A stretch of 52,685 nucleotides of DNA, counting the filler, from Jimgerdemannia flammicorona (lineage: Eukaryota), in assembly GCA_003990765.1 (NCBI GenBank). It is 2 parts of 2 records of this genome, joined end to end, with 100 filler letters (N's around TTAATTAATTAA, not from the genome) between each part and the next. Parts side by side here need not be neighbours in the genome. Positions count along the whole stretch, not along the records: positions 26,395 to 52,685 come from RBNJ01000739.1; 1 more part is not named here. One strand, written 5' to 3'. Of the stretch, positions 1 through 52,685 are shown piece by piece. Numbering within the stretch: position 1 is the stretch's first letter; every line of letters starts with the position of its first letter. Made by a program: the position numbers and the translations under genes. The notes beneath the pieces are model-generated. The model did no database searches, was not told the DNA's origin, and worked only from the letters and a program-made list of their open reading frames with translations.

Positions 1-1865
1 CCCCCCTCCTCTCCCCCACTCTCTCTCAATAAAAGACCACTTTGTCAAGCACTATCTCTACCACCAGCCAGTGACATTACCTACCCTGGGGACCCCAACC
101 AATCCACCAGCTAGTCAGCAAATCTCCCATCAACCCCTCCCACCTTAACAGCTTCTCCTGTATACTTATCTGTCACCTCTCTTTGAAAACAAAGAGCCAA
201 TATCCAGCCAGCCCTACTTACACCACTAAAACCCACTCTACAGTAGTCAATCATTGCCTACACCACCCACTAATTGAGATTTCAAATCCTCCCAGTGACC
301 TATCTCTCCATCTGGCCTCCTCTCCACACACAGCCAGTCCCCTACTACTATCCAAAAGTCCCCCAGAATCTCACACTCTCCCAGCCAATGTTCTGATATC
401 TGTACAAATTCTCCAACTTGTCCTACATTATAACACTTTTTACAATCTAATTGGCCACCATCCATCAGATACATAGTACAGAAATTCAACATGACATTCC
501 TCTGCAGCATTCTCCACCATACCACCCAGAACTTAGAAGGAAGCCACCAGCACTCTATGACCAGACTCCTGCCCAGTCCCACTCTTTGCCAATCCTCACT
601 GCTTACCAACTACTTGGTCAAAAATTCTGGCCAAGTCCCTGCTGATACTCTACTCCATCACCAATATTGAACTTAGTAAGTAGAATACTCCCCAGAAGCA
701 GTCTGTCTCAATGCTATATAGCTGGACCCCACAGCATCTCTCTCTCATTGTCTCGTCAGTACAGGTCTATTCAGTATACTCCATCTACTACCTCCCACCA
801 GAAGTCCTTATATCATAGCCATTGGCTTCTATCCAGACTCACCAGAGAGAGCAAATCTCCTGAGGACCCTTATGGGGAGAATCTCATCTCCCACACCTTC
901 TGCATCAGTGACATCCAACTTCTTCTCTTCAAGTCAACAGTCCTTTTCAGCCATCAAGCTTACAAGCAGTATAGCCTCTTAGGAAGGTCTACTAGACCTA
1001 GTCTTCTCCAAACCACTGGTGTTGTCAGAGTGTCCCAACTAATCTGAGACTGCCTTCCTGCCCAAATCTAGTCTCTGGTCAGTTTCATCAGTCTCTTCAC
1101 CACCCAAGCTGGAAAGTCCAAATGATATACAATATACCATAGCTTAGAGAACTAGTAGACATTCAGAATTGATACCTAGTCTGCTAGAGAGATGTGGTGC
1201 CCTCCCCAACCTCTAAGAGGCTCCCCCCAAATGGTCACCCTCCTTTTTCACCACACTCATGGCAGGACAGAACTATATACAGAGAGGAAGATGCTCAAAT
1301 ATCTCACCACCTCTCCTGTAGGAACAATTGTTCCAATGATGTCCCCTCTCTCTAGCCCATTCCCCAGCACTATTGTCTCACACTTATGCCAGTTGAGTTT
1401 TGCCCCAGAATGTACCTTATATCATTCAACTGTCTTCTTGAGTACCTCAACATCTGCCACTGAGTCAAGTCTAACTACTATATCATCTGCAAAGGCCCCC
1501 ACCTTCCACACTATACTATACATAGAGAGTTCCACCACCTTCTATTATATCCTATCTATCAAAGGTTCTAACAAAAGAGCATAAAGGATAGGAGACAGTG
1601 GATCTCTCTGAGGAACTCTTCTTTCCAAGGGGAATGCCAGACCCTGGTGACTATTACACATCAGTATTACCCTACTGCTCTCTAACAGATTTAATATAGA
1701 AATTTGAAATCATGGGAGAATACCAATTCTATCCAGCACCTTGCCCAGCCACACCCTCCAGATGTGGCCATAGGCCTTCTCTTGGTCCAAAAAAACCAAT
1801 CTTCCATCCAATCCACAAGCCTATGTACCTTCAATAATACTATGAACCCAGGCTGTCCTATCTCT
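1..1865 (-). pseudogene. L1/Tx1-like non-LTR retrotransposon ORF2 remnant (RT and C-terminal region)
   Basis: Minus-strand translation gives VFLDQEKA (~1775-1800), VPQRDPLSPIL (QGDPLSP-like, ~1590-1620) and KVGAFADDI (~1480-1505). Colinear with the LINE at 40450-42400. Many stops. Joined to a Gypsy dUTPase at ~1865. Confidence 0.9.
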
Positions 1866-2115
1866 GATAAGCTTACTTATGTATTTAGGGTCTATTGTTT
1901 CTCCTTCTATAGTTATTCCTTATCTAGTGAGTCTAGACCTTAAGGTCAGTTAGATATAAGTTTCTTTAGATGGTTATATATATAGCTAGTCCTATACTTA
2001 GTATCATTGTTCTTCCAGGCTTAATAGATTATTTTTGTAATTATAAAAGTGATATTCTATATCTTCTTAGTGAGCTTTAATTGGGGGTTTGGCCTTGGAA
2101 TATAGCAAGATATAT
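1866..2115 (-). pseudogene. dUTPase domain remnant (family A)
   Basis: YSKAKPPIKAH*EDIEYHF (motif 1 region), IKPGRTMILV, and RSRLTR*GITIEGETIDPKYISKL, which reads as a transition-decayed RSGLA..G...G.IDP.Y.GEL (motifs 2-3). Confidence 0.75.
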
Positions 2116-5100
2116 TGGGTAATATCTTTACTAAGTTTGAATTGTCCTTAGACTGAGACTTTAGTAGATATAAGCCCTCAGGCTTCAAAATTGTGATGCA
2201 GTCATCTGGATCTAGTAGAGGAGTCTCAGAGATAATTAATTTCTCTTTTTTCTATAAGATCTAGGGTCTTTATAAAGTTGATGATATCTTTAATACATTC
2301 TTAATAGATTTTATATCTGATGAGAACTAAGATGTCATTTTCTAGATTATAGATCTTAAGAGCTTTTTTTTTTAATTTCTTAGTCTAGTTTTTTCAGATC
2401 TGAGCTCTGTTATATAACTTCTTTTTTCAGTATATATGTATATGATAATATCTTTACTGAGATAAATCTTCTGAGTATATTTCTTTTCTTGAGGCAATAA
2501 TATTTAACTATGCTTGATCCTTCTATAGTATTTTAAGGGTCACAATCTTCTAGTAGTATCTAGTAAGGGTCAATCTAGGGAATAAGTTTAGAGAGTTTCT
2601 TCTATTTGGAGACTTCTTGCTAGGGGATTTCTTCATTAGATATTTCTTGACCCCAGATTGCTTGTACTTCTGCAGCTTTAGTTATAGGTGTCTTCAGAGA
2701 GTAGTTCTATTTCTTCTTCTATTTTCTACACTTAGAGCAGGCTGTACTAGGCGAATTTATTATTCTAATAATTTTCGAGGAATGTTCAGAGCACTTGTAT
2801 CTTTTGAGATAGATGGGGCATCATCTGGCTTATTTCACAATAGCTCTGATTGTAAAGGAGATAGAATCTTTAGTTTATATATTATCTTCTAGCCTATCAT
2901 CTACTATATTGATGTGTGGGTTGAGTCTGAGATTATTCTATCTTCAGATTCTTCTTCTTTCTCTATAGTAGATTTTTCAAAACTAGCATACTCTTCCTAG
3001 ATAATAATATTCTTTTTCTTTAATTGCTTATATATAGCTAGTTATCTTAATTCTGTACTTTTTTCTCTATAGTCAAATTTGAGTACCTATTGGCTAATAT
3101 TAATATCTATATTCATTTCCTTCATCCATTTGATATCAAGGATTATGTCATAAGTAACAGCTTTAATAATAACAGTTTTTGCAATAGAGAACTGAATGTG
3201 TTTAAGAGAGATAGTAATGTTTTATTCTTCTCCAAGAGTTTGAGTTTAGGCTCCATTTACTACTATGATGCTGAGGTTGAATGGTCTATCAATGGACTAC
3301 TAAAGGGTATCTAGAAATTATTTAGTAATAATATAGATAGTTGCTCCTATATCAATGAGAATTTTTGTCTGTTATTCTTCAATATCTCTATATAGATATA
3401 TGCTGATATATCTTTCTACAGTCTGGATAATAATTGGTGCTAATTCTTATTATAGAATTAGGACTTGGCTAGTACTGGACCTAGTGGTTCTCAATAGTTT
3501 ATTTCAAACTCTAATAGGTATCAGTTATAGGAATTGCAGGAGAGAGACTTCTATCTTGGCTTTTAAATCTTTTACCAGGCTCTATTGTAGATATTTCTAG
3601 GCATTGTCTTTGAGGTGTACTTCTTCTTAGGCTTTGGAATAATAAGCTCTTATTCTTTTTGCTCTATTTCTTTATTCTCAGTAGTAGTTTATTTGTTTTA
3701 GAGATAAAAGATAAAAAAGATCTAAAAGATATCACAATCTGCTCCTCTTCATCTTCTTTATATTTTGCTTAAATAATTCTTCTGCTAATATTTCTGAATG
3801 ACCTTTCTACTGGTCTCTTTCTTTTCTCAGTTAGGTAGACTGTTTTTCTAGTATGATCTTAGTTAGATATAGGTCTAAGTTATTGTAGACTTTATTATTA
3901 ATTTCTTCTTCTAAGTTCTTGACAGAGTAAGCTTCAGTCTTCTGGTACTGAGTAGCATTCTTTTAGTTTAGTAGTTTTGAGTTTCTTTAATCACTTCTTA
4001 TATTATTATGTTCCATAGAATAATATCCAAACTATCAATAGTAGAAGTATTAGACTTAGGCTCTATCTCAGACTAAGTATCTTCTTTCTTCTTATAGCTA
4101 GTAGTTTCTATTATGTATCTCTGAGTAGGCAGTCTTGGTTTCTTTATAATATATACCCTCTGTTATCCTGTGGATATCTATGATTTTCACATATGATAAG
4201 TTTTTTTATTTGCCTAACCAATTAGTCCAACTTGAATTTTAGGTCTTAGAATTTATTTCTCTCTTTCTTTCAATCTTAGCTAGCTTCCCTTCTTCTGATT
4301 TTTCATATTCTTGAAGGAGTTCTTATAGGGGTTTGATCAATAGATCTTTCTTGTCATCTTTTATTATGATCACTCCAGGTGATTCTTTGTCTAAAAACAA
4401 AAAATTCTTAAGCTATATCTGTACTTATTCTTCAGACCTTCTGATGCTTAGAGTGTAGATATGCTGGGTGATATTTGGAGAGATCTCATTTATAAAAATC
4501 ATTAGATCTATAATATCTTAGTTGGTAATATTGAACTTAGCTGTATGCATTCTTTTCTGAATTCAAGTAAAGAATTTCCTAGGTAATTCTCTAAGATTCA
4601 TCTTTATTCCCATGATGAATTCTTGAGCCTTATGGTAGATTTCATTTTCTGTATATTTATCAATAAGCTAGTAAGTTATAACTCTATATTCTTCTTTTCA
4701 GAATGGTACTATATCAATAGCAGCTTTAAGGTCTAAATGTATATTATTTATTATTTGATTGAAAATTCTCTTAGCTGGTTCTCTAATTTGAGGCAACTTT
4801 TCTCAGAGCAGAGAGATTCTTTAGAGCTGCAATTTCTTTAATTTCATTAAGAAATTCTCTTTGGTCTTATTCTAGATATTCTGCAAAGATTGGCATTGAG
4901 GTGACTATTTCATTTTCACTGTTTTCTGGTTCTGATTCTGATTCTGATTTACTTTCTGAGTTATTGCTAAACCTTAAGATATATACTTAAGTATCCTGAT
5001 GATGGTATTATTGATCTTATATAAGATATAATAGGTCTAAGTATTCTTGACAGAGCTATTTCTAATCATTCTGGTTCTATAGTTACTTATCCTAATAATA

Positions 5101-5600
5101 GTTCAATAGTGGAGACTATTGGAGCTTCTGAGGAAACCAAGATTATGCAATGAGATCTTTGAATTCTGGTACAAGTTCATAAGTATCTAGCAGAGCTGTC
5201 TGTATATCTGATTGATCTGATTGATCTGATTGATCTAGTTGATATGGTTGAGTTAGGTCTCCAGATAGTAAGTCTGTTGGTACTAATTAAGGATTCTGTA
5301 CTATACTGGCTTCTAGTTGGGATTCTTCTAATACTAGATAATTAGCAAGTCTTAAGGTAATTTCTTCTCTTTTTGTCCAAATTCTAATAATGAGTTATTT
5401 CTGTAATAGCTGAGATTAGTATTGTATCAAATATTTTCAATTTAGCTATTAGGCTCTTATAAGCTAAAAAGTTATATAAATTTAAAGAAAATCTTTCTAG
5501 TTGAGTACTCAAATATAATATACTGATTCAATAAAGACAAATTACAGACAGGTTCCTTTCTCTGCTATCATACTAGTCATATAATTGGTAGGTGACCTTC
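1866..5600 (-). mobile_element. Highly decayed Ty3/Gypsy remnant, family A (gag-like region, protease, spacer, dUTPase; RT onward lost)
   Basis: Aspartic protease motif TKILIDIGATI (DTGA-like) at ~3340-3380 and dUTPase motifs at 1866-2115. Upstream boundary approximate; no LTR identified with confidence. Confidence 0.65.
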
Positions 5601-7645
5601 TGAGCCCCTTTCCTCTACTTTTACTCTCTCTACCTTGAGTTGGTTTACTATATCTATAAGGATATAGTGAGAGAGAGGTAATGGTGATAAGTTGCTCCTT
5701 TATTGATATCTAATCAGTATTTTCTCTATTTTTTCATAGTCTTTATACCTCTGACTGCATCTGAAATATATCTGTTTTAGTATAGCATCTTCTTTCTTTT
5801 ACTATTATCAATAAGATATCATCTGATATTTTATAGGAAATATAGGATATCAGCTAATCTTGTGTATCAAGTACTAGTATAGATTACTTGTAGGTCCTTG
5901 GTATCTATAGTGGGGCTCTCTGGGCTTTGGCAAGCTTCCTGGCAAGTATAATACTAGTATAAGTAACTGTTTTTTAGGTGGTTTAAGATAGGAGGAGAGA
6001 TGACCCTCATAGATAGGAAGAAGGGTAATTATGGTAAACCAGTAGAGTATCAGACTAGGAGTAGTCATCAGGGCTGGGGTGAGTGCTGCATTAGTGGGGT
6101 CTTCTGCTTAGTATAGAGTAGTTAGGTAGTAGATATTACTCTTAGCTATTTTTGGTAATATATGGGGTTGGGCCCTAGTTATTAAGAGTAGTCAGGAGGT
6201 CTGAGACTATCTGAATCAGGCATTTTGACTATACTCAACTGGAACTAAGAGCTGACATAGCAATATAATTAAGACTTATAGACTTGAGTAGTGAGATATT
6301 AGGAGTCTCCTCCTAGATCATATATAAGTTCTCTACTTATCTCATCAGAGAGAACTAGGTTCTATTCACTATTCTATACTTTGAGAAGAGTTTTACTTTA
6401 TCTATTGCTCTCCTTGGAGCAGTAGAGACTATGCAAATCAGCTCAGATATAATTTTATATATATATTGGAGTTTTAGTATATATATTTGGATATATGATT
6501 ATTTACTCTCTAGTGATAGGAAGAGTATAGTACACAGAATGAGATGTAAGTAACATTGTCCTACTGTATCTAATATGGTTGAGCTGCTAGACAATAGCTA
6601 GTCTAGCATAATAGAAATATAGTACTCAGTAGGTAGTGGGGGAGAGTTTTGGTCTATATAGTCTAGGTTCTCTTCTAATAAAAATCTGCGGAACTTTGAG
6701 TCTATAAAATAAAATAAAAAAAGAAAAATTACAGAGTTGGTACTATATGTAGATTGGCTTGAACCCTCAGTTACTTTGTTAAAAATAATAAAATATTCAA
6801 TAGTTTCTCTTAAAAATAGATATAAGTTCTCTGTTTTGTATAAAATAGATATTTCAGCTGATTTCTTAATTAGATAGTTTAGTATAATATGAGTAATTTT
6901 GACATATTTCTTAAATAAAGTAGATTTCTTAAATAAAGTATATAGTATAGATTCTTTCTAAATCAGTATATTATTTAGTTGGTATAGATTATTCCTGAAT
7001 TGATAAATTATTCAAATAGTGTAGATTTTTTCTAAATTAAGTAAGCTAGTATTATAAGCTATATAAAGATAGAAAGGCTAGTATCAAAAGCTATAGTAAT
7101 TTAAAGCTAGTAAGGATAAAGTAAAGACTAGTACTATATACTGTATAGGACTTAGAGTAAGCTAGTATTATAAGTTATTTGGTAAAAGAGAGAGAGAAAT
7201 AATATTAGACATTAGTAATATGAGTAGTAAGATGAATATTAAAAGTTAACAAAACCTTAAGATATATAATACAAAAGATAGATATATAAATATATTCTAT
7301 AAATATCATACTGGCTTACTAATCAATATCTGAATCTTATAGTTAGATAAATCAGCTATAGCAGTATTGAATAGAGTACTATTCTAGAAGCTATATTTAG
7401 TATAAAAGAGCAGGTTCAGACTGATCTGTAGAAGTAGTATATGAAGATAATAAATAAGATAGTTTTGCAAGAACAGTCAATTTGGAGAATACTAAAATAA
7501 AGAGATATTAAGTAGAGCTAGATATATAATATAGAGAAGACAAATGAAGATATAATATATAGAAAGATAAGATTTGTTTTGATGATAAATAGTAATGCTT
7601 TCTGGTAAAATAGATCTATTTTAGAGATCAGTAGAGTAAGTATAA

Positions 7646-7971
7646 ATATAGTTGTGAACATAGTTCAAAATGCAGCAAAGTGGCCATTGCACTTAACACT
7701 TGTGCGTCTAACATTCATCGTGCAATATAACTACCATCTTAGATTAGTCAGTTTCAATCGCTTCCTACACCCTATCATGCACTTAAACATTCATGCAACG
7801 TAATCATACAATCCACCATCTTAGCTTAGTTAGTTTCAATTGCTTTCTGCACCCTACCTTAGCTAGCCCGAGCTCCAACCACATGCCCAAGAGTTAGGCA
7901 GTGGCCACACATTTCCCTCAACATACTCTAGCAATCATCATTAGTAATTCGTATTAATCAATTTCACGCAC
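7646..7971 (+). repeat. Ngaro repeat A1 (326 bp)
   Basis: Direct repeat of 12099-12424 (atatagttgtgaac...atttcacgcac). Contains an internal ~80 bp tandem duplication (aacattcat...ccatcttag...gtttcaat...caccct). Confidence 0.95.
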
Positions 7972-7988
7972 TATCTCTCAGATACATC

Positions 7989-9259
7989 ATACCACCTATC
8001 CATTGGTCTCAAGGCCTACTATCTGGTCCCCCAGTTCCAGCACCTGGTGCCCCACATGCACCCCCATCAATTCCCAACTTAACTGGCCTATGTACGTTGT
8101 GCAAGGACCAGCTCATCACACTCTGCCGTGAACATGACCTCTCTATAGACAGTCAAAAGGCCACCCTGGTTATATGTCTCAATGCTCATCGACCTGGCCC
8201 CGATTTCCCAGTCACTGAACCTATGGCGCTGGTTCCAACACTGTTCTCTGATGGTCATGAAGTCAACGTATTGATCAAATGGCTACTTCCAGCACTCGTG
8301 GCATGTCTCCACAGACCTTTAGCCAACACCAACCCCCCTCCAGTCCTACCACCCAGCTTACTGCCAGCACTCCCTCTTCCAGCTGCCTTCACCTCTCTAG
8401 CAGTTCCCTCGCTTTTACCACAGCCAACCCCATCAGCACCCTTATCAGCATGGTTTTCAAACCCTTTAAATGGTGAGTCATCTAACCCCCTGTTCATCTC
8501 TGATGCCATTCTACGTCATGATTGGATTCCATCAGAGCTACTGACCTCACTTGAGGCAGGGGAATACCAAATACTGGCCAAATGGACAGGCAATGCCTTG
8601 CTATCATGTCTGAGCAATCGGCAAAAACCTGATTCACATCCATCAGACCATGATCTCGACCTACCACTCTGGCTTGAAGCCATCTTCAATATTCAGGATA
8701 CATTACTGTCTCTGGGCACTACTCGGGCTGCCCCCACACTGCACATACTGCACAGCTACTTGCATTTATCATCTTTATCATCAAGGCCATCAACGACCAT
8801 TATGACTAGGCTGTCCTTCAGCGGTTTGACCGGCAAGTTCGCACACTTAAAGCATCCTTTCCGGAGCTGGATATTGGCAACCCAGATGCTGTCCGGCACA
8901 TGTTCAAAACCATCATTGGCCAGCCAGCATCAGCACCGCTTGCCTACCAACCAACATGTCAGCCCATACAGGCAATGGCCTCCTCAACAGAAAGTCCCAG
9001 AATGACCTCATCATGCCCCCTTTTATGCTTTTGGTGTGGGGTACAGGGGTACGTGTCAACCTCTTGCACCCAAACCCCTCTCATGCGACTTACATTCCCC
9101 ATCAAACCAGATGATACTCTCTCCTCAGACAGTGCAGCCAGTTCTATCTGTTGCAACTACAATGGCTCTGGCTGCCGCAGCAATTGTGGCCACCCCCATG
9201 TCTGCTTGTTTTGCTATGGCTCTCACCCAGGTATAGAGTGCTCTATTCACTGTGGCTAA
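7989..9259 (+). pseudogene. Ngaro ORF1 (gag-like): SAP-like N-terminus, zinc knuckle and Cys/His finger
   Basis: Likely start ATG mutated to ATA at 7989, in frame with 8097..9005. LCKDQLITLCREHDLSIDSQKATLVICL resembles the SAP consensus. Frameshifted C-terminus (8900..9259) has CFWCGVQGYVSTSC and CCNYNGSGCRSNCGHPHVCLFCYGSHPGIEC. Confidence 0.8.
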
Positions 9260-10866
9260 TCTCGTGACCCCACTCCCATCTGACCCCCCAGCATGTCCAT
9301 ACCACCTTGGGGAGTGGCAATGAGCACTTCACACCCATCCAGACCAACTTCTCATTCAGTACCACTTAACAGGCCTATGTCAGGGTTACCTTCACGGCAA
9401 TCACTCCCATCCTGAGCTTCGTATCGACTACATATCTGACAATCTGGCATTAGCTTACCAATATCGCAACATCCTTTCTGCCAACATTCTTGCCGAACTT
9501 CAAGCCGGTCACTACTTAGGACCCTTTTCATCTCCCTCTGCATTACCAACTGAGTTTTGTCCCTTTCACAATGCTCCCCTAGGAGTTGTCCCAAAAAAGA
9601 ACTCTACCAAACTTCACACCATTCAACACCTGTCCTTCCCAGAGGGAGCCTCTGTAAATGATGGCATCAACCCAGAAGAGTTTTCAATTCAGTACCAGTC
9701 AATCCAGTCCATCCTCCAGCTACTCCTCACACTTGGCGCCACAGCTCTATTTTGGAAGGCAGATATTGCTGAAGCCTTTTGCATGATCCCCATCCACCGG
9801 TTTGACTGGGCTATACAAGGCATCTGCTGGCTTGGCCTTTTCTTCCTTGACATGTTTCTTCCATTCGGCCTTCACTCAGCACCATTCATATTCACATCTC
9901 TGATGGATTTATTTATATGGATTTGCATTCAGCAGTATAACCTTCCCAATTTGGGCTACTTTATGGATGACTTTATCTATGTCACATCACCCTCTACTGC
10001 TCAGTCTACATACTTGTGGTTTCACTCGGTTGCTGCTCACTTTGGTCTTCCCCTCAAAGCAGCCAAGGATATACCTCCCACACCAACTATTGAGTACATG
10101 GGCTTTCTCCTCGATGCCCCCAACATGACAATCAGCCTCCCACTTGAAAAACGTACATGCATCCTCTCTCTGCTCACAGACTGGCTTGTAATACCTCATC
10201 AGACTCATCGGCCATATCCTCGGTCTTACCACGATGCTCATTCACTACTGGGTCATCTCATGCATGTTGTCCAAGTCCTTCCAGATGGGAAAGTATTCTG
10301 TGATTCCATCATTCATTTCATCTCTATATGGAAACCACCCTATGCTGGGCAGCATCATCTATCTTCTCACCTGGCCACTGATCTTCAATGGTGGCAGGAC
10401 ATCTTATGCTCATGGACAGGTTGTCACCTGCTTTTCCACTCTGATTGGCAGGATTGTGGTCTATTCACAGATGCATCTGGAACAATTGGTGCCAGCGGCC
10501 TTCTGGGCCAACACTGGTGGAGCATTCGGTGGGCCTCTTCATTCAGCAACCAGAAGGGATATGATATTTTCTAGAAGGAAATGTTCACCATCTGGGTTTT
10601 GCTTGCATTGTGGGGTTCCTCCTTTCATCATCAGCATATCATCTTATGGTGCGATAGCCAACCCTGTGTTGAATTGCTAACCAGTGGTTGGGCATGATAC
10701 CACCCTCTCATCAACGATCTTTTATGATGCATTATCCTCTTATGTCTCAACAGAGGGTTTGACATCCAAGCTCAGTATATTCCTTCCTCATCTAACCCCG
10801 CCAACTCCCTATCTTGTCTTATCCATCTCCCCTCCCATCCCTAGGAACTACTTCCTACAACTGTAA
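9240..10866 (+). pseudogene. Ngaro ORF2: reverse transcriptase and RNase H
   Basis: VVPKK, HLSFPEGASVNDGI, KADIAEAFCMIPI, LPFGLHSAPFIF, YFMDDF. RNase H motifs LFTDASG, KEMF, WCDSQ. Start approximate. Confidence 0.95.
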
Positions 10867-10869
10867 CAT

Positions 10870-11800
10870 CCCCCTTTGGCTTCGCCATCAACTCAAGTCC
10901 TGTCTCTACCAACACTCTCACACCCACACTGGTGCTCTTCGACCTGGTACCAACTCCTTCTACTGCTTCCTAGGCTACTATGGCATTGATAATACCACTG
11001 CCTTTCCTCTTCATAATGACCTCCTCAGCTATTGGGCCCTATGGCTGGCCAACGATCAAAAGCCATATACCACCATCAAGAACTATTTCTATGACATCGC
11101 TGCTCATTAACTGGCCCACTGGCGAGGCCCCCCTCTCTACCATGCATCCTTACCCCTGTTCGACATGGTATTGAAATCCATTCAGCGCCACCCACCCCCC
11201 TCACACTCACTGGAATGCCTTCCTATTACTTGCCAATACTTGCAGCTTATTCATGCTACTCTCCCCCTTACTACACCTCATGGCACCACCATATGGGCAG
11301 CCACATGTACAGCCTTTTATGGTCTCATGCGAATCGGCAAGCTGACATCTCCTGACTACCTACAATTTAACTCACACTGGTAGGCATACAGGTGCCACCT
11401 TCGACGGCACTGGGACCCTACACTTTCCCAGCCCTTTTGGTCTCTACACCTCCCTTGTACCAAAACTGGTACCTCAGGTGATATATTTCTGGGGTTTTCA
11501 GGTGCCTTCAATTGCCCCTGTTCTGCAATTGACAATATGATCCACCTCTGCCCTGCCCGTCCCAAGGACCCCATCTTCTCCTTCAGTCCCACTCAACCCC
11601 TCTCTTGCTCAACATTCATCAAGGCCATTCGGGCCCCTTTAAGAGACACTCCACTAGCCACTGGAATTCATGATCATTCCTTCTGCATCAGCGGCACTAC
11701 TCTTCTTACATCGGCAGGATATCTGGATCACATCATTCAACTGGCTGGTCAGTGAAAGTCTATGGCCTTTCTGCATTACATCCAGCAACTCGACCAGATT
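10870..11800 (+). pseudogene. Ngaro ORF3: tyrosine recombinase
   Basis: WAATCTAFYGLMRIGKL (catalytic R region), CPCSAI, HDHSFCISGTT (from GHSFRIGG.T), IQLAGQ*KSMAFLHYI (from GRW.S....Y). Confidence 0.92.
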
Positions 11801-11956
11801 CTACCTCAGATGATAGTCACCTTGGCCGCACTTCCTCTACTCAACTACCAGCGGGCCATGGGTTTGGTGGGTGGTGGCCAAAAGGTATCCACAAGCGGTC
11901 AGCGGCACCAGCATTACATTTAAGAGCCTTGCCCACTTCCCAGGCCTGTGGTTCTT

Positions 11957-12097
11957 TGGCCTCTTCACATATGAATGCGATTGGCAGGCCTTCAGAAGTG
12001 TATACTTCCTTTGAGCCAAACCCATATCCCACATTAGATTCATTTTATATAGAACACTATTTATCTCATATTAGCCTCCTCATGCGTGGGACACTTT
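11957..12097 (+). repeat. Ngaro repeat B1 (141 bp)
   Basis: Direct repeat of 12465-12605. Confidence 0.93.
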
Positions 12098-12098
12098 G

Positions 12099-12424
12099 AT
12101 ATAGTTGTGAACATAGTTCAAAATGCAGCAAAGTGGCTATTGCGCTTAACACTTATGCATCTAACATTCATTGTACAATGCAACTACCATCTTAGATTAG
12201 TCAGTTTCAATCACTTCCTGCACCCTACCATGTGCTTAAACATTCATGTAATGTAATCATGCAATCTACCATCTTAGCTTAGTCAGTTTCAATCACTTTC
12301 TGCACCCTACCTTAGCTAGCCCGAGCTCCAACTGCATGCCCAAGAGTTAGGCAGTGGCCACACATTTCCCTCAACATACTCTAGCAATCATCATTAGTAA
12401 TTCATATCAATCAATTTCACGCAC
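12099..12424 (+). repeat. Ngaro repeat A2 (326 bp)
   Basis: Copy of 7646-7971, differing mostly by transitions. Followed by a 40-bp spacer containing AATAAA (12451-12456). Confidence 0.95.
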
Positions 12425-12464
12425 CCCTCCCACCCATCTCCCTTTGGAACAATAAATGTGCGCC

Positions 12465-12605
12465 TGGCCTCTTTGCATACAAATGCGATTGGTGGGCCTT
12501 TGGAAGCATATGCTTCCTTTGAGCCAAACCCATGTCCCACATTAGATTCATTTTATATAGAACACTATTCATCTCACGTTAGCCTCCTCATGCGCGGGAT
12601 ACTTT
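12465..12605 (+). repeat. Ngaro repeat B2 (141 bp)
   Basis: Copy of B1; forms the right terminus of the element. Confidence 0.93.
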
Positions 12606-13419
12606 ATATAAGTAAAATCAGCTATATTAGATTGGAAGACTATATTACCTTGAGATACCTAAGAGGTCAGATTGAAAAAGTTATCTAATATGAATTTTCA
12701 AAATAAAAAAAAATTGATATATACTAGTAACATAACATATGTGAGATTTAGATCATTATAATCTGATAATTAAAGCAGACTGATAAGAAATATGATAGAA
12801 AGCTGATATATAGCTGGACATATATCTAATTACTACTTTATTCTATATATCACTTATAGAAGTTGTTAAAGAACAATAAATAGATCAGTGAAGTCTAAGT
12901 TGATATAAAGAGACTTAATAGTTAAAAGGTAATATTAAATAGTAGTTAGTTAAAGCTAACATAAGGCCAAGCTATAGTTTTACTATATTAAAACTATTTC
13001 AGATATAGGCAGAATAATATCAGAAATATAATTATTATAATAAAGAGTATAGAATTAGAGAAAGTTGTATATATGTATTGTTCTGAAGAATATAAGTAGT
13101 ATATTATTTTTATCAGTCTGAACTATAGAAAGAAGTAATAATAGATAGAAGTATAGAATATAAATGATATCTATTACTATCAGCAATATCTGAGTATAGA
13201 GAATAAGATAATAGTAATTGGAGAGATCAGTGAGAGATAAAAAGAATATAGATAGATCCTGATGATAGAAAAACTCAAATATAGATGAAGAAGAAGAAGA
13301 AAAATCAGTGAGTAATAATATAATATAATACTAAAAGACAGAGATATAAAAATATGTTATACTGTTTTTTTATTTTCTTTTTATCATTATCTATTACTGA
13401 TATATAGTTTTATTACTAG

Positions 13420-15250
13420 TATATAATTCTCTATAAGACTTATTTTCTTAGTATATTTCTTAAACTTATATAGGTCTCAGAAGAGCTTTAGTAAGTAAAT
13501 CTGTAATTATATACTTCATAGAAATATATTTTAAGTATATAGTTCTGCTTTCTATATATTTCTTTATACATATAATAGTATTATATATTAATATATTGTA
13601 TTTTGCTATAATGAATAGAGTTCTTTGCTATAGTAATTATAGACTAATTATTCTAATAAATGAGTATAGAGTCTCTTGATCAAATCTGAGTTTCTTTAAT
13701 AGCTAGTATAGTCAAATGGCTTCTTTGACTACTATAAATAGTATATAATACTCTACTTATATAGATAATATTACTACTGAACTCTACTTATAAAACAACT
13801 TCTTTGTAATTTAATTAGAAGAAGTATCTAGTTGTAGATCAGTGATTATCTAAGTCTCTAGTCCAATTAGTATTATATATATCAGATAGTTGTATGCTCT
13901 TCTTATTATTTTTATTATTATTATTATTACTCTTACTCAATCTACTGAGAGTAAGTATATAGTACACCATCCTTTTAATATATCTAAAAATCCTCTTAAT
14001 AGAACTCTAATATAAATTATTATTACTTAATAAGTACTATATAATCTTATTTATAGTATAAAAAATGACATACCTTATTTCTAGTATAAGATATATATAT
14101 AAGAGAACTGACTGCTTATTAATAGAGAAATTAGTCTAGTTTTTATCATTATCAGCCTTGAGTATAATATCAGACTTTCTTAATTTTACCAAAGTTTCTA
14201 TAAAGATGTTTACTGACTTATATTTACTCATATTAAAATATTTGAGAATAGTGTGAGTATAAGTTAACTATAAGAGGTATACAGTATATAACCTCCTATC
14301 ATATATAATGGATATCCCTAAAAGAAAGAATGTATTACCTATATTAGTTATCTTTAATTTCTTATATAGGACTTCTTTGACTCAGTTAAGCTTGTCTTAT
14401 ATATAATGATCATAATATCATGCCCTCATATATTTATAAATGAAATTCAATTAGAATAATATTAAATATATATATATAGTTATCTGTTTTATAGTATATA
14501 AAGTCATTGTTAAGAAGATATATATTGATTTTTCTATTTCACAAATGAGCTATCTACTTAATACTATATAATTCTTTATATAATTTATATATGAGATCAT
14601 TGTTCTAACTATTATATAGTTCAAATTCTTATAGTTAGTAAATATATAGCTCTGTATCTATATTATTATTGAAAAAGACTATCTTTATATCTATCTGATG
14701 GATTTCCAGATTATATATATATATAGTACTAATTATAAGAAGTATTCTTAGTAAAATAATCTTAAATACTGGTAAAAATATCTCATCATAGTCTATATTA
14801 TAATATTGTAAATTATTCTTAGCAATAAAATAATCTTTATACCATTTTATACTTCTATAATTACTCTTATACTTAATTATATAGACTCACTATAATCTTA
14901 TAGCTTATTAATTAATTAGAAAAGATATCAGATCCTATATACTATTCTTAATAAGTGAATTAAACTCTTTATCTATGGCTTGCTTCTATATCTTATTATT
15001 AAAAGAAGTTATAGCTTTGTTATATATACTTGACTCACTAAAAGTTATAATAAATATATATCATATATCTCAGTATAGCTCATATAGTCCTTATATTAAG
15101 AGATCTTTAGTATATCTCAATAATTTTCTAAATTAGAATAAGTCTTATTCCTAAGCTTACTCTCTGACTTTTTCTTTCCTTTAATGGACTCTTCATCATC
15201 AGAAGTCTTGCTATCCTTATTCTCTATTATTCTTAGCTCAGATAACTCTG
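13420..15250 (-). pseudogene. Ty1/Copia RT-RNase H remnant, heavily mutated
   Basis: NIDYDEIFLPV (from GIDYDETFSPV, ~14770-14800), HQIDIKIVF (from HQMDVKTAF, ~14675-14700), KITNIGNTFFLLGISIIYDR, VEYYILFIVVKEAI*L (from AEY.A...AKEAIWL, ~13710-13760), DLLTKAL (~13485-13503). Boundaries approximate. Confidence 0.9.
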
Positions 15251-15254
15251 ATTT

Positions 15255-18200
15255 ATATATATAGTAGTTGAAATTAATTTTGCTATATTTGTAATATATA
15301 ACTATAATGTGGATGTTAAAGTAGAGGTCAGGATAGATAAATCTATCTAAATCTCCTCATTATATTCTTTTTTGTCAAATTATATATCTTGTAAGATTAC
15401 TATATAATATTTATATAGATTCCAGAGTTGATATGTCTTACTAGAATACTCAAGAAACATATGCTTATTTATAAGAGGCAGGGGTGCTGTGGCCTAGTTG
15501 ATAATAGTATTTCAAATATTAGCATAAATGCAATTGTAGACTTTAGTAATTATAGCTGAGTATATATATGAGAGTTGTAATTTATTGTTTTAGTTTATTA
15601 TAGTTCTCTGTTTTGACATACTATATGTTTAGTATATATACTTCTGATCTTGATTATTAAGGTTCTATTTTTATATATATTATATTTTATGACTTTTAGT
15701 TGACTCAGCTTCATGATCTGTAACTTTAGTTATACTTAGCTTTATGATCTTACATATGATTTCTGAATTTATTCTGAGGGTGAGGTGTGGATTCAGTGGC
15801 TTGAAGGTTATATACTTACAACTCTTCTCTTCTTAGTATTTAATATCCTCATTGAGTTCTTCTAATTTAGTCTAATATTATTACATCAATTAAATGGTCA
15901 AAAGTTTAGTAATATCCTTTTTTTCTCAGAAACTAATATACTTATCATTCAGTTATCTAATATATTGAATTTACATATTAAAGGTCATTTTAATGCTATA
16001 TACTAGAAGTGATTCTGATGTTATTTACTACTGGAGAATTTTCTATAAGAAATCTTCTTAAATATCTATACTTCATTTTTCCCTAGTATATAATATAAAG
16101 AGAATATGCTATCTTTCAGTTTTGCTATTTTTCTAGAGAGTTGGTATTTCTTTTATCTTAATTTACTAAGAGTGTAGCTGAGTTTTCATTTTTATTTATA
16201 ATATTTATAAAGATGCTTTTAACATTATTCAGGAGAAATAATATATATATAGTATAGTAATAATAGATATTAGAGTATTTTAACTAGTTGTTTGAAGAAT
16301 TAAATTCTTGAACTAAATCAGTAGTATTCTGGAGGTTTGTTCTGGGTTCCTATATAGCATCATAGATTGAATAGCCTTTTTATTTGATAAGGTATTCTAA
16401 GTAATTCTTGTGGTCACATTTGTTGAGAATTTGTTCAACTTCATATTTCTTATAGTCATTAACAGTAATAGGTACTGGTGGTTTTATAGTTTAATTTGGA
16501 AATAGTTTGTCATCATTTTCACTATATTATTTGAGATATTAAACATTGAAGATTAGGTGAATCTTGATGATATCTGGTAGGGCTAGTTCATAGGATATTA
16601 GAGAAACTTGCACAATAACTTCAAATGGTCTAATAAACTTATTATATAACTTTGTAGAATGTCTATGCTTGAGATTATCAACTCAGTATCCTCAGATATC
16701 TAGTAGATCTTTTTCACTGATATTAAATATTTCTTCTTAATAGTGTTAGTTGATATATTGAGATTGTTGGTTTTGAGCTTAAGATAGGTTTTCAATTGCT
16801 ATTTAGCTTAAGTTATGTATTCAGAGTAAGAATTCTTCAATAACTTCAATAGTGGAGAGTTTATCTATAATTCTTATAAGAGTTAGAGGAGTGTTTGAAT
16901 TTTGTTCTATAATGGGATCATTTTAAGAGAAGCTTGTTTGCTTTTATTATTAGCAAACTTAATTCCAGTAAGATATTTATACTAATTATCTTATCTATAG
17001 AAAACATAGTTCCTTAGTATTTGCTTTAGAGTTTGGTTAATTCTTTTAGTTTAGCCATTAGTTTTAGAGTAAAAGACTGTAGATAGTACTAGCTTTATTC
17101 TAAGATATGAGTGTAGGGCTTTTCAAAAATAGCTAGTGAATTTCAATTCTTAGTTACTAATAATAATCTTAGGAAGACTATGATAGTAGAAGATAAGAGT
17201 ATAGTAATTTCAGATACTATTATAGTTGTAGAGATAGGTACAAAGTGGGTTTATTTGTTAAGATAATCTATAAAGATAATAATTACATTCTTTCTATTCT
17301 TAGTTTAGGATAGTTGTATAGTAAAGTCTATAGAGATTTGTTCTCAATTGACAGATAATACTGGAATAGAGTGAAGTAGTCTAGGTTTTATCAGAGTTAA
17401 GGACTTATTGTATTGGCAGATATCACAAGAAGTGATATAGATCTTTAACTAGTCTGCCAGACAGGGTCAGTAGAAGTTTTGGGAGATAACTTTATAGCAT
17501 TTGTCAAAACCTAGATATCCAGCTATAGAGACATTATGATATTTAAACAGAATAGTCCTTTAGAGGTCTTTGTTATTAGGAATATATAATCTATTCTTGT
17601 AATAGATAGTATTGTCCTTCAATTGGTATTGATAATACTAAGAGTGCTTGTCAATATTATTACTACTCAGAATTTCTTGAAGTGTCTTTATTATTATTAT
17701 ATACTGTGATAATTTATTCCATAATAGAATTAATAATCAAGGTGAGAGTTTGTATAACTTTTTTAATTAGAGGTCTAGAGATTGTATCAGCAACAATATT
17801 TTCTTACTAGAGTAGTATTGAATTTTAAAGTCAAAATAGGTGAGAACTTTTATTCATCTGGCTTGCTTTTGAGAAAGAGTAGTCTGGGTCTTTATATTGA
17901 TCAATAATTTGTAGTCTATTAATATAGTGAAGTATACTTCTTTAAAATATGAATACTATTTGACCAGAGTGTCTACAATGGCTAAAATTTTCTTCTTATA
18001 GATAGTATAGTTACTTTTGATATTATTGAACTTATAAGAATGATAGACCACAGGGTGTTCTTCTTGCATAAGTACTGCTCCAAGAGCTGGATCAGAGATA
18101 TCAGTAGTAACTTTATATAATAGGGCAGAATTTACTACTTAAAGTACTAGAGTGGTTATCAGAATATCTTTTAGAGCTTAAAAGGTTATATCTTATTCAG

Positions 18201-20880
18201 GTCTCTATTTAACAAAGTTGTTGAAGTCTTTTTCTTGCTTTGTGGTCCAGGGTTGGTTTTCTTTTTTACTATACTTAGTCAATTAAGTAAGAGTATTAGT
18301 AATCTTAGCAAAGTTCATAATGAATTACTTTTAATAGTTTGCTAATTCTTGAAATAACAGAAGGTCTTTTAGCATTTTAGATCTGAGCCATTCCTTAATT
18401 ATAGATATTTTTCTGGGATCTACTTTGATTCTATTTAAAGTAATAATATATGTACTAAAGAAATTGAATTCCTTTAGAAGAAATTCACATTTGCTGAGCT
18501 TTACAAAGAGTTGGTTTTTTTTTCAGAGTTTCAGTAGTACTAGTTCAAAATGTTCAAGATATTTCTTAAGGGTTTTACTGAAGATCAGAATGTCATCAAT
18601 GTAGATAATAATAAATTTATCTGGATATGAATATAGAATAGTATTCATCAGAGTCTGAAAGATTGTGAAAGTATTAGTTAAACCAAAAGACATAACTAAG
18701 AACTCAAAATATCCATAGTGAGTTCAGAAGGCAGTTTTGTAGATATCTTCTTCTTTTATAATAATTTGTTAGTAATCATTTCATAGGTCAAAAGAGCTCA
18801 TAATTTATAGATTGATAAGCCTATTAAAGATTTCATAAATTCAGAGTAGTAGGCAATAGTTCTTGATAGTCAATTCATAGAGATCTCAGTAATCAATATA
18901 TATCTAGAGATCTCCTAATAAAGAGAACTAGTGTACTATATAGTAATATACTAGGTCTAATGAATTCTTGTTTTAGGAGTTTATCAATCTCTTTCTTGAG
19001 TATATCAATTTCTCTAGGAGACATATAGTAGATTGACTTAAAGGTTGGCTTGGTATCTAAAATAGTCTTGATTGTATAGTCAACTACTTATTGACTGATA
19101 GATCTTTGGAAAGTTTCTTTGAAAATATATCTTGAAATTTCTGAAGTAGGGGTCTGATATAACTATTAACTTTGAAAAAGTCTTTCCCAAGATTCTCAGA
19201 TTCTCCTTTGGATGAATATATGGAGTACCAAAGAGAGGATATTTCTTCACTAATTTCTTAAGTTGTAGTTTGTTGATATAAGTGATCTTTGGGCCAGAGT
19301 CACTACAGCTAAGTGGATTTCTTTTGTCTTATAGTTTGAAATTGTGGTATTCTTTCTTAATGGTCAAAGAATGATTCACTTAATCTATTATGAGGTTTTC
19401 TTATTTTAATCATAGTGTTCTAAGAATGATCTCATTGTCTGAGAGTAGTATAATTTAGAGAGTAATATATACTCAGTAGTCACTAATTCTAAAAAATAGG
19501 TTACAGACTTTCTTTCTAATAATATGTGAGGTTCAATTAGCAGTAGTAACTACTTGGGCTTATTATACTGGAGAGATCAGGACTTTAAGTCTATTGACTG
19601 TTTCTTTATTGATAAAATTGTCTAAGGTACTGCTGTCTATTATAATCTTAACAGAGGCTCAATTAATAAAAGCTTATAAGATAAGCAGTTTGTCTGATTT
19701 AATGATAGTAATTTCAATTATAAGAGGCTTCCTTCTGTTAGCTCTTCATTAGGCTAACTTATTGATATATGAGAAAAAATCATTGATTATTTAAGAAGAG
19801 TATATTCTAATACCATGAGGGTATCAGCCACTAGATACAAATCTATCTTTAATTTTTCTGTAGAATTATTCCTTCTTATTTGCAGTCAGTTGAGCTGGGG
19901 CTTTATTTGATAAGTCAAATTCTTTAAATTCTCAGATAGTAAATAGTAGTTCAGAGACTTCCTTAACTATCAGGGTCAACTCAATTTTCTTAAATAGGAT
20001 TTGAACAATATAGTAATTAATAGAGATTTTGAATAGTGTCTAACTATGATTCTTAATGAGAATAATGATTTCATCTGTATAATCTTTGTCAATAACTCCT
20101 ACTTCTACTAAGAGTTTTTTTAATACTAGACTGCTGCAATAACATATTCCTCTAACATGTTCTTCAGGAATTTGAATACTGAATTCTGTATAGACTTACT
20201 TAATTTCTCAATTAGAAATAGTAGCTTTTTCAGTTATATATAGATCATAACTAGCTGTCTTTTGGCTTCCTTTAGTAGAGGCCATAGCTGTTATCCTTAA
20301 CTTGAAAAAGTCTAGTGTTTGGTAGTCAGGTTTTTCAGGTGATATACAGTAGTGATAGTTGCTCATATTGTAGTTTGAGATTTTTGATTAGAGTAGATAT
20401 TGGCCATATATTCTCTCTTTTTGTAATAGAAGTATGCTCTACTTCTTTTGAGTTTATTTCTTTCCCCTTCTGTGAGTTTCTTGAAGATACTCAGCTAGGT
20501 AGGTTCAGAATTACAGAGTGTCCAAGAAGTAGATGTAGTAGGAGCTCTGAATGATTCATACTTAAGTTCTTCTTTCTTAATCTACAATTTTTCCTTATTA
20601 GGTCTATGAAATTGTTTTCAAGACAGAATTGGTCTAGCTATTAGAATTTGCTTGACCATAGTTTTGATTCTAATTAGGCACCTTTGTTGGTAATTATAAC
20701 CAACCAGATATTCTTATTCTTAGATCTTTCTTATGAGCCATTTTGGTAGTATATTGAATAAATAGTCTACTTTTATATTATTTTATACTTTGTTATTGGT
20801 AATATATCCTAGGCCAACAGTGTTCAGAAGGGACTCAAGTTTTGAATAGAAGGTTTCAAATTCTTCCTTATTATATATAT
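15255..20880 (-). mobile_element. Chromodomain-bearing Ty3/Gypsy element, family C copy 1 (gag-dUTPase-PR-RT-RH-INT-chromodomain, partial 3' LTR)
   Basis: RT YIDDILI (~18585-18605), RNase H and integrase motifs, chromodomain at 16305-16450, purine tract at 15821-15830, LTR start TGTAAG at 15820. Gag is interrupted at 20880 by family B. The LTR is truncated on the left near the Copia remnant. Confidence 0.92.
16305..16450 (-). pseudogene. Integrase C-terminal chromodomain
   Basis: KYEVEQILNKCDHKNYLEYLIK*KGYSIYDAI*EPRTNLQNTTDLVQEF matches the chromodomain pattern YEVE.I....YL.KWKGY....TWEP..NL. Confidence 0.9.
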
Positions 20881-22396
20881 TGTCACGTAGTGGTCACTGA
20901 GTCCTTCAAATATGCCAGATTCTCTTCAAGGTATATCTCTTAGACTAACTCAAGTTGTTATAAGCAAGTTCTTATTGGAGTGCCTTCCCAAGGTCTTATA
21001 GTCCTCAAACTTCTTATCTTTAACTATCTTGTTATCTCTTAGATTCTTGCAAGGAAGTATATGTAAGTGAAACTGGAACTGACTTTATTTTAGAGAAAAT
21101 AAGAGAGGTATTTATACAAAATATAATTCAATGATTGCTAAGATATAAAGCTAAATATAAATTCCAATAACTAAAACTACTAAGTTCCAGGGTCGGTACT
21201 GATGGTTGTACAGGTTCAGGATGCTGGTATTATTTAGTGTCACATCAAAATGCTAGTGCTAGAACAATTTCGTGTCACCTCAGAATATCAGTGCTGGCAT
21301 TATCCAGTGTAACAAAGAACTTAGAGCAGAAATTTCAGGACCATGGGGGCTTCTTCCTCATCATCTTCATCACTGAAGGAGATGAGGTCTGTGAATTCAT
21401 CATTTTCACATACTTCATTATGTGTCTTGCATATGTTGATGTCACATGGGATGATGTCATCACCAATGATGTCATCACATTCAGCTGTGGTAGGAAAATT
21501 GAGAACAAGATCTGGAGCTCTCCAGTCTATGAGGTTCTCTTCCACAAAATAGGAAACAAATGTGGGGTCTTGGGGAGGTCTAACCTGGATGCTTGGGCCT
21601 TGGAATACTGAGACCAATCCTTGTAGGAATTGGTCTGGGTTGTCCTGAAGGATCAGATACCAGAAGTCTTCTATTTCTTCACTGTTGAGAGTGATAGTGG
21701 ACTGGGCTTCTGTAGCCACCCTGGCTTCTAGTATATTGATACAGTGGGATGATAGGTCTCTGAAGTCTGAGACTCTAACATACTCCAAGTTGGGGATCAA
21801 CCATGGTGCATGCCTGAAGATCTGATGGATCTTCTTAGCTGTTCTTGTTTCGCATATATCCATGGGAGTGGCATCTTGTAGCTCTTGGGTGCTGGCCTGT
21901 GGGAACTCCCAGTAGAGGAGGTTTCCTATTTTGTACTCCTGCCACATTTAGAGGCATTCAGTAGCAATGGTGATCCTTGTTTCCATTTCACGGCAGTAGA
22001 GAATGAAGTGATAAGAGTCTGCAGTACTCAGGTTGACACTAGGAGTCCTTCTTGAGTGGGTCCTCATGGCTCTTCTGATGTCTTAGAACATCCTTTCCTT
22101 GACCGAGATACCTTGGTGATTCCTTGACCTTGAGGTTTGGCAGGCAGCAGACATTTTGTTTATGGTAAGTCTTTGAGCTATTTTGGGATTGGTGGTTCTT
22201 GTTGGTTGCTGCTACTGCAGTTCCTTGATCCTTCTTTTATATTCTTCAGGATGCTTGTGCTATGGTCACAATGACTCACAGTTGGTCATCATTGCTCATC
22301 TTGTATGCTGTATAATCTTCTTGTACTCTGATCTGGTGGCTTGCAAGGAAAGGCTGTCTCCTGTGCTGATGTTATTATTCTGGGGTCACTATTACA
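20881..22396 (-). repeat. Family B 3' LTR (~1.5 kb) containing a U3 ORF
   Basis: Minus strand begins TGTAAT right after the purine tract AGGAGGAAGA (22397-22406) and ends GTGACA at 20881. TATAAATA at 21109-21116, AATAAA at 21084-21089. Matches 49117-50583. The 5' boundary rests on the purine tract only. Confidence 0.75.
21321..22154 (-). pseudogene. Family B LTR-encoded ORF (~277 aa, unknown function, acidic C-terminus)
   Basis: One frame from MSAACQTSRS (aacaaaATG at 22154) through the 208-aa ORF 21321..21947. Its two internal TAA codons are CAA in the second copy (~50305 and ~50170). Confidence 0.8.
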
Positions 22397-25300
22397 TCTT
22401 CCTCCTGAATAAGGATCTTCCTGAGCATCCTTATTCATTGATCCAGTCCTGAAAAATTTGCTGATCTCATAACCTCTGACAAGGGGTTGAAAAGTGGTAT
22501 TTATGGACTGGCATCTTCCCTTTGTATTTTGGCATGATGGTGAAGAGTCACTCCCTTCATATAGAGCAAGGGCCTGATTCTGATCTTGACCAATCAGTTG
22601 ACAGTTTGAACTCCTCTGACTTCGAAAGTCTCATAGATGAGTAGTTGCCAGTACTGTATCCCTTGGAGAATGGTCCAGACAGATAGCCTGCTGGTCATGG
22701 GATATGCTGTTACAATTCGCGGACTAGAACCTCATGGGCAGTCATCACGTTTTTCTTCTCTTGTATAGGTTCGTGGTACTTCTTGAGTCTGTTCCTATAT
22801 ACCATAGTAGGCAGTATGGTCTCTGAGATTTTTCTAAGCCAGAAGGTAGTTCTCTTGATATCTTATACATAGAAGGGTCCTTTCTATTTGGGCTCCAGTT
22901 TTTACGACCATGAGACTTCTACCATATTTCGATACAGTAGAACCTTTTCTCCAATTCAGATGGGTTCTAGGGCCTTGTGATTCTTTTCCACATTCTTCCT
23001 TATCAGCACTTGTGACTTGGTGATGTAATCTTCAGCCTTCTTCCTGATTTGGTGTAGTCTCCGGATTTCTGCATCAACCCATCTCCAAGTTAGGTCTAGA
23101 TTTGTGGCTGAGGTTCTAGCAGAATCTTCTTCTCTGAAGAGCAGCTCTCTTGAGGTAAAATGTGTGCTCTGTGACCATATGTCTCGTAGAACAGAGAGGG
23201 CAGTTGAGAGATAGTTATTCCAATTCTCATATAGCTCTGAGATCTTCACTAGGATGTTCTTGAAGGTCTTGTTGGTTCTCTCTATCTGTCCATTTCCTTG
23301 AGGGTGGTATGCAGTGGTCTTGATATGCTGGATCTTGTATTTCTGATATATTATCTTGTGGAATCTATTGACAAATTCTGTACTGCAGTCTGTTGTGATT
23401 TGCTTTGGTGTCTTGTAGCGGCAGACGATTTCTCAGTATAGGAAGTCAGCTATAGAGAGGGCATTGGCTTCTTGTAATACTCCTGCCTCTATCCATTTGG
23501 TGAAGAGATCTACAATAATTATAATATAGCAGTTTTCTGATAGTGTTACTGGTAGTGGTCCAATGATATTCATTGCGATGTGGTGGAAGGGAATAGGCTC
23601 AATTCTTGATGATCCGGGTGCCTGGTCTTGCTGATCTTATTTCTGTTTTTGGCACTTATCACACCCTTTGACAAATTGGTGCAGGTCTTCTTCCATCTTG
23701 GGCCACCACATGGTTCTTCTTGCCTTGTCATATATGTTGGTTCCTCCTAAGTGTCCTTGCTCATGTAATTCCTTCATTACTTGATACTTCTTGTGTTCAG
23801 ATATTACTAGCTTTCCTCCTTTTCTGAGTATAGTGTTGTCTAATTCAAACTGTTTCCAAGTCCAGTTGATGATGGTGATTATCCAGGGTTTGAGGTGGTT
23901 GGGCATCTTCTGCTACCTAAGATAGCTGATTAATCCATAGTATAGCTTCTTATTCATATTGAGTAGTCTTGATGGGGGTGTTTCGGGGTGTTCTTGAGAG
24001 TGCATCGGCATTGGTGTTGGTCTTTCCTGAGTGGTGCTTGACAGTACAGTCATACTCTTGCAGCCTGTAGATCCATCTGGCATATATTCCTTTAGGGTTC
24101 AGAGTGTGGAATAGCCAGGCAAGAGCAGAATGGTCTGTTTGAATAGTGAAGTATTTCCCAGCTAGGTAGTAGTGGAACTTGTCTACTGCCCAAACTACCA
24201 CTAAGCATTCAAGCTTGCATGACTCATAGTTCTGTTCTGCTCCATGGGTACCTCAGCTTACATAGGAGATGACATATTCATGTCCATCTTTCTTCTGAGC
24301 TAGGACTGCTCCAAGTCCTATAGTACTTACATCTGTCTGCAGGATGAATTCTAGGTTCCAGTCTGGTCTTCTGAGGATGGGTGCTTGGGTCAACCTGGTC
24401 TTGAGTTTATTGAAGGTTTCTTGGTACTCCTTGGTCTATTCGAATTTAGTCTCCTTCTTCAGTAGCTCATAGATAGGTGCTGTAATGTTGGAGTATCCTT
24501 TGATGAATCTTCTGTAGTAGCTGGTCAGTCCAAGGAAGGCATGGACTTCTGTAGTTGTTCTGGGTCTTGGGTAGGCTATAACAGCCTCGATCTTTATGGG
24601 TCTGTGTGGATTCCGGTCTGGTTGATGAGGTGTCCTAGGTAGGCAATTTCTTGAGCTGCAAACTTATATTTCTTGGGCTTGATATAGAGGTCATGCTCCT
24701 TGAGCCTCTTGAGGGCTAGCTGTATGTGATTGATATGTTCCTGTGTGGTATTACTGAAGATGAACACATCATCAACATAGACAAAGAGCCATTTTCCAAT
24801 CTCATTGCTGAAGACTCTATTTATCATTCGCTGGAAACTTGCTGGGGCATTGCACATTCCAAATGACATTCGCAGATAGATATAGGTAGTATCAGGTGTG
24901 ATGAAGGCTGATTTCTCACTAGCATCCTTGAGTGAGACTGATCTGATGAAAACCTGAGAACAGATCTAAGGTGGTGTAGTATTTGGCTTTACTTCCAAGG
25001 GTGGTAAGGATTTCTTGAATATTTGGCAAGAGCTGCCTATCCTTCTTGGTGATGGCATTGAGTTTCCTATAGTCAATACAGAGTCTTAGTGCAAACTCTC
25101 CAGGCTTGCTTCCTTTCTTTGAGGCTAGGACAATGGGTGAGGCCCAGGGGCTGATAGCTTGCTTGATGATTCTGGCTTCTTCCATTTCCTTGAGTTTGGC
25201 TTACAGCCACTCTCTGTAGGCAGGTGGTATGGGTCTGGCTTTCTGGTAGATAGGCTTGGTATCACCAGTGTCAACTTCATGGTAGTACTTGGGTTCTTGA

Positions 25301-26294
25301 TTGTAGATATCCCTAAAGTCTGTAGCAAGTACTCCTTCATTCTGGTACAGGATCTTAAGAAGTTGTTCCTCCAGGGGAAAGTTTTCTCCAATGGTATATG
25401 TGTGCTTATTCTGGTTCTTGTCTTTCTTGTGCTCAAGTTTGATAATCTTGGTAGTGGCATAGACTCTTCTTCCAGTAGATCCAAAGCCTTATTCTCCTCT
25501 CTTGGTCTTGATAAGTTCAATGGCTTCTATGATCTTGGGCTTCTTGATTTCGTGGATCAGCATCTGGCCAATCCTATCATGCTTCTTGACTTCGAAGGGG
25601 GTGGTGTGGTTGTGATTTCTAACTATGAGAAAAATCTCGCCAGTATAATCAGGGTCAATTACTCCTCCTTCAACTGAGATTTCACTTTTGGCCAGACAGC
25701 TCCTGGTCTTGATAATTCTGGCATGGTTTTCTGGCAACTTGACTCCAATTCCAGTGCCAAGTAGGGTGGTGGTCTGTGGTTTGAGGGAAGCATCTTGAAT
25801 GCTGGCAAGGTCCATTCCTATGGCTCCTTCAGTCTTATATTCTGGGATCTTGGCTTCAGGGTGAAACTTCTTGACCTTGAGGGTGATGTCTGATTCTTGT
25901 TCCTCCTCATCGTCACTGTCAGCTTGAAGCTCTGGGGGCTGGTCATCTTCTTTGGCTTTCCTTTTTGCTTCAGTGGCTTCTTGCTCATGTTTCTGTTGGC
26001 GGATTTTCCTGACTTCACTGATACAGGACCAGCAGTCATTCAGGTGTTTGGAGCAGTACATTCTAGTACCATGGAGGCATCTTCCTTGAGGGGTATACCC
26101 ATCAATGATCTTGTTATACCACTGCTCATCTGTGAGCTTAGGTATCTTGTTCTTGTTCTTGTTCACCGAGTGCATGAAGACCTCTGTGTCTTCTTCATCT
26201 CCTTCCTCCATGTCTGGTAGGACTCCTTTGTGGACATTGATAGAGACTTGTACCTTTCTTCCTCTGTAGTTGATCTGCATCTTCTGGGCATTGA

Positions 26295-26394
26295 NNNNNN
26301 NNNNNNNNNNNNNNNNNNNNNNNNNNNNNNNNNNNNNNTTAATTAATTAANNNNNNNNNNNNNNNNNNNNNNNNNNNNNNNNNNNNNNNNNNNN
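26295..26394. other. Assembly gap with an artificial all-frame stop linker
   Basis: N-run, TTAATTAATTAA (26339-26350), N-run. Adjacency across it is not guaranteed. Confidence 0.9.
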
Positions 26395-26430
<36 letters not shown>

Positions 26431-26431
<1 letters not shown>

Positions 26432-26443
26432 CCACTGCTACCA
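26431..26443 (-). promoter_or_regulatory. Primer-binding site (tRNA-iMet type)
   Basis: TGGTAGCAGTGGT 3 nt after the LTR end CTTACA. Complementary to a tRNA ending ...CTGCTACCA. Same sequence at 33589-33601 and a variant at ~40001-40013. Confidence 0.8.
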
Positions 26444-26446
26444 AGT

Positions 26447-28510
26447 TGTAAGAGGGTTGCTTTTTTAGAGTAACTGTTACGTAGTTCTAGAAGAGTTTCT
26501 GGAAGTTCTGGATATTCTAGAAGACTGTTTTCTTTATAGTCAAGCTCAATTTTGTATAGAGTACATCCTCTACACTTATTGATTTCAAGATCAGGTTGAT
26601 GTCTCAACCAAAGTCCTTTTTTGGACTAGTTCTGGATGTTCAGGATTTTCCGTATTTCAGGAAGTTCAAGAACCTAAGACCAGCTTAGTTGAATTGGCGT
26701 ATTGCTGTAGACAATACCTAATTAGAAAATTTCATGATGGGGTTAGGAGTGGACCTAATGGGGAGCAGATTTACTTAAGAGTGGTTTGTGGGTTATTTGA
26801 ATAGGTTTATTCACTATTCATGATATTGCTATACTAGGAGTAGTTGTGTGAGGGGATATTGTGGGGAAGTATTCAAGAATGTTCTTGTGTGTTTGAGTCT
26901 GAGATTCTGAGGTCTGGGGGAGGGGGTATTTATACTAGTGAGGGGCTATCTGGACTATATTAGATATTGGATGTAGCACTAAGTGCTTTACTGAGTTGGA
27001 ATGCAGTCATATAGTATAAGTGTGATCTGACATGTCAAGAGATCGTCTGACTGCTGAGTTAGTTCACAGTCATATTGTATAAGGCTAATCTAACTATACT
27101 ATGACTGCTAGGCTATTTATGGGTTTAGGCGCTGTCTGGGTAGTCCTTGATGACATCACCATCAATTGCATCATCTCTGATAAAGTAGTCATCTAGGAAG
27201 AGTGGTTCACAGATTACTTCTCCTTGTTCACTGAGGTAATAATACATTGAAACTTCATCACCATCCCACAGGATAGCATCATCTGTCTCATATGCTGGAT
27301 ATGGTGTTGGTGGGTGAAGGAGGGGTACATTATCTTCACTTTCATCAGATTTGCTATCTGCATACCTTCTGTAGGTTATAGCACTATGAGTCACAGGGTT
27401 GTAGTAAGCTGGTGGCTGTGGTTCATGTCACTCATATTCAGATGGTGGGGTGGTTGGTTCAATCTCAAGGGTTGTCTGAAGATACAGGTTATGTTCTCCA
27501 GTCTCTTCATTGTAGTTGAAGTAATCAGGGGTGAATGCTGGTTGGTATTCATGCTAGTGATCATTGTCCCAATAAGTCTCGTATGCTGTTATGAATTATT
27601 GTAAGTTTATCAGCAAGATTGGCGGTGTGATCAGGGTTGGCAGAGATCCTTGGCTAGAGGTCATATTGGTATCAGAGGGATCATTGTCTTCTGCTTTGTC
27701 TTCATCGAAGTGGATTATATTGTAGATGTCCTTCATGATGTATCCAACTTGGGGCATTTGTAGGATGTGATCATTGGGGTGTGGGAAGGTTCTGTCTGTA
27801 GTTTCGATGTACTCGAGGTACTTCTGGTTGAGTTCTTGTATCATGTCATTGATTTGACCATAGGACAGGGTAGTAACCATTTTGCTGGTAGTAACTCAGA
27901 GGTGGGGAATAATGGTACTGTACTCATAGAAGAGTTCTCGATGTTTGCAGGCGATGAGCTTCTGGTGTTGAGACATCTTGGTAATGTCTGTATCGTGGTA
28001 GTGTTTGACCATGTCTTTCAGGAGGCAGCCGATCTGGTAGTAGCTTGAGATTTGTCCAATTCGGTGGGCCTCGCTAAGCATGTTCAGAGTATTTCATTGG
28101 GCTTCCACAAAGTAGAGGGGTGCTAGGCTATAGATATTCATGAGGGGCAGAGGGAGTGTGACTCAGTTGACAATGGCATTCCAAATGTCAGCATGGATAT
28201 GGGTATAGATCTCGGTGGTCATGTTTGTGTGTTTAGAAGTTGTGGTTATTGTTTGTTTTGGTTCTCTGATTTGATGTGTCTCAGTGCTCAGTATATATGC
28301 ATTTGGTCCTAATTGGTAAGATTCCATTTGTGTAAATCTTGTGTTCTGTGACTTCGTATTGACTCAGCTTTGTATGCTGTAACTTTGGTTTGACTCAGCT
28401 TTGTGATCAAGCAGGTGATTTCCAGATTTGTTCAGAGGTCACGTGTGATTTCAGTGGCTTGTTCAGAGGGTAACATGTAATTTTGGTAACTTGGAGGTTG
28501 TGTGCTTATA
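26447..28510 (-). repeat. Family C 5' LTR (~2.06 kb) containing a U3 ORF
   Basis: Termini TATAAG (from TGTAAG)...CTTACA, followed by the PBS. TATAAATA at 26927-26934. Colinear with 33605-35646. Confidence 0.9.
27125..28222 (-). pseudogene. Family C LTR-encoded ORF (~365 aa, unknown function)
   Basis: ORF-track pieces 27896..28081, 27596..27880 and 27125..27394 share one frame from the ATG at 28222. The stops at 27896 (TGA) and 27596 (TAA) are CGA and CAA in the copy at 34301-35389. Confidence 0.85.
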
Positions 28511-28527
28511 CTATAAAAGAAAAAAAA

Positions 28528-28728
28528 ATGGTATATATCTGAAGATCTGATAAATCTTCTTAGCTATCCTTACTTCTTATATATTCATATGTAGAAGTGG
28601 TATCTTATAACTCTTGGAGACTAGTCTATGAGAACTCCTAGTAGAGAAGGTTTCTTATTTCATACTCCTATCATATTTGGAGATATTTGATAGCAATAGT
28701 GATCCTTGTTTTCATCTCACAGTGATAG
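28528..28728 (-). repeat. Fragment of a third family B LTR/U3 ORF
   Basis: Aligns by eye to ~21802-22000. Cut by the family C LTR starting at 28729. Confidence 0.8.
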
Positions 28729-30210
28729 TGTAAGAGAGTTGCTTTTTTGGATAACTGTTACATAGTTCTGGAAGGGTTTTCTAGAGGTTCTGGAAGACTG
28801 TTTTCTTATGGTCAAGATCAATTTCATATGGAGTATGTTCTCTATACTTATTGATTTTAAGTTCGAGTTGATGTCTCAACCAAAGTCCTTTTTTGGACTA
28901 GTTCTGGATGTTCAGGATTTTCCATATTTCAGGAAGTTTAAGAAACTAAGACCAGCTTAGTTGAATTGGTGTATCACTGCAGACAATACCCAATTAGGAA
29001 ATTTCATGATAGGGTTAGGAGTGGGACCTAATGGTAAGTAGATTTACTTAAGAGTGGTTTGTGGGTTATTAAATAGGTTTATTCGCTATTCATGATATTA
29101 CTATACTAGGAGTAGTTGTGTAAAGGGATATTGTGGGGAAGTGCTCAGGAGTTGTTATGTTCGGATTGTTGAGGTCTGAGATTCTGAGGTCCGGGAGAGG
29201 GGGTATTTATACTAGTGAGGGGCTATCTGGACTATACTAGATATGGATGTAGCACTAAGTGCTTTGCTGAGTCGGAATGCAGTCACATAGTACAAGTGTG
29301 ATCTGATACATATATCAAGAGATCGTCTGACTGCTGAGTCAGTTCACAGTCACATCGTACAAGGCTAATCTAACTATACTATGACTGCTAGGCTATTTAT
29401 AGGTTTAGACACTATCTAGATAGTCTTTGATGATATTACTATTAATGACATCATCACTGGCAAAGTCTGAGCAGTTTTCTAACTTCTGACATCATTAGTT
29501 TCAAAATGTCATTACTTCTATCTCTTGCAAGATTAAGGCTATCCTTGGTGGCAGTGGTTGTACAAGAATAACAGGTCTTGGTTCTCTTTTTTTTTGGTCT
29601 GCTGGTGCATTTGTGAGGACTGGCCATTCTTGTCTAGGGCAAGGACTCCCAATGTTATGGCTTTGGGTTTGAACCTCTCGGAAATGATATTTTCTATAAT
29701 CCGAGGCAATTTCTAGTAGTAATATCTGTCACATGGATGGCTTGAGATTGGTTTCAATGATGTCAGCTTTCTTGAGTTCAGATGAAGTGTCTGTCACTCT
29801 CCAATGGAGGTGATACAGATAGAGCAAATGGAGTTGTTCAAATGTGTTTTGCTTCTGCTAAGTAATGAGATCTTGTATAGTTACAGTGTATCTTAGTCTT
29901 GAGTTGATAAGTATAGTTCATGAACCTTTTGGTAAATGGGATAGGGTTCTTCTTGTCTCAATTTGAGTTTGGTACTTTCAGTTTCCTTTTGTAATAGTAT
30001 AGTACACCAAACTAGTTATAGCAGTTCAGAGTCAGTCTTATGGTTGTAGTACTTCTTCTAGTATTCTTGTATCTTGGTGGTGGGTTCTCATGCTTGCTGG
30101 CATATTTCGTGTAACCAGATGATCTCTTGTTTTGTAGTCTCACATGTGGTTTCCAAATTAGTTCTGAGGATACCATATAATTTTAGTGGCTTGGAGGTTG
30201 TGTGCTTACA
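28729..30210 (-). repeat. Family C 3' LTR variant (~1.48 kb) with an alternative U3 cargo
   Basis: TGTAAG...CTTACA termini. Homologous to the other family C LTRs over 28729-29455 and ~30145-30210 only. Confidence 0.85.
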
Positions 30211-33200
30211 ACTCTCCCCTTCTTAGCTTTTGATGTCCTCATCGGGACCTTCTAATTTGTTCTGGTGTTGTTGTATCATTTGGATGATTCTTGTGGCTGT
30301 GTTTGTTGAGGATTTGTTCAACTTTGTATTCTTCTTGGTTATTAATAATGACAGATACAGGTGGTTCTGTGGTTCAGTTCAGAAATGTGTCTTGGGCTTT
30401 CTGGAGTAGTGGTCTGACATGGCTGTCAACTTTTGAAAAATCTTCTTCAGAGTTCTCGAGTTCTCCTTTGGATGGACGGATGGAGATGGCAAAGAGAGGA
30501 CATTTCTTGGCCAATTTCTTAAGTTGTAGCTTGTTGATGTGAGTGATCTTTGGTCCAGGGTCACTAGAATTAAGTAGGTCCTTTTCACCTTACAGTTTGA
30601 AGTTGTGGTGTCCTTTCTTGATGGTCAGAGAATAGTTTACCTAATCAATCATGAGGTTCTCTTGTTTCAGCCATGGGGTTCCAAGGATGATTTCATTATC
30701 AGGGAGTGGTACAATCTGGAGGGTAATATATACTTGGTAGTCACCAATTTGGAAGGGTAGATTGTAGACTTCTTTGCTAATAACATGTGAGGTTCCATCG
30801 GCTGTAGCAACTGCTTGAGTTTGCTGTATTGGAGAGATGAAGACCTTGAGTCTATTGGCTGTCTCTTCATTGATGAAGTTGCCTAAGGTACTACTGTCTA
30901 TCATAATCTTGACAGGTACTTGGTTGACAAAAGCCTTAAGTGTAAGTAGTTTGTCTGATCTGATAGTGGTGATTTCAGTTGTAGGACTTTTCTTTCTATT
31001 GATTCTTCTTTGAGCCAGTTTATTGATATAAGAGAAGTAATCATCAATCATTTGGAAAGAGTACATTCCAATACCATGAGGGCATCGGCCACTTGGTACA
31101 TATCTGTCTTCAATCTTCTTGTAGAATTGTTCTTCTTTGCTCATAGTAGGTTAGGCTGGGGCCTTGTTCGATGAGCCAAATCCTTTGGATCCTCAGATGG
31201 TGGGCAGTAGTTCAGGGACTTCCTTGACTGTCAGGGTTGACTCGATTTTTTTGAATAGGATCTGGGCAATGCAGAAACCTATGGAAATCTTGAAGGGTAT
31301 CCAACTATGGTTTCAGATGAGGACAATAATTTTGCCTATGTAATCTTCATCAATGACTCCTCCTTCTACTGAGAGTCCTTTTAATGCTAAGCTGCTGCAA
31401 CAGCATATTCTTCCAACATGTTCTTCAGGGATTCAGATACTGATTCCTGTGTAGACTTGCTTGACTTCTCAGTTGGAAACTGTAGCTTCTTCGGCTGCAT
31501 ACAGGTCATATCCAGCTGCTTTTTGACTTCCTTTGGTTGGGGCCTTGGCAGTTTGTCTTAACTTGACAAAGTCTAATATTCTGGTGGTCAGGTTGTTGAG
31601 GTGGTACAGAGTGGTAACAGTTGCTCATGTTGCTGTTCAAGGTTTTCAGTTAGGGCAGACACTGGCCATGTGTCCTGTCTTTTGGCAATAGAAGTATGCT
31701 CCACTTCTTTGAAGTTCATTCCTTTCTCCTTTAGTGAGTTTCTTGAAGATACTCAGCTGGATAGGTTCATGATTTCTTTGGTGTCTATGAGGTGGATGTG
31801 GAGGGAGCTTTAGATGCTTTATGCTTGGGTTCTTCTTTCTTGGTCCAAGTCTTTTCCTTATTGTTAAATTATCTTTGGTGCAGAATTGGTCTAGCTGTTA
31901 GGATTCACTTGACCATAGTCTTAATTCTTGCTAGGCACCATTGTTGGTGATCACAACCAACTAGGTGGCCTTGTTCTTGGATTTTTCAAGTAAGCCATTC
32001 AGGTAGTATATTGAATAAATGGTCTGCTCTTGTACTATTTCGTGCTTCATCATTGGTAATATATCCTAGGCCAACAGTGTTCAGGAGTGACTCAAGTTTT
32101 ATACAGAAGGTTTCAAATTCTTTTTCGTCATATACATCAAATTTGAGGTTGCAGAGTTTTACTTGAGATTCAGCAATCATGGTTTTGCTATGGTATTGAG
32201 CAATCATGAGTTGTTTGAGTCCAGGGGCTGCAGGATGGGCTCTGTATCCTGGGGCATTGTTTGCTGTATTCTGAGCAACTACTGCAGGTCAGGTATCCTA
32301 TGTGAGGGGTTTTTCAGGAAGGGTTCACCACCATTCTTTGACAGGTCCTTAGAAGAATGTAACAACTTGGTGGACATAGGCTGTAGTGGTAGCAAAGAGT
32401 TGTTCCAGAGTGTGGTCTTGATTATTTGTCAGAATATAGTTAGCAACTCACTCATTGGTCCATTGATTGGCTTCAAAGTTAGTGTCAACTACACTAATGA
32501 AACTTTGGACTTTCTGTGCAGTACTATTGAAGATAGGTAGGCCCAGATTTTTGGTAGGTCAGGTCTGTTCAGCTAATGTAGTAATGGTTGCTGCCATTAT
32601 GGCTACCTGGGCTGTGAGGTCTAGAATCTGTTGGTTTGCCATATTGTTTGCTAGAGACAGTTGAACTACTGGTAGTGGTGTTACTGGTACTACTTGAGGT
32701 ACTGGTGCAGAGTGTGAGGGTGTTCTTTGAGTCTGTATAAGTTGCTGAAGTAGTAGTTGTGAGTCTGGAGTGAGGGCTTGATAGATAACTATTTGTTGCT
32801 GTGTAGGTGTATTCTGTTCTGATGAAGGTACTTCTCCTTCACTGGTGTATCTAGGATCAAATTCACTGAGATACTCCTCCTTCTGTTCGGTTTGGTCCCT
32901 ATGTAATTGGGTTTGCTTGATATTGAAGTAGACAGAATCAGTTGTATATCTGATTTCAGATGGACTTAATTCAAAGTCAAGTTCAGGTTCAGTATTGGTT
33001 TCAGATTCAGGTAGGACTGTAGCAGGGCCTGCTTCAGGTTCGGGGTCAGGTAATTGATGAAGAGTTTCTCTTACTTCTTCTTTAAGAATATGGTGGGCCT
33101 TGCTGTTCTGGAATTGGTAGTATAGTGCAGTCTTGGTCCTGGTATGGTGAAAGTCGGTAGAGTTGAGCCACTTAGCTATGGAGGCTTGGGCTTTGTAAGG

Positions 33201-33604
33201 AACTAAGGCTAGAAAGACTGCTGCTGGTTATCCTAGATTGCTCAGATTTATGGAGCTGACAAAACTCTTGTTGAGAAGGGTAAAAAAGGCTTCTATAAGA
33301 CCTTCTTCATCTTGACTTGCTGGGTGTAGTGCAAGGAGTTCGGTGAATAGGGTTTCACCTATTTGCTGATTTAACTGAAGTATTTCTTTCTTCGAATGAA
33401 GTTTGTCCCACTTGTTGCAGGTGTGGAGGTCAAATTGTCCTTGTATGTCAGGTTCAATTCTCTCCAGATTGTCAGATGGTTCAGGATAAATTTCAGTTCA
33501 GAGGTTGGGCTTTATACTAACTTGTAGGAATTTGCAGAGGAGTTTGTAGTGGGGTGAGGAAGTATCTTGAAGTGAAATTGGATTATAAACCACTGCTACC
33601 AAGT

Positions 33605-35646
33605 TGTTAGAGAGTTGCTTTTTAGGGTAACCATTATGTAGTTCTGAAAGAGTTTTCTGGAAGTTCTGGATGTTCTGGATGTTCTGGAAGACCATTTTCT
33701 TATGGTCAAGATCAATTTTATATAGAGTACATCCTCTATGCTTATTGATTTCAAGTTTGGGTTAGAGTCTCAATCAAGTCCTTTTTCAGACTAGTTCTGG
33801 ATATTCAGGATTTTCTGTATTTCAGGGATTTCAAAAAACTAAGACCAGCTTAGTTGAATTGGCATATCACTGCAGACAATACCCAATTAGGAAATTTTGT
33901 GATGGAGTTAGGAGTGGGACCTAATGAGGAGTGGATTTTACTTAAGAGTAGTTTGTGGATTATTAAATAGGTTTATTTACTATTCATGATATTGCTATAC
34001 TAGGAGTAGTTGTGTGAAGGGATATTGTGGAGAAGTGCTCAGGAGTTGTATTCAGATTGTTCAAGTCCTTCGAGTCTGAGATTCTGAGGTCTGGGGGAGG
34101 GGGTATTTATACTAGTGAGGGGCTATCTGGACTATGCTGAATATGGATATAGCACTAAGTGCCTTGCTGAGTCAGAATACAGTCATGTAGTACAAGTGTG
34201 ATCTGATATGTCAAGAGATTATCTGACTGCTGAGTCAGTTCACAGTCACATCGTATAAGGCTAATCTAACTATACTATGACTGCTAAGCTATTTATAGGT
34301 TTAGACACAGTCTTTGATGACATCACCATCAATGACATCATCTCTGATGAAATAGTCATTTAGGAAAAGTGGTTCACAGATTACTTCTCCTTGTTCGCTA
34401 AGGTAATAATATATTGAAACTTCATCACTATCCTACAGAATAGCATCATCTGTCTTGTATGCTGGATAAGGTGTTGGTGGGTAAAGGAAAGGTGCATTGT
34501 CTTTGCTTTTATCAGATTCACTGTCTGCATATCTTCTGTAGGTTACAGTACTATGAGTCATGGAATTGTAGTAAGCTGGTGGCTGTAGTTCATGCCACTT
34601 GTACTCAAGTGGTAGAGTGGTTGGTTTAATCTCGAGGGTTGTCTGGAGGTACAGGTTGTGTTCTCTGGTCTCTTTATTGTAGTTAAAGTTATCAGAGATA
34701 AATACAGATTAGTATTCATGCCAGTAATCATTGTCCCAATAAGTCTTGTATGCTGTTATGAATTGTTGTAAGTTCATCAGCAAGGTTGGTGGTGTGATCA
34801 GGGTTGGCAGGGATCCTTGGCTTGAGGTCATGTCAGCATCAGAGGGATTATTGTCTTCTACTTTATCTTCATCAAAGTGGATTATATCATAGATGTCCTT
34901 TATGGCATATCCGACTTGGAGCATTTGTAGGATATGATCATTGGGGTGTGGGAAGGTTCTGTCTGTAGTTTCAACGTACTCGAGGTACTTGTGGTTGAGT
35001 TCTAGTATCATGTCATCAATTTGGCCATAGGACAGGATAGCAACCATTTTGACTGTAGTAACTCGGAGGTAGGGGATAACAGTGCTATACTTGTAGAAGA
35101 GTTCTCTGTGTTTGCAGACAATGAGTTTCTGGTGTTAAGACATCTGGGTAATGTCTGTATCATAGTAGTGTTCGACTATGTCTTCCAGGAGGTGGCCGAT
35201 CTGGTAGTAGCTTGAGATTTGTCTGATTCGGTGGGCCTCATTAAGCATATTCAGGGTGTTCCATCGGGCTTCTACAAAGTAGAGGGGTGCTAGACTATGG
35301 ATATTCATGAGGGGCAGAGGGGGTGTGGCTTGGTTGATAATGGCATTCCAAATGTCAGCACAGATATAGTTGTAGATTTCAGTGGTCATATTTGTATGTT
35401 TGAAAGTTGTGGTTTGTTGTTTGTTTTAGTTCTCTGTCTTGATGCATCTCAGTGCTTGGTATATATGCATTTGGTCCTAATTGGTAAGATTCCGTTTGTG
35501 TGAATCTTATGTTCTGTGACTTCGTGTTGACTCAGCTTTATGCACTATGACTTCAGTTTAACTCAGCTTCATGATCAAGCAGGTAATTTCCAGATTTGTT
35601 CAGAGGTCATGTGTGATTTTGGTGGCTTAGAGGTTGTGCACTTACA
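33605..35646 (-). repeat. Family C 5' LTR (~2.04 kb) containing a U3 ORF
   Basis: TGTAAG start at 35646, CTAACA end at 33605, then PBS. Colinear with 26447-28510. Confidence 0.9.
34301..35389 (-). pseudogene. Family C LTR-encoded ORF, second copy (~362 aa)
   Basis: MTTEIYNYICADIWNAII... in a single frame to a stop at 34301, with an in-frame 9-bp deletion near the end. Stops at 35135 and 34709 are CAA in the other copy. Confidence 0.85.
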
Positions 35647-38600
35647 ATAAGGTTCTGGGCTGTGGGGACTTGTATATGACTGGATTGCTGGAATGGGACT
35701 AGGCTTGCAGGGGTCTCAGGGTTTTGACCATGAAGTAACTGAAATGGAGAAAGGCTAGTTGATGATTGGTTGACATTATTGTAAGTGAACTCAGCATAGG
35801 TCAGATAGTGGTCCTAATCATCTTGCTCATAAGATACATAGTTTCTGAGCATTTGTTCAAGTGTTCTGTTCATTTACTCTGTCTGTCCATTAGTTTGAGG
35901 ATGGAAAGCAGTGGACATAGTAATTTGGGTTCCAAGGGTCTTGAAGAGTGCTTATCAGAAGTAACTTGTGAACTTGGGGTCATGGTCGCTGATAATTATT
36001 TGGGGAAGTCCATAATAGCAGAAGACAGTCTTGAAGAAGATTCTTGCAATTTCTGGGGCAGTGGTATTGGTTGTAGTTGGCTTGGCAATTATAATCTTGG
36101 TGAGACAGTCCACAAATACAACAATAGCATCATAGCCTGTTTTGGTTTGTGGGAGTTGCACAATGAAGTCCATTATGACTTATTCAAACTTCTTGGTTGG
36201 AATTGACAAGAGTTGTAGAAGACTGGTAGGTGCTTGGTTGCTTGACTTGTTTCTTTAGCAAAGATCACAGCTTTGGACATACTCCTTAATTTCCTTGAGC
36301 ATATTTGACCAGTAGTAGTCTTGTTGGATATTCTTAATGGTCTTCTCAGTTCCAAGATGGCCAGCTAGTAGGGAGTCATGATGTTTATGAAGAATCTTAT
36401 ACTATAGTTCAGGGTTAGCAGGAATATATACTTTATTTTGGTAGTACATGAGGTTGTCCTTAATGGTGTACTTTTCCTTGAATTTCTTGGTATTCCTTTG
36501 TAGAACCAGAGAGTCTTGTTTGTATACCTTCTTGATCTGATTGAGGAATTCAGGTGCCATGGTGACTTGTAAAATTGTAGCAAGATCAGGTCTTCTTGAA
36601 AGTATATCTGATACAACTAGAGTTTTGCCAGGCTTGTAGATGATGTTTGGGGTAAAGGTCTGAAGTAGTTGACTCCATTTGGCTTGTTGGCAAGAAAGGG
36701 TTAGTTGAGTGTTAATGTACTGAAGGGATCTGTAATCAGTGATCATGTCGAACTCAACTCCTTCTAGGTAGTATTGCCAGGTCTTGAGGGTATTTATAAT
36801 TGCCAGAAGTTCTTTTTCATGAGTAGCCAGCTTTTGTTCCACTGGGGACAATTTTCTTAACTCAAAGACAATAGGTCAGTATCCTTGCTCATTATCTTGA
36901 GAAATGACTGCACCAATGGCAAAGTTAGATGCATCTGTAGTGACTGTGAACTTCAAGTTTGGGTCCATGTTTCTAAGGACAGGTGCATGGGTCAGGTGGT
37001 TCTTGAGTTCTTGAAAAGCTTGTTGACAGAAGGCATCCCAGATGTAGGGAACATAGAGGTCAGAGTTGAGTTACTTTCACAGGAAGTTTGTCAAAGATTC
37101 TGTAATGCCAGAGAAGTTCTTGGCAAATCGATGGTAGTATCTAGCCAGACCAAGGAAGGACCTGAGTTCAGTGAGATTTGCTGGTACAGGCCACTGTTCA
37201 ATGGTTTGTATTTTCCTTGGGTCTACTTGAATTCCTTTGGCTGATACAATGTGTCCAAGGTATTTGACTTGATCCTTGAAAAATTCACATTTCTTGAACT
37301 TTGCATAGAGCTTGTTCTTATAGAGGATCTTGAGGACTTGTTTAATGTGCTTGAGATGTTCTTCTTCAGTGCTACTGAAGATCAGGATGTCATCAATATA
37401 TACAAGTATGAAGATATACAGCTGATCCTTGAAGACAGTTTGCATGAGATCTTGAAAGGTTGCTGGCGCATTGGTGAGACCAAAGGCCATGACTAGAAAT
37501 TCATAGAGTCCAAAGGGTGTCATGAAGGCAGTCTTGGGTATGTCTTCTGGCTTGATTCGAATTTGGTGATACCCAGAGATGAGATCAATCTTGGTGAAGT
37601 ACTTTGCATTTTTGAGAGCATCAAAGATTTGATCTATGAGCAGTAGTGGATAATGGTTCTTGACTGTGATCTTGTTGAGTGCTCAGTAGTCTATGCACAT
37701 TTGCAGAGTATCATCCTTTTTCTTGACAAATAGGACTGAGGAGCCAAAGGGTAACTTGCTTGGCTGAATGGCTTCTCACTCAATGAGTTCATTGAGTTCC
37801 TTCTTGACTGCTTCAATTTCGAGTAGAGACATGCAGTATATTTTCTTCTTAGGTATAGCTGTATTAGGTATCAACTTGATTTAATGGTCATGGTCTCTTG
37901 AAGGTGGTAGACCTGGTAGTTTGTCCAGGAAGACATCCTTGTACTTGTTCAGTAGTAACTTGATACTTTCACTAATCAATAGCTTCTTGTCTTCTTTCTT
38001 TGGTTGAATCAGTGCCACAAAGGTACAGATAGCTTTCTTGAGGGCCTTCTTGAACTGAATTGCTGAAAGGGTAGCAATTGGGGTTCTTGTCTGAGTCTTG
38101 TCTAGCTTAATGGTAATATTGGCTCTATCCTGAATCAAGGTGACTTCATTCTTGGTCCAATCAATCTAAGGATTGTGCCATGTAAGCCAGGGTTTGCCTA
38201 GGATCAGATCATGGTCTCCTAGTGGTGCTACTTCGAAATCTAAATGTTCCCAGTACTTCTGGATCTTGAGGGGAAGTTTAGTGGCAATTGAGTCAATTGG
38301 TAAGATGGTGCCATCTGCAGTGACAACTCTACCATTCTTGCCAGCTGGTTTGGTAAGAATCTTGAGCTTATTGATGAGGTTCTTATTGATGAAGTTCCCA
38401 ACAGCTCTACTGTCTATGAGAACATCTAGTTCTTGTCCCTTGACTAGACCTTTGAAAATGAACATTGAATTGGCTCAGTTCTTAGCTATGCTTGCAACTT
38501 TGTCAGTACTGCCAAAGCCTTTCTGATCTCGCTTGGTTGAAGACAGCTTAGTGACTTCTTTGATGACTAGTAGGGTGGCTCGCTCCAGAATGAGCTGTGC

Positions 38601-40419
38601 AATTCTGTCACCTTTATTGACAGTATATGGTTGGTTCTTGTGGTTGACTAGTAGGACTTGCATTTCGCCTTAGAGGTCAGAGTCGATGACTCCAGCACCA
38701 ACATTCAATGAGTACTTGAAGCTGAGGCCAGATCTTGGTACAATTCTTGCATAATGTTCCTTGGGAATTTCGACTGAAAGGCCAGTTGGGATAAGCCTTC
38801 TTTCATGTACTGGAATAGTGACTTATTGTACTGCTTAAAGGTCCAAACCAATGGCTCCTTCTGACTGTGCTTAAGGGATCTGGGCCTTGGGGTTGACTTG
38901 TATGAAATTGAGTATAACTTCTTGTTCAACTGGTTGACCTTGAGTATCTTTGGACAGGACTAGAATCCTCTTTGGTTTGGCAGTTTTCTTGGGACATTTG
39001 GTTGTAATGTGACCAGGCTGATGGCAAAAGAAGCAGGCTTCAGCCTTCTTGAGATGCTCCTTTTCCTCGGTTGTAAGCTTGCCTTTCTTGCTCTTGTCGA
39101 TGGTATCTAGGTCTATGGGGGCAGGTCCAACAGTTCAGACTTTGGGTTCCTCCCTTCTGTGGTGGTTGTTGTTGTTAAAAGGCAGTCTCTTCTGTTTAAA
39201 GTGGTGACTATAGGTAATAACATCAAACCTATTAGCAATTTTCATTGCTGTATCTAGGTCCTTGGGTTCTTCTAGTTCAACACAAACTCGGGTTGGACCT
39301 TTCAGGCCTCGGATGTACTTGTTGACCTTCTCATCTTCAGTGACATGTGGTAATTCAAGCAGGATTAATAGGAATTGTACATTGTATACTTATACAGACT
39401 TGAGTTGTTTGACATTTGCCAGACAGTCTTGCGCAGCCTTAGTACTATTGACTGGTTTGAATTGGTCTTGAATAGTATCAGAGAATTTGCCCCAGGTCTT
39501 GATTTAGCCAGAGAATCTGGTATTCTAGATATGATTTCACCACCAGATTGCAGCATTTCCTCGGAGGTGTGTGGTGGCAAATTGGACTAGTGTTGCTTCT
39601 TCCAAATTAGTCAGTTCTCCATATTGCTCCAATTGGAAAAGCCAGGCATCAGCAGACAGTCCTCCTCTTTGACCATCAAAGGTGTCAGGCTTCTGAGGCT
39701 TGATAGTGACTGCTGTCAGATATATTGATGTTAGTAGGGATATAGAGGTATGAGTGGAGGCCTTGCTTTCCTTTCTTTCTATGCATTCTTGAAGTTGAGC
39801 AATCTGAGCTAGTGCAGTCTGCAAAAGACTCTTGATGGCCCCATTTGACTGAGTAGGGTTTTGCTGTTCCTCTTCTTCTTGCTGATAGTATGAGGCATTG
39901 CCTAGACTGTAAGTACTGTATGAAGGATTCCACCCATTGTCCTCCATAGTGTTGTGACTGATATCTTGAGAGGTGTCTTAATAAGGCTAGGTATAACTTA
40001 ACTGCTGCTACCAAGTGTAATGGTTCTAGTTTCTAAATGAGGAAGTGACTAGTTTTGATAGTTCTAAGTAGCTTGAAGAGATACTAAGGATTCAAGTATT
40101 CTCAAAAGATTTCTAAGAGAAAATATTCTGAGACTTTATTCATGAGAACAAAGGGGATATTTATACAAGATCTGAAAGAAGGATCTGGAAGGATCTGAGA
40201 AATCAAAGGAAAAATGCTAAGAGGAAAGTTCTTGGCAAAGATGACAAATAATGACAAATAAAGTTTTACAAGTTTTCAGAACAATCAGTGACTAGCTAAA
40301 TAAGTACTAGTTAATGCTCAGCACCAAGAAAGGATTTCTAAGTATTCAGAAAGTACTGGAAGGTCATAAAATATTGAAGAAAAATAAAGAAAAGAAATAA
40401 ACTATACTAAAATATTACA
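35647..40419 (-). mobile_element. Ty3/Gypsy family D copy 1 (short LTR, gag-CCHC-dUTPase-PR-RT-RH-INT; integrase truncated)
   Basis: LTR 40016-40419 (TGTAAT...ATTACA, TATAAATA at 40158-40165), PBS ~40001-40013. Gag from 39947 (PDTFDG, LRGNAAIWW), CFFCHQPGHITTKC, dUTPase ~38505-38925, LIDSRAVGNF, YIDDILI, MDFIVQLP. Confidence 0.95.
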
Positions 40420-40449
40420 CATCTATAATAATTATAAAAGAGATACAAT

Positions 40450-43400
40450 ATTACTCCATTCCCTCAACCAATATCCCTCAGATCTACTCCTCTACTCTCC
40501 ACTCCCCCCTGCCAGAGGATAACCCAGTTGTCCACTACCTGAATCCTCCTGCCACATTTCCGAGAGATATACTGTACCAAACCCCTGCAACTCCCCCCAC
40601 CCAGCCCCCACTCCCACTACTAACAATTCAGAATATCCAGTAATAACCATTCTCAATGTATCACCCTATTCCCAACCCCAACCTGCTGGCCCTCCTCAAA
40701 TACATGAATCTAATGCCCAGACATCCCAACTCATATAGCCAGAGCCCAACCAAGGATCAGCCATTCATCCCCAACCCCCCCTACCAGCCTTTGGTGGAGC
40801 TCTCCCCATCTCCCCCCTTCCCCTCCCTCCAGGGCTTGCAGCTCTAACTGGTCCACTATATGATACCAAAACACCCCCAAAACATCACACTTGCTAAGCC
40901 AATGTTTAGGTGTTTGTATCACTCCCCCTTCCTGTCCAATATCGAAATATTCCTCACACTCAAATATGTCACCAGTCACCAAGTACCCAGACCAATAGTT
41001 CAACATCACATTCTGCTATAGAACTCACCATCATACCATCCAGAATTTGGGGGGCAGCCACCTCATCACCTGCTTGCTCCAAAGCCAGAGCCCATTCCAG
41101 TCCCACTCCTCACCAATCCCAACTCTCTGCCAGGCTTTAGGCCAAAGATCCCCACCCAAGCCCTGCAAACACTCCATTCCATTGCTGAGCTGAAAGTTCT
41201 CCACCAATACACTGCCCAGTAGTAATCTGTCCCATCTCCACATCTGTAGTCCCCAATCCTCCTCTCCCTCATCACCCTACCACCGAAGTCCAATTCTCTT
41301 AGCACTATATAACACCTCCTATCAAAAGCCCTTATACCACATCCTCTTGCACCCATCTATGGTCACTATCGCAAGCAGGTTGCCAGAAGCTCCACAGGGG
41401 GAATACTGGGCCTCCCACACCCTCTGTATGAGTGGTACCCACTCCTGACCCCTCAGCTCACTTGCCCTTCTCAGCCACCAGGCTCTCAAGCAAAGAAGAC
41501 ATTTGGTAAAGTCCACTAAGCCCAGCTCTCCTCTTTCCATAGATAGGATCAGAACCTCCCAACCTATCTGACTTCACTGTCCTACCCAGATCTATGATCT
41601 TGCCATCCTCAACAGTCTCCTGACCACCCAAGCTGGGAAGTCCAGATAATACCCTACATACTACAGCTTTGGCAGCCAATATACATTCAGCATCATCACC
41701 CTTCCTGCCAAGGATATATGCTGACCACCCCATCATACAAGTATATTTCCCCACTATAGGAGTCATTGATCCTACTAAGCATGGGGGAGAAGGGACCCAA
41801 ATACTGAAAAGTAGATCCCCAGGTAATGAACAGGCTCTCTTGCCAGTATCACTATCCCAATCACATTGCCATCAATGATTCTACCACCTAGCACCAGAGT
41901 CTTGCATTTGTGCCAGTTAAGTTTAGCACTGGAGCCCCTCTCATACCATTCAACAGACCTTCTTAATTTTCCCACATCTGCCAATGAGCCCAGTCCAATC
42001 ACCATGTCATCTGCAAAGGCCCCCACCATCTAATTTATCTCTAGAATGTCCAAACCCCCAATTCAATACCAGATCCTGTCCAGTAGGGGCTCTAGGGAGA
42101 GGGTATATAAGATGGGTGACAAAGGGTCTCCTTGTGGTATCCCATGACTAAGAGGAAAGGTTACATCCCTGTAGCCATTAACAACTAATGTAGCCTGACT
42201 GTTTTCCAACAGACTGATCAACAACCTTCAGAACCCTGGGAGAACACCAACCCATTTCAATACTTCCTCTAACCAAATCCTCCTCACTCTATCATATGCC
42301 TTCTCCTGATCCAAAAAAACCAATCTGCCATCCATCCCTATAGTCTGGGTCCCTTCAATTATACCATATACCCAAGCCATCCCATCTTGGATCAACCAGC
42401 CACTGACAAATCCTCATTGCTCCACACCAAGTACCTGCTGCATGATTCCCTGTAGCCTTAATACCAATATCTTCATTACCAGTTTGTGGTCCATGTTAAG
42501 TAGCATGATTGGCCACCAGTTCTTCCAATCTTCCTGCCTCTTCTTATTTTTGTAGAGCAAGGAGACTAGTCCTAGGCACTGGCCCCCAATCCAAGTTCCA
42601 GACTGAAGAACTGCACTATACATTTTCATCATTTCCTCTAATACCTCTGCTACCCCAGCCATCTTCTTTCAAAAATCCCAGAGAAGTCCATCCTCTCCTG
42701 GAGCCATCCCCTTACTTGTCATAGCCAAGACCTTGCAAATTTCCTCTCTCCTTACTAGATCTCCCAGAGTCCTCAGGCCCATTGCAGGGTCCAGATGCCA
42801 ATCCTCCAGCTGCCTCTCAATGTTCAAAGCATCCTCCCCCCCCTTCCTCCTTGCTCCACAAATCCTCCCAACAGGTCCTCAGCAATCCCAGAATCACCAG
42901 AGTCTCTACCACCATCCCCCCATCCACATCCAGGACCCTATCCCACTGCTGCTTAGTTCTCTGTACTTGTAACATTCGCGATAAAAATCTAGTGGGTCTC
43001 TCTCCCTCCTCAAGCTTCTGTCACCTCAGCTAGGCCACCATCCCCTTCAGCCTAATCTCTTCCTCCCTTCATAACACTTCCTTAAGCTCCTCAACTTCCT
43101 TCTAGATCCTCACAATATACCAGTTGGCTGCTAGTACCTCTGCCCATCTCTCCATGAGTGCTGTCAATTGCTGCAAGGCCCATAGCACCCTCTATCACTA
43201 CTGAGCACATCTTCCTTTCTCTGCTTCCCTCCAGTATCTCTGAGTACTTGCTTTCAGCCTCCTCCAGTGGTCCTCAATCACCAGGCCCTGCTCCTGCCAC
43301 CTCCCAATATTCCCAATAACCTCCTTCTCTCAGTCTGCCCATAAAGCTCCATCCTCCAACAAAGAAGAATTTAGTCACCAATGTCCAGGCCCATCCCCCC

Positions 43401-46132
43401 TTCCCCCAAACCTCTCCCCTTCTAATAGACCCCAGTGATCTGACCATGGACATCAAACCACCTCCAGTATAGTCTAGACATCCACTCCCCAGCATTCCAC
43501 CATCAATATTCAGTCAATCCTTGAGCCCAGCCCTGTCGCCCAGTGAGTATAAATTTGACAATCATCCCAAAACTGTTTTCCTGAATCAATCAAAGAACTC
43601 AACCTCTTCATCTCTAACCAATCATCCAGTCTACCACTCCTGCTCCTCAATCCTCTCCCACCATCTGTCCTGTCCAGCCCCTTATCTCACATCATGTTGA
43701 AGTCACCCCCCAGACAGTCAAATCCCACCTCACCCAAGACACTGACCTCTTTCAAACTTTGAATCCAATCCACCTGTTCCCCCCTCTCTGCTGGGCAGTA
43801 ACATGACCCAACTGTCAATGGGCTCCATCCAGGCCTCTTCCATACTCTCCATACCAACCAAGTCCCTCAATGTCCAATATCTCCAATGTCCCCCATCTCT
43901 TTTCAAACTAGAATACCCACCCTTCCCATCTACACTGTGGCCCCCCCCCATTTCTTGGTCCAATCCTGTAAGTCCACATCCACCTCATAACAGATATCCT
44001 ACAGTAAAAAGAGATCTGCATCCAGTCTCTTTAGCCATCCAAATATATACTTCCTCCTAACTGCCCCCCATAACTCATTCACATTCAAAGAGAATATTCT
44101 AGTTGTACTATTCATATTAAATAATGTTTGGATTGGAGACCCCTACCTAGTATTCCATGCTCATCTCATCTCCAGCTAAATCCAAGCACTGCTCTGCTTC
44201 CAAGTCACCCTCCATGACAGTCTAAGCATCCAATGCCTCCAAGATCTCTTGACATTCCACCCTATCCACCACCTCCATTGCCAACTGATAGTCTATGCAG
44301 ACCACTCTCTACTTCTCCAATCCCTTCCTCAAGCCCCACAAGTATGCTGTCTGGTTATTTGCAATCTTTCTAAGTTCCTCCTCTCTCTGATCATCTACTT
44401 GATATTCAACTGATTCCAGAGGACTACCAGGATCTCATTCCTCATCTTTCTCAGTACCTTCTCACTATAAAGGATTCCCTCCCAATGCCACTCTTCTATA
44501 ACCTAGAAGTTCTCTCTCTCCAGCTCCTCTACTACCACCCCTTCCAGAGTCTTCCACAGCCACTTCTCCTCATCCACCACCTCTGCCATACCCTGGGCGA
44601 CCCAATCACCCCCCACCTCTGGGTCCATCAAAGCACTCCTCCTCACAGACTCATCCCACTCCTTCTCTGGTATATCCAGTAACTCCTCCTCACTCCCTGC
44701 CCCACCCAGGACACTATACTGAGGGTGAACCCCCTTGCTTATTTCCACATCTGCCTCCACACCACCCTCTCTCTTCTCTCTTGATCCATCCTGGGCCCCA
44801 CCTTGGGCTGTCCCATGTACCCCCACCCAGGCAATCCTGCTCTCCCATCCCTGGTGCCACTGCCAGCCCCACTGCTGCCCAACTTCACCAGCAGCTCCTT
44901 CTGGATTCTCCTCCCCTGTATCTTCTTCCAGGTCCTCTGATCCATTCTGATCCTCTTCTCATTGACTACTTCCACTACCATCTTGGCTTCATACTCCTTC
45001 CAAGCCAACCTCCTTCACTCAACTATATCTGCCAGATCCTCCAGAGCCTCAAGCAAATCTTCCTCCTCTTCCTGAGTTCCCTTCACCCACATGACCTTGC
45101 ACTCTACCTGTCCCCACTTCAGAGTCACCAGTCAATCTCTCATCTTCTCCATGTTCTCCTTTCCAGCCAGCCTCATCCAGATATCAATGTCATCAGTCTG
45201 GAGCTCCATACCCTCTCAGATCTTGAACCTGATGTCCACAATCTCTCTATACTCCTTGATTGCCCTCACAATCAACTCCCTGGCCTTCTCTCTTGACATT
45301 GTAGGAAGATCCAACACCATCAACTGTACCACTTAGGGATCCCAGTATATATACCTGGTCATAGGGACCACAATCCCACCCACTGTTACCCCCTTCTCCA
45401 TAGCAGCCAGCAACACTTTCTGTTCCTCAAACCTCACCTTGATCTCTTCTTTCCTCTTCAAGAACTTCACTGACACTGCTCCTTTTGCCTCCTGTACCAC
45501 CAGCCCCAAGATCATCCTCACAGTCACTACCAAGCCCCTGAAGCACAATATGATGGCAAATTCTGATCTTGATTTCTTGAGTAACAGTGCTGACACCATG
45601 TCTGTCACCCCATCTACTAGGTCTCCAGGCCTCATGCCCACCTCCTATCCTGAACCATCAATCGCTGTCACATCTGGATTTTTCTCCAGATCCCCAGTCA
45701 CAATCCCATCAATAGTCACATCTCCAGCCCCTACTCCCCCCCCTCTCCTACTGCCAGAGACTTCTCTGGGCACTCCTCCCTATCCCCCAGCAGCAGCTAT
45801 CGATGCCTTCCCCAGGCCCAGCCAACTATTTAGACCAGAGGCCATTCTCCCCATCTTGACCTTGTCAGCAAAGGTTGACCTCTCCCCTCCTTGCTGTCTC
45901 ATGCCATCCCTCCCTCTACCACCAGTATCTTAGCCAGCCATAGAGGCCCCTGACATCCCCAAACCATCTCCCCTCCTTCCTACTTATTGCCAGCCAAAGG
46001 TACTACCACCCCCCTGGCCAGCATGCTCACCAGTATAATCATTGCTATCCATGTTGATAGTCATCAATCACCAAAAATATTGCAAAAAGTATTGTCTGAG
46101 TCTTGTGTCACCTAAATGTTACCAGTGAAAGG
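40450..46132 (-). mobile_element. Near full-length L1/Tx1-like LINE (ORF1; ORF2 with APE endonuclease and RT), decayed
   Basis: ORF1 ~46050-44140 is homologous to 50674 onward. ORF2 has FSLNVNEL, LGGDFN, LDY, SDH, WWPIMLLNMDHKL, FLDQEKAYD, QGDPLSP and AFADD. 3' boundary approximate. Confidence 0.93.
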
Positions 46133-46149
46133 TGTGAAGTCTCCCGAAC

Positions 46150-48712
46150 ATCATTTAGATATAGGTATTAGTGTCACTGACCCAGACTTTCAAGGACAAG
46201 TTTAAGTTCTACTTATTAACCAGAAGGATCAAAACTACATAGTCAAGGAAGGAGACCAAGTCATGCAAATGATCCTAGAAAAAGCCAGTCAACTCAAGAT
46301 TACTGAAGTCCAAGAACTTTCTGAAACCAAATAAGACTAAAAAGATTTTGACAGTACTGATCAAGCAGCAAGTCTTAGTGAAAATTGAGCTCAAGTCATA
46401 CTCATTTTCAAAGGCCTAGTTAAAGGAAAAGAAGTTTAAGTACTCATAGACAGTAGAGCTGCAGAGAACTTCATCCATCAGAATCTCATTGAAAGCCTCA
46501 AGATCTTTACCAAGTCTGCACTTAAGAATAATAGTATAGTTACTATAGATGGTACTCTACACCCCATTAAGTCAATTGCTACTAAACTATCCATCAAGAT
46601 CCAGAAATATTGGGAATGAGTAGACTTTGAGATTGTACCACTAAAAGATCATGACCTGATCCTAGGAAAACTCTGGCTTATGAAACATAACCCAGACATC
46701 AATTAGTACAAGAATGAAGTTACCTTACTTCAAGATAGAGTCAATATTACTATCAAGACAGATAAGACTATGAGTAAGACTCAGATTGCAACCCTGTCAG
46801 CTATACAGTACAAGAGAGCACTCAAGAAGGCAATATATACTTTATTGTAATGGTCTGTCCCAAGAAATAAGACAAGAGACTATCCGTCTAAGTTACTGAT
46901 AGAAGAATTCAAGAATGTCTTTCCAGATAAGCTATCTGGTCTACCACCTACACAAGAAGTTAATCATAAAATTGAACTAACCCCAGGAGCTATACTATCC
47001 AAGAAACATATACACTATATATCACTACTTAAAATTGAAGCAGTCAAGAAGGAACTAGAAGAACTACTTATACAAGGAGCTATTCAACCAAGCAAATCTT
47101 CTTATAGCTCACCAGTCCTATTTGTCAAGAAGAAGGATGGTACCCTATGAATATATATAGACTACCATGCACTCAACAAGCTTACTGTCAAGAACTGCTA
47201 TCCACTACTCTTAATTGATCAAATCTTTAATGCTCTCAAGAATGCCAAGTACTTCACCAAGTTGGACCTTATGTTAGAATACTACCAGATCTGAATCAAG
47301 CCAGAAGATATTCTTAAGACTGTATTTATGATTCCCTTTGGACTTTACAAATTCTTGGTCTTAGTATTTGATCTCATCAATATATCCACCATATTCCAGA
47401 CCTTGATGAATAAGATATTTAAGGACTAACTATTTATTTTCCTATTGATATATCTTGACAACATCCTGATCTTTAGTATAACTAAAGAAGAACATCTCAA
47501 ATCTATTTGAATAGTTCTGGAGATCTTATGAAAATACAAGCTTTATACTAAGCTCAAGAAGTGTAAATTCTTCAAGAAGTTGAATATCTTGGCTACATTA
47601 TCTCTATATAAGGAATTCAAGTAGACCCATATAAGATAGAAATAATTGAAGAATGGCCCATTCTGTCAAACCTCACAGAACTCTGATCCTTCTTTGATCT
47701 AGCTGGCTACTACTACCACTTTGTCAGAAACTTCTCTAGTATTGCTGAGCTACTGACTAATCTCATGAGAAAGGCCCTGCACTCAGACTACTATGTATTC
47801 TATATCTGGGACCTCTTCTATCAATAAGCTTTTCAAGAACTCAAGAACTACCTGATCCATGCTCTAGTCCTATGTAATGCAGATCAAGGTCTAAAATTCA
47901 TAGTCACCACTAATGTATCAAATTTTACTATTGGAGCAGTTCTGTTACAAGATGATGGTAAAAGACACTGTCCTATTGCTTTCAAGTCCCATAAGTTGGC
48001 TCCAGCTAAATAAAAGCTAGTCACTTATAAGAAGGAACTACTGGCAATAATATATATACTAGACCACTAGTGATATTATCTAGAAGGTATTGAGTTTGAT
48101 ATCATTACTGACTATCAATCCCTCAAGTACATCAATATCCAACCTACTCTATCATGTCTATAAGCCAAGTAGAGCCTCAAGCTTCAAACCTTCAACCCAA
48201 CAATCATCTACAAGCCTGGCAAGATACTTATAGTATCAGATATCTTATCAAGATGCTCTGATCTCACCACAATCATACAAGTTACCTTGGTATTAGAATT
48301 TTTTGACCAAATCAGGCAAGCTTACAAAGAAGATACAGTTGCTACTAGAGTTTTCTCGAATGAGCTCAAAGATACATATATTGTTGAGAATAACTTGATC
48401 TATTATCAAGACCAAGTCTACTTATCTGAAAACATAAATCTATACTATAAGGTTTTATAAGAACACTATAACTCCCCTCTTATTAGTCATCTGGAAATTG
48501 AGAAAACTGTCAAGAATATTCAATATTACTACTATTGACCAAGCATGGTCAAGGAAATCAAAACTATATTACTAGCTATGATCTATGCTAGCACAATAAG
48601 TCTACCAACTAAGTACTAGCTAGTTTGCTATAACTACTGCCAATTCTTACTAAGAAATTCAAGTAAGTTACCATAGACTTTGTAACTCAACTACTATAAA
48701 CCCAATCTGGTA
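46150..48712 (+). pseudogene. Ty3/Gypsy family D copy 2 fragment (dUTPase C-half, PR, RT, RH, start of INT)
   Basis: Reverse-orientation homologue of ~36140-38705. LIDSRAAENF, YLDNILI (~47451). More heavily mutated than copy 1. Confidence 0.92.
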
Positions 48713-48739
48713 CTGACTATCATTAGTACTCCAAATGAG

Positions 48740-48976
48740 TTAGTTTAAACCAGTTTGAATTGTGACTATTCCTAATTCAAACTGGTTTAAATTAATCACA
48801 TGATTAATTTGAATCAGTTTGATAATTTGTATCACTAAATTCAAATCACTGAATTTGAATCATTGAATTTGAATCACCAAATTTGAATCATCAGATTTGA
48901 ATTATTGAATTCAAATTGCCATATTCAAATTATCAAATTTAAATCTCAGCTAGATTTGAATTACCTAATTTGAATC
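48740..48976. repeat. Overlapping inverted repeats followed by a ~14-bp tandem array (AATTTGAATCACYR-like)
   Basis: Perfect 18-bp inverted repeat at 48744-48761/48774-48791. A second 22-bp inverted repeat (20/22) centred at ~48800. About 10 degenerate units at 48824-48976. Confidence 0.85.
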
Positions 48977-49073
48977 CTATGAATAAATAAAACTTATCAT
49001 ATGATTTACTTATATGTGTAAATAGAGGAATGTGAGAGAAAAATATTTATCGGCATGTTCACAAATATAAATG

Positions 49074-49076
<3 letters not shown>

Positions 49077-49112
<36 letters not shown>
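49077..49112. repeat. (AT)n microsatellite
   Basis: About 18 AT units directly visible. Confidence 0.95.
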
Positions 49113-49114
<2 letters not shown>

Positions 49115-49116
49115 AC

Positions 49117-50583
49117 TGTCACGTAGTGGTCACTGAGTCCTTCAAATATGCCAAATTCTCTTTAAGGTATATCTCTTAGACTAACTCAAGTTTGTTATAA
49201 GCAAGTTCTTATTGGAGTGCCTTCCCAAGGTCTTATAGTCCTCAAACTTCTTATCTTTAAACTGTCTTGTTATTTCTTAGATTGCTTGCAAGAGATTGTA
49301 TATATTGCACTGAGTTGACTGACTTTATTTCAGAGGAAATAAGAGGAGTATTTATATAAAATATAATTCAATGGTTGCTAAGATATAAAGCTAAATATAA
49401 ATTCCAATAACTAAAATAAAATATCAGGACAGAAAAAACTGCTAAGTTCCAGGGTTGGTACTGATGGTTGTATAGGTTTAGGATACTGGTATAATTTAGT
49501 ATTATATCAGAATGCTAGTGCTGGTATTATTTAGTATAACTAAGAGACTTAAAGCAGAATGTTCAGGACTACAGAGGCTTCATCATCAGAGGTCAGGATG
49601 TCTTTGAAGGAGATGAGGTCTGTGAATTCATCATCATCATATGTTTCACATGCTTCATTATGTATCTCATATATATTATGTAGGATGACGTCATCAGTGA
49701 TGATGTCATCATATTTAGCAGTGGGAAGGAGGTCTGGTGCTCTCCAGTCTATAAGGTTCTCTTCCACAAAATAGAGAACAAATGTGAGGTCTTGGGGAGA
49801 TCTAACCTGGATGCTTGGGCCTTGGAATACTGAGATCAATCCTTACAGAAATTGGTCTGGGTTGTCCTGAAGGATGGGATTCCAGAAGTCTTCTACTTCA
49901 TCACTATTGAGAGTGATAGTGGACTGGGCTTCTGTAGCCACCCTGGCTTCTAGTGCATTGATACAGTGGGATGACAGGTCTCTGAAATCTGAGACTCTAA
50001 CATACTCCAAGTTAGGGATCAACCATGGTACATGCCTGAAGATCTGATGGATCTTCTTAGCCATTCTTGCCTTGTGTATATTCATGGGAATAGCATCTTA
50101 TAGCTCTTGAGAGCTGGCCTGTGGGAACTCCCAGTAGAGGAGGTTTCCTATTTTATACTCCTGCTACATTTGGAGGTATTTGGTAGTAATGGTAATCCTT
50201 GTTTCCATTTTATAGTGGTAGAGGATATAGTGATAAGAGTCACCAGTACCCAGATTGACACTAGGAGTCCTTCTTGAGTGGGTCCTCATGGCTCTTCTGA
50301 TGTCTTGGAACATCTTCTCTTCAACTGAGATATCTTGGTGGTTCCTTGATCTTGAGGTTTGGTGAGCAGCAGATATTTCATTTATGGTAAGTCTTTGAGC
50401 TATTTTGAGATTAGTGGGTCTTGTTGGTTGCTGCTACTGTAGTTCCTTGATCCTTCTTTTATATTCCTCAGGATGCTTATACTGTGATCACAATGACTCA
50501 CAGTTAGTTATTATTGCTCATCTCATATGCCATATGATCTTCTTGTGCTCCAATCTGGTGACTTGCAAGGAAAGACTGTCTCC
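49117..50583 (-). repeat. Family B LTR, second copy with U3 ORF; interrupted near its 5' end by a LINE
   Basis: Colinear with 20881-22361. ORF pieces 49549..49839 and 49843..50085 match 21321..21947. Confidence 0.92.
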
Positions 50584-52685
50584 CATCAATATCCCTTTCT
50601 CTGGTAACATTCAGGTTACACAACCCTTTGGCAACACTTTTGACACAGTTTCTGGAGAAAAGCTACTAGTATCATGGCAACCAACAAGCATCCAGAGGTG
50701 CGTACTGGGCAGGGTGGCCCTGGAGTGTTTGAATGGCAGCAAGTGGGGAGAGGCCCCAGCTTGGGGGGAAGTATGAGGGACCTGCTGGTGGGGGGCTGCG
50801 GTGGAAGAGGGGGTGGAGCTGGAGGTCAAGGGTCTGGCAGGGTGAGCTTTGCAGAGAAGGTGAAGGGGGGTTGACAGGGAGCTGGACTGGAGAGCTAGCT
50901 AAGAGGGGGGAAGGTACCAGTGGCGGCTTCCAGGCAGCAACCGCTTGGAGGTGCCTCTCTGGAGGGCCATAGGAGTGGAGCTGGAGGGGTAGCAGCTGGG
51001 GCGGGGACTGCTGATGGGGGTGTGACAGGTGATCTGGAAAAAAATCTAGATGGGACTGCTGATGGTGAGCCGAGCAGTGGGAAGAGCATGAGGCCCAGGG
51101 ACCTGGCAGATGGTGTAACGGGACTGGCGGTGGCTCCGTTACTCAAGAAGTCGATCTCGGCATTCGCAGTCATGCTGTGCTTCCGGGGCTTAGCAGTTAC
51201 AGCAAAAATGGTATTGGGGCTTATTGCTAAGCAGGTGACAGGAGCAGCTTTGGTGAAGTTTCTGAAGGGACTGGAGGGGGTGGAGGTAGGATTTGAGGAG
51301 GTGGAACCACTGGAGGAGGCGCTGAAGGTTGGGTTAGTGGTTGGGGAGGTGTATGTTCCGATGGTGAGGTGTTTGAAATGGGATCCGAGGGTGGTCCAAC
51401 TGCTGGTGAAAGGAGTACCCATGGTGACGGTGATGGAGATGAGGAAGAGAGTGGAGGATGTCATGGCAGAGTATGGCAAGATGGTGGATATCGGATTCAG
51501 GGTCTGGGAAGGGACCGCACTCAGGACTGGGGATGTGGATGTGAGGATTCAGCTAGCTGGGAAAGAGGCTACCAGGAAGACGAGGGACTGGCCTTTGGTG
51601 TTGGTCTGGGGGGCTTTCCTGTGCAAGGTAACGCATGTGAAAGGGAGTGAAGAAGAGGAGGAAGATTTATTGGAAGCGCTGGAGGAGCTGGATGGGGCTG
51701 TGGAACGGCGAGCTAAGGTCTGGAAGACTTTCGAGGAGTCGACGCTCCTGGAGGTAGTGGATGGAAAGAGGATTCAAGTGGACAAGGTGCAGTGGGAAAG
51801 GGCTCAAGGGTGGAAGAGGCAGAAGGATTTGCTGGCCAAGCTGGGGGGTGGTCATCAGAAGGATGCGAGCATGAAGATAGGTACAGAAGGGGCCGAAGTG
51901 AGTGTCTGGGCTGGTGAGAGGAGTGGGAATGAAGGGGCAGGGTCTGGAAAGGCTAAGGAGGTGGAGATTAGAGACCTATATGCTGACGGCACCTTGGAGA
52001 TTTGGGATGACGGCTGGGAGAACTCCCCCTCCCCTTCCCCTCTAATTAGGCATGGCCCGGCTTCCAGGAACAAGCCTGGGGAGGATGTGATGATGCTGGG
52101 AACCCAGCAGGTGAAATTCAGCATCCCGGAGGCATTGGATGGGGACCAAGTGGGGGCAGCAGGAGAGGAGGAACTGGTAGATGTCCCAGAGGTGTGGGAT
52201 GAGGACGCAAGTGTGGGAGCAGACACCACAATGCTGGATGGAGGGAGGCCAGCGACCCCTGGTGGTAAGGAGGTGGGGAACCTACTTTGGATGTGCTGGA
52301 TGATGAATAACCTGGTGTCAGACAAGCTGGGGGAGGTGGACTTGCGTGGGATGGGTGATGAGCATTGGACGAGAATTTTGCAGGGGGAAGGGGTGGCGAT
52401 GGCACTGAAGGTGGAAATTCTTGCGGTGTACCTGGCGGAGGAAGGGTATGAGATGGATAAGGAGAGGGAGGCGGAGTTGGCAGTGGTCGCTGGGGAGAAG
52501 GCTGAGTACTGTTGGAACAGACATCATGGGTTGCAACTTTGGCAGGAGGCTTGCATCGAGTACCGTGAGGAGTTTGAGGAGAAGGCTGATGAGGAGATGA
52601 ATGAGCTGTTGGCTGGACTGGAGGCTCAGAGGGCCGAAGAGGAGGAGGTGATGGCTGAACATAATCTGGACATGGCACAAGAGGA
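50584..52685 (+). mobile_element. Young L1/Tx1-like LINE, 5' end and ORF1 (runs off the window)
   Basis: 5' motif cctttc.ctggtaacatt.aggt.acaca is shared with the LINE end at 46132. ORF1 starts at 50674. CpGs are largely retained. Confidence 0.9.
50674..52685 (+). pseudogene. LINE ORF1 (>670 aa; RRM-like central region, acidic C-terminal half)
   Basis: One frame with only two stops (TGA 50872, TAG 50896), then open from 50899 to the window end, so it is missing from the ORF track. RRM-like segment QLLVKGVP...EDVMAEYGKMVDI...TGDVDVRI. Homologous to 45333..45641. Confidence 0.85.

Follow-up and report, generated by a model that had tools for sequence, protein, structure and literature searches.

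A protein gene probably carried inside the long terminal repeat of a dUTPase-bearing Ty3/gypsy family in Jimgerdemannia flammicorona

A segment of 1.5 kb (20881-22396) in the genome of Jimgerdemannia flammicorona is probably the long terminal repeat (LTR) of a dUTPase-bearing Ty3/gypsy family, here called family B, with a U3 region mostly filled by a protein gene. As judged from sequence comparison, the gene is almost certainly real and conserved, and in decay in the copy considered first (copy 1). Its position inside the LTR is very likely. The initial annotation had proposed that two gypsy families share such a gene-in-LTR layout, and this is shown directly for another family of the same window, R2. 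Its further claim that the two families carry different proteins has become doubtful. The window is the whole stretch of DNA analysed (52,685 nucleotides). It consists of two contigs, and the assembly join at 26295-26394 reads N44, TTAATTAATTAA, N44. The features are collected in Table 1.

The family B element and the borders of its LTR

The pol domains of family B follow the order RT, RNase H and integrase on the minus strand, which is the order of Ty3/gypsy (Metaviridae) elements. The 5′ part of the element is absent because the window joins two contigs at 26295-26394. In translation, the dUTPase is directly continuous with RT without PR in between, whereas the other two dUTPase-bearing families of the window have the order dUTPase-PR-RT according to Pfam. 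The identity of the dUTPase frame was confirmed by comparison with a protein atlas. The earlier observation that family B and the other family differ in pol domain order is therefore upheld by this difference (dUTPase-RT versus dUTPase-PR-RT). The chromodomain, which had also been described as lacking, gave no Pfam match in family B, and the integrase end of this family is degenerate. No tRNA genes and no Rfam matches were found in the window.

Downstream of the integrase, a polypurine tract is followed by an LTR with TG...CA ends (AGGAGGAAGA, then TGTAAT...GTGACA) and an imperfect terminal inverted repeat (TGT..TAGTG / CACTA..ACA). Family B is inserted in the gag of element E, and the matching point in the copy of that element at 30383-32137 is mid-gag. 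On its downstream side the LTR abuts this foreign gag, so that 20881 is a true element end. The motifs initially read in this LTR (TGTAAT, TGACTCA, TATAAAAG, aacaaaATG, TATAAATA and AATAAA) are all correctly placed, on the minus strand. The TGAGTCA palindrome is presumably an AP-1/GCN4-type site. The sequence GAATATAAAAG is identical in the three sequences aligned, namely the two window copies and the relative L001 (63% identity), which also have in common a spacing of 18-19 nt between TATAAATA and AATAAA. The ORF lies upstream of TATAAATA, the motifs suggesting the place of the U3/R border, and the gene stop is 440 nt from the LTR end. A pattern made of the LTR end and the PBS-like sequence had no match in the genome collection, the viral collection or the window.

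Table 1. Coordinates of the elements, LTRs, frames and motifs in the window
Feature	Position	Strand	Basis or remark
Family B Ty3/gypsy internal part	22397-26294	minus	Pfam and translation; ends at contig end 26294
Family B dUTPase	25492-25857	minus	Pfam
Family B RT (RVT_1)	24597-25200	minus	Pfam
Family B RNase H (RT_RNaseH)	23953-24435	minus	Pfam
Family B integrase	22959-23912	minus	Pfam: Integrase_H2C2 23640-23912, rve_3 22959-23432
Polypurine tract AGGAGGAAGA	22397-22406	minus	Directly before LTR start, downstream of integrase
Family B LTR, 3′ position	20881-22396	minus	TGTAAT start 22396-22391, GTGACA end at 20881
TGAGTCA palindrome	22272-22278	minus	31 nt upstream of first TATA box; plus strand reads TGACTCA
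TATAAAAG, putative promoter (TATA box) of LTR gene	22234-22241	minus	Motif
ATG in aacaaaATG context	22154-22152	minus	Start of LTR gene frame
LTR gene, 278 codons including stop	21321-22154	minus	In-frame stops at codons 24 and 69
TATAAATA, putative genomic RNA promoter at U3 end	21109-21116	minus	Motif
AATAAA polyadenylation signal	21084-21089	minus	Motif
Element E, gag-dUTPase-PR part of another gypsy element	19123-20880	minus	76% identical to 30383-32137
Second family B LTR (copy 2)	49117-50588	minus	84% identical over 1516 columns (aligned at 49104-50583); without first ~35-40 nt
Copy 2 gene frame	50376-49549	minus	Three in-frame stops, no ATG
Third family B LTR gene fragment, 200 bp	28528-28728	minus	Between two R2 LTRs
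R2 LTR, 5′ position	33605-35646	minus	TGTAAG...CTAACA; then PBS-like TTGGTAGCAGTGG (33590-33602) and gag
R2 frame, ~363 codons	34301-35389	minus	Within R2 LTR 33605-35646
R2 LTR, 5′ position	26447-28510	minus	Same PBS-like sequence at 26432-26444, then contig end
R2 frame	27128-28222	minus	Within R2 LTR 26447-28510
R2 LTR start, 3′ position	15460-15820	minus	After integrase end and purine tract of element E

Family B is also represented in contigs of 150-400 nt from four public soil sequencing runs (X1, X2, X4 and X7), in which 24 of 269 loose ends were listed. At least 12 contigs from three runs (ten in X1, one in X2 and one of 122 letters in X4) extend past 20881 into one common PBS-like sequence. 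On the element strand this sequence reads CTTGGTGCCCATTGG..., begins with C-TTGGTGCCCATTGG and resembles the PBS-like sequence of the R2 family, ACTTGGTAGCAGTGG; the LTR end is thus found before a putative primer binding site, as in the 5′ position. Because the loose ends at 20880 have one PBS-like consensus, an internal region also follows this LTR end. A PBS may be inferred for the sequence beyond 20881 from two features, the TGG start and a similarity to the R2 sequence that precedes gag. The X7 loose end at 20878 enters a sequence differing from that of the other three runs. At the other border, the junction between integrase and LTR start (22396) is spanned by three contigs with at least 31 letters on each side (records 12 and 13 of X2 and record 24 of X4). 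A low-depth joint from 21797 to 20871 was also seen in X2, in one contig of depth 3.

A different reading of the same segment takes the gene for an additional ORF of the usual kind, located 3′ of pol in the internal region between integrase and LTR, and the true LTR for the last ~250-450 bp with TATAAATA and AATAAA. A TATA box and a poly(A) signal indeed both fall within the last 240 bp, and a purine-rich run GATGAAGATGATGAGGAAGAAG is present at the gene end, but behind this run there is no TG start accompanied by an inverted repeat, whereas a canonical purine tract and TGTAAT stand at 22396 and the terminal repeats there match the LTR end. In addition, one X7 contig departs at 22389 into 255 unrelated letters, and the loose ends near 21260-21320 are variants of one local repeat and not junctions, both among the loose ends listed. 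Plant elements often have extra ORFs downstream of pol that are well documented, according to the accessible text of PMC7264820; however, in R2, a related family, the homologous position can be shown to lie within the LTR. No molecule among the soil contigs, at their length of 150-400 nt, joins the gene to the family B PBS. Contig depth gives a weak hint in the opposite direction. Summed from contigs, and therefore not a copy number, it reaches the same level over the gene and over the LTR end, and exceeds that over the integrase, in all four runs (X1, 905-1611 versus 264-603; X2, 100-303 versus 22-105; X4, 18-92 versus 4-31; X7, 196-3170 versus 0-209). The bin 21410-21490 has nearly no coverage in any of the four runs, which is read as a variable tail region rather than as absence. 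On this evidence a short LTR is improbable, and the gene is treated below as part of a 1.5-kb LTR.

The LTR gene and its relatives

The predicted LTR protein is basic at its N-terminus and helical in its core, and it ends in an acidic tail DEFTDLISFSDEDDEEE with hydrophobic-acidic motifs; the conserved core spans residues ~55-215. The ~277-codon frame with an acidic tail described initially was recovered, at one codon more with the stop included. Copy 1 of the gene is dead, as it contains two in-frame stops and belongs to an element cut at the contig end. A homologue search with the LTR protein gave five matches, including P0003, which is intact (271 aa, 100% coverage). The relative L001 has an intact frame of 323 codons with 63% identity, and a further intact relative has 342 aa. 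In a profile search of 1.84 billion representatives, five proteins were found at E <= 1e-3. A metagenome scan for related loci with P0002 as query returned one locus, L001, and the scan with the alignment as query returned none; there were no related loci in the viral and genome collections.

The frame bears the mark of purifying selection. The in-frame dN/dS is 0.12 between copy 1 and L001 and 0.38 between copy 1 and copy 2, while in the two other frames the values range from 0.73 to 1.64. Neither window copy contains a frameshift, at a divergence of 16%, and the substitutions between the two comprise 181 transitions and 85 transversions, a spectrum that points to no particular process.

The protein was also compared with known families and folds. 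In Pfam, none of the six members has a credible match, a weak ATG5_HBR match appearing in two of them (E 0.028), and gag or pol matches are absent in all six. The profile matched no PDB sequence (E <= 10). Two AlphaFold models have pLDDT values of 36.9 and 49.2, and with models of this quality Foldseek gave no match to the PDB at E <= 1e-3. In the protein atlas searched with the intact P0003, no match reached 0.9 and no TM reached 0.5. This lack of a family or fold match, together with the stops in both window copies, would suit a frame that is open by chance or a decayed remnant of gag or pol. Such an origin is nevertheless scarcely credible in view of the three intact relatives (271, 323 and 342 aa), of a low dN/dS confined to the frame and of the missing gag and pol matches. 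The finding of no fused forms among longer proteins is weak evidence in the same sense. A conserved gene that has decayed in copy 1 remains by far the preferred interpretation.

Two further pieces of family B LTR occur in the window. Copy 2 retains TGAGTCA (50500-50494), TATAAAAG, TATAAATA and AATAAA, in agreement with the initial annotation, which had noted TGACTCA (50494) and the TATA box there. Where copy 1 has its two stops, copy 2 has sense codons, as had also been claimed; copy 2 has three stops of its own at other sites. Since (AT)n follows it, without a PBS, copy 2 is a solo or 3′ LTR. Its start is truncated by the end of a GC-rich repeat, and because the first ~35-40 nt are missing it is uninformative on the start of a solo LTR and on target duplication. 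The ‘TGTAAC’ at ~50621 was rejected as the start of copy 2, as it belongs to the end of the GC-rich repeat and the same end is found at 46137. The third piece is a short gene fragment (Table 1).

The R2 family and the origin of the LTR gene

R2 is the family in which the layout can be followed at both positions within the window. Its 2-kb LTR, with a frame of ~365 codons, is found after a purine tract and also before a PBS plus gag. The purine tracts that precede R2 LTRs are AAGAAGGGGAGAGT at 30210 and AAGAAGAGAAGAGT at 15820, and the LTR start in the 3′ position covers the R2 frame up to about codon 30. The R2 LTR does not belong to the element at 36-40 kb (capsid, dUTPase, PR, RT, RH), contrary to what had been supposed, since it interrupts the integrase core of that element without a purine tract. 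Its owner is the family at 15460-20880 and 30211-33604.

Apart from a short DD.I motif, the initial annotation found the two U3 ORFs unlike in protein sequence, and it took them for different proteins, which hints at independent capture. A weak similarity above chance was found instead. The LTR proteins of family B and R2 are colinear over ~120 N-terminal residues. The profile-to-profile comparison that had been proposed gave an E value of 1.8e-4 by hhalign, although the probability was only 48% and the R2 profile contained three sequences. The local hhalign score was 36.8. Among 200 column shuffles the highest score was 25.5, and the reversed profile scored 15.1. BLASTP of P0009 against P0011 gave E 0.003 at the same colinear place. 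When the family B profile was searched with hmmsearch against 887 ORFs of the window, the R2 frame was the best match outside family B, but its E value was only 0.093.

In this regard, it is rather unlikely that both families captured unrelated genes independently, which would make the gene-in-LTR arrangement convergent and recurrent. The identity of only ~20% over 120 columns, the modest hhalign probability and hmmsearch E value, and the unlike pol domain order of the two families would be compatible with such captures. They are set against the colinear alignment, which exceeds all shuffled and reversed controls, and against the rank of the R2 piece among the window ORFs. The two families also resemble each other in their general layout. 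In both, no more than 250 nt separate the LTR start from the beginning of the frame, TATAAATA stands after the frame and an acidic tail is present at the C-terminal end; both carry a dUTPase, with similar LTR ends (TGTAAT / TGTAAG) and PBS-like sequences. With an alignment of 120 columns that scores above the shuffles, the two LTR proteins point to one old acquisition more than to repeated capture, and a single ancestral acquisition followed by divergence appears to fit the sequences better.

Proposed working and relation to known systems

From the motifs, two promoters may be predicted in each LTR. The first, made of TGAGTCA and TATAAAAG (22278-22234), would give a monocistronic mRNA of ~1.1 kb, which would span the gene and terminate at the LTR's own AATAAA; whether the gene has a promoter of its own is evenly balanced. 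The second, TATAAATA, would start the genomic RNA ~25-30 nt downstream. As this start would lie at or past AATAAA, the signal would operate in the 3′ LTR alone. The gene would then be present once in the genomic RNA, in the 3′ U3, and reverse transcription would copy it into both LTRs, resulting in two gene copies per full element. A solo LTR would retain a complete unit of promoter, gene and terminator. Self-priming of the Tf1 type was dropped as a candidate, as the complement of the PBS-like sequence was not seen after the TATA box.

The LTR protein may be an accessory factor that aids the element. A first guess, of low confidence, would make it a nuclear protein that regulates or activates LTR transcription, and a second guess is a counter-silencing factor. 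A wider and tentative possibility is that the LTR serves as a gene cassette in the whole dUTPase-bearing gypsy clade, with its own promoter, a conserved accessory protein and a shared terminator, all from one ancestral acquisition and with solo LTRs supplying the protein in trans.

In the parts of the literature consulted, the arrangement resembles that of the sag gene (‘LTR ORF’) of MMTV, in which a gene for a protein of ~300 codons is located inside U3, is present as one copy in the genomic RNA and as two in the integrated DNA, and has the genomic promoter downstream. The sag gene is a gene of a vertebrate retrovirus and its product is a membrane superantigen. In contrast, the host of the family B gene is a Ty3/gypsy retrotransposon of a soil eukaryote, its protein has no family match and combines a basic N-terminus with an acidic tail, and the gene is preceded by a conserved TATA box of its own. 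No kinship of the protein with superantigens was found with Pfam in the six members or among PDB sequences at E <= 10.

Cassandra TRIM elements contain a 5S rRNA-like gene in their LTRs (10.1101/2023.07.14.548913, PMC10886601). As far as the accessible text of these sources goes, they share with family B a separate gene-like unit with its own promoter that is copied to both LTRs in each round. The Cassandra unit is, however, a small RNA-polymerase-III unit of a non-autonomous element, whereas family B has a protein gene with signals of the pol II type, in an element of autonomous type. The plant aORFs (PMC7264820) and the ORF0 of Retrosat2 (PMC3485330) are, in the portions available, likewise extra, lineage-restricted and fast-evolving ORFs under weaker constraint than pol. 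They are positioned upstream of gag or downstream of pol, that is between the LTRs, while the family B ORF very probably forms part of the repeat; none of the phrases ‘within/in/inside the LTR’ appears in the accessible text of PMC7264820. Fungal gypsy elements with a dUTPase have been described (PosPlaTy3-3/-4/-5 and elements of Phanerochaete and Tuber; PMC2864245), and the polyprotein dUTPase has variable positions in them, including between PR and RT. Some of these elements are drawn with ‘additional ORFs of unknown function’, but the available part of that article, set beside family B by its descriptions, does not mention a gene internal to the LTR. In phrase searches of full texts outside subscription journals, no LTR retrotransposon came up whose LTR contains a protein gene, and no LTR-as-gene-cassette strategy for such elements.

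Extra genes before gag or after pol are already known, as are LTR genes in a few retroviruses such as MMTV. A gene in a gypsy LTR changes the meaning of a solo LTR, which would be a possible gene with promoter and terminator beyond a promoter remnant. Annotation pipelines with LTR length cut-offs or “no ORF in LTR” filters would misplace such elements. The LTR gene also offers a testable system for the expression of a 3′ accessory gene without splicing, and its product represents an orphan protein family under purifying selection, for which a role in retrotransposition or in host silencing is open to testing. If the cassette holds for the clade as a whole, the gene has by now diverged almost beyond recognition between its families, and solo LTRs left by recombination would represent thousands of expressible copies of an accessory gene.

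The LTR-B gene and its signals

The probable long terminal repeat LTR-B of family B, a dUTPase-bearing Ty3/gypsy family on the minus strand, holds a frame of 278 codons including the stop, with in-frame stops at codons 24 and 69 and, at its end, the acidic tail quoted in the initial annotation. The two copies are 84% identical, and neither contains a frameshift. Where copy 1 has its two stops, copy 2 indeed has sense codons, yet it lacks a start codon and is interrupted by three further stops. Queried with the frame (stops as X), a set of 5.8 billion proteins yielded five relatives; the intact relative P0003 (271 aa) gives 100% query coverage. A metagenome contig (L001) encodes a 63% identical relative in an intact 323-codon frame, arranged as in LTR-B: TATAAAAG, ATG, frame, TATAAATA and, 18 nt on, AATAAA. 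A profile run against 1.84 billion representatives brought only five proteins to E <= 1e-3, three of them (P0008, P0009 of 342 aa, and P0010) new and more distant, so the protein family is small and lineage-restricted. The in-frame dN/dS is 0.12 for copy 1 against L001 (dS saturated) and 0.38 for copy 1 against copy 2, whereas the other two frames of the same alignments give 0.73-1.64. These results mark the frame as a real gene. The part encoding the region before the acidic tail (21410-21490) is a hypervariable stretch, with in-frame indels between the copies and nearly no cover in four of four public runs.

On the minus strand, integrase is followed by a purine tract and then by TGTAAT, which makes the 3′ position of LTR-B clear in the window. 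TGAGTCA, TATAAAAG, ATG, TATAAATA, AATAAA and the terminal GTGACA all lie where the initial annotation had placed them, which confirms what it observed. The two LTR-B ends are imperfect inverted copies of each other (TGT..TAGTG / CACTA..ACA). The first TATA box is invariant in the three aligned sequences, stands 31 nt downstream of TGAGTCA, presumably an AP-1/GCN4-type site, and precedes the ATG by 80 nt in copy 1 and 58 nt in L001. Position 20881 adjoins sequence 76% identical to 30383-32137, where the matching point falls midway through a gag frame; therefore, the insertion of the family B element hit another element's gag, and its true end is 20881. The contig stops at 26294, and with it the 5′ half of the family B element is lost. 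Copy 2 keeps all four signals (TGAGTCA, both TATA boxes and AATAAA) and is followed by (AT)n, with no primer-binding site (PBS); its first ~35-40 nt are missing, and at that point it is abutted by the end of a GC-rich repeat that also terminates at 46137. As a result, no family B 5′ LTR is visible within the window.

The sister family R2 and the neighbouring elements

A second family with the gene-in-LTR layout, as had been proposed, is shown directly in the window by R2, the 2-kb LTR of a neighbouring gypsy family (elements E and E2), which stands both before a PBS-like sequence and gag and after a purine tract. Both 5′ copies contain a frame of ~365 codons (34301-35389, 3 internal stops; 27128-28222, 6 internal stops), and the 3′ copy starting at 15820 reaches its first ~30 codons before being cut. 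The PBS-side sequence after 33605-35646 leads into a gag with CCHC knuckle, dUTPase and protease (PR). R2 was rejected as the own LTR of the third gypsy family (the 36-40 kb element): the copy at 33605-35646 cuts the integrase of that element ~310 nt past the core domain, with no purine tract, and the initial assignment of the second LTR is therefore probably wrong. The E2 LTRs (3′, 28729-30210; 5′, 33605-35646) have only the first ~100 and last ~740 nt in common, and their flanks differ (integrase of another element vs an LTR-B fragment), which gives E2 a recombinant appearance. Within the E2 3′ LTR, 29466-30113 is unrelated by blastn, yet keeps the C-terminal motif of the frame.

Coordinates of the main features of the window
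Feature	Coordinates	Remark
LTR-B, copy 1	20881-22396	minus strand
LTR-B, copy 2	49104-50583	
Purine tract	22406-22397	AGGAGGAAGA
LTR-B start	22396-22391	TGTAAT
First TATA box	22241-22234	TATAAAAG, before the gene
LTR-B frame	22154-21321	ATG at 22154
Second TATA box	21116-21109	TATAAATA, after the gene
R2 LTR, 5′ position	33605-35646	2.06 kb, TGTAAG...CTTACA (CTAACA in one copy); AC-TTGGTAGCAGTGG directly after
R2 LTR, 5′ position	26447-28510	AC-TTGGTAGCAGTGG directly after
R2 LTR, 3′ position	28729-30210, start 30210	behind E2 integrase end, AAGAAGGGGAGAGT then TGTAAG
R2 LTR, 3′ position	15460-15820, start 15820	behind E integrase end, AAGAAGAGAAGAGT then TGTAAG
dUTPase domains	25492-25857, 38478-38822, 31173-31624, 20043-20195	three gypsy families, minus strand
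GC-rich repeats	1-1868 and 40552-42392	
GC-rich repeats	44878-46132 and 50594-51845	inverted
GC-rich repeat	50899-52683	
Direct repeats	7646-7971 and 12099-12424	326 bp, 92.6% identical
RVT_2 fragment	14638-14886	minus strand

All three gypsy families carry dUTPase, at two positions relative to the protease. The 36-40 kb element and E/E2 are ordered capsid/gag, dUTPase, PR, RT, RNase H and integrase, whereas in family B the dUTPase (ending ..GFGSTG) continues directly into the RT N-terminus, so that PR must be upstream. The different pol order claimed for family B is borne out by this dUTPase-RT junction. In fungi, gypsy polyproteins are reported to hold dUTPase at varying places (PMC2864245); combined with the soil habitat, this would make a fungal host a reasonable guess.

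The window content is nested, decayed eukaryotic LTR retrotransposons, with GC ranging from 23% to 52%; no tRNA genes were found in it, and an Rfam search of it gave 0 matches. Positions 26295-26394 consist of 44 N, TTAATTAATTAA and 44 N, adjoining a poly-T run (26395-26427); two contigs are joined here, so any structure read across the join is an artefact. The GC-rich repeats (44-52% GC) have strong GC skew, and one of them holds a 595-codon open frame running off the window, with no Pfam match. The direct repeats bracket a 4-kb, GC-rich body in which RVT_1 matches weakly, and they are probably the short-LTR family without an ORF of the initial annotation. The RVT_2 (copia-type RT) fragment lies where the window is richest in AT. 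Between 19123-20880 and 30383-32137 (GC 30% vs 41%), mutation is strongly one-sided: the AT-rich copy shows C>T 160 and G>A 109 vs T>C 43 and A>G 39, and about half of the CpA and TpG sites are affected, a pattern resembling RIP or deamination.

Family B in public sequencing runs

LTR-B words are common to 20 runs from 13 studies, mostly soil metagenomes with two coded organisms, none recorded as RNA. Four runs (X1, X2, X4 and X7) were aligned to 20600-23000 at 80% likeness, and 24 of the 269 loose ends were listed. Among those listed at 20880, one common consensus recurs in 10 contigs of X1 (agreement 1), one of X2 and one of X4 (122 letters). On the element strand, it runs from the LTR-B end into C-TTGGTGCCCATTGGCTAGTGATTCAAGAC, a primer-binding-site-like start resembling ACTTGGTAGCAGTGG, which stands between the R2 LTR and R2-family gag; the LTR-B end thus also occurs in 5′ position. 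The junction of integrase and LTR start is bridged by contigs X2-12, X2-13 and X4-24, which extend 31 letters or more to either side of it. One X7 contig departs at 22389 into 255 unrelated letters, as a 5′ or solo LTR would. Three points count against a gene inside the LTR: the run contigs measure 150-400 nt, so none joins the gene to the PBS; the listing covers 24 of the 269 loose ends; and an X7 loose end at 20878 leads into sequence other than the common consensus. Summed contig depth, which is not copy number, is equal for the gene and the LTR end and exceeds that of integrase in all four runs, a hint that the gene is inside the LTR. Taking window, runs and sister family together, this placement is highly probable.

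The literature presents MMTV sag as the classic "LTR ORF", Cassandra elements with a 5S-like unit in their LTRs (10.1101/2023.07.14.548913, PMC10886601), and additional ORFs of plant elements between the LTRs (PMC7264820; Retrosat2 ORF0, PMC3485330), whereas the family B gene very probably lies inside the LTR. Phrase searches, with most subscription journals outside their scope, found no protein gene inside the LTR of an LTR retrotransposon.

Relationship of the LTR proteins and proposed working of LTR-B

Where the initial annotation had seen no similarity apart from a short DD.I motif, the family B profile matched the R2 sequence by hhalign at E 7.7e-4, and the R2 profile (three members, the two window copies and the R2-side protein P0012) at E 1.8e-4, probability 48%, over 120 colinear columns near the N-terminus. 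A local profile run scored 36.8, against 15.1 for the reversed profile and a median of 13.9 (maximum 25.5) for 200 column shuffles. In BLASTP, P0009 and the R2 frame aligned over the same region (E 0.003), and in hmmsearch of all 887 window ORFs (>=30 aa) with the B profile, an R2 piece was the top non-B match, though only at E 0.093. Both proteins have acidic tails, with D+E to K+R of 21 to 4 (P0003) and 19 to 2 (P0013, R2 side) in the last 70 residues. Given the colinear match, the score above all shuffles and the BLASTP alignment, the "different protein" of the initial annotation is probably not different; the architecture itself is real and common to families, and this point and the second-LTR assignment are where that interpretation probably fails. 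A common origin of the two proteins is rather likely, and a single old acquisition would then be the simpler story.

The second TATA box lies 18-19 nt from AATAAA in three of three sequences, so the genomic RNA would start at or past the signal, which would be active at the 3′ end only. LTR-B may therefore be composed of promoter 1, gene, promoter 2 and a common terminator; the 3′ U3 of the genomic RNA would hold the gene, to be doubled on reverse transcription. Weak models show a mostly helical protein; the N-terminus of P0003 is basic (10 K/R vs 2 D/E among its first 45 residues), and the acidic tail contains the hydrophobic-acidic motifs DLISF and DDIIxDDII. The favoured reading is that the LTR-B protein is a putative nuclear accessory regulator.

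Follow-up and report, generated by a model that had tools for sequence, protein, structure and literature searches.

The 2.04-kb long terminal repeat (LTR) of a Jimgerdemannia flammicorona chromovirus carries, in the reading that best explains our observations, a real gene of ~365 codons in its U3 part, now decayed in both of its copies; we put the probability of this reading at about 0.7. That a gene which was coding in the ancestor lies inside the LTR we regard as quite probable. The window (the whole stretch of DNA that was analysed, 52,685 nucleotides) contains the following relevant features, where (-) denotes the minus strand.

15460..15820 (-): LTR fragment D, 3′-LTR position; 5′ end, motif region and ORF codons 1-31, then truncated
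15821..20865 (-): internal region of the D element; RT, RNase H, integrase zinc domain, SH3_Tf2-1, Chromo; heavily transition-mutated
26295..26394 (no strand): artificial contig linker, N44 + TTAATTAATTAA + N44
26428..26446 (-): PBS-like ACTTGGTAGCAGTGGTTTA, adjoining the end of LTR A
26447..28510 (-): LTR copy A, 2064 nt, TATAAG...CTTACA (28510->26447); 5′-LTR position, PBS follows
26927-26934 (-): TATAAATA, presumed main LTR promoter; the U3/R boundary would lie just downstream
27125..28222 (-): LTR-resident ORF of copy A, 365 codons + stop; in-frame stops at codons 20, 43, 109, 209, 223 and 265
28292-28297 (-): TATATA, 70 nt upstream of the ATG; conserved in A, C and D
28360-28366 and 28391-28397 (-): two TGAGTCA (TGACTCA on the plus strand; bZIP/AP-1/Gcn4-type) in a ~31-nt tandem repeat
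28729..30210 (-): LTR copy B, 1482 nt, TGTAAG...CTTACA (30210->28729); 3′-LTR position
30211..33604 (-): C...B internal region; gag, CCHC, dUTPase, protease; RT-RH-INT deleted, chromodomain tail and PPT left
30212-30224 (-): PPT of copy B, AAGAAGGGGAGAG, adjoining the 5′ end of LTR B
33586-33604 (-): PBS of copy C, adjoining the end of LTR C
33605..35646 (-): LTR copy C, 2042 nt, TGTAAG...CTAACA (35646->33605); 5′ LTR of an internally deleted element
34301..35389 (-): LTR-resident ORF of copy C, 362 codons + stop; in-frame stops at codons 85, 227 and 319

An open reading frame inside the LTR

The first-pass annotation had described an ATG at 28222, a frame of ~365 codons running to 27125 and a sister copy at 34301-35389, all inside an LTR of ~2 kb. 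The coordinates and the LTR limits bore this out, the ORF lying wholly within a genuine LTR. The terminal stop of the copy A ORF occupies 27127-27125, and copy C has the same frame without a frameshift. The ORF is on the gag-pol strand, starts 258-288 nt into the LTR and ends 678-696 nt short of the LTR end, ~190 nt upstream of the conserved TATAAATA. A position between the LTR 5′ end and TATAAATA would place it in U3.

The ORF was found in LTRs at the 5′ position (A, C) and in one at the 3′ position (D), which indicates that it was duplicated together with the LTR by reverse transcription. Both full ORF-bearing LTRs are in the 5′ position, and the sole 3′-position copy (D) ends after codon 31. 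This third copy, previously placed at ~15255-15820, is real and shorter than proposed, extending only from 15820 to 15460. Nowhere in the window did we see an element flanked by a target-site duplication whose two LTRs both bear the ORF.

Stop codons, indels and substitutions

The LTR-resident frame contains six stops in copy A and three in copy C, compared with shuffle means of 18.4 and 19.6. Among 5000 shuffles as few stops were obtained in 0.04% for copy A (minimum 6) and in none for copy C (minimum 5), and the other sense frames contain 17-41 stops. All nine in-frame stops are a single transition away from a sense codon in the sister copy, and at seven of the nine the residue of the sister copy is also that of the stop-free homologue. 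The frame is thus open in copies A and C once transitions are discounted, as the earlier suggestion of an open ancestor would have it; the ancestral frame was probably open and the stops are secondary.

Comparison of A with C revealed one indel in the 1098 ORF columns (9 nt) versus 11 in 990 non-ORF columns, and none of the latter was a multiple of three (binomial P=0.0018 for ORF versus non-ORF indels). The indel pattern favours coding.

The substitution evidence for coding is weak. Differences between A and C are distributed 50/26/71 over codon positions 1/2/3 (chi-square p=3e-5), and the naive dN/dS is 0.24, versus 0.33-1.54 in five control frames. Most transitions, 63%, appeared to be at CpA, suggesting simple RIP; this reading was revised when the un-mutated neighbour of each mutated site was inferred, which made CpG the hottest context (51/74 sites mutated, versus 47/182 for CpA/TpG). 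With this control the inferred C/G sites of the ORF differed at 31% of synonymous versus 24% of non-synonymous positions (Fisher p=0.066), and the CpA/TpG sites alone at 29% versus 25% (p=0.59). The dN/dS comparison that had been proposed as a check is therefore ambiguous: the naive value points to constraint, but after control for CpG/CpA context it comes near to neutrality (p=0.07). The naive 0.24 is largely a transition artefact, and the weakness of the context-controlled signal makes most of the A-C divergence look like neutral decay after insertion.

Homologues and the predicted protein

An exhaustive search of 1.84 billion representatives returned three proteins at E<=0.001. Two are homologues, both stop-free and both on contigs of ~1 kb, neither being full length; the third, a bacterial repeat protein, was judged spurious. 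P0004 (128 aa), 83% identical, also begins with MTTEIY. P0003 (247 aa) has the same C-terminus, with 58% identity to C (BLASTP) and 66% to A (tblastn), and in-frame gaps separate its conserved blocks. Scanning for related DNA in metagenome contigs found nothing.

The predicted protein is acidic and aromatic-rich, with a pI of 4.1-4.7 and only 17-25 K+R among 359 residues. Seven successive 40-residue windows (residues 121-360) each have a net charge of -4 to -10 and 3-9 aromatics. The highest 19-residue hydropathy is 1.37, and there is no membrane segment.

Profile and structure searches, which the first-pass annotation had recommended, yielded neither a family match nor a usable fold. Pfam gave nothing at E<=1 for either ORF copy apart from DUF5338 (E=0.086), and the sole PDB sequence profile match was SKA1 (E=0.33); both were taken as chance. 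In the ESM Atlas P0003 had no usable feature match (structure rows TM<=0.30), and the matches of P0004, to unnamed or unrelated clusters (0.90-0.93), were likewise attributed to chance. AF2 models reached a pLDDT of 31.6 with the 4-sequence alignment and 51.3 for P0004, the N-terminal 128 aa, both too low. When the ORF profile was aligned by hhalign with the element's own gag and with ORF1 of a neighbouring retroelement (7932-9002), the probabilities were 0.4% and 1%, so the weak tblastn matches are due to chance. By these searches the predicted protein is an orphan.

An orphan protein without a confident fold would also suit a passenger or relic, that is, a once-coding frame, captured or arisen in the LTR, that has no role for the element and persists by faithful LTR copying, the copies being young relative to their common master. 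The non-significant contrast between synonymous and non-synonymous sites after context control (p=0.066; p=0.59 at CpA/TpG) and the loss of the gene from LTR B are consistent with such a history. However, P0003 keeps 247 codons open at 58-66% amino acid identity, with in-frame gaps between the conserved blocks, the start codon and the stop position are common to the ORF and its homologues, and the single ORF indel is in frame whereas the 11 indels in the rest of the LTR are out of frame. We consider the passenger interpretation quite unlikely.

Promoter-like motifs and an LTR variant that lacks the gene

The sequence confirmed the positions previously given for TGACTCA, TATATA and TATAAATA. 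The second TGAGTCA is conserved in A, C and D, and AAGCTGAGTCAA and TATATATAC do not vary among A, C and D, although D is only 70% identical. Copy A has no ATG between TATATA and the ORF start, and the ORF ATG has an A at -3. The window as a whole shows no enrichment of TGACTCA (19 sites versus 11.9 expected; 3 of 100 shuffles reached 19). The gene had been described as self-promoted. The motifs are indeed present and conserved in three copies; a promoter of its own is possible, though rather doubtful.

No RNA run was found among the 13 sequencing-run matches listed, which were mostly soil metagenomes (best word share 0.22). In two runs guessed to be RNA, high-depth contigs cover 26629-26862 and few, low-depth ones lie over the ORF; loose ends were seen at 26870, and each contig has one depth value, so this pattern is given no weight for expression or for the transcription start.

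LTR B has only its outer parts in common with A and C, ~68 nt at the start and ~740 nt at the end. Its homology with C comprises LTR nt 4-68 and then nt 1302 to the end, and nothing else. Where A and C have the promoter-like region and ORF codons 1 to ~345, B has an unrelated 683-nt segment (29460-30142). The existence of an LTR without the gene means that the gene is not needed in cis. The gene and the ~200 nt preceding it, with the two TGAGTCA in tandem repeat, TATATA and 70 nt free of ATG, may thus constitute a swappable module; variant B would have exchanged exactly this block while keeping the integrase-end sequences and the TATAAATA-R-U5 part. This exact replacement is why we take the gene to be a dispensable accessory cassette.

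If TATATA were instead the main promoter, the ORF would be the first cistron of the genomic RNA, situated in a very long R, and not a U3 gene. TATATA, the ATG-free 70 nt of copy A and the A at -3 are what one would expect near any Pol II start. Yet TATAAATA is conserved in A, B and C, and B keeps everything from TATAAATA to the LTR end and drops the upstream motif block, as expected if TATAAATA is the essential promoter. An R region of ~1.5 kb would, moreover, be unusual. A leader ORF of this kind is improbable, and we retain the U3 placement.

LTR limits and the host element

The limits of the LTR are firm. The PPT stands immediately before TGTAAG in B (AAGAAGGGGAGAG) and D (AAGAAGAGAAGAG), and the PBS-like ACTTGGTAGCAGTGGTTTA, identical in A and C (19/19 nt), starts with TGG one to two bases past the LTR end; the adjoining of PPT or PBS in different copies is as the first-pass annotation had it. 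The LTR ends are TG...CA with short inverted termini. The proposed TGTAAG/CTTACA bounds are exact in B; A and C each depart from them by a single mutated base. These two copies have diverged by 14% and are built alike between TGTAAG and the PBS, and the DNAs upstream of them are mutually unrelated. Their 2.04-kb length agrees with the ~2 kb originally estimated; the short LTR with an internal ORF that was to overturn the claim was not found. Contigs from two DNA sequencing runs cover all 30 bins. Among the contigs of other runs, one extends past the LTR 5′ end into flanking DNA of a different sequence (loose end 28461), and another spans 26897-27186, which includes the ORF stop and TATAAATA.

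The D element has RVT_1 (1.9e-16), RT_RNaseH (1.9e-16), Integrase_H2C2 (2.9e-11), SH3_Tf2-1 (6.5e-10) and Chromo (1.3e-6, 28.6 bits versus a cut-off of 25.1). It joins pol and Chromo to the PPT, the LTR start and the ORF start, which in its 3′ LTR lies 268 nt downstream of the PPT. A Chromo domain in an element whose 3′ LTR begins the ORF upholds the assignment to chromodomain Gypsy elements. The C...B element contributes dUTPase (3.1e-30) and protease, and the two elements combined give the gene order gag-PR-RT-RH-INT with an integrase C-terminal chromodomain. Judged by these domains, the host element is a dUTPase-bearing chromovirus of Ty3/Gypsy, of fungal type.

The C...B copy is rearranged or recombinant: its LTRs differ in the middle, its flanking DNAs are not continuous, and no target-site duplication was found around it (flanks CTTAT versus CTATC). 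The dUTPase...INT sequence beyond the N linker (26292->22959) was rejected as the interior of A, being only ~38% identical in protein to the C...B interior; the linker following LTR A is artificial, so the DNA beyond it is not A's own internal region.

That the LTR is mis-delimited or the assembly chimeric, with an ORF that is really internal and sits between pol and a short LTR, could be suspected from the draft state of the window, the N linker right after copy A and the unlike LTRs of C...B without a clean target duplication, but this highly improbable reading is already largely refuted by the PPT adjoining TGTAAG in B and D with the D ORF start 268 nt downstream, by the common structure of the diverged copies A and C behind unrelated flanks, and by the contigs of other runs, which cover stretches across the whole LTR including its 5′ junction and the region from ORF stop to TATAAATA.

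Possible role and significance

In the mechanism that we propose for the U3 gene, the cassette would be transcribed from its own U3 promoter in any LTR and its transcript polyadenylated at the normal LTR site. The product would be cytosolic or nuclear, with an N-terminal half that is probably helical and a C-terminal half that is strongly acidic and rich in aromatics and proline. The scarcity of basic residues makes a DNA-binding factor unlikely. The first-pass annotation had suggested a transactivator or anti-silencing factor, a speculative idea drawn from composition: the composition fits the acidic-activator class, and no DNA- or factor-binding domain was found in the protein. Our preferred suggestion, though speculative and quite improbable, is an adaptor that works to the element's advantage; it might, for instance, bring in host transcription or chromatin factors or dampen silencing. 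The wider picture is unlikely as well: a fungal-type chromovirus would be a "complex" retrotransposon with a self-contained, modular LTR cassette of enhancer repeats, TATA and ORF, expressed from any LTR including solo ones, encoding an acidic adaptor that boosts transcription or blunts defence, and swapped among LTR subfamilies.

LTR-internal accessory genes are textbook features of a few vertebrate retroviruses. To our knowledge they are absent from the accepted picture of fungal and plant LTR retrotransposons, in which extra ORFs are internal. Each element holds a U3 gene in two copies, and the solo LTRs that LTR-LTR recombination leaves behind still contain it; a family of high copy number could therefore strew a genome with potential expression units of one protein, in the hundreds. 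Retention in solo LTRs had been claimed for the present gene, which goes beyond what was found, no solo LTR having been identified within the window. Expression of the gene, if it occurs, would mean that a non-infectious element had evolved genome complexity of the retroviral style independently, and the gene would offer a handle on how such elements meet fungal genome defence. Annotation pipelines that mask LTRs before gene calling would miss LTR-resident genes.

Comparison with known systems

The sag gene of mouse mammary tumour virus (MMTV) is a superantigen ORF in the U3 of the LTR, from which it can be expressed; Sag is a type II membrane glycoprotein. Like the present ORF, whose own place in U3 is putative, it is a sense ORF of ~320-365 codons wholly within a long U3, present in both LTRs and dispensable for replication. 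The layout described here may be of this type, the ORF being wholly inside the LTR upstream of the conserved TATAAATA. The present ORF has no sequence similarity to sag by Pfam and no membrane anchor, and its element is fungus-type and lacks env. Nothing points to descent from Sag: no Pfam match, hydrophobic segment or usable model was obtained.

The nef gene of lentiviruses and the bel/bet genes of foamy viruses extend into the 3′ LTR, and foamy viruses use an internal promoter. They resemble the present case as accessory genes that reach U3 at the 3′ end of the genome, with a second promoter in foamy viruses. However, their ORFs start internally and only overlap U3, whereas here the whole ORF and its putative promoter are inside the LTR; for this reason the ORF is also present in the 5′ LTR, unlike nef and bel/bet.

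The aORFs (additional ORFs) of plant LTR retrotransposons lie in the internal region, either ahead of gag or behind pol. The present ORF, with its start well inside the LTR, does not belong to this internal class. Plant aORFs (PMC7264820) and the ORF3s of bdelloid rotifers (PMC5408684) are described in the available text of these papers as extra ORFs, mostly of unknown function, and, as here, they are lineage-specific and gained or lost among related elements. The phrases 'in the LTR' and 'within the LTR' have 0 occurrences in the available text of PMC7264820, and the first of them has one in that of PMC5408684.

Among dUTPase-bearing fungal chromoviruses, the text of PMC2864245 names PosPlaTy3 of Postia placenta and elements of Phanerochaete chrysosporium and Tuber melanosporum. 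PosPlaTy3 likewise has gag, PR, RT-RH-INT, a chromodomain and a dUTPase, which in our element lies between gag and PR (PMC2864245). The legend of Figure 3 of that paper mentions an 'add. ORF' of unknown function, whose position the text does not give, and the text covered describes no LTR-resident ORF (PMC2864245).

For crapaud of Podospora, the available part of PMC10787394 reports diverged variants confined to the 5′ half of the LTR and unlike 5′ and 3′ LTRs in 7 of 150 full copies. These parallel our A/C type versus B type and the unlike LTR pair of C...B. In the passages covered, the crapaud diagram has only two ORFs, GAG and a pol-type one, and no ORF is placed in the LTR (PMC10787394). 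None of the CC-licensed PMC papers and bioRxiv preprints searched described an ORF resident in the LTR of a fungal or plant retrotransposon, in keeping with the first-pass annotation, which knew of no such layout in fungal Ty3/Gypsy. The LTR gene adds to the accessory genes of retroelements a layout whose other known examples come mostly from a small number of animal retroviruses.

Four copies of one LTR family and the position of the ORF

The window is a nest of decayed retroelements. Self-comparison and end alignments delimited four copies (A to D) of one LTR family, and every part of the LTR and ORF finding lies on the minus strand:

28510 to 26447, minus strand: LTR copy A, 2064 nt
35646 to 33605, minus strand: LTR copy C, 2042 nt
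30210 to 28729, minus strand: LTR copy B, 1482 nt
15820 to 15460, minus strand: LTR fragment D

Directly 5′ of LTRs B (AAGAAGGGGAGAG) and D (AAGAAGAGAAGAG) lies a purine tract, followed by T and then TGTAAG. LTRs A and C are directly followed on their 3′ side by ACTTGGTAGCAGTGGTTTA, which is identical between them (19/19 nt) despite an LTR identity of only ~86%; their 5′ flanks are unrelated to one another and to the region of the polypurine tract (PPT). The LTR termini are inverted (TGTAAG...CTTACA), with a single base altered in A and a single base in C.

The ORF, a frame of ~365 codons (28222 to 27125 in A, 35389 to 34301 in C), begins 288 nt into the LTR in A and 257 nt into it in C, and ends 678-696 nt short of the LTR end. 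In D, which occupies a 3′-LTR position, the PPT is followed by the LTR start and the first 31 ORF codons, where the copy breaks off. The first-pass annotation had placed the frame inside a ~2-kb LTR, and this is borne out by the PPT abutting B and D, the primer-binding-site (PBS)-like ACTTGGTAGCAGTGGTTTA abutting A and C, and the ORF lying well within both ends. The alternative, in which the LTR is short and the ORF belongs to the internal region, is ruled out by the PPT and PBS placement, the LTR termini, the ORF offsets and the layout of D.

Copy A carries, just within the LTR 5′ end, a 32-nt insertion (28461-28492), apparently a local duplication, which B, C and D lack. The 200 nt separating LTRs B and A (28528-28728) derive from part of a third repeat family. 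LTRs A and B therefore each border a fragment of another element, and the C...B unit lacks continuous flanks. This family is present at 20872-22361 and 49108-50583, with pieces of it at 21803-21991 and 50025-50221.

Element type

The interior preceding D encodes RT, RNase H, an integrase zinc domain, SH3_Tf2-1 and a Chromo domain (1.3e-6; 28.6 bits, cut-off 25.1). The C-to-B interior encodes gag, a CCHC knuckle, dUTPase (3.1e-30) and protease, and from protease the coding jumps to a chromodomain tail and the PPT, which identifies C...B as an internally deleted element. From the domains of both interiors, the LTR family is a dUTPase-bearing chromovirus, a type described for fungi (PMC2864245). 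This element type, together with the deamination pattern, is the basis for calling the host fungal. The D element carries so many transitions that its pol domains emerge only with stops read through; the GC content of 13000-20900 is just 0.20-0.30.

Several other features were observed in the window. The contig joiner at 26295-26394 (N44 + TTAATTAATTAA + N44) is artificial, and a poly-T tract (26395-26430) adjoins it. The dUTPase-PR-RT-RH-INT element beyond it (26292 to 22959) belongs to another Gypsy family, with ~38% protein identity to the C...B interior. Direct repeats of 326 nt (7646-7971 and 12099-12424, 92.6% identical) enclose a GC-rich, C-skewed 4.1-kb unit (7646-12424), probably another kind of retroelement; its first ORF (357 aa) has no Pfam match, and a weak RVT_1 match (E=2e-5) is below the cut-off. 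Similar composition recurs at 352-1863 and 40.8-46 kb. The segment 50899-52683 is GC-rich (0.55), and both of its strands have long open frames that overlap, one of them (595 aa) running off the window end; these frames gave no Pfam matches.

A probable ancestral coding frame

The ORF has 365 codons with six in-frame stops in copy A and 362 codons with three in copy C; the stops are at different sites and there is no frameshift. Shuffles predict ~19 stops, and the remaining sense frames have 17-41. All nine stops are a single transition away from a sense codon of the sister copy (CGA/CAA, TGG, CAA), and at seven of the nine sites the residue of a stop-free homologue equals that of the sister copy. 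A profile search run exhaustively over 1.84 billion representatives yielded three proteins at E<=0.001. P0004 (128 aa) begins with MTTEIY as does the ORF, P0003 (247 aa) has the region from residue 115 to the C-terminus in common with it, and both are stop-free; the third, a bacterial repeat protein, is spurious. P0003 and P0004 also came out of two word-indexed searches, where each is represented by one sequence on a ~1-kb contig. The ancestral frame was probably open, as had been surmised from the sister-copy codons.

Alignment of A with C contains one indel, 9 nt long, in the ORF (1098 columns) versus 11 in the rest of the LTR (990 columns), where no indel has a length divisible by three (binomial P=0.0018).

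Substitution pattern

Naive Nei-Gojobori dN/dS was 0.24 in the ORF frame and 0.33-1.54 in the five other frames, with A-C differences at codon positions 1/2/3 of 50/26/71. Transitions make up 92% of the ORF substitutions and cluster at CpG: by inferred context, 51/74 CpG, 47/182 CpA/TpG and 42/274 other C/G sites differ. The CpG sites being the hottest, the pattern indicates deamination centred on CpG rather than RIP of the classic, CpA-biased kind. In matched contexts most of the naive signal disappears: C/G sites differ in 31% of synonymous and 24% of non-synonymous cases (p=0.066), and at CpA/TpG sites only, the values are 29% and 25% (p=0.59). On this weak contrast, the A-C divergence looks mostly like neutral, deamination-type decay after insertion. 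The argument for coding draws on the ancestral frame being open, on the distribution of indels and on homologues that have diverged yet stay open, and makes no use of dN/dS; set against these, a functionless passenger, with which neutral divergence would be compatible, is unlikely.

The motif block and the LTR B variant

Upstream of the ORF, a tandem repeat of ~31 nt holds two TGAGTCA sites. A, C and D (70% identical) share without any change both the second of these sites, in the form AAGCTGAGTCAA, and TATATATAC. The window as a whole is not enriched in TGACTCA (19 found, 11.9 expected). The 70-nt stretch between TATATATAC and the ORF start is free of ATG in copy A, and the ORF ATG has A at -3. 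Extra ATGs occur 5′ of TATATA in A (one) and inside the 70-nt stretch in C (one); both are transitions, with ACG in the other copy.

Homology between B and C is restricted to two parts of the LTR, nt 4-68 and everything from nt 1302 onward. LTR B retains the integrase-end sequence, the last ~20 ORF codons, TATAAATA, R and U5, and an unrelated 683-nt segment stands in for the motif block and codons 1 to ~345. Found nowhere else in the window, this segment (29460-30142, minus strand) lacks a long frame. The exchange suggests that the ORF, together with its putative promoter, behaves as a single replaceable module. The crapaud element of Podospora (PMC10787394) offers a precedent for unlike 5′ and 3′ LTRs and for variants limited to the LTR 5′ half.

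Downstream of the ORF, TATAAATA (26934-26927) is retained in A, B and C and is the presumed promoter kept by both LTR types. From this retention and the replaceability of the module we infer that the ORF is located in U3. Given the same two features, a rival reading that makes the ORF a leader within a long R region is unlikely, and somewhat less probable than the passenger.

The LTR family is also found outside this assembly, in contigs of four sequencing runs, two of them putatively RNA; in one soil-metagenome run, which may be the window's own source, 348 of 3086 contigs match at 99% or more. An error in LTR delimitation or an artefact of assembly is very improbable, with single contigs spanning the ORF end and TATAAATA (record 11, 26897-27186) and another crossing the LTR 5′ end into different flanking DNA (record 32).

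The gene is copied along with the LTR by reverse transcription. It may be a dispensable accessory cassette within U3; a TATA of its own would drive transcription in any LTR, the transcript would end at the LTR poly(A) site, and the product would act on host factors to the element's benefit.

The predicted product

The ORF product has a pI of 4.1-4.7, and Y, F or W form 12-15% of its residues. Its C-terminal part is strongly acidic (net charge -4 to -10 in seven 40-residue windows over residues 121-360), and the N-terminal half is predicted, at low confidence, to be helical. It has few basic residues, no cysteine motif and no hydrophobic segment (top 19-residue hydropathy 1.37). Family, structure and feature searches with the product gave zero matches, and it has no likeness to the element's own gag. 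By composition the product would suit an acidic activation or adaptor region, in keeping with the activator-type product proposed earlier.

Comparison with known systems

Plant LTR elements are known to carry additional ORFs in the internal region. A partial literature search, confined to running text (in PMC2864245 as elsewhere), brought up no fungal or plant LTR retrotransposon with an ORF inside its LTR; the phrase 'in the LTR' has 0 occurrences in PMC7264820 and 1 in PMC5408684. By descent, the ORF is none of MMTV sag, nef and bel. By layout it is nearest to MMTV sag, an ORF wholly within U3, and next to nef and bel, which overlap U3, together with the internal promoter of foamy viruses.

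What the first reader, a model, noticed from the sequence alone, without database searches (positions are those of the whole stretch)
29405..30180. Swapped U3 cargo: same LTR ends, different insert that looks integrase-derived
Seen: this LTR matches other family C LTRs in its first ~65 bp and from 29455 to its end, but ~700 bp of unrelated sequence replaces the promoter and ORF. One frame reads TNLETTCETTKQEIIWLHEICQQA*EPTTKIQEY*KKYYNHK...KLKLRQEEPYPI, resembling the family B integrase C-terminus (TNLDLTWRWVDAEIRRLHQIRKKAEDYITKSQ...KGPF). A second frame (ATG 30103 to 29405) runs in frame into the shared end DDVINSNIIKDYLDSV, but has 10 stops (7 TGA), which is only weak support. Inference: U3 acts as an exchangeable cassette, possibly filled by RT template switching from the 3' region of another element, with the junction at the paired CRE-like motifs.
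Basis: partly seen in the sequence, partly recalled or inferred. Interest (0 to 1): 0.75.

Follow-up and report, generated by a model that had tools for sequence, protein, structure and literature searches.

The report
Retrotransposon end carrying another transposon's piece
In a fungal genome, one family of jumping genes lost the extra gene inside its terminal repeat and took up a dead piece of an unrelated jumping-gene family in its place; the hybrid end then spread to hundreds of sites, mostly on copies that need a helper to move.

Summary
Real, and the donor is found. The LTR at 30210-28729 (minus strand, "LTR-B") keeps the family's first ~70 bp and its TATA/R/U5 half. Between them, 680 bp replace a U3 ORF that was under selection. 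About 620 bp (30134-29514) match the integrase C-terminus, 3' UTR and polypurine tract of a different Ty3/gypsy lineage in the same genome ("family E", 68% identity, E 9e-85). The window's family B gives no match. LTR-B has at least 574 copies and forms matched pairs with target-site duplications (7 of 7). All sampled copies share the same deletions, so this was one capture. Of 49 consecutive 3' LTRs, 36 were type A and 13 type B, with no third type; 11 of the 13 B sit on pol-deleted elements. The piece is non-coding: 8 of the 10 stops in the proposed fusion frame are fixed. The junction motifs are not decayed CREs. Shared R/U5 variants show the captured U3 later recombined repeatedly with type A. 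Template switching is likely but not shown.

The parts
28729..30210 (-). LTR-B, 1482 bp, TG...CA; 3' LTR of the window element
   Evidence: at least 574 diagnostic-pattern matches genome-wide, control 0
30135..30210 (-). Family C LTR start (integrase attachment end) kept in LTR-B
   Evidence: 76-85% to type-A start over 60-70 bp
29838..30134 (-). Captured last ~100 codons of the family E integrase (GPY/F-type C-terminus) up to its stop codon; decayed, with stops and small indels
   Evidence: 45% amino-acid identity over 87 aa to the family E integrase (57% over 90 aa in old copy L108), versus weak local matches to family C and family B integrases; HMM 12.7 bits; alignment
29514..29837 (-). Captured family E sequence between integrase stop and 3' LTR, ending in an altered remnant of E's polypurine tract (about 29526-29515)
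   Evidence: colinear to L141:3718-4044; E's LTR starts at L141:4043; E's tract-plus-TG form seen in 23 of 28 E copies and in none of the listed B patterns
29460..29513 (-). ~54-bp linker of unresolved origin (possibly the diverged start of the donor LTR)
   Evidence: similarity to E LTR start not significant, p about 0.12
28729..29459 (-). Shared half: last ~17 codons of the type-A U3 ORF, TATAAAT at 29211, AATAAA at 29083, R and U5 (R/U5 limits inferred from these motifs)
30211..30224 (-). Family C polypurine tract before LTR-B
   Evidence: sequence; 1012 tract-plus-LTR-start pattern matches
30211..33604 (-). Internal region: PBS (TGGTAGCAG), gag with zinc knuckle, dUTPase, protease, then a deletion of RT-RNase H-integrase at about 30385 and a chromodomain remnant (30386-30287)
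   Evidence: Pfam; comparison with the old full-pol copy at 15460-20865; same layout in B-type elements elsewhere
33605..35646 (-). LTR-A, 2042 bp, 5' LTR of the window element; the ancestral U3 type
   Evidence: at least 1622 diagnostic-pattern matches
34301..35389 (-). U3 ORF of type A (~360 codons, unknown family, 3 stops in this copy): the gene that the capture removed
   Evidence: no stop shared by half of 54 copies in this frame versus 33 and 14 in the others; shared transversions 20/9/3 at third/first/second positions; one public homolog, 57%; bounds
26447..28508 (-). Second type-A LTR followed by a PBS, then an assembly gap; a separate element

Best explanation
LTR-B is a recombinant LTR made once, long ago. 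SHOWN: a chromodomain-type Ty3/gypsy family (C) lost about 1.23 kb of U3, including most of a selected U3 ORF. In the same orientation it gained about 620-680 bp from the 3' end of a distant non-chromodomain Ty3/gypsy lineage (E or a close ancestor): integrase tail, 3' UTR, polypurine tract. The attachment end, TATA, R and U5 stayed, so the LTR remained usable. The piece decayed as non-coding DNA and was copied to hundreds of sites, mostly on a 6.36-kb non-autonomous element (LTR-gag-dUTPase-protease, no RT/RNase H/integrase). INFERRED: the capture was a double template switch by reverse transcriptase during minus-strand synthesis onto a co-packaged E RNA and back (about 60%). The B elements are mobilised in trans by type-A elements and keep swapping R/U5 with them at strand transfer. 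The lost U3 protein is not needed in cis. The window's own element, with LTR-A at 5' and LTR-B at 3', is not a mobile unit but a later hybrid of two copies.
For: Donor: LTR-B positions 83-697 align to family E at 67-70% (best E about 1e-92); all 30 loci match, as do 13 of 13 longer stretches. No match to family C pol, E 0.23 to family B. E differs from C in domain order, lack of a chromodomain, PBS, and about 30% RT-RNase H and integrase identity. Single origin: 0 of 71 B copies versus 27 of 28 E copies keep a 24-nt segment lying between direct repeats; 9-nt and three 1-nt deletions are also shared. Non-coding: B-versus-E differences are near even over codon positions (26/21/27; strict 10/9/15 old, 17/14/16 young). 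Mobility: B at both ends in 12 of 17 fetched regions; TSDs in 7 of 7 readable B/B elements, 5 exact and 2 with one C/T change; LTR pairs 93.5-94.9% identical in 4 pairs. Link to pol loss: 36 of 36 A versus 2 of 13 B 3' LTRs follow the integrase-chromodomain end (p 2.7e-9). Later exchange: 15 of 15 older B share one R/U5 haplotype found in 1 of 37 A, while younger B share 9 haplotypes with A. Both LTRs of one element carry the same haplotype, including the rarer ones in L071 and L075. Type A is ancestral: B keeps the ORF's last codons. Contigs from other public runs bridge both junctions (X2 record 22, X11 records 14 and 16).
Against: Junction microhomology is not significant (p about 0.08 at 5', 0.12 at 3'), so template switching is not shown. 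The best identity to any E copy is only 70-75% in aligned columns, with 5% transversions against 0.3-0.9% within families, so the true donor may be an unsampled sister or ancestor of E. The 54-bp linker is unexplained. Type-A autonomy rests on 1.5 kb of integrase-chromodomain sequence upstream and on 8.3-8.6 kb spacing of A-pattern hits; whole A elements were not read. The first 700 bp of the internal region did not separate A-linked from B-linked copies. Five of seven LTR pairs carry the commonest haplotype, so only two pairs test pre-integration mosaics well. The assembly is fragmented (35,354 contigs), so some mosaics may be assembly chimeras.
Confidence: 0.62

Rival explanations
1. Same single capture, but made at DNA level: an E element inserted into family C's U3 and was trimmed by two deletions, or a break in the U3 was patched from a chromosomal E copy. 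The product was then amplified by retrotransposition.
For: The window and loci are full of nested insertions. Junction microhomology is weak. Differences lean towards C>T and G>A in B (105 of 158 in old B), which fits capture of an already decayed copy. E and C have different PBS sequences, which may hinder co-packaging.
Against: It needs two deletions, one ending within about 10 nt of the donor's polypurine-tract/LTR boundary. No intermediate with more E sequence was seen among 71 B copies. The C>T lean is also expected from repeated cycles of decay and copying.
Confidence: 0.28
2. U3 is a freely exchanged cassette with many cargo types, and this is one of several.
For: The captured U3 is linked to 9 R/U5 haplotypes shared with type A. 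One divergent type-A start was seen (L165).
Against: Only two U3 types among 49 consecutive 3' LTRs; all B copies descend from one event. The sample is 49 of 1012 matches and the pattern misses LTRs with altered starts.
Confidence: 0.06
3. The insert encodes a functional integrase-tail peptide or a fusion ORF that replaces the U3 protein.
For: In older B copies the integrase tail reads in one frame and scores up to 30.6 bits. One frame meets the old ORF end in phase.
Against: 8 fixed stops in the fusion frame. The integrase frame has stops in 98-100% of young copies at two codons and 5.6 stops per old copy against 1.0 in E. No clear third-position bias against the donor.
Confidence: 0.03
4. 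Local rearrangement or misassembly.
For: The window element has unlike LTRs and no TSD, and the assembly is fragmented.
Against: At least 574 copies, matched pairs with TSDs, and junction-bridging contigs in other runs. Misassembly could explain only the A/B pairing of this one element, not LTR-B.
Confidence: 0.01

Closest known systems
Ty1/2 hybrid LTRs of Saccharomyces cerevisiae (PMC3511429, passages read)
   Same: A fungal LTR retrotransposon subgroup founded by inter-family recombination in the LTR and then amplified.
   Different: Ty1 and Ty2 LTRs are nearly identical, so that exchange is homologous and LTR for LTR. Here internal sequence (integrase tail, 3' UTR, polypurine tract) of a lineage with about 30% RT identity entered U3 without clear homology.
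RT-linked recombination, U3 versus R/U5 mosaics (review PMC6894440, parts 1-3 of 7 read); LTR swapping between autonomous and non-autonomous partners in soybean (Du et al. 2010; title seen in that reference list only)
   Same: The later spread of the captured U3 over several type-A R/U5 haplotypes fits intermolecular first-strand transfer between helper and dependent elements.
   Different: The review treats exchange within a family ('clan') and names homology and co-packaging as barriers; the founding event here crosses lineages.
Modular or chimeric non-autonomous LTR retrotransposons of sugar beet (PMC13570524, passages) and recombinant centromeric retrotransposons of grasses (PMC4079200, passages)
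   Same: Non-autonomous or recombinant families built by reshuffling parts across families and then amplified.
   Different: Plant cases; the passages read describe exchange of LTRs and internal regions, not foreign coding sequence replacing a gene inside U3.
Fungal chromodomain Gypsy elements with dUTPase, e.g. PosPlaTy3-3 and -5 of Postia placenta (PMC2864245, passages)
   Same: Family C has dUTPase at the N-terminus of pol and a chromodomain; family E has dUTPase between protease and RT.
   Different: No clade placement was done here; the passages read do not mention an ORF or a captured piece inside the LTR.
Transduction and additional ORFs of LTR retrotransposons (PMC7264820, passages); MMTV sag and HIV nef in U3 (recalled)
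   Same: Capture of foreign sequence by a retroelement; a gene lying in U3.
   Different: The cargo is from another retrotransposon, sits inside the LTR, is non-coding and reached hundreds of copies; the review says transduced ORFs are usually in one or a few copies.

Membership tests
LTR retrotransposon LTR (LTR-B) | TG...CA ends, polypurine tract before the 3' copy, PBS after the 5' copy | tested here: met
LTR retrotransposon LTR (LTR-B) | Matched pairs flanked by 5-bp target-site duplication | tested here: met
   7 of 7 readable B/B elements; the window's own A/B element and L069 fail (0 of 2)
Ty3/gypsy chromodomain type (family C) | PR-RT-RNase H-IN order with C-terminal chromodomain | tested here: met
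   old copy 15400-20900: RVP_2 (weak, E 0.069), RVT_1, RT_RNaseH, Integrase_H2C2, SH3_Tf2-1, Chromo
Ty3/gypsy chromodomain type (family C) | RT phylogeny within a named chromovirus clade | not tested
   no reference tree built
Ty3/gypsy non-chromodomain type (donor family E) | gag-PR-RT-RNase H-IN, no chromodomain, own LTR pair and PBS | tested here: met
   Pfam on L144; 5'/3' LTR matches; PBS
Integrase C-terminal (GPY/F-type) region | Profile match | tested here: met
   custom profile 12.7 bits in the window copy, up to 30.6 in older copies; direct match to E integrase. Pfam gives nothing for the window copy and only E 0.075 for L088. The name GPY/F is recalled.
Non-autonomous LTR retrotransposon | Lacks RT/RNase H/integrase in a shared deletion yet has many TSD-flanked copies | tested here: met
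Non-autonomous LTR retrotransposon | Mobilised in trans by the type-A partner | not testable with these tools
   inferred from shared PBS, ends and R/U5 haplotypes
RT template-switch recombinant | Homology or microhomology at both junctions | tested here: inconclusive
   p about 0.08 and 0.12 against block shuffles
Exchangeable U3 cassette system | Several independent cargo types between conserved ends | tested here: not met
   two types in 49 consecutive 3' LTRs
CRE (TGACGTCA) junction motifs | CG, or both decay products TG and CA, at the motif centre across copies | tested here: not met
   never CG or CA in 97 LTRs at either motif

The most novel reading that the evidence does not exclude
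RNA of two distant Ty3/gypsy lineages with different primer sites was co-packaged, and reverse transcriptase wrote the donor's integrase tail and polypurine tract into the other family's U3. This made a natural knock-out of a conserved, unexplained U3 protein. The knock-out thrived almost only as a dependent element (11 of 13 pol-deleted, against 0 of 36 for the intact U3). That would mark the U3 protein as a trans-acting factor that self-sufficient copies need and parasites borrow; the erased donor tract would reflect selection against a second plus-strand start inside the LTR.
Probability: 0.25. Interest if true: 0.62.

Novelty: new variant of a known kind. Interest (0 to 1): 0.4.

Why it matters
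It is a well-resolved case of sequence crossing between distant retrotransposon lineages into the LTR itself, with donor, breakpoints and later history readable in one genome. It shows that an LTR tolerates replacement of most of U3 if the attachment end, TATA, R and U5 survive. It also gives a natural deletion allele of the unexplained U3 ORF of this fungus, which bears on whether that protein acts in cis or in trans. Recombinant and non-autonomous LTR families are well known, and the cargo has no sign of function, so this extends known biology rather than overturning it.

Tried and rejected
Pfam on the window cargo: no relevant hit. tblastx of the cargo against the window: no match to family B or any pol. 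Family B as donor: rejected. Two other integrase families in the genome (L190, L191) are only 55-57% like E in the integrase and gave no match to LTR-B. The idea that the window element was a B/B copy whose 5' U3 was later replaced: one shared rare state, but divergence is even along the shared half with 8 transversions in 714 nt, like unrelated copies. Diagnostic sites in the first 700 bp of the internal region: none found. Homology of the type-A U3 ORF to the U3 ORFs of E or family B: not significant (p 0.14, 0.12). The type-A ORF was not compared with the structure-and-feature atlas, so its fold stays open. Whole type-A elements were not read. Sequencing runs: no RNA holder listed; a run guessed to be RNA had high contig depth at 28901-29168, which cannot show expression. 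Literature searches with no paper holding the required terms; searches listed nothing on foreign integrase sequence inside an LTR. These cover only open-licence papers and preprints; no supplements were read, and Du et al. 2010 could not be read. Rows left out: the two partial hits were not counted as full copies, 2 of 20 stretches were integrase loci, not LTR samples; the skipped list row C247:32281 was added.

Full report
Setting. The window is a field of decayed retrotransposons with strong CpG loss. The genome is fungal: 88 matches to the Zn2Cys6 family PF00172. On the minus strand, 35646-28729 is one element. It reads: a 2042-bp LTR (type A), PBS, gag, dUTPase, protease, a deletion of RT-RNase H-integrase at about 30385, a chromodomain remnant, polypurine tract, and a 1482-bp LTR (type B). 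An older copy at 15460-20865 keeps RT, RNase H, integrase and chromodomain.

LTR-B shares its first 60-70 bp and its last 731 bp with type A; the 680 bp between are unrelated to A. Both quoted frames are present, and the second has 10 stops, 7 TGA. The TATAAAT (29211) and AATAAA (29083) lie in the shared half, so the core promoter was kept.

It is multicopy and was mobile. The cargo found 39 other full-length copies at 91-93% among the 40 candidates scored. A diverged copy found 39 more at 84-87%. A 35-nt junction pattern matches 574 times, control 0; the type-A pattern 1622 times. Of 17 regions fetched around B hits, 12 have B at both ends. All 7 B/B elements with both ends readable have a 5-bp TSD, 5 exact and 2 with one C/T change. 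Four LTR pairs are 93.5-94.9% identical with 0-3 transversions. Contigs from other public runs bridge both junctions; one of these runs could be the source sample. The window's own A/B element has no TSD and 8 transversions in 714 nt between its LTRs; L069, the other A/B case, also lacks a TSD. These two are later hybrids or assembly chimeras.

The cargo is integrase-derived, and the donor is in the genome. A profile from the last 150 residues of 49 public relatives of family B's integrase scores the window frame 12.7 bits; 1000 shuffles reach at most 6.8. Older B copies read in one frame and reach 30.6 bits. Searching the genome with one of those public integrases gave a family, E, whose 3' region aligns to LTR-B positions 83-697 at 67-70%; all 30 loci match, as do 13 of 13 longer stretches. 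Against the window cargo, E gives E 9e-85, family B 0.23 and family C pol nothing. The match runs from the last ~100 integrase codons through the 3' UTR to the polypurine tract and stops where E's own LTR begins (L141:4043). E is gag-PR-dUTPase-RT-RNase H-IN without a chromodomain, has another PBS, and is about 30% identical to C in RT-RNase H (against a decayed copy) and integrase. It has at least 116 copies by pattern. That the two PBSs suit proline and initiator-methionine tRNAs is recalled, not tested.

One event, then neutral decay. None of 71 B copies keeps a 24-nt segment that 27 of 28 E copies have, lying between direct repeats; a 9-nt and three 1-nt deletions are also shared. Differences from E fall near evenly on codon positions (26/21/27). 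The proposed fusion frame has 8 stops fixed in 98-100% of 41 copies. The integrase frame carries 5.6 stops per old copy against 1.0 in E. E's tract-plus-TG form is in 23 of 28 E copies and in none of the B patterns listed. B is only 70-75% identical to the nearest E copy, so the capture is old or the donor was a sister of E.

What was lost. The type-A U3 holds an ORF of about 360 codons. No stop is shared by half of 54 copies in that frame, against 33 and 14 in the others, and shared transversions fall 20/9/3 on third/first/second positions. It has one public homolog (57%) and no Pfam family. B keeps its last ~17 codons, which makes A the ancestral state. Earlier notes of this scan describe such U3 ORFs in this genome; the selection test above is my own.

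Not a general cassette, but a recombining one. A pattern for the polypurine tract plus LTR start matches 1012 times. I read the first 49 rows: 36 type A, 13 type B, no third type. All 36 A follow the integrase-chromodomain end; 11 of 13 B follow the pol-deleted region (p 2.7e-9). In the shared half, 15 of 15 older B LTRs carry one R/U5 transversion haplotype that is in 1 of 37 A; the 44 younger B carry 11 haplotypes, 9 of them shared with A. The two LTRs of an element agree at these six sites in 7 of 7 pairs, two of them with rarer haplotypes. This fits repeated U3-versus-R/U5 exchange at first-strand transfer, as reviewed in PMC6894440 (parts 1-3 of 7 read); gene conversion in master copies is not excluded.

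Junctions. The 5' junction lies where the type-A repeat and the donor both read close to AAAC.AGTCACAG, but the similarity is not significant (p about 0.08). The 54 bp after the donor tract are not clearly donor LTR (p about 0.12). The paired motifs at the 3' junction are TGATGTCA, part of the old ORF, and never show CG or CA in 97 LTRs, so they are not decayed CREs.

Mechanism. Most likely a double template switch during minus-strand synthesis onto co-packaged E RNA (about 0.6). In favour: same orientation, an end at the donor's tract/LTR boundary, a slippage-type deletion, and the family's later recombination. A DNA-level route (nested insertion with two deletions, or templated repair) remains at about 0.3. 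Because U3 is copied to both ends, one event fixed the cargo in both LTRs of every descendant. Dependence on type-A helpers, and a trans role for the U3 protein, are inferences.

Comparison. Known parallels are Ty1/2 hybrid LTRs (PMC3511429, passages), chimeric non-autonomous families in sugar beet (PMC13570524, passages), recombinant grass centromeric elements (PMC4079200, passages), fungal dUTPase Gypsy elements (PMC2864245, passages) and transduction (PMC7264820, passages). PMC7175516 (passages) only names the Ty1/2 hybrids. In searches I found no report of another lineage's integrase tail and tract replacing a gene inside U3; these cover open-licence papers and preprints only.

Verdict. 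A real, well-supported new variant of a known kind: cross-lineage capture into an LTR, amplified on a non-autonomous derivative, with no sign that the cargo has a function. Interest 0.4.

Noticed in passing
L141:4043-6370 (family E LTR) and window 21321-21947 (family B LTR): Both LTRs also carry a U3 ORF; the E and B proteins are clearly related (score 155 against shuffles 35 +/- 5), while the family C ORF is not significantly related to either.
   Followed up: partly
window 30385: The pol deletion joins the protease side to the chromodomain side at a short shared ATTTC-like stretch, judged against the decayed old copy. A second gap of about 500 bp relative to that copy lies at 30281-30287.
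   Followed up: partly
window 28528-28728: A 200-bp piece of the family B LTR plus a T-run lies between LTR-B and the next type-A LTR, whose start reads TA instead of TG and has a ~31-bp duplication.
   Followed up: no
window 35530-35600 and type-A LTR starts in L160-L189: Type-A U3 begins with tandem ~29-bp units containing TGAGTCA (an AP-1/Gcn4-type site, recalled), variable in number; type B lost them.
   Followed up: partly
window 28901-29168: One run guessed to be RNA had far higher contig depth just downstream of the TATA box than elsewhere; contigs cannot show expression.
   Followed up: no
L087, L092, L094, L097, L198, L066: A minority of B LTRs follow the integrase-chromodomain end, so B also exists on pol-bearing backbones: either the original state or back-recombinants.
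   Followed up: partly
L144:1756-3276: Family E has a long in-frame stretch with Cys/His clusters between protease and dUTPase that has no Pfam match.
   Followed up: no
window 26295-26394: Assembly gap (N runs around TTAATTAATTAA) joining contigs C738 and C739; the finding lies wholly in C739.
   Followed up: yes
window 7646-12610: A GC-rich, less CpG-depleted element on the plus strand with split terminal repeats (7646-7971/12099-12424 and 11957-12103/12465-12610) and long ORFs, a DIRS-like layout by recall.
   Followed up: no
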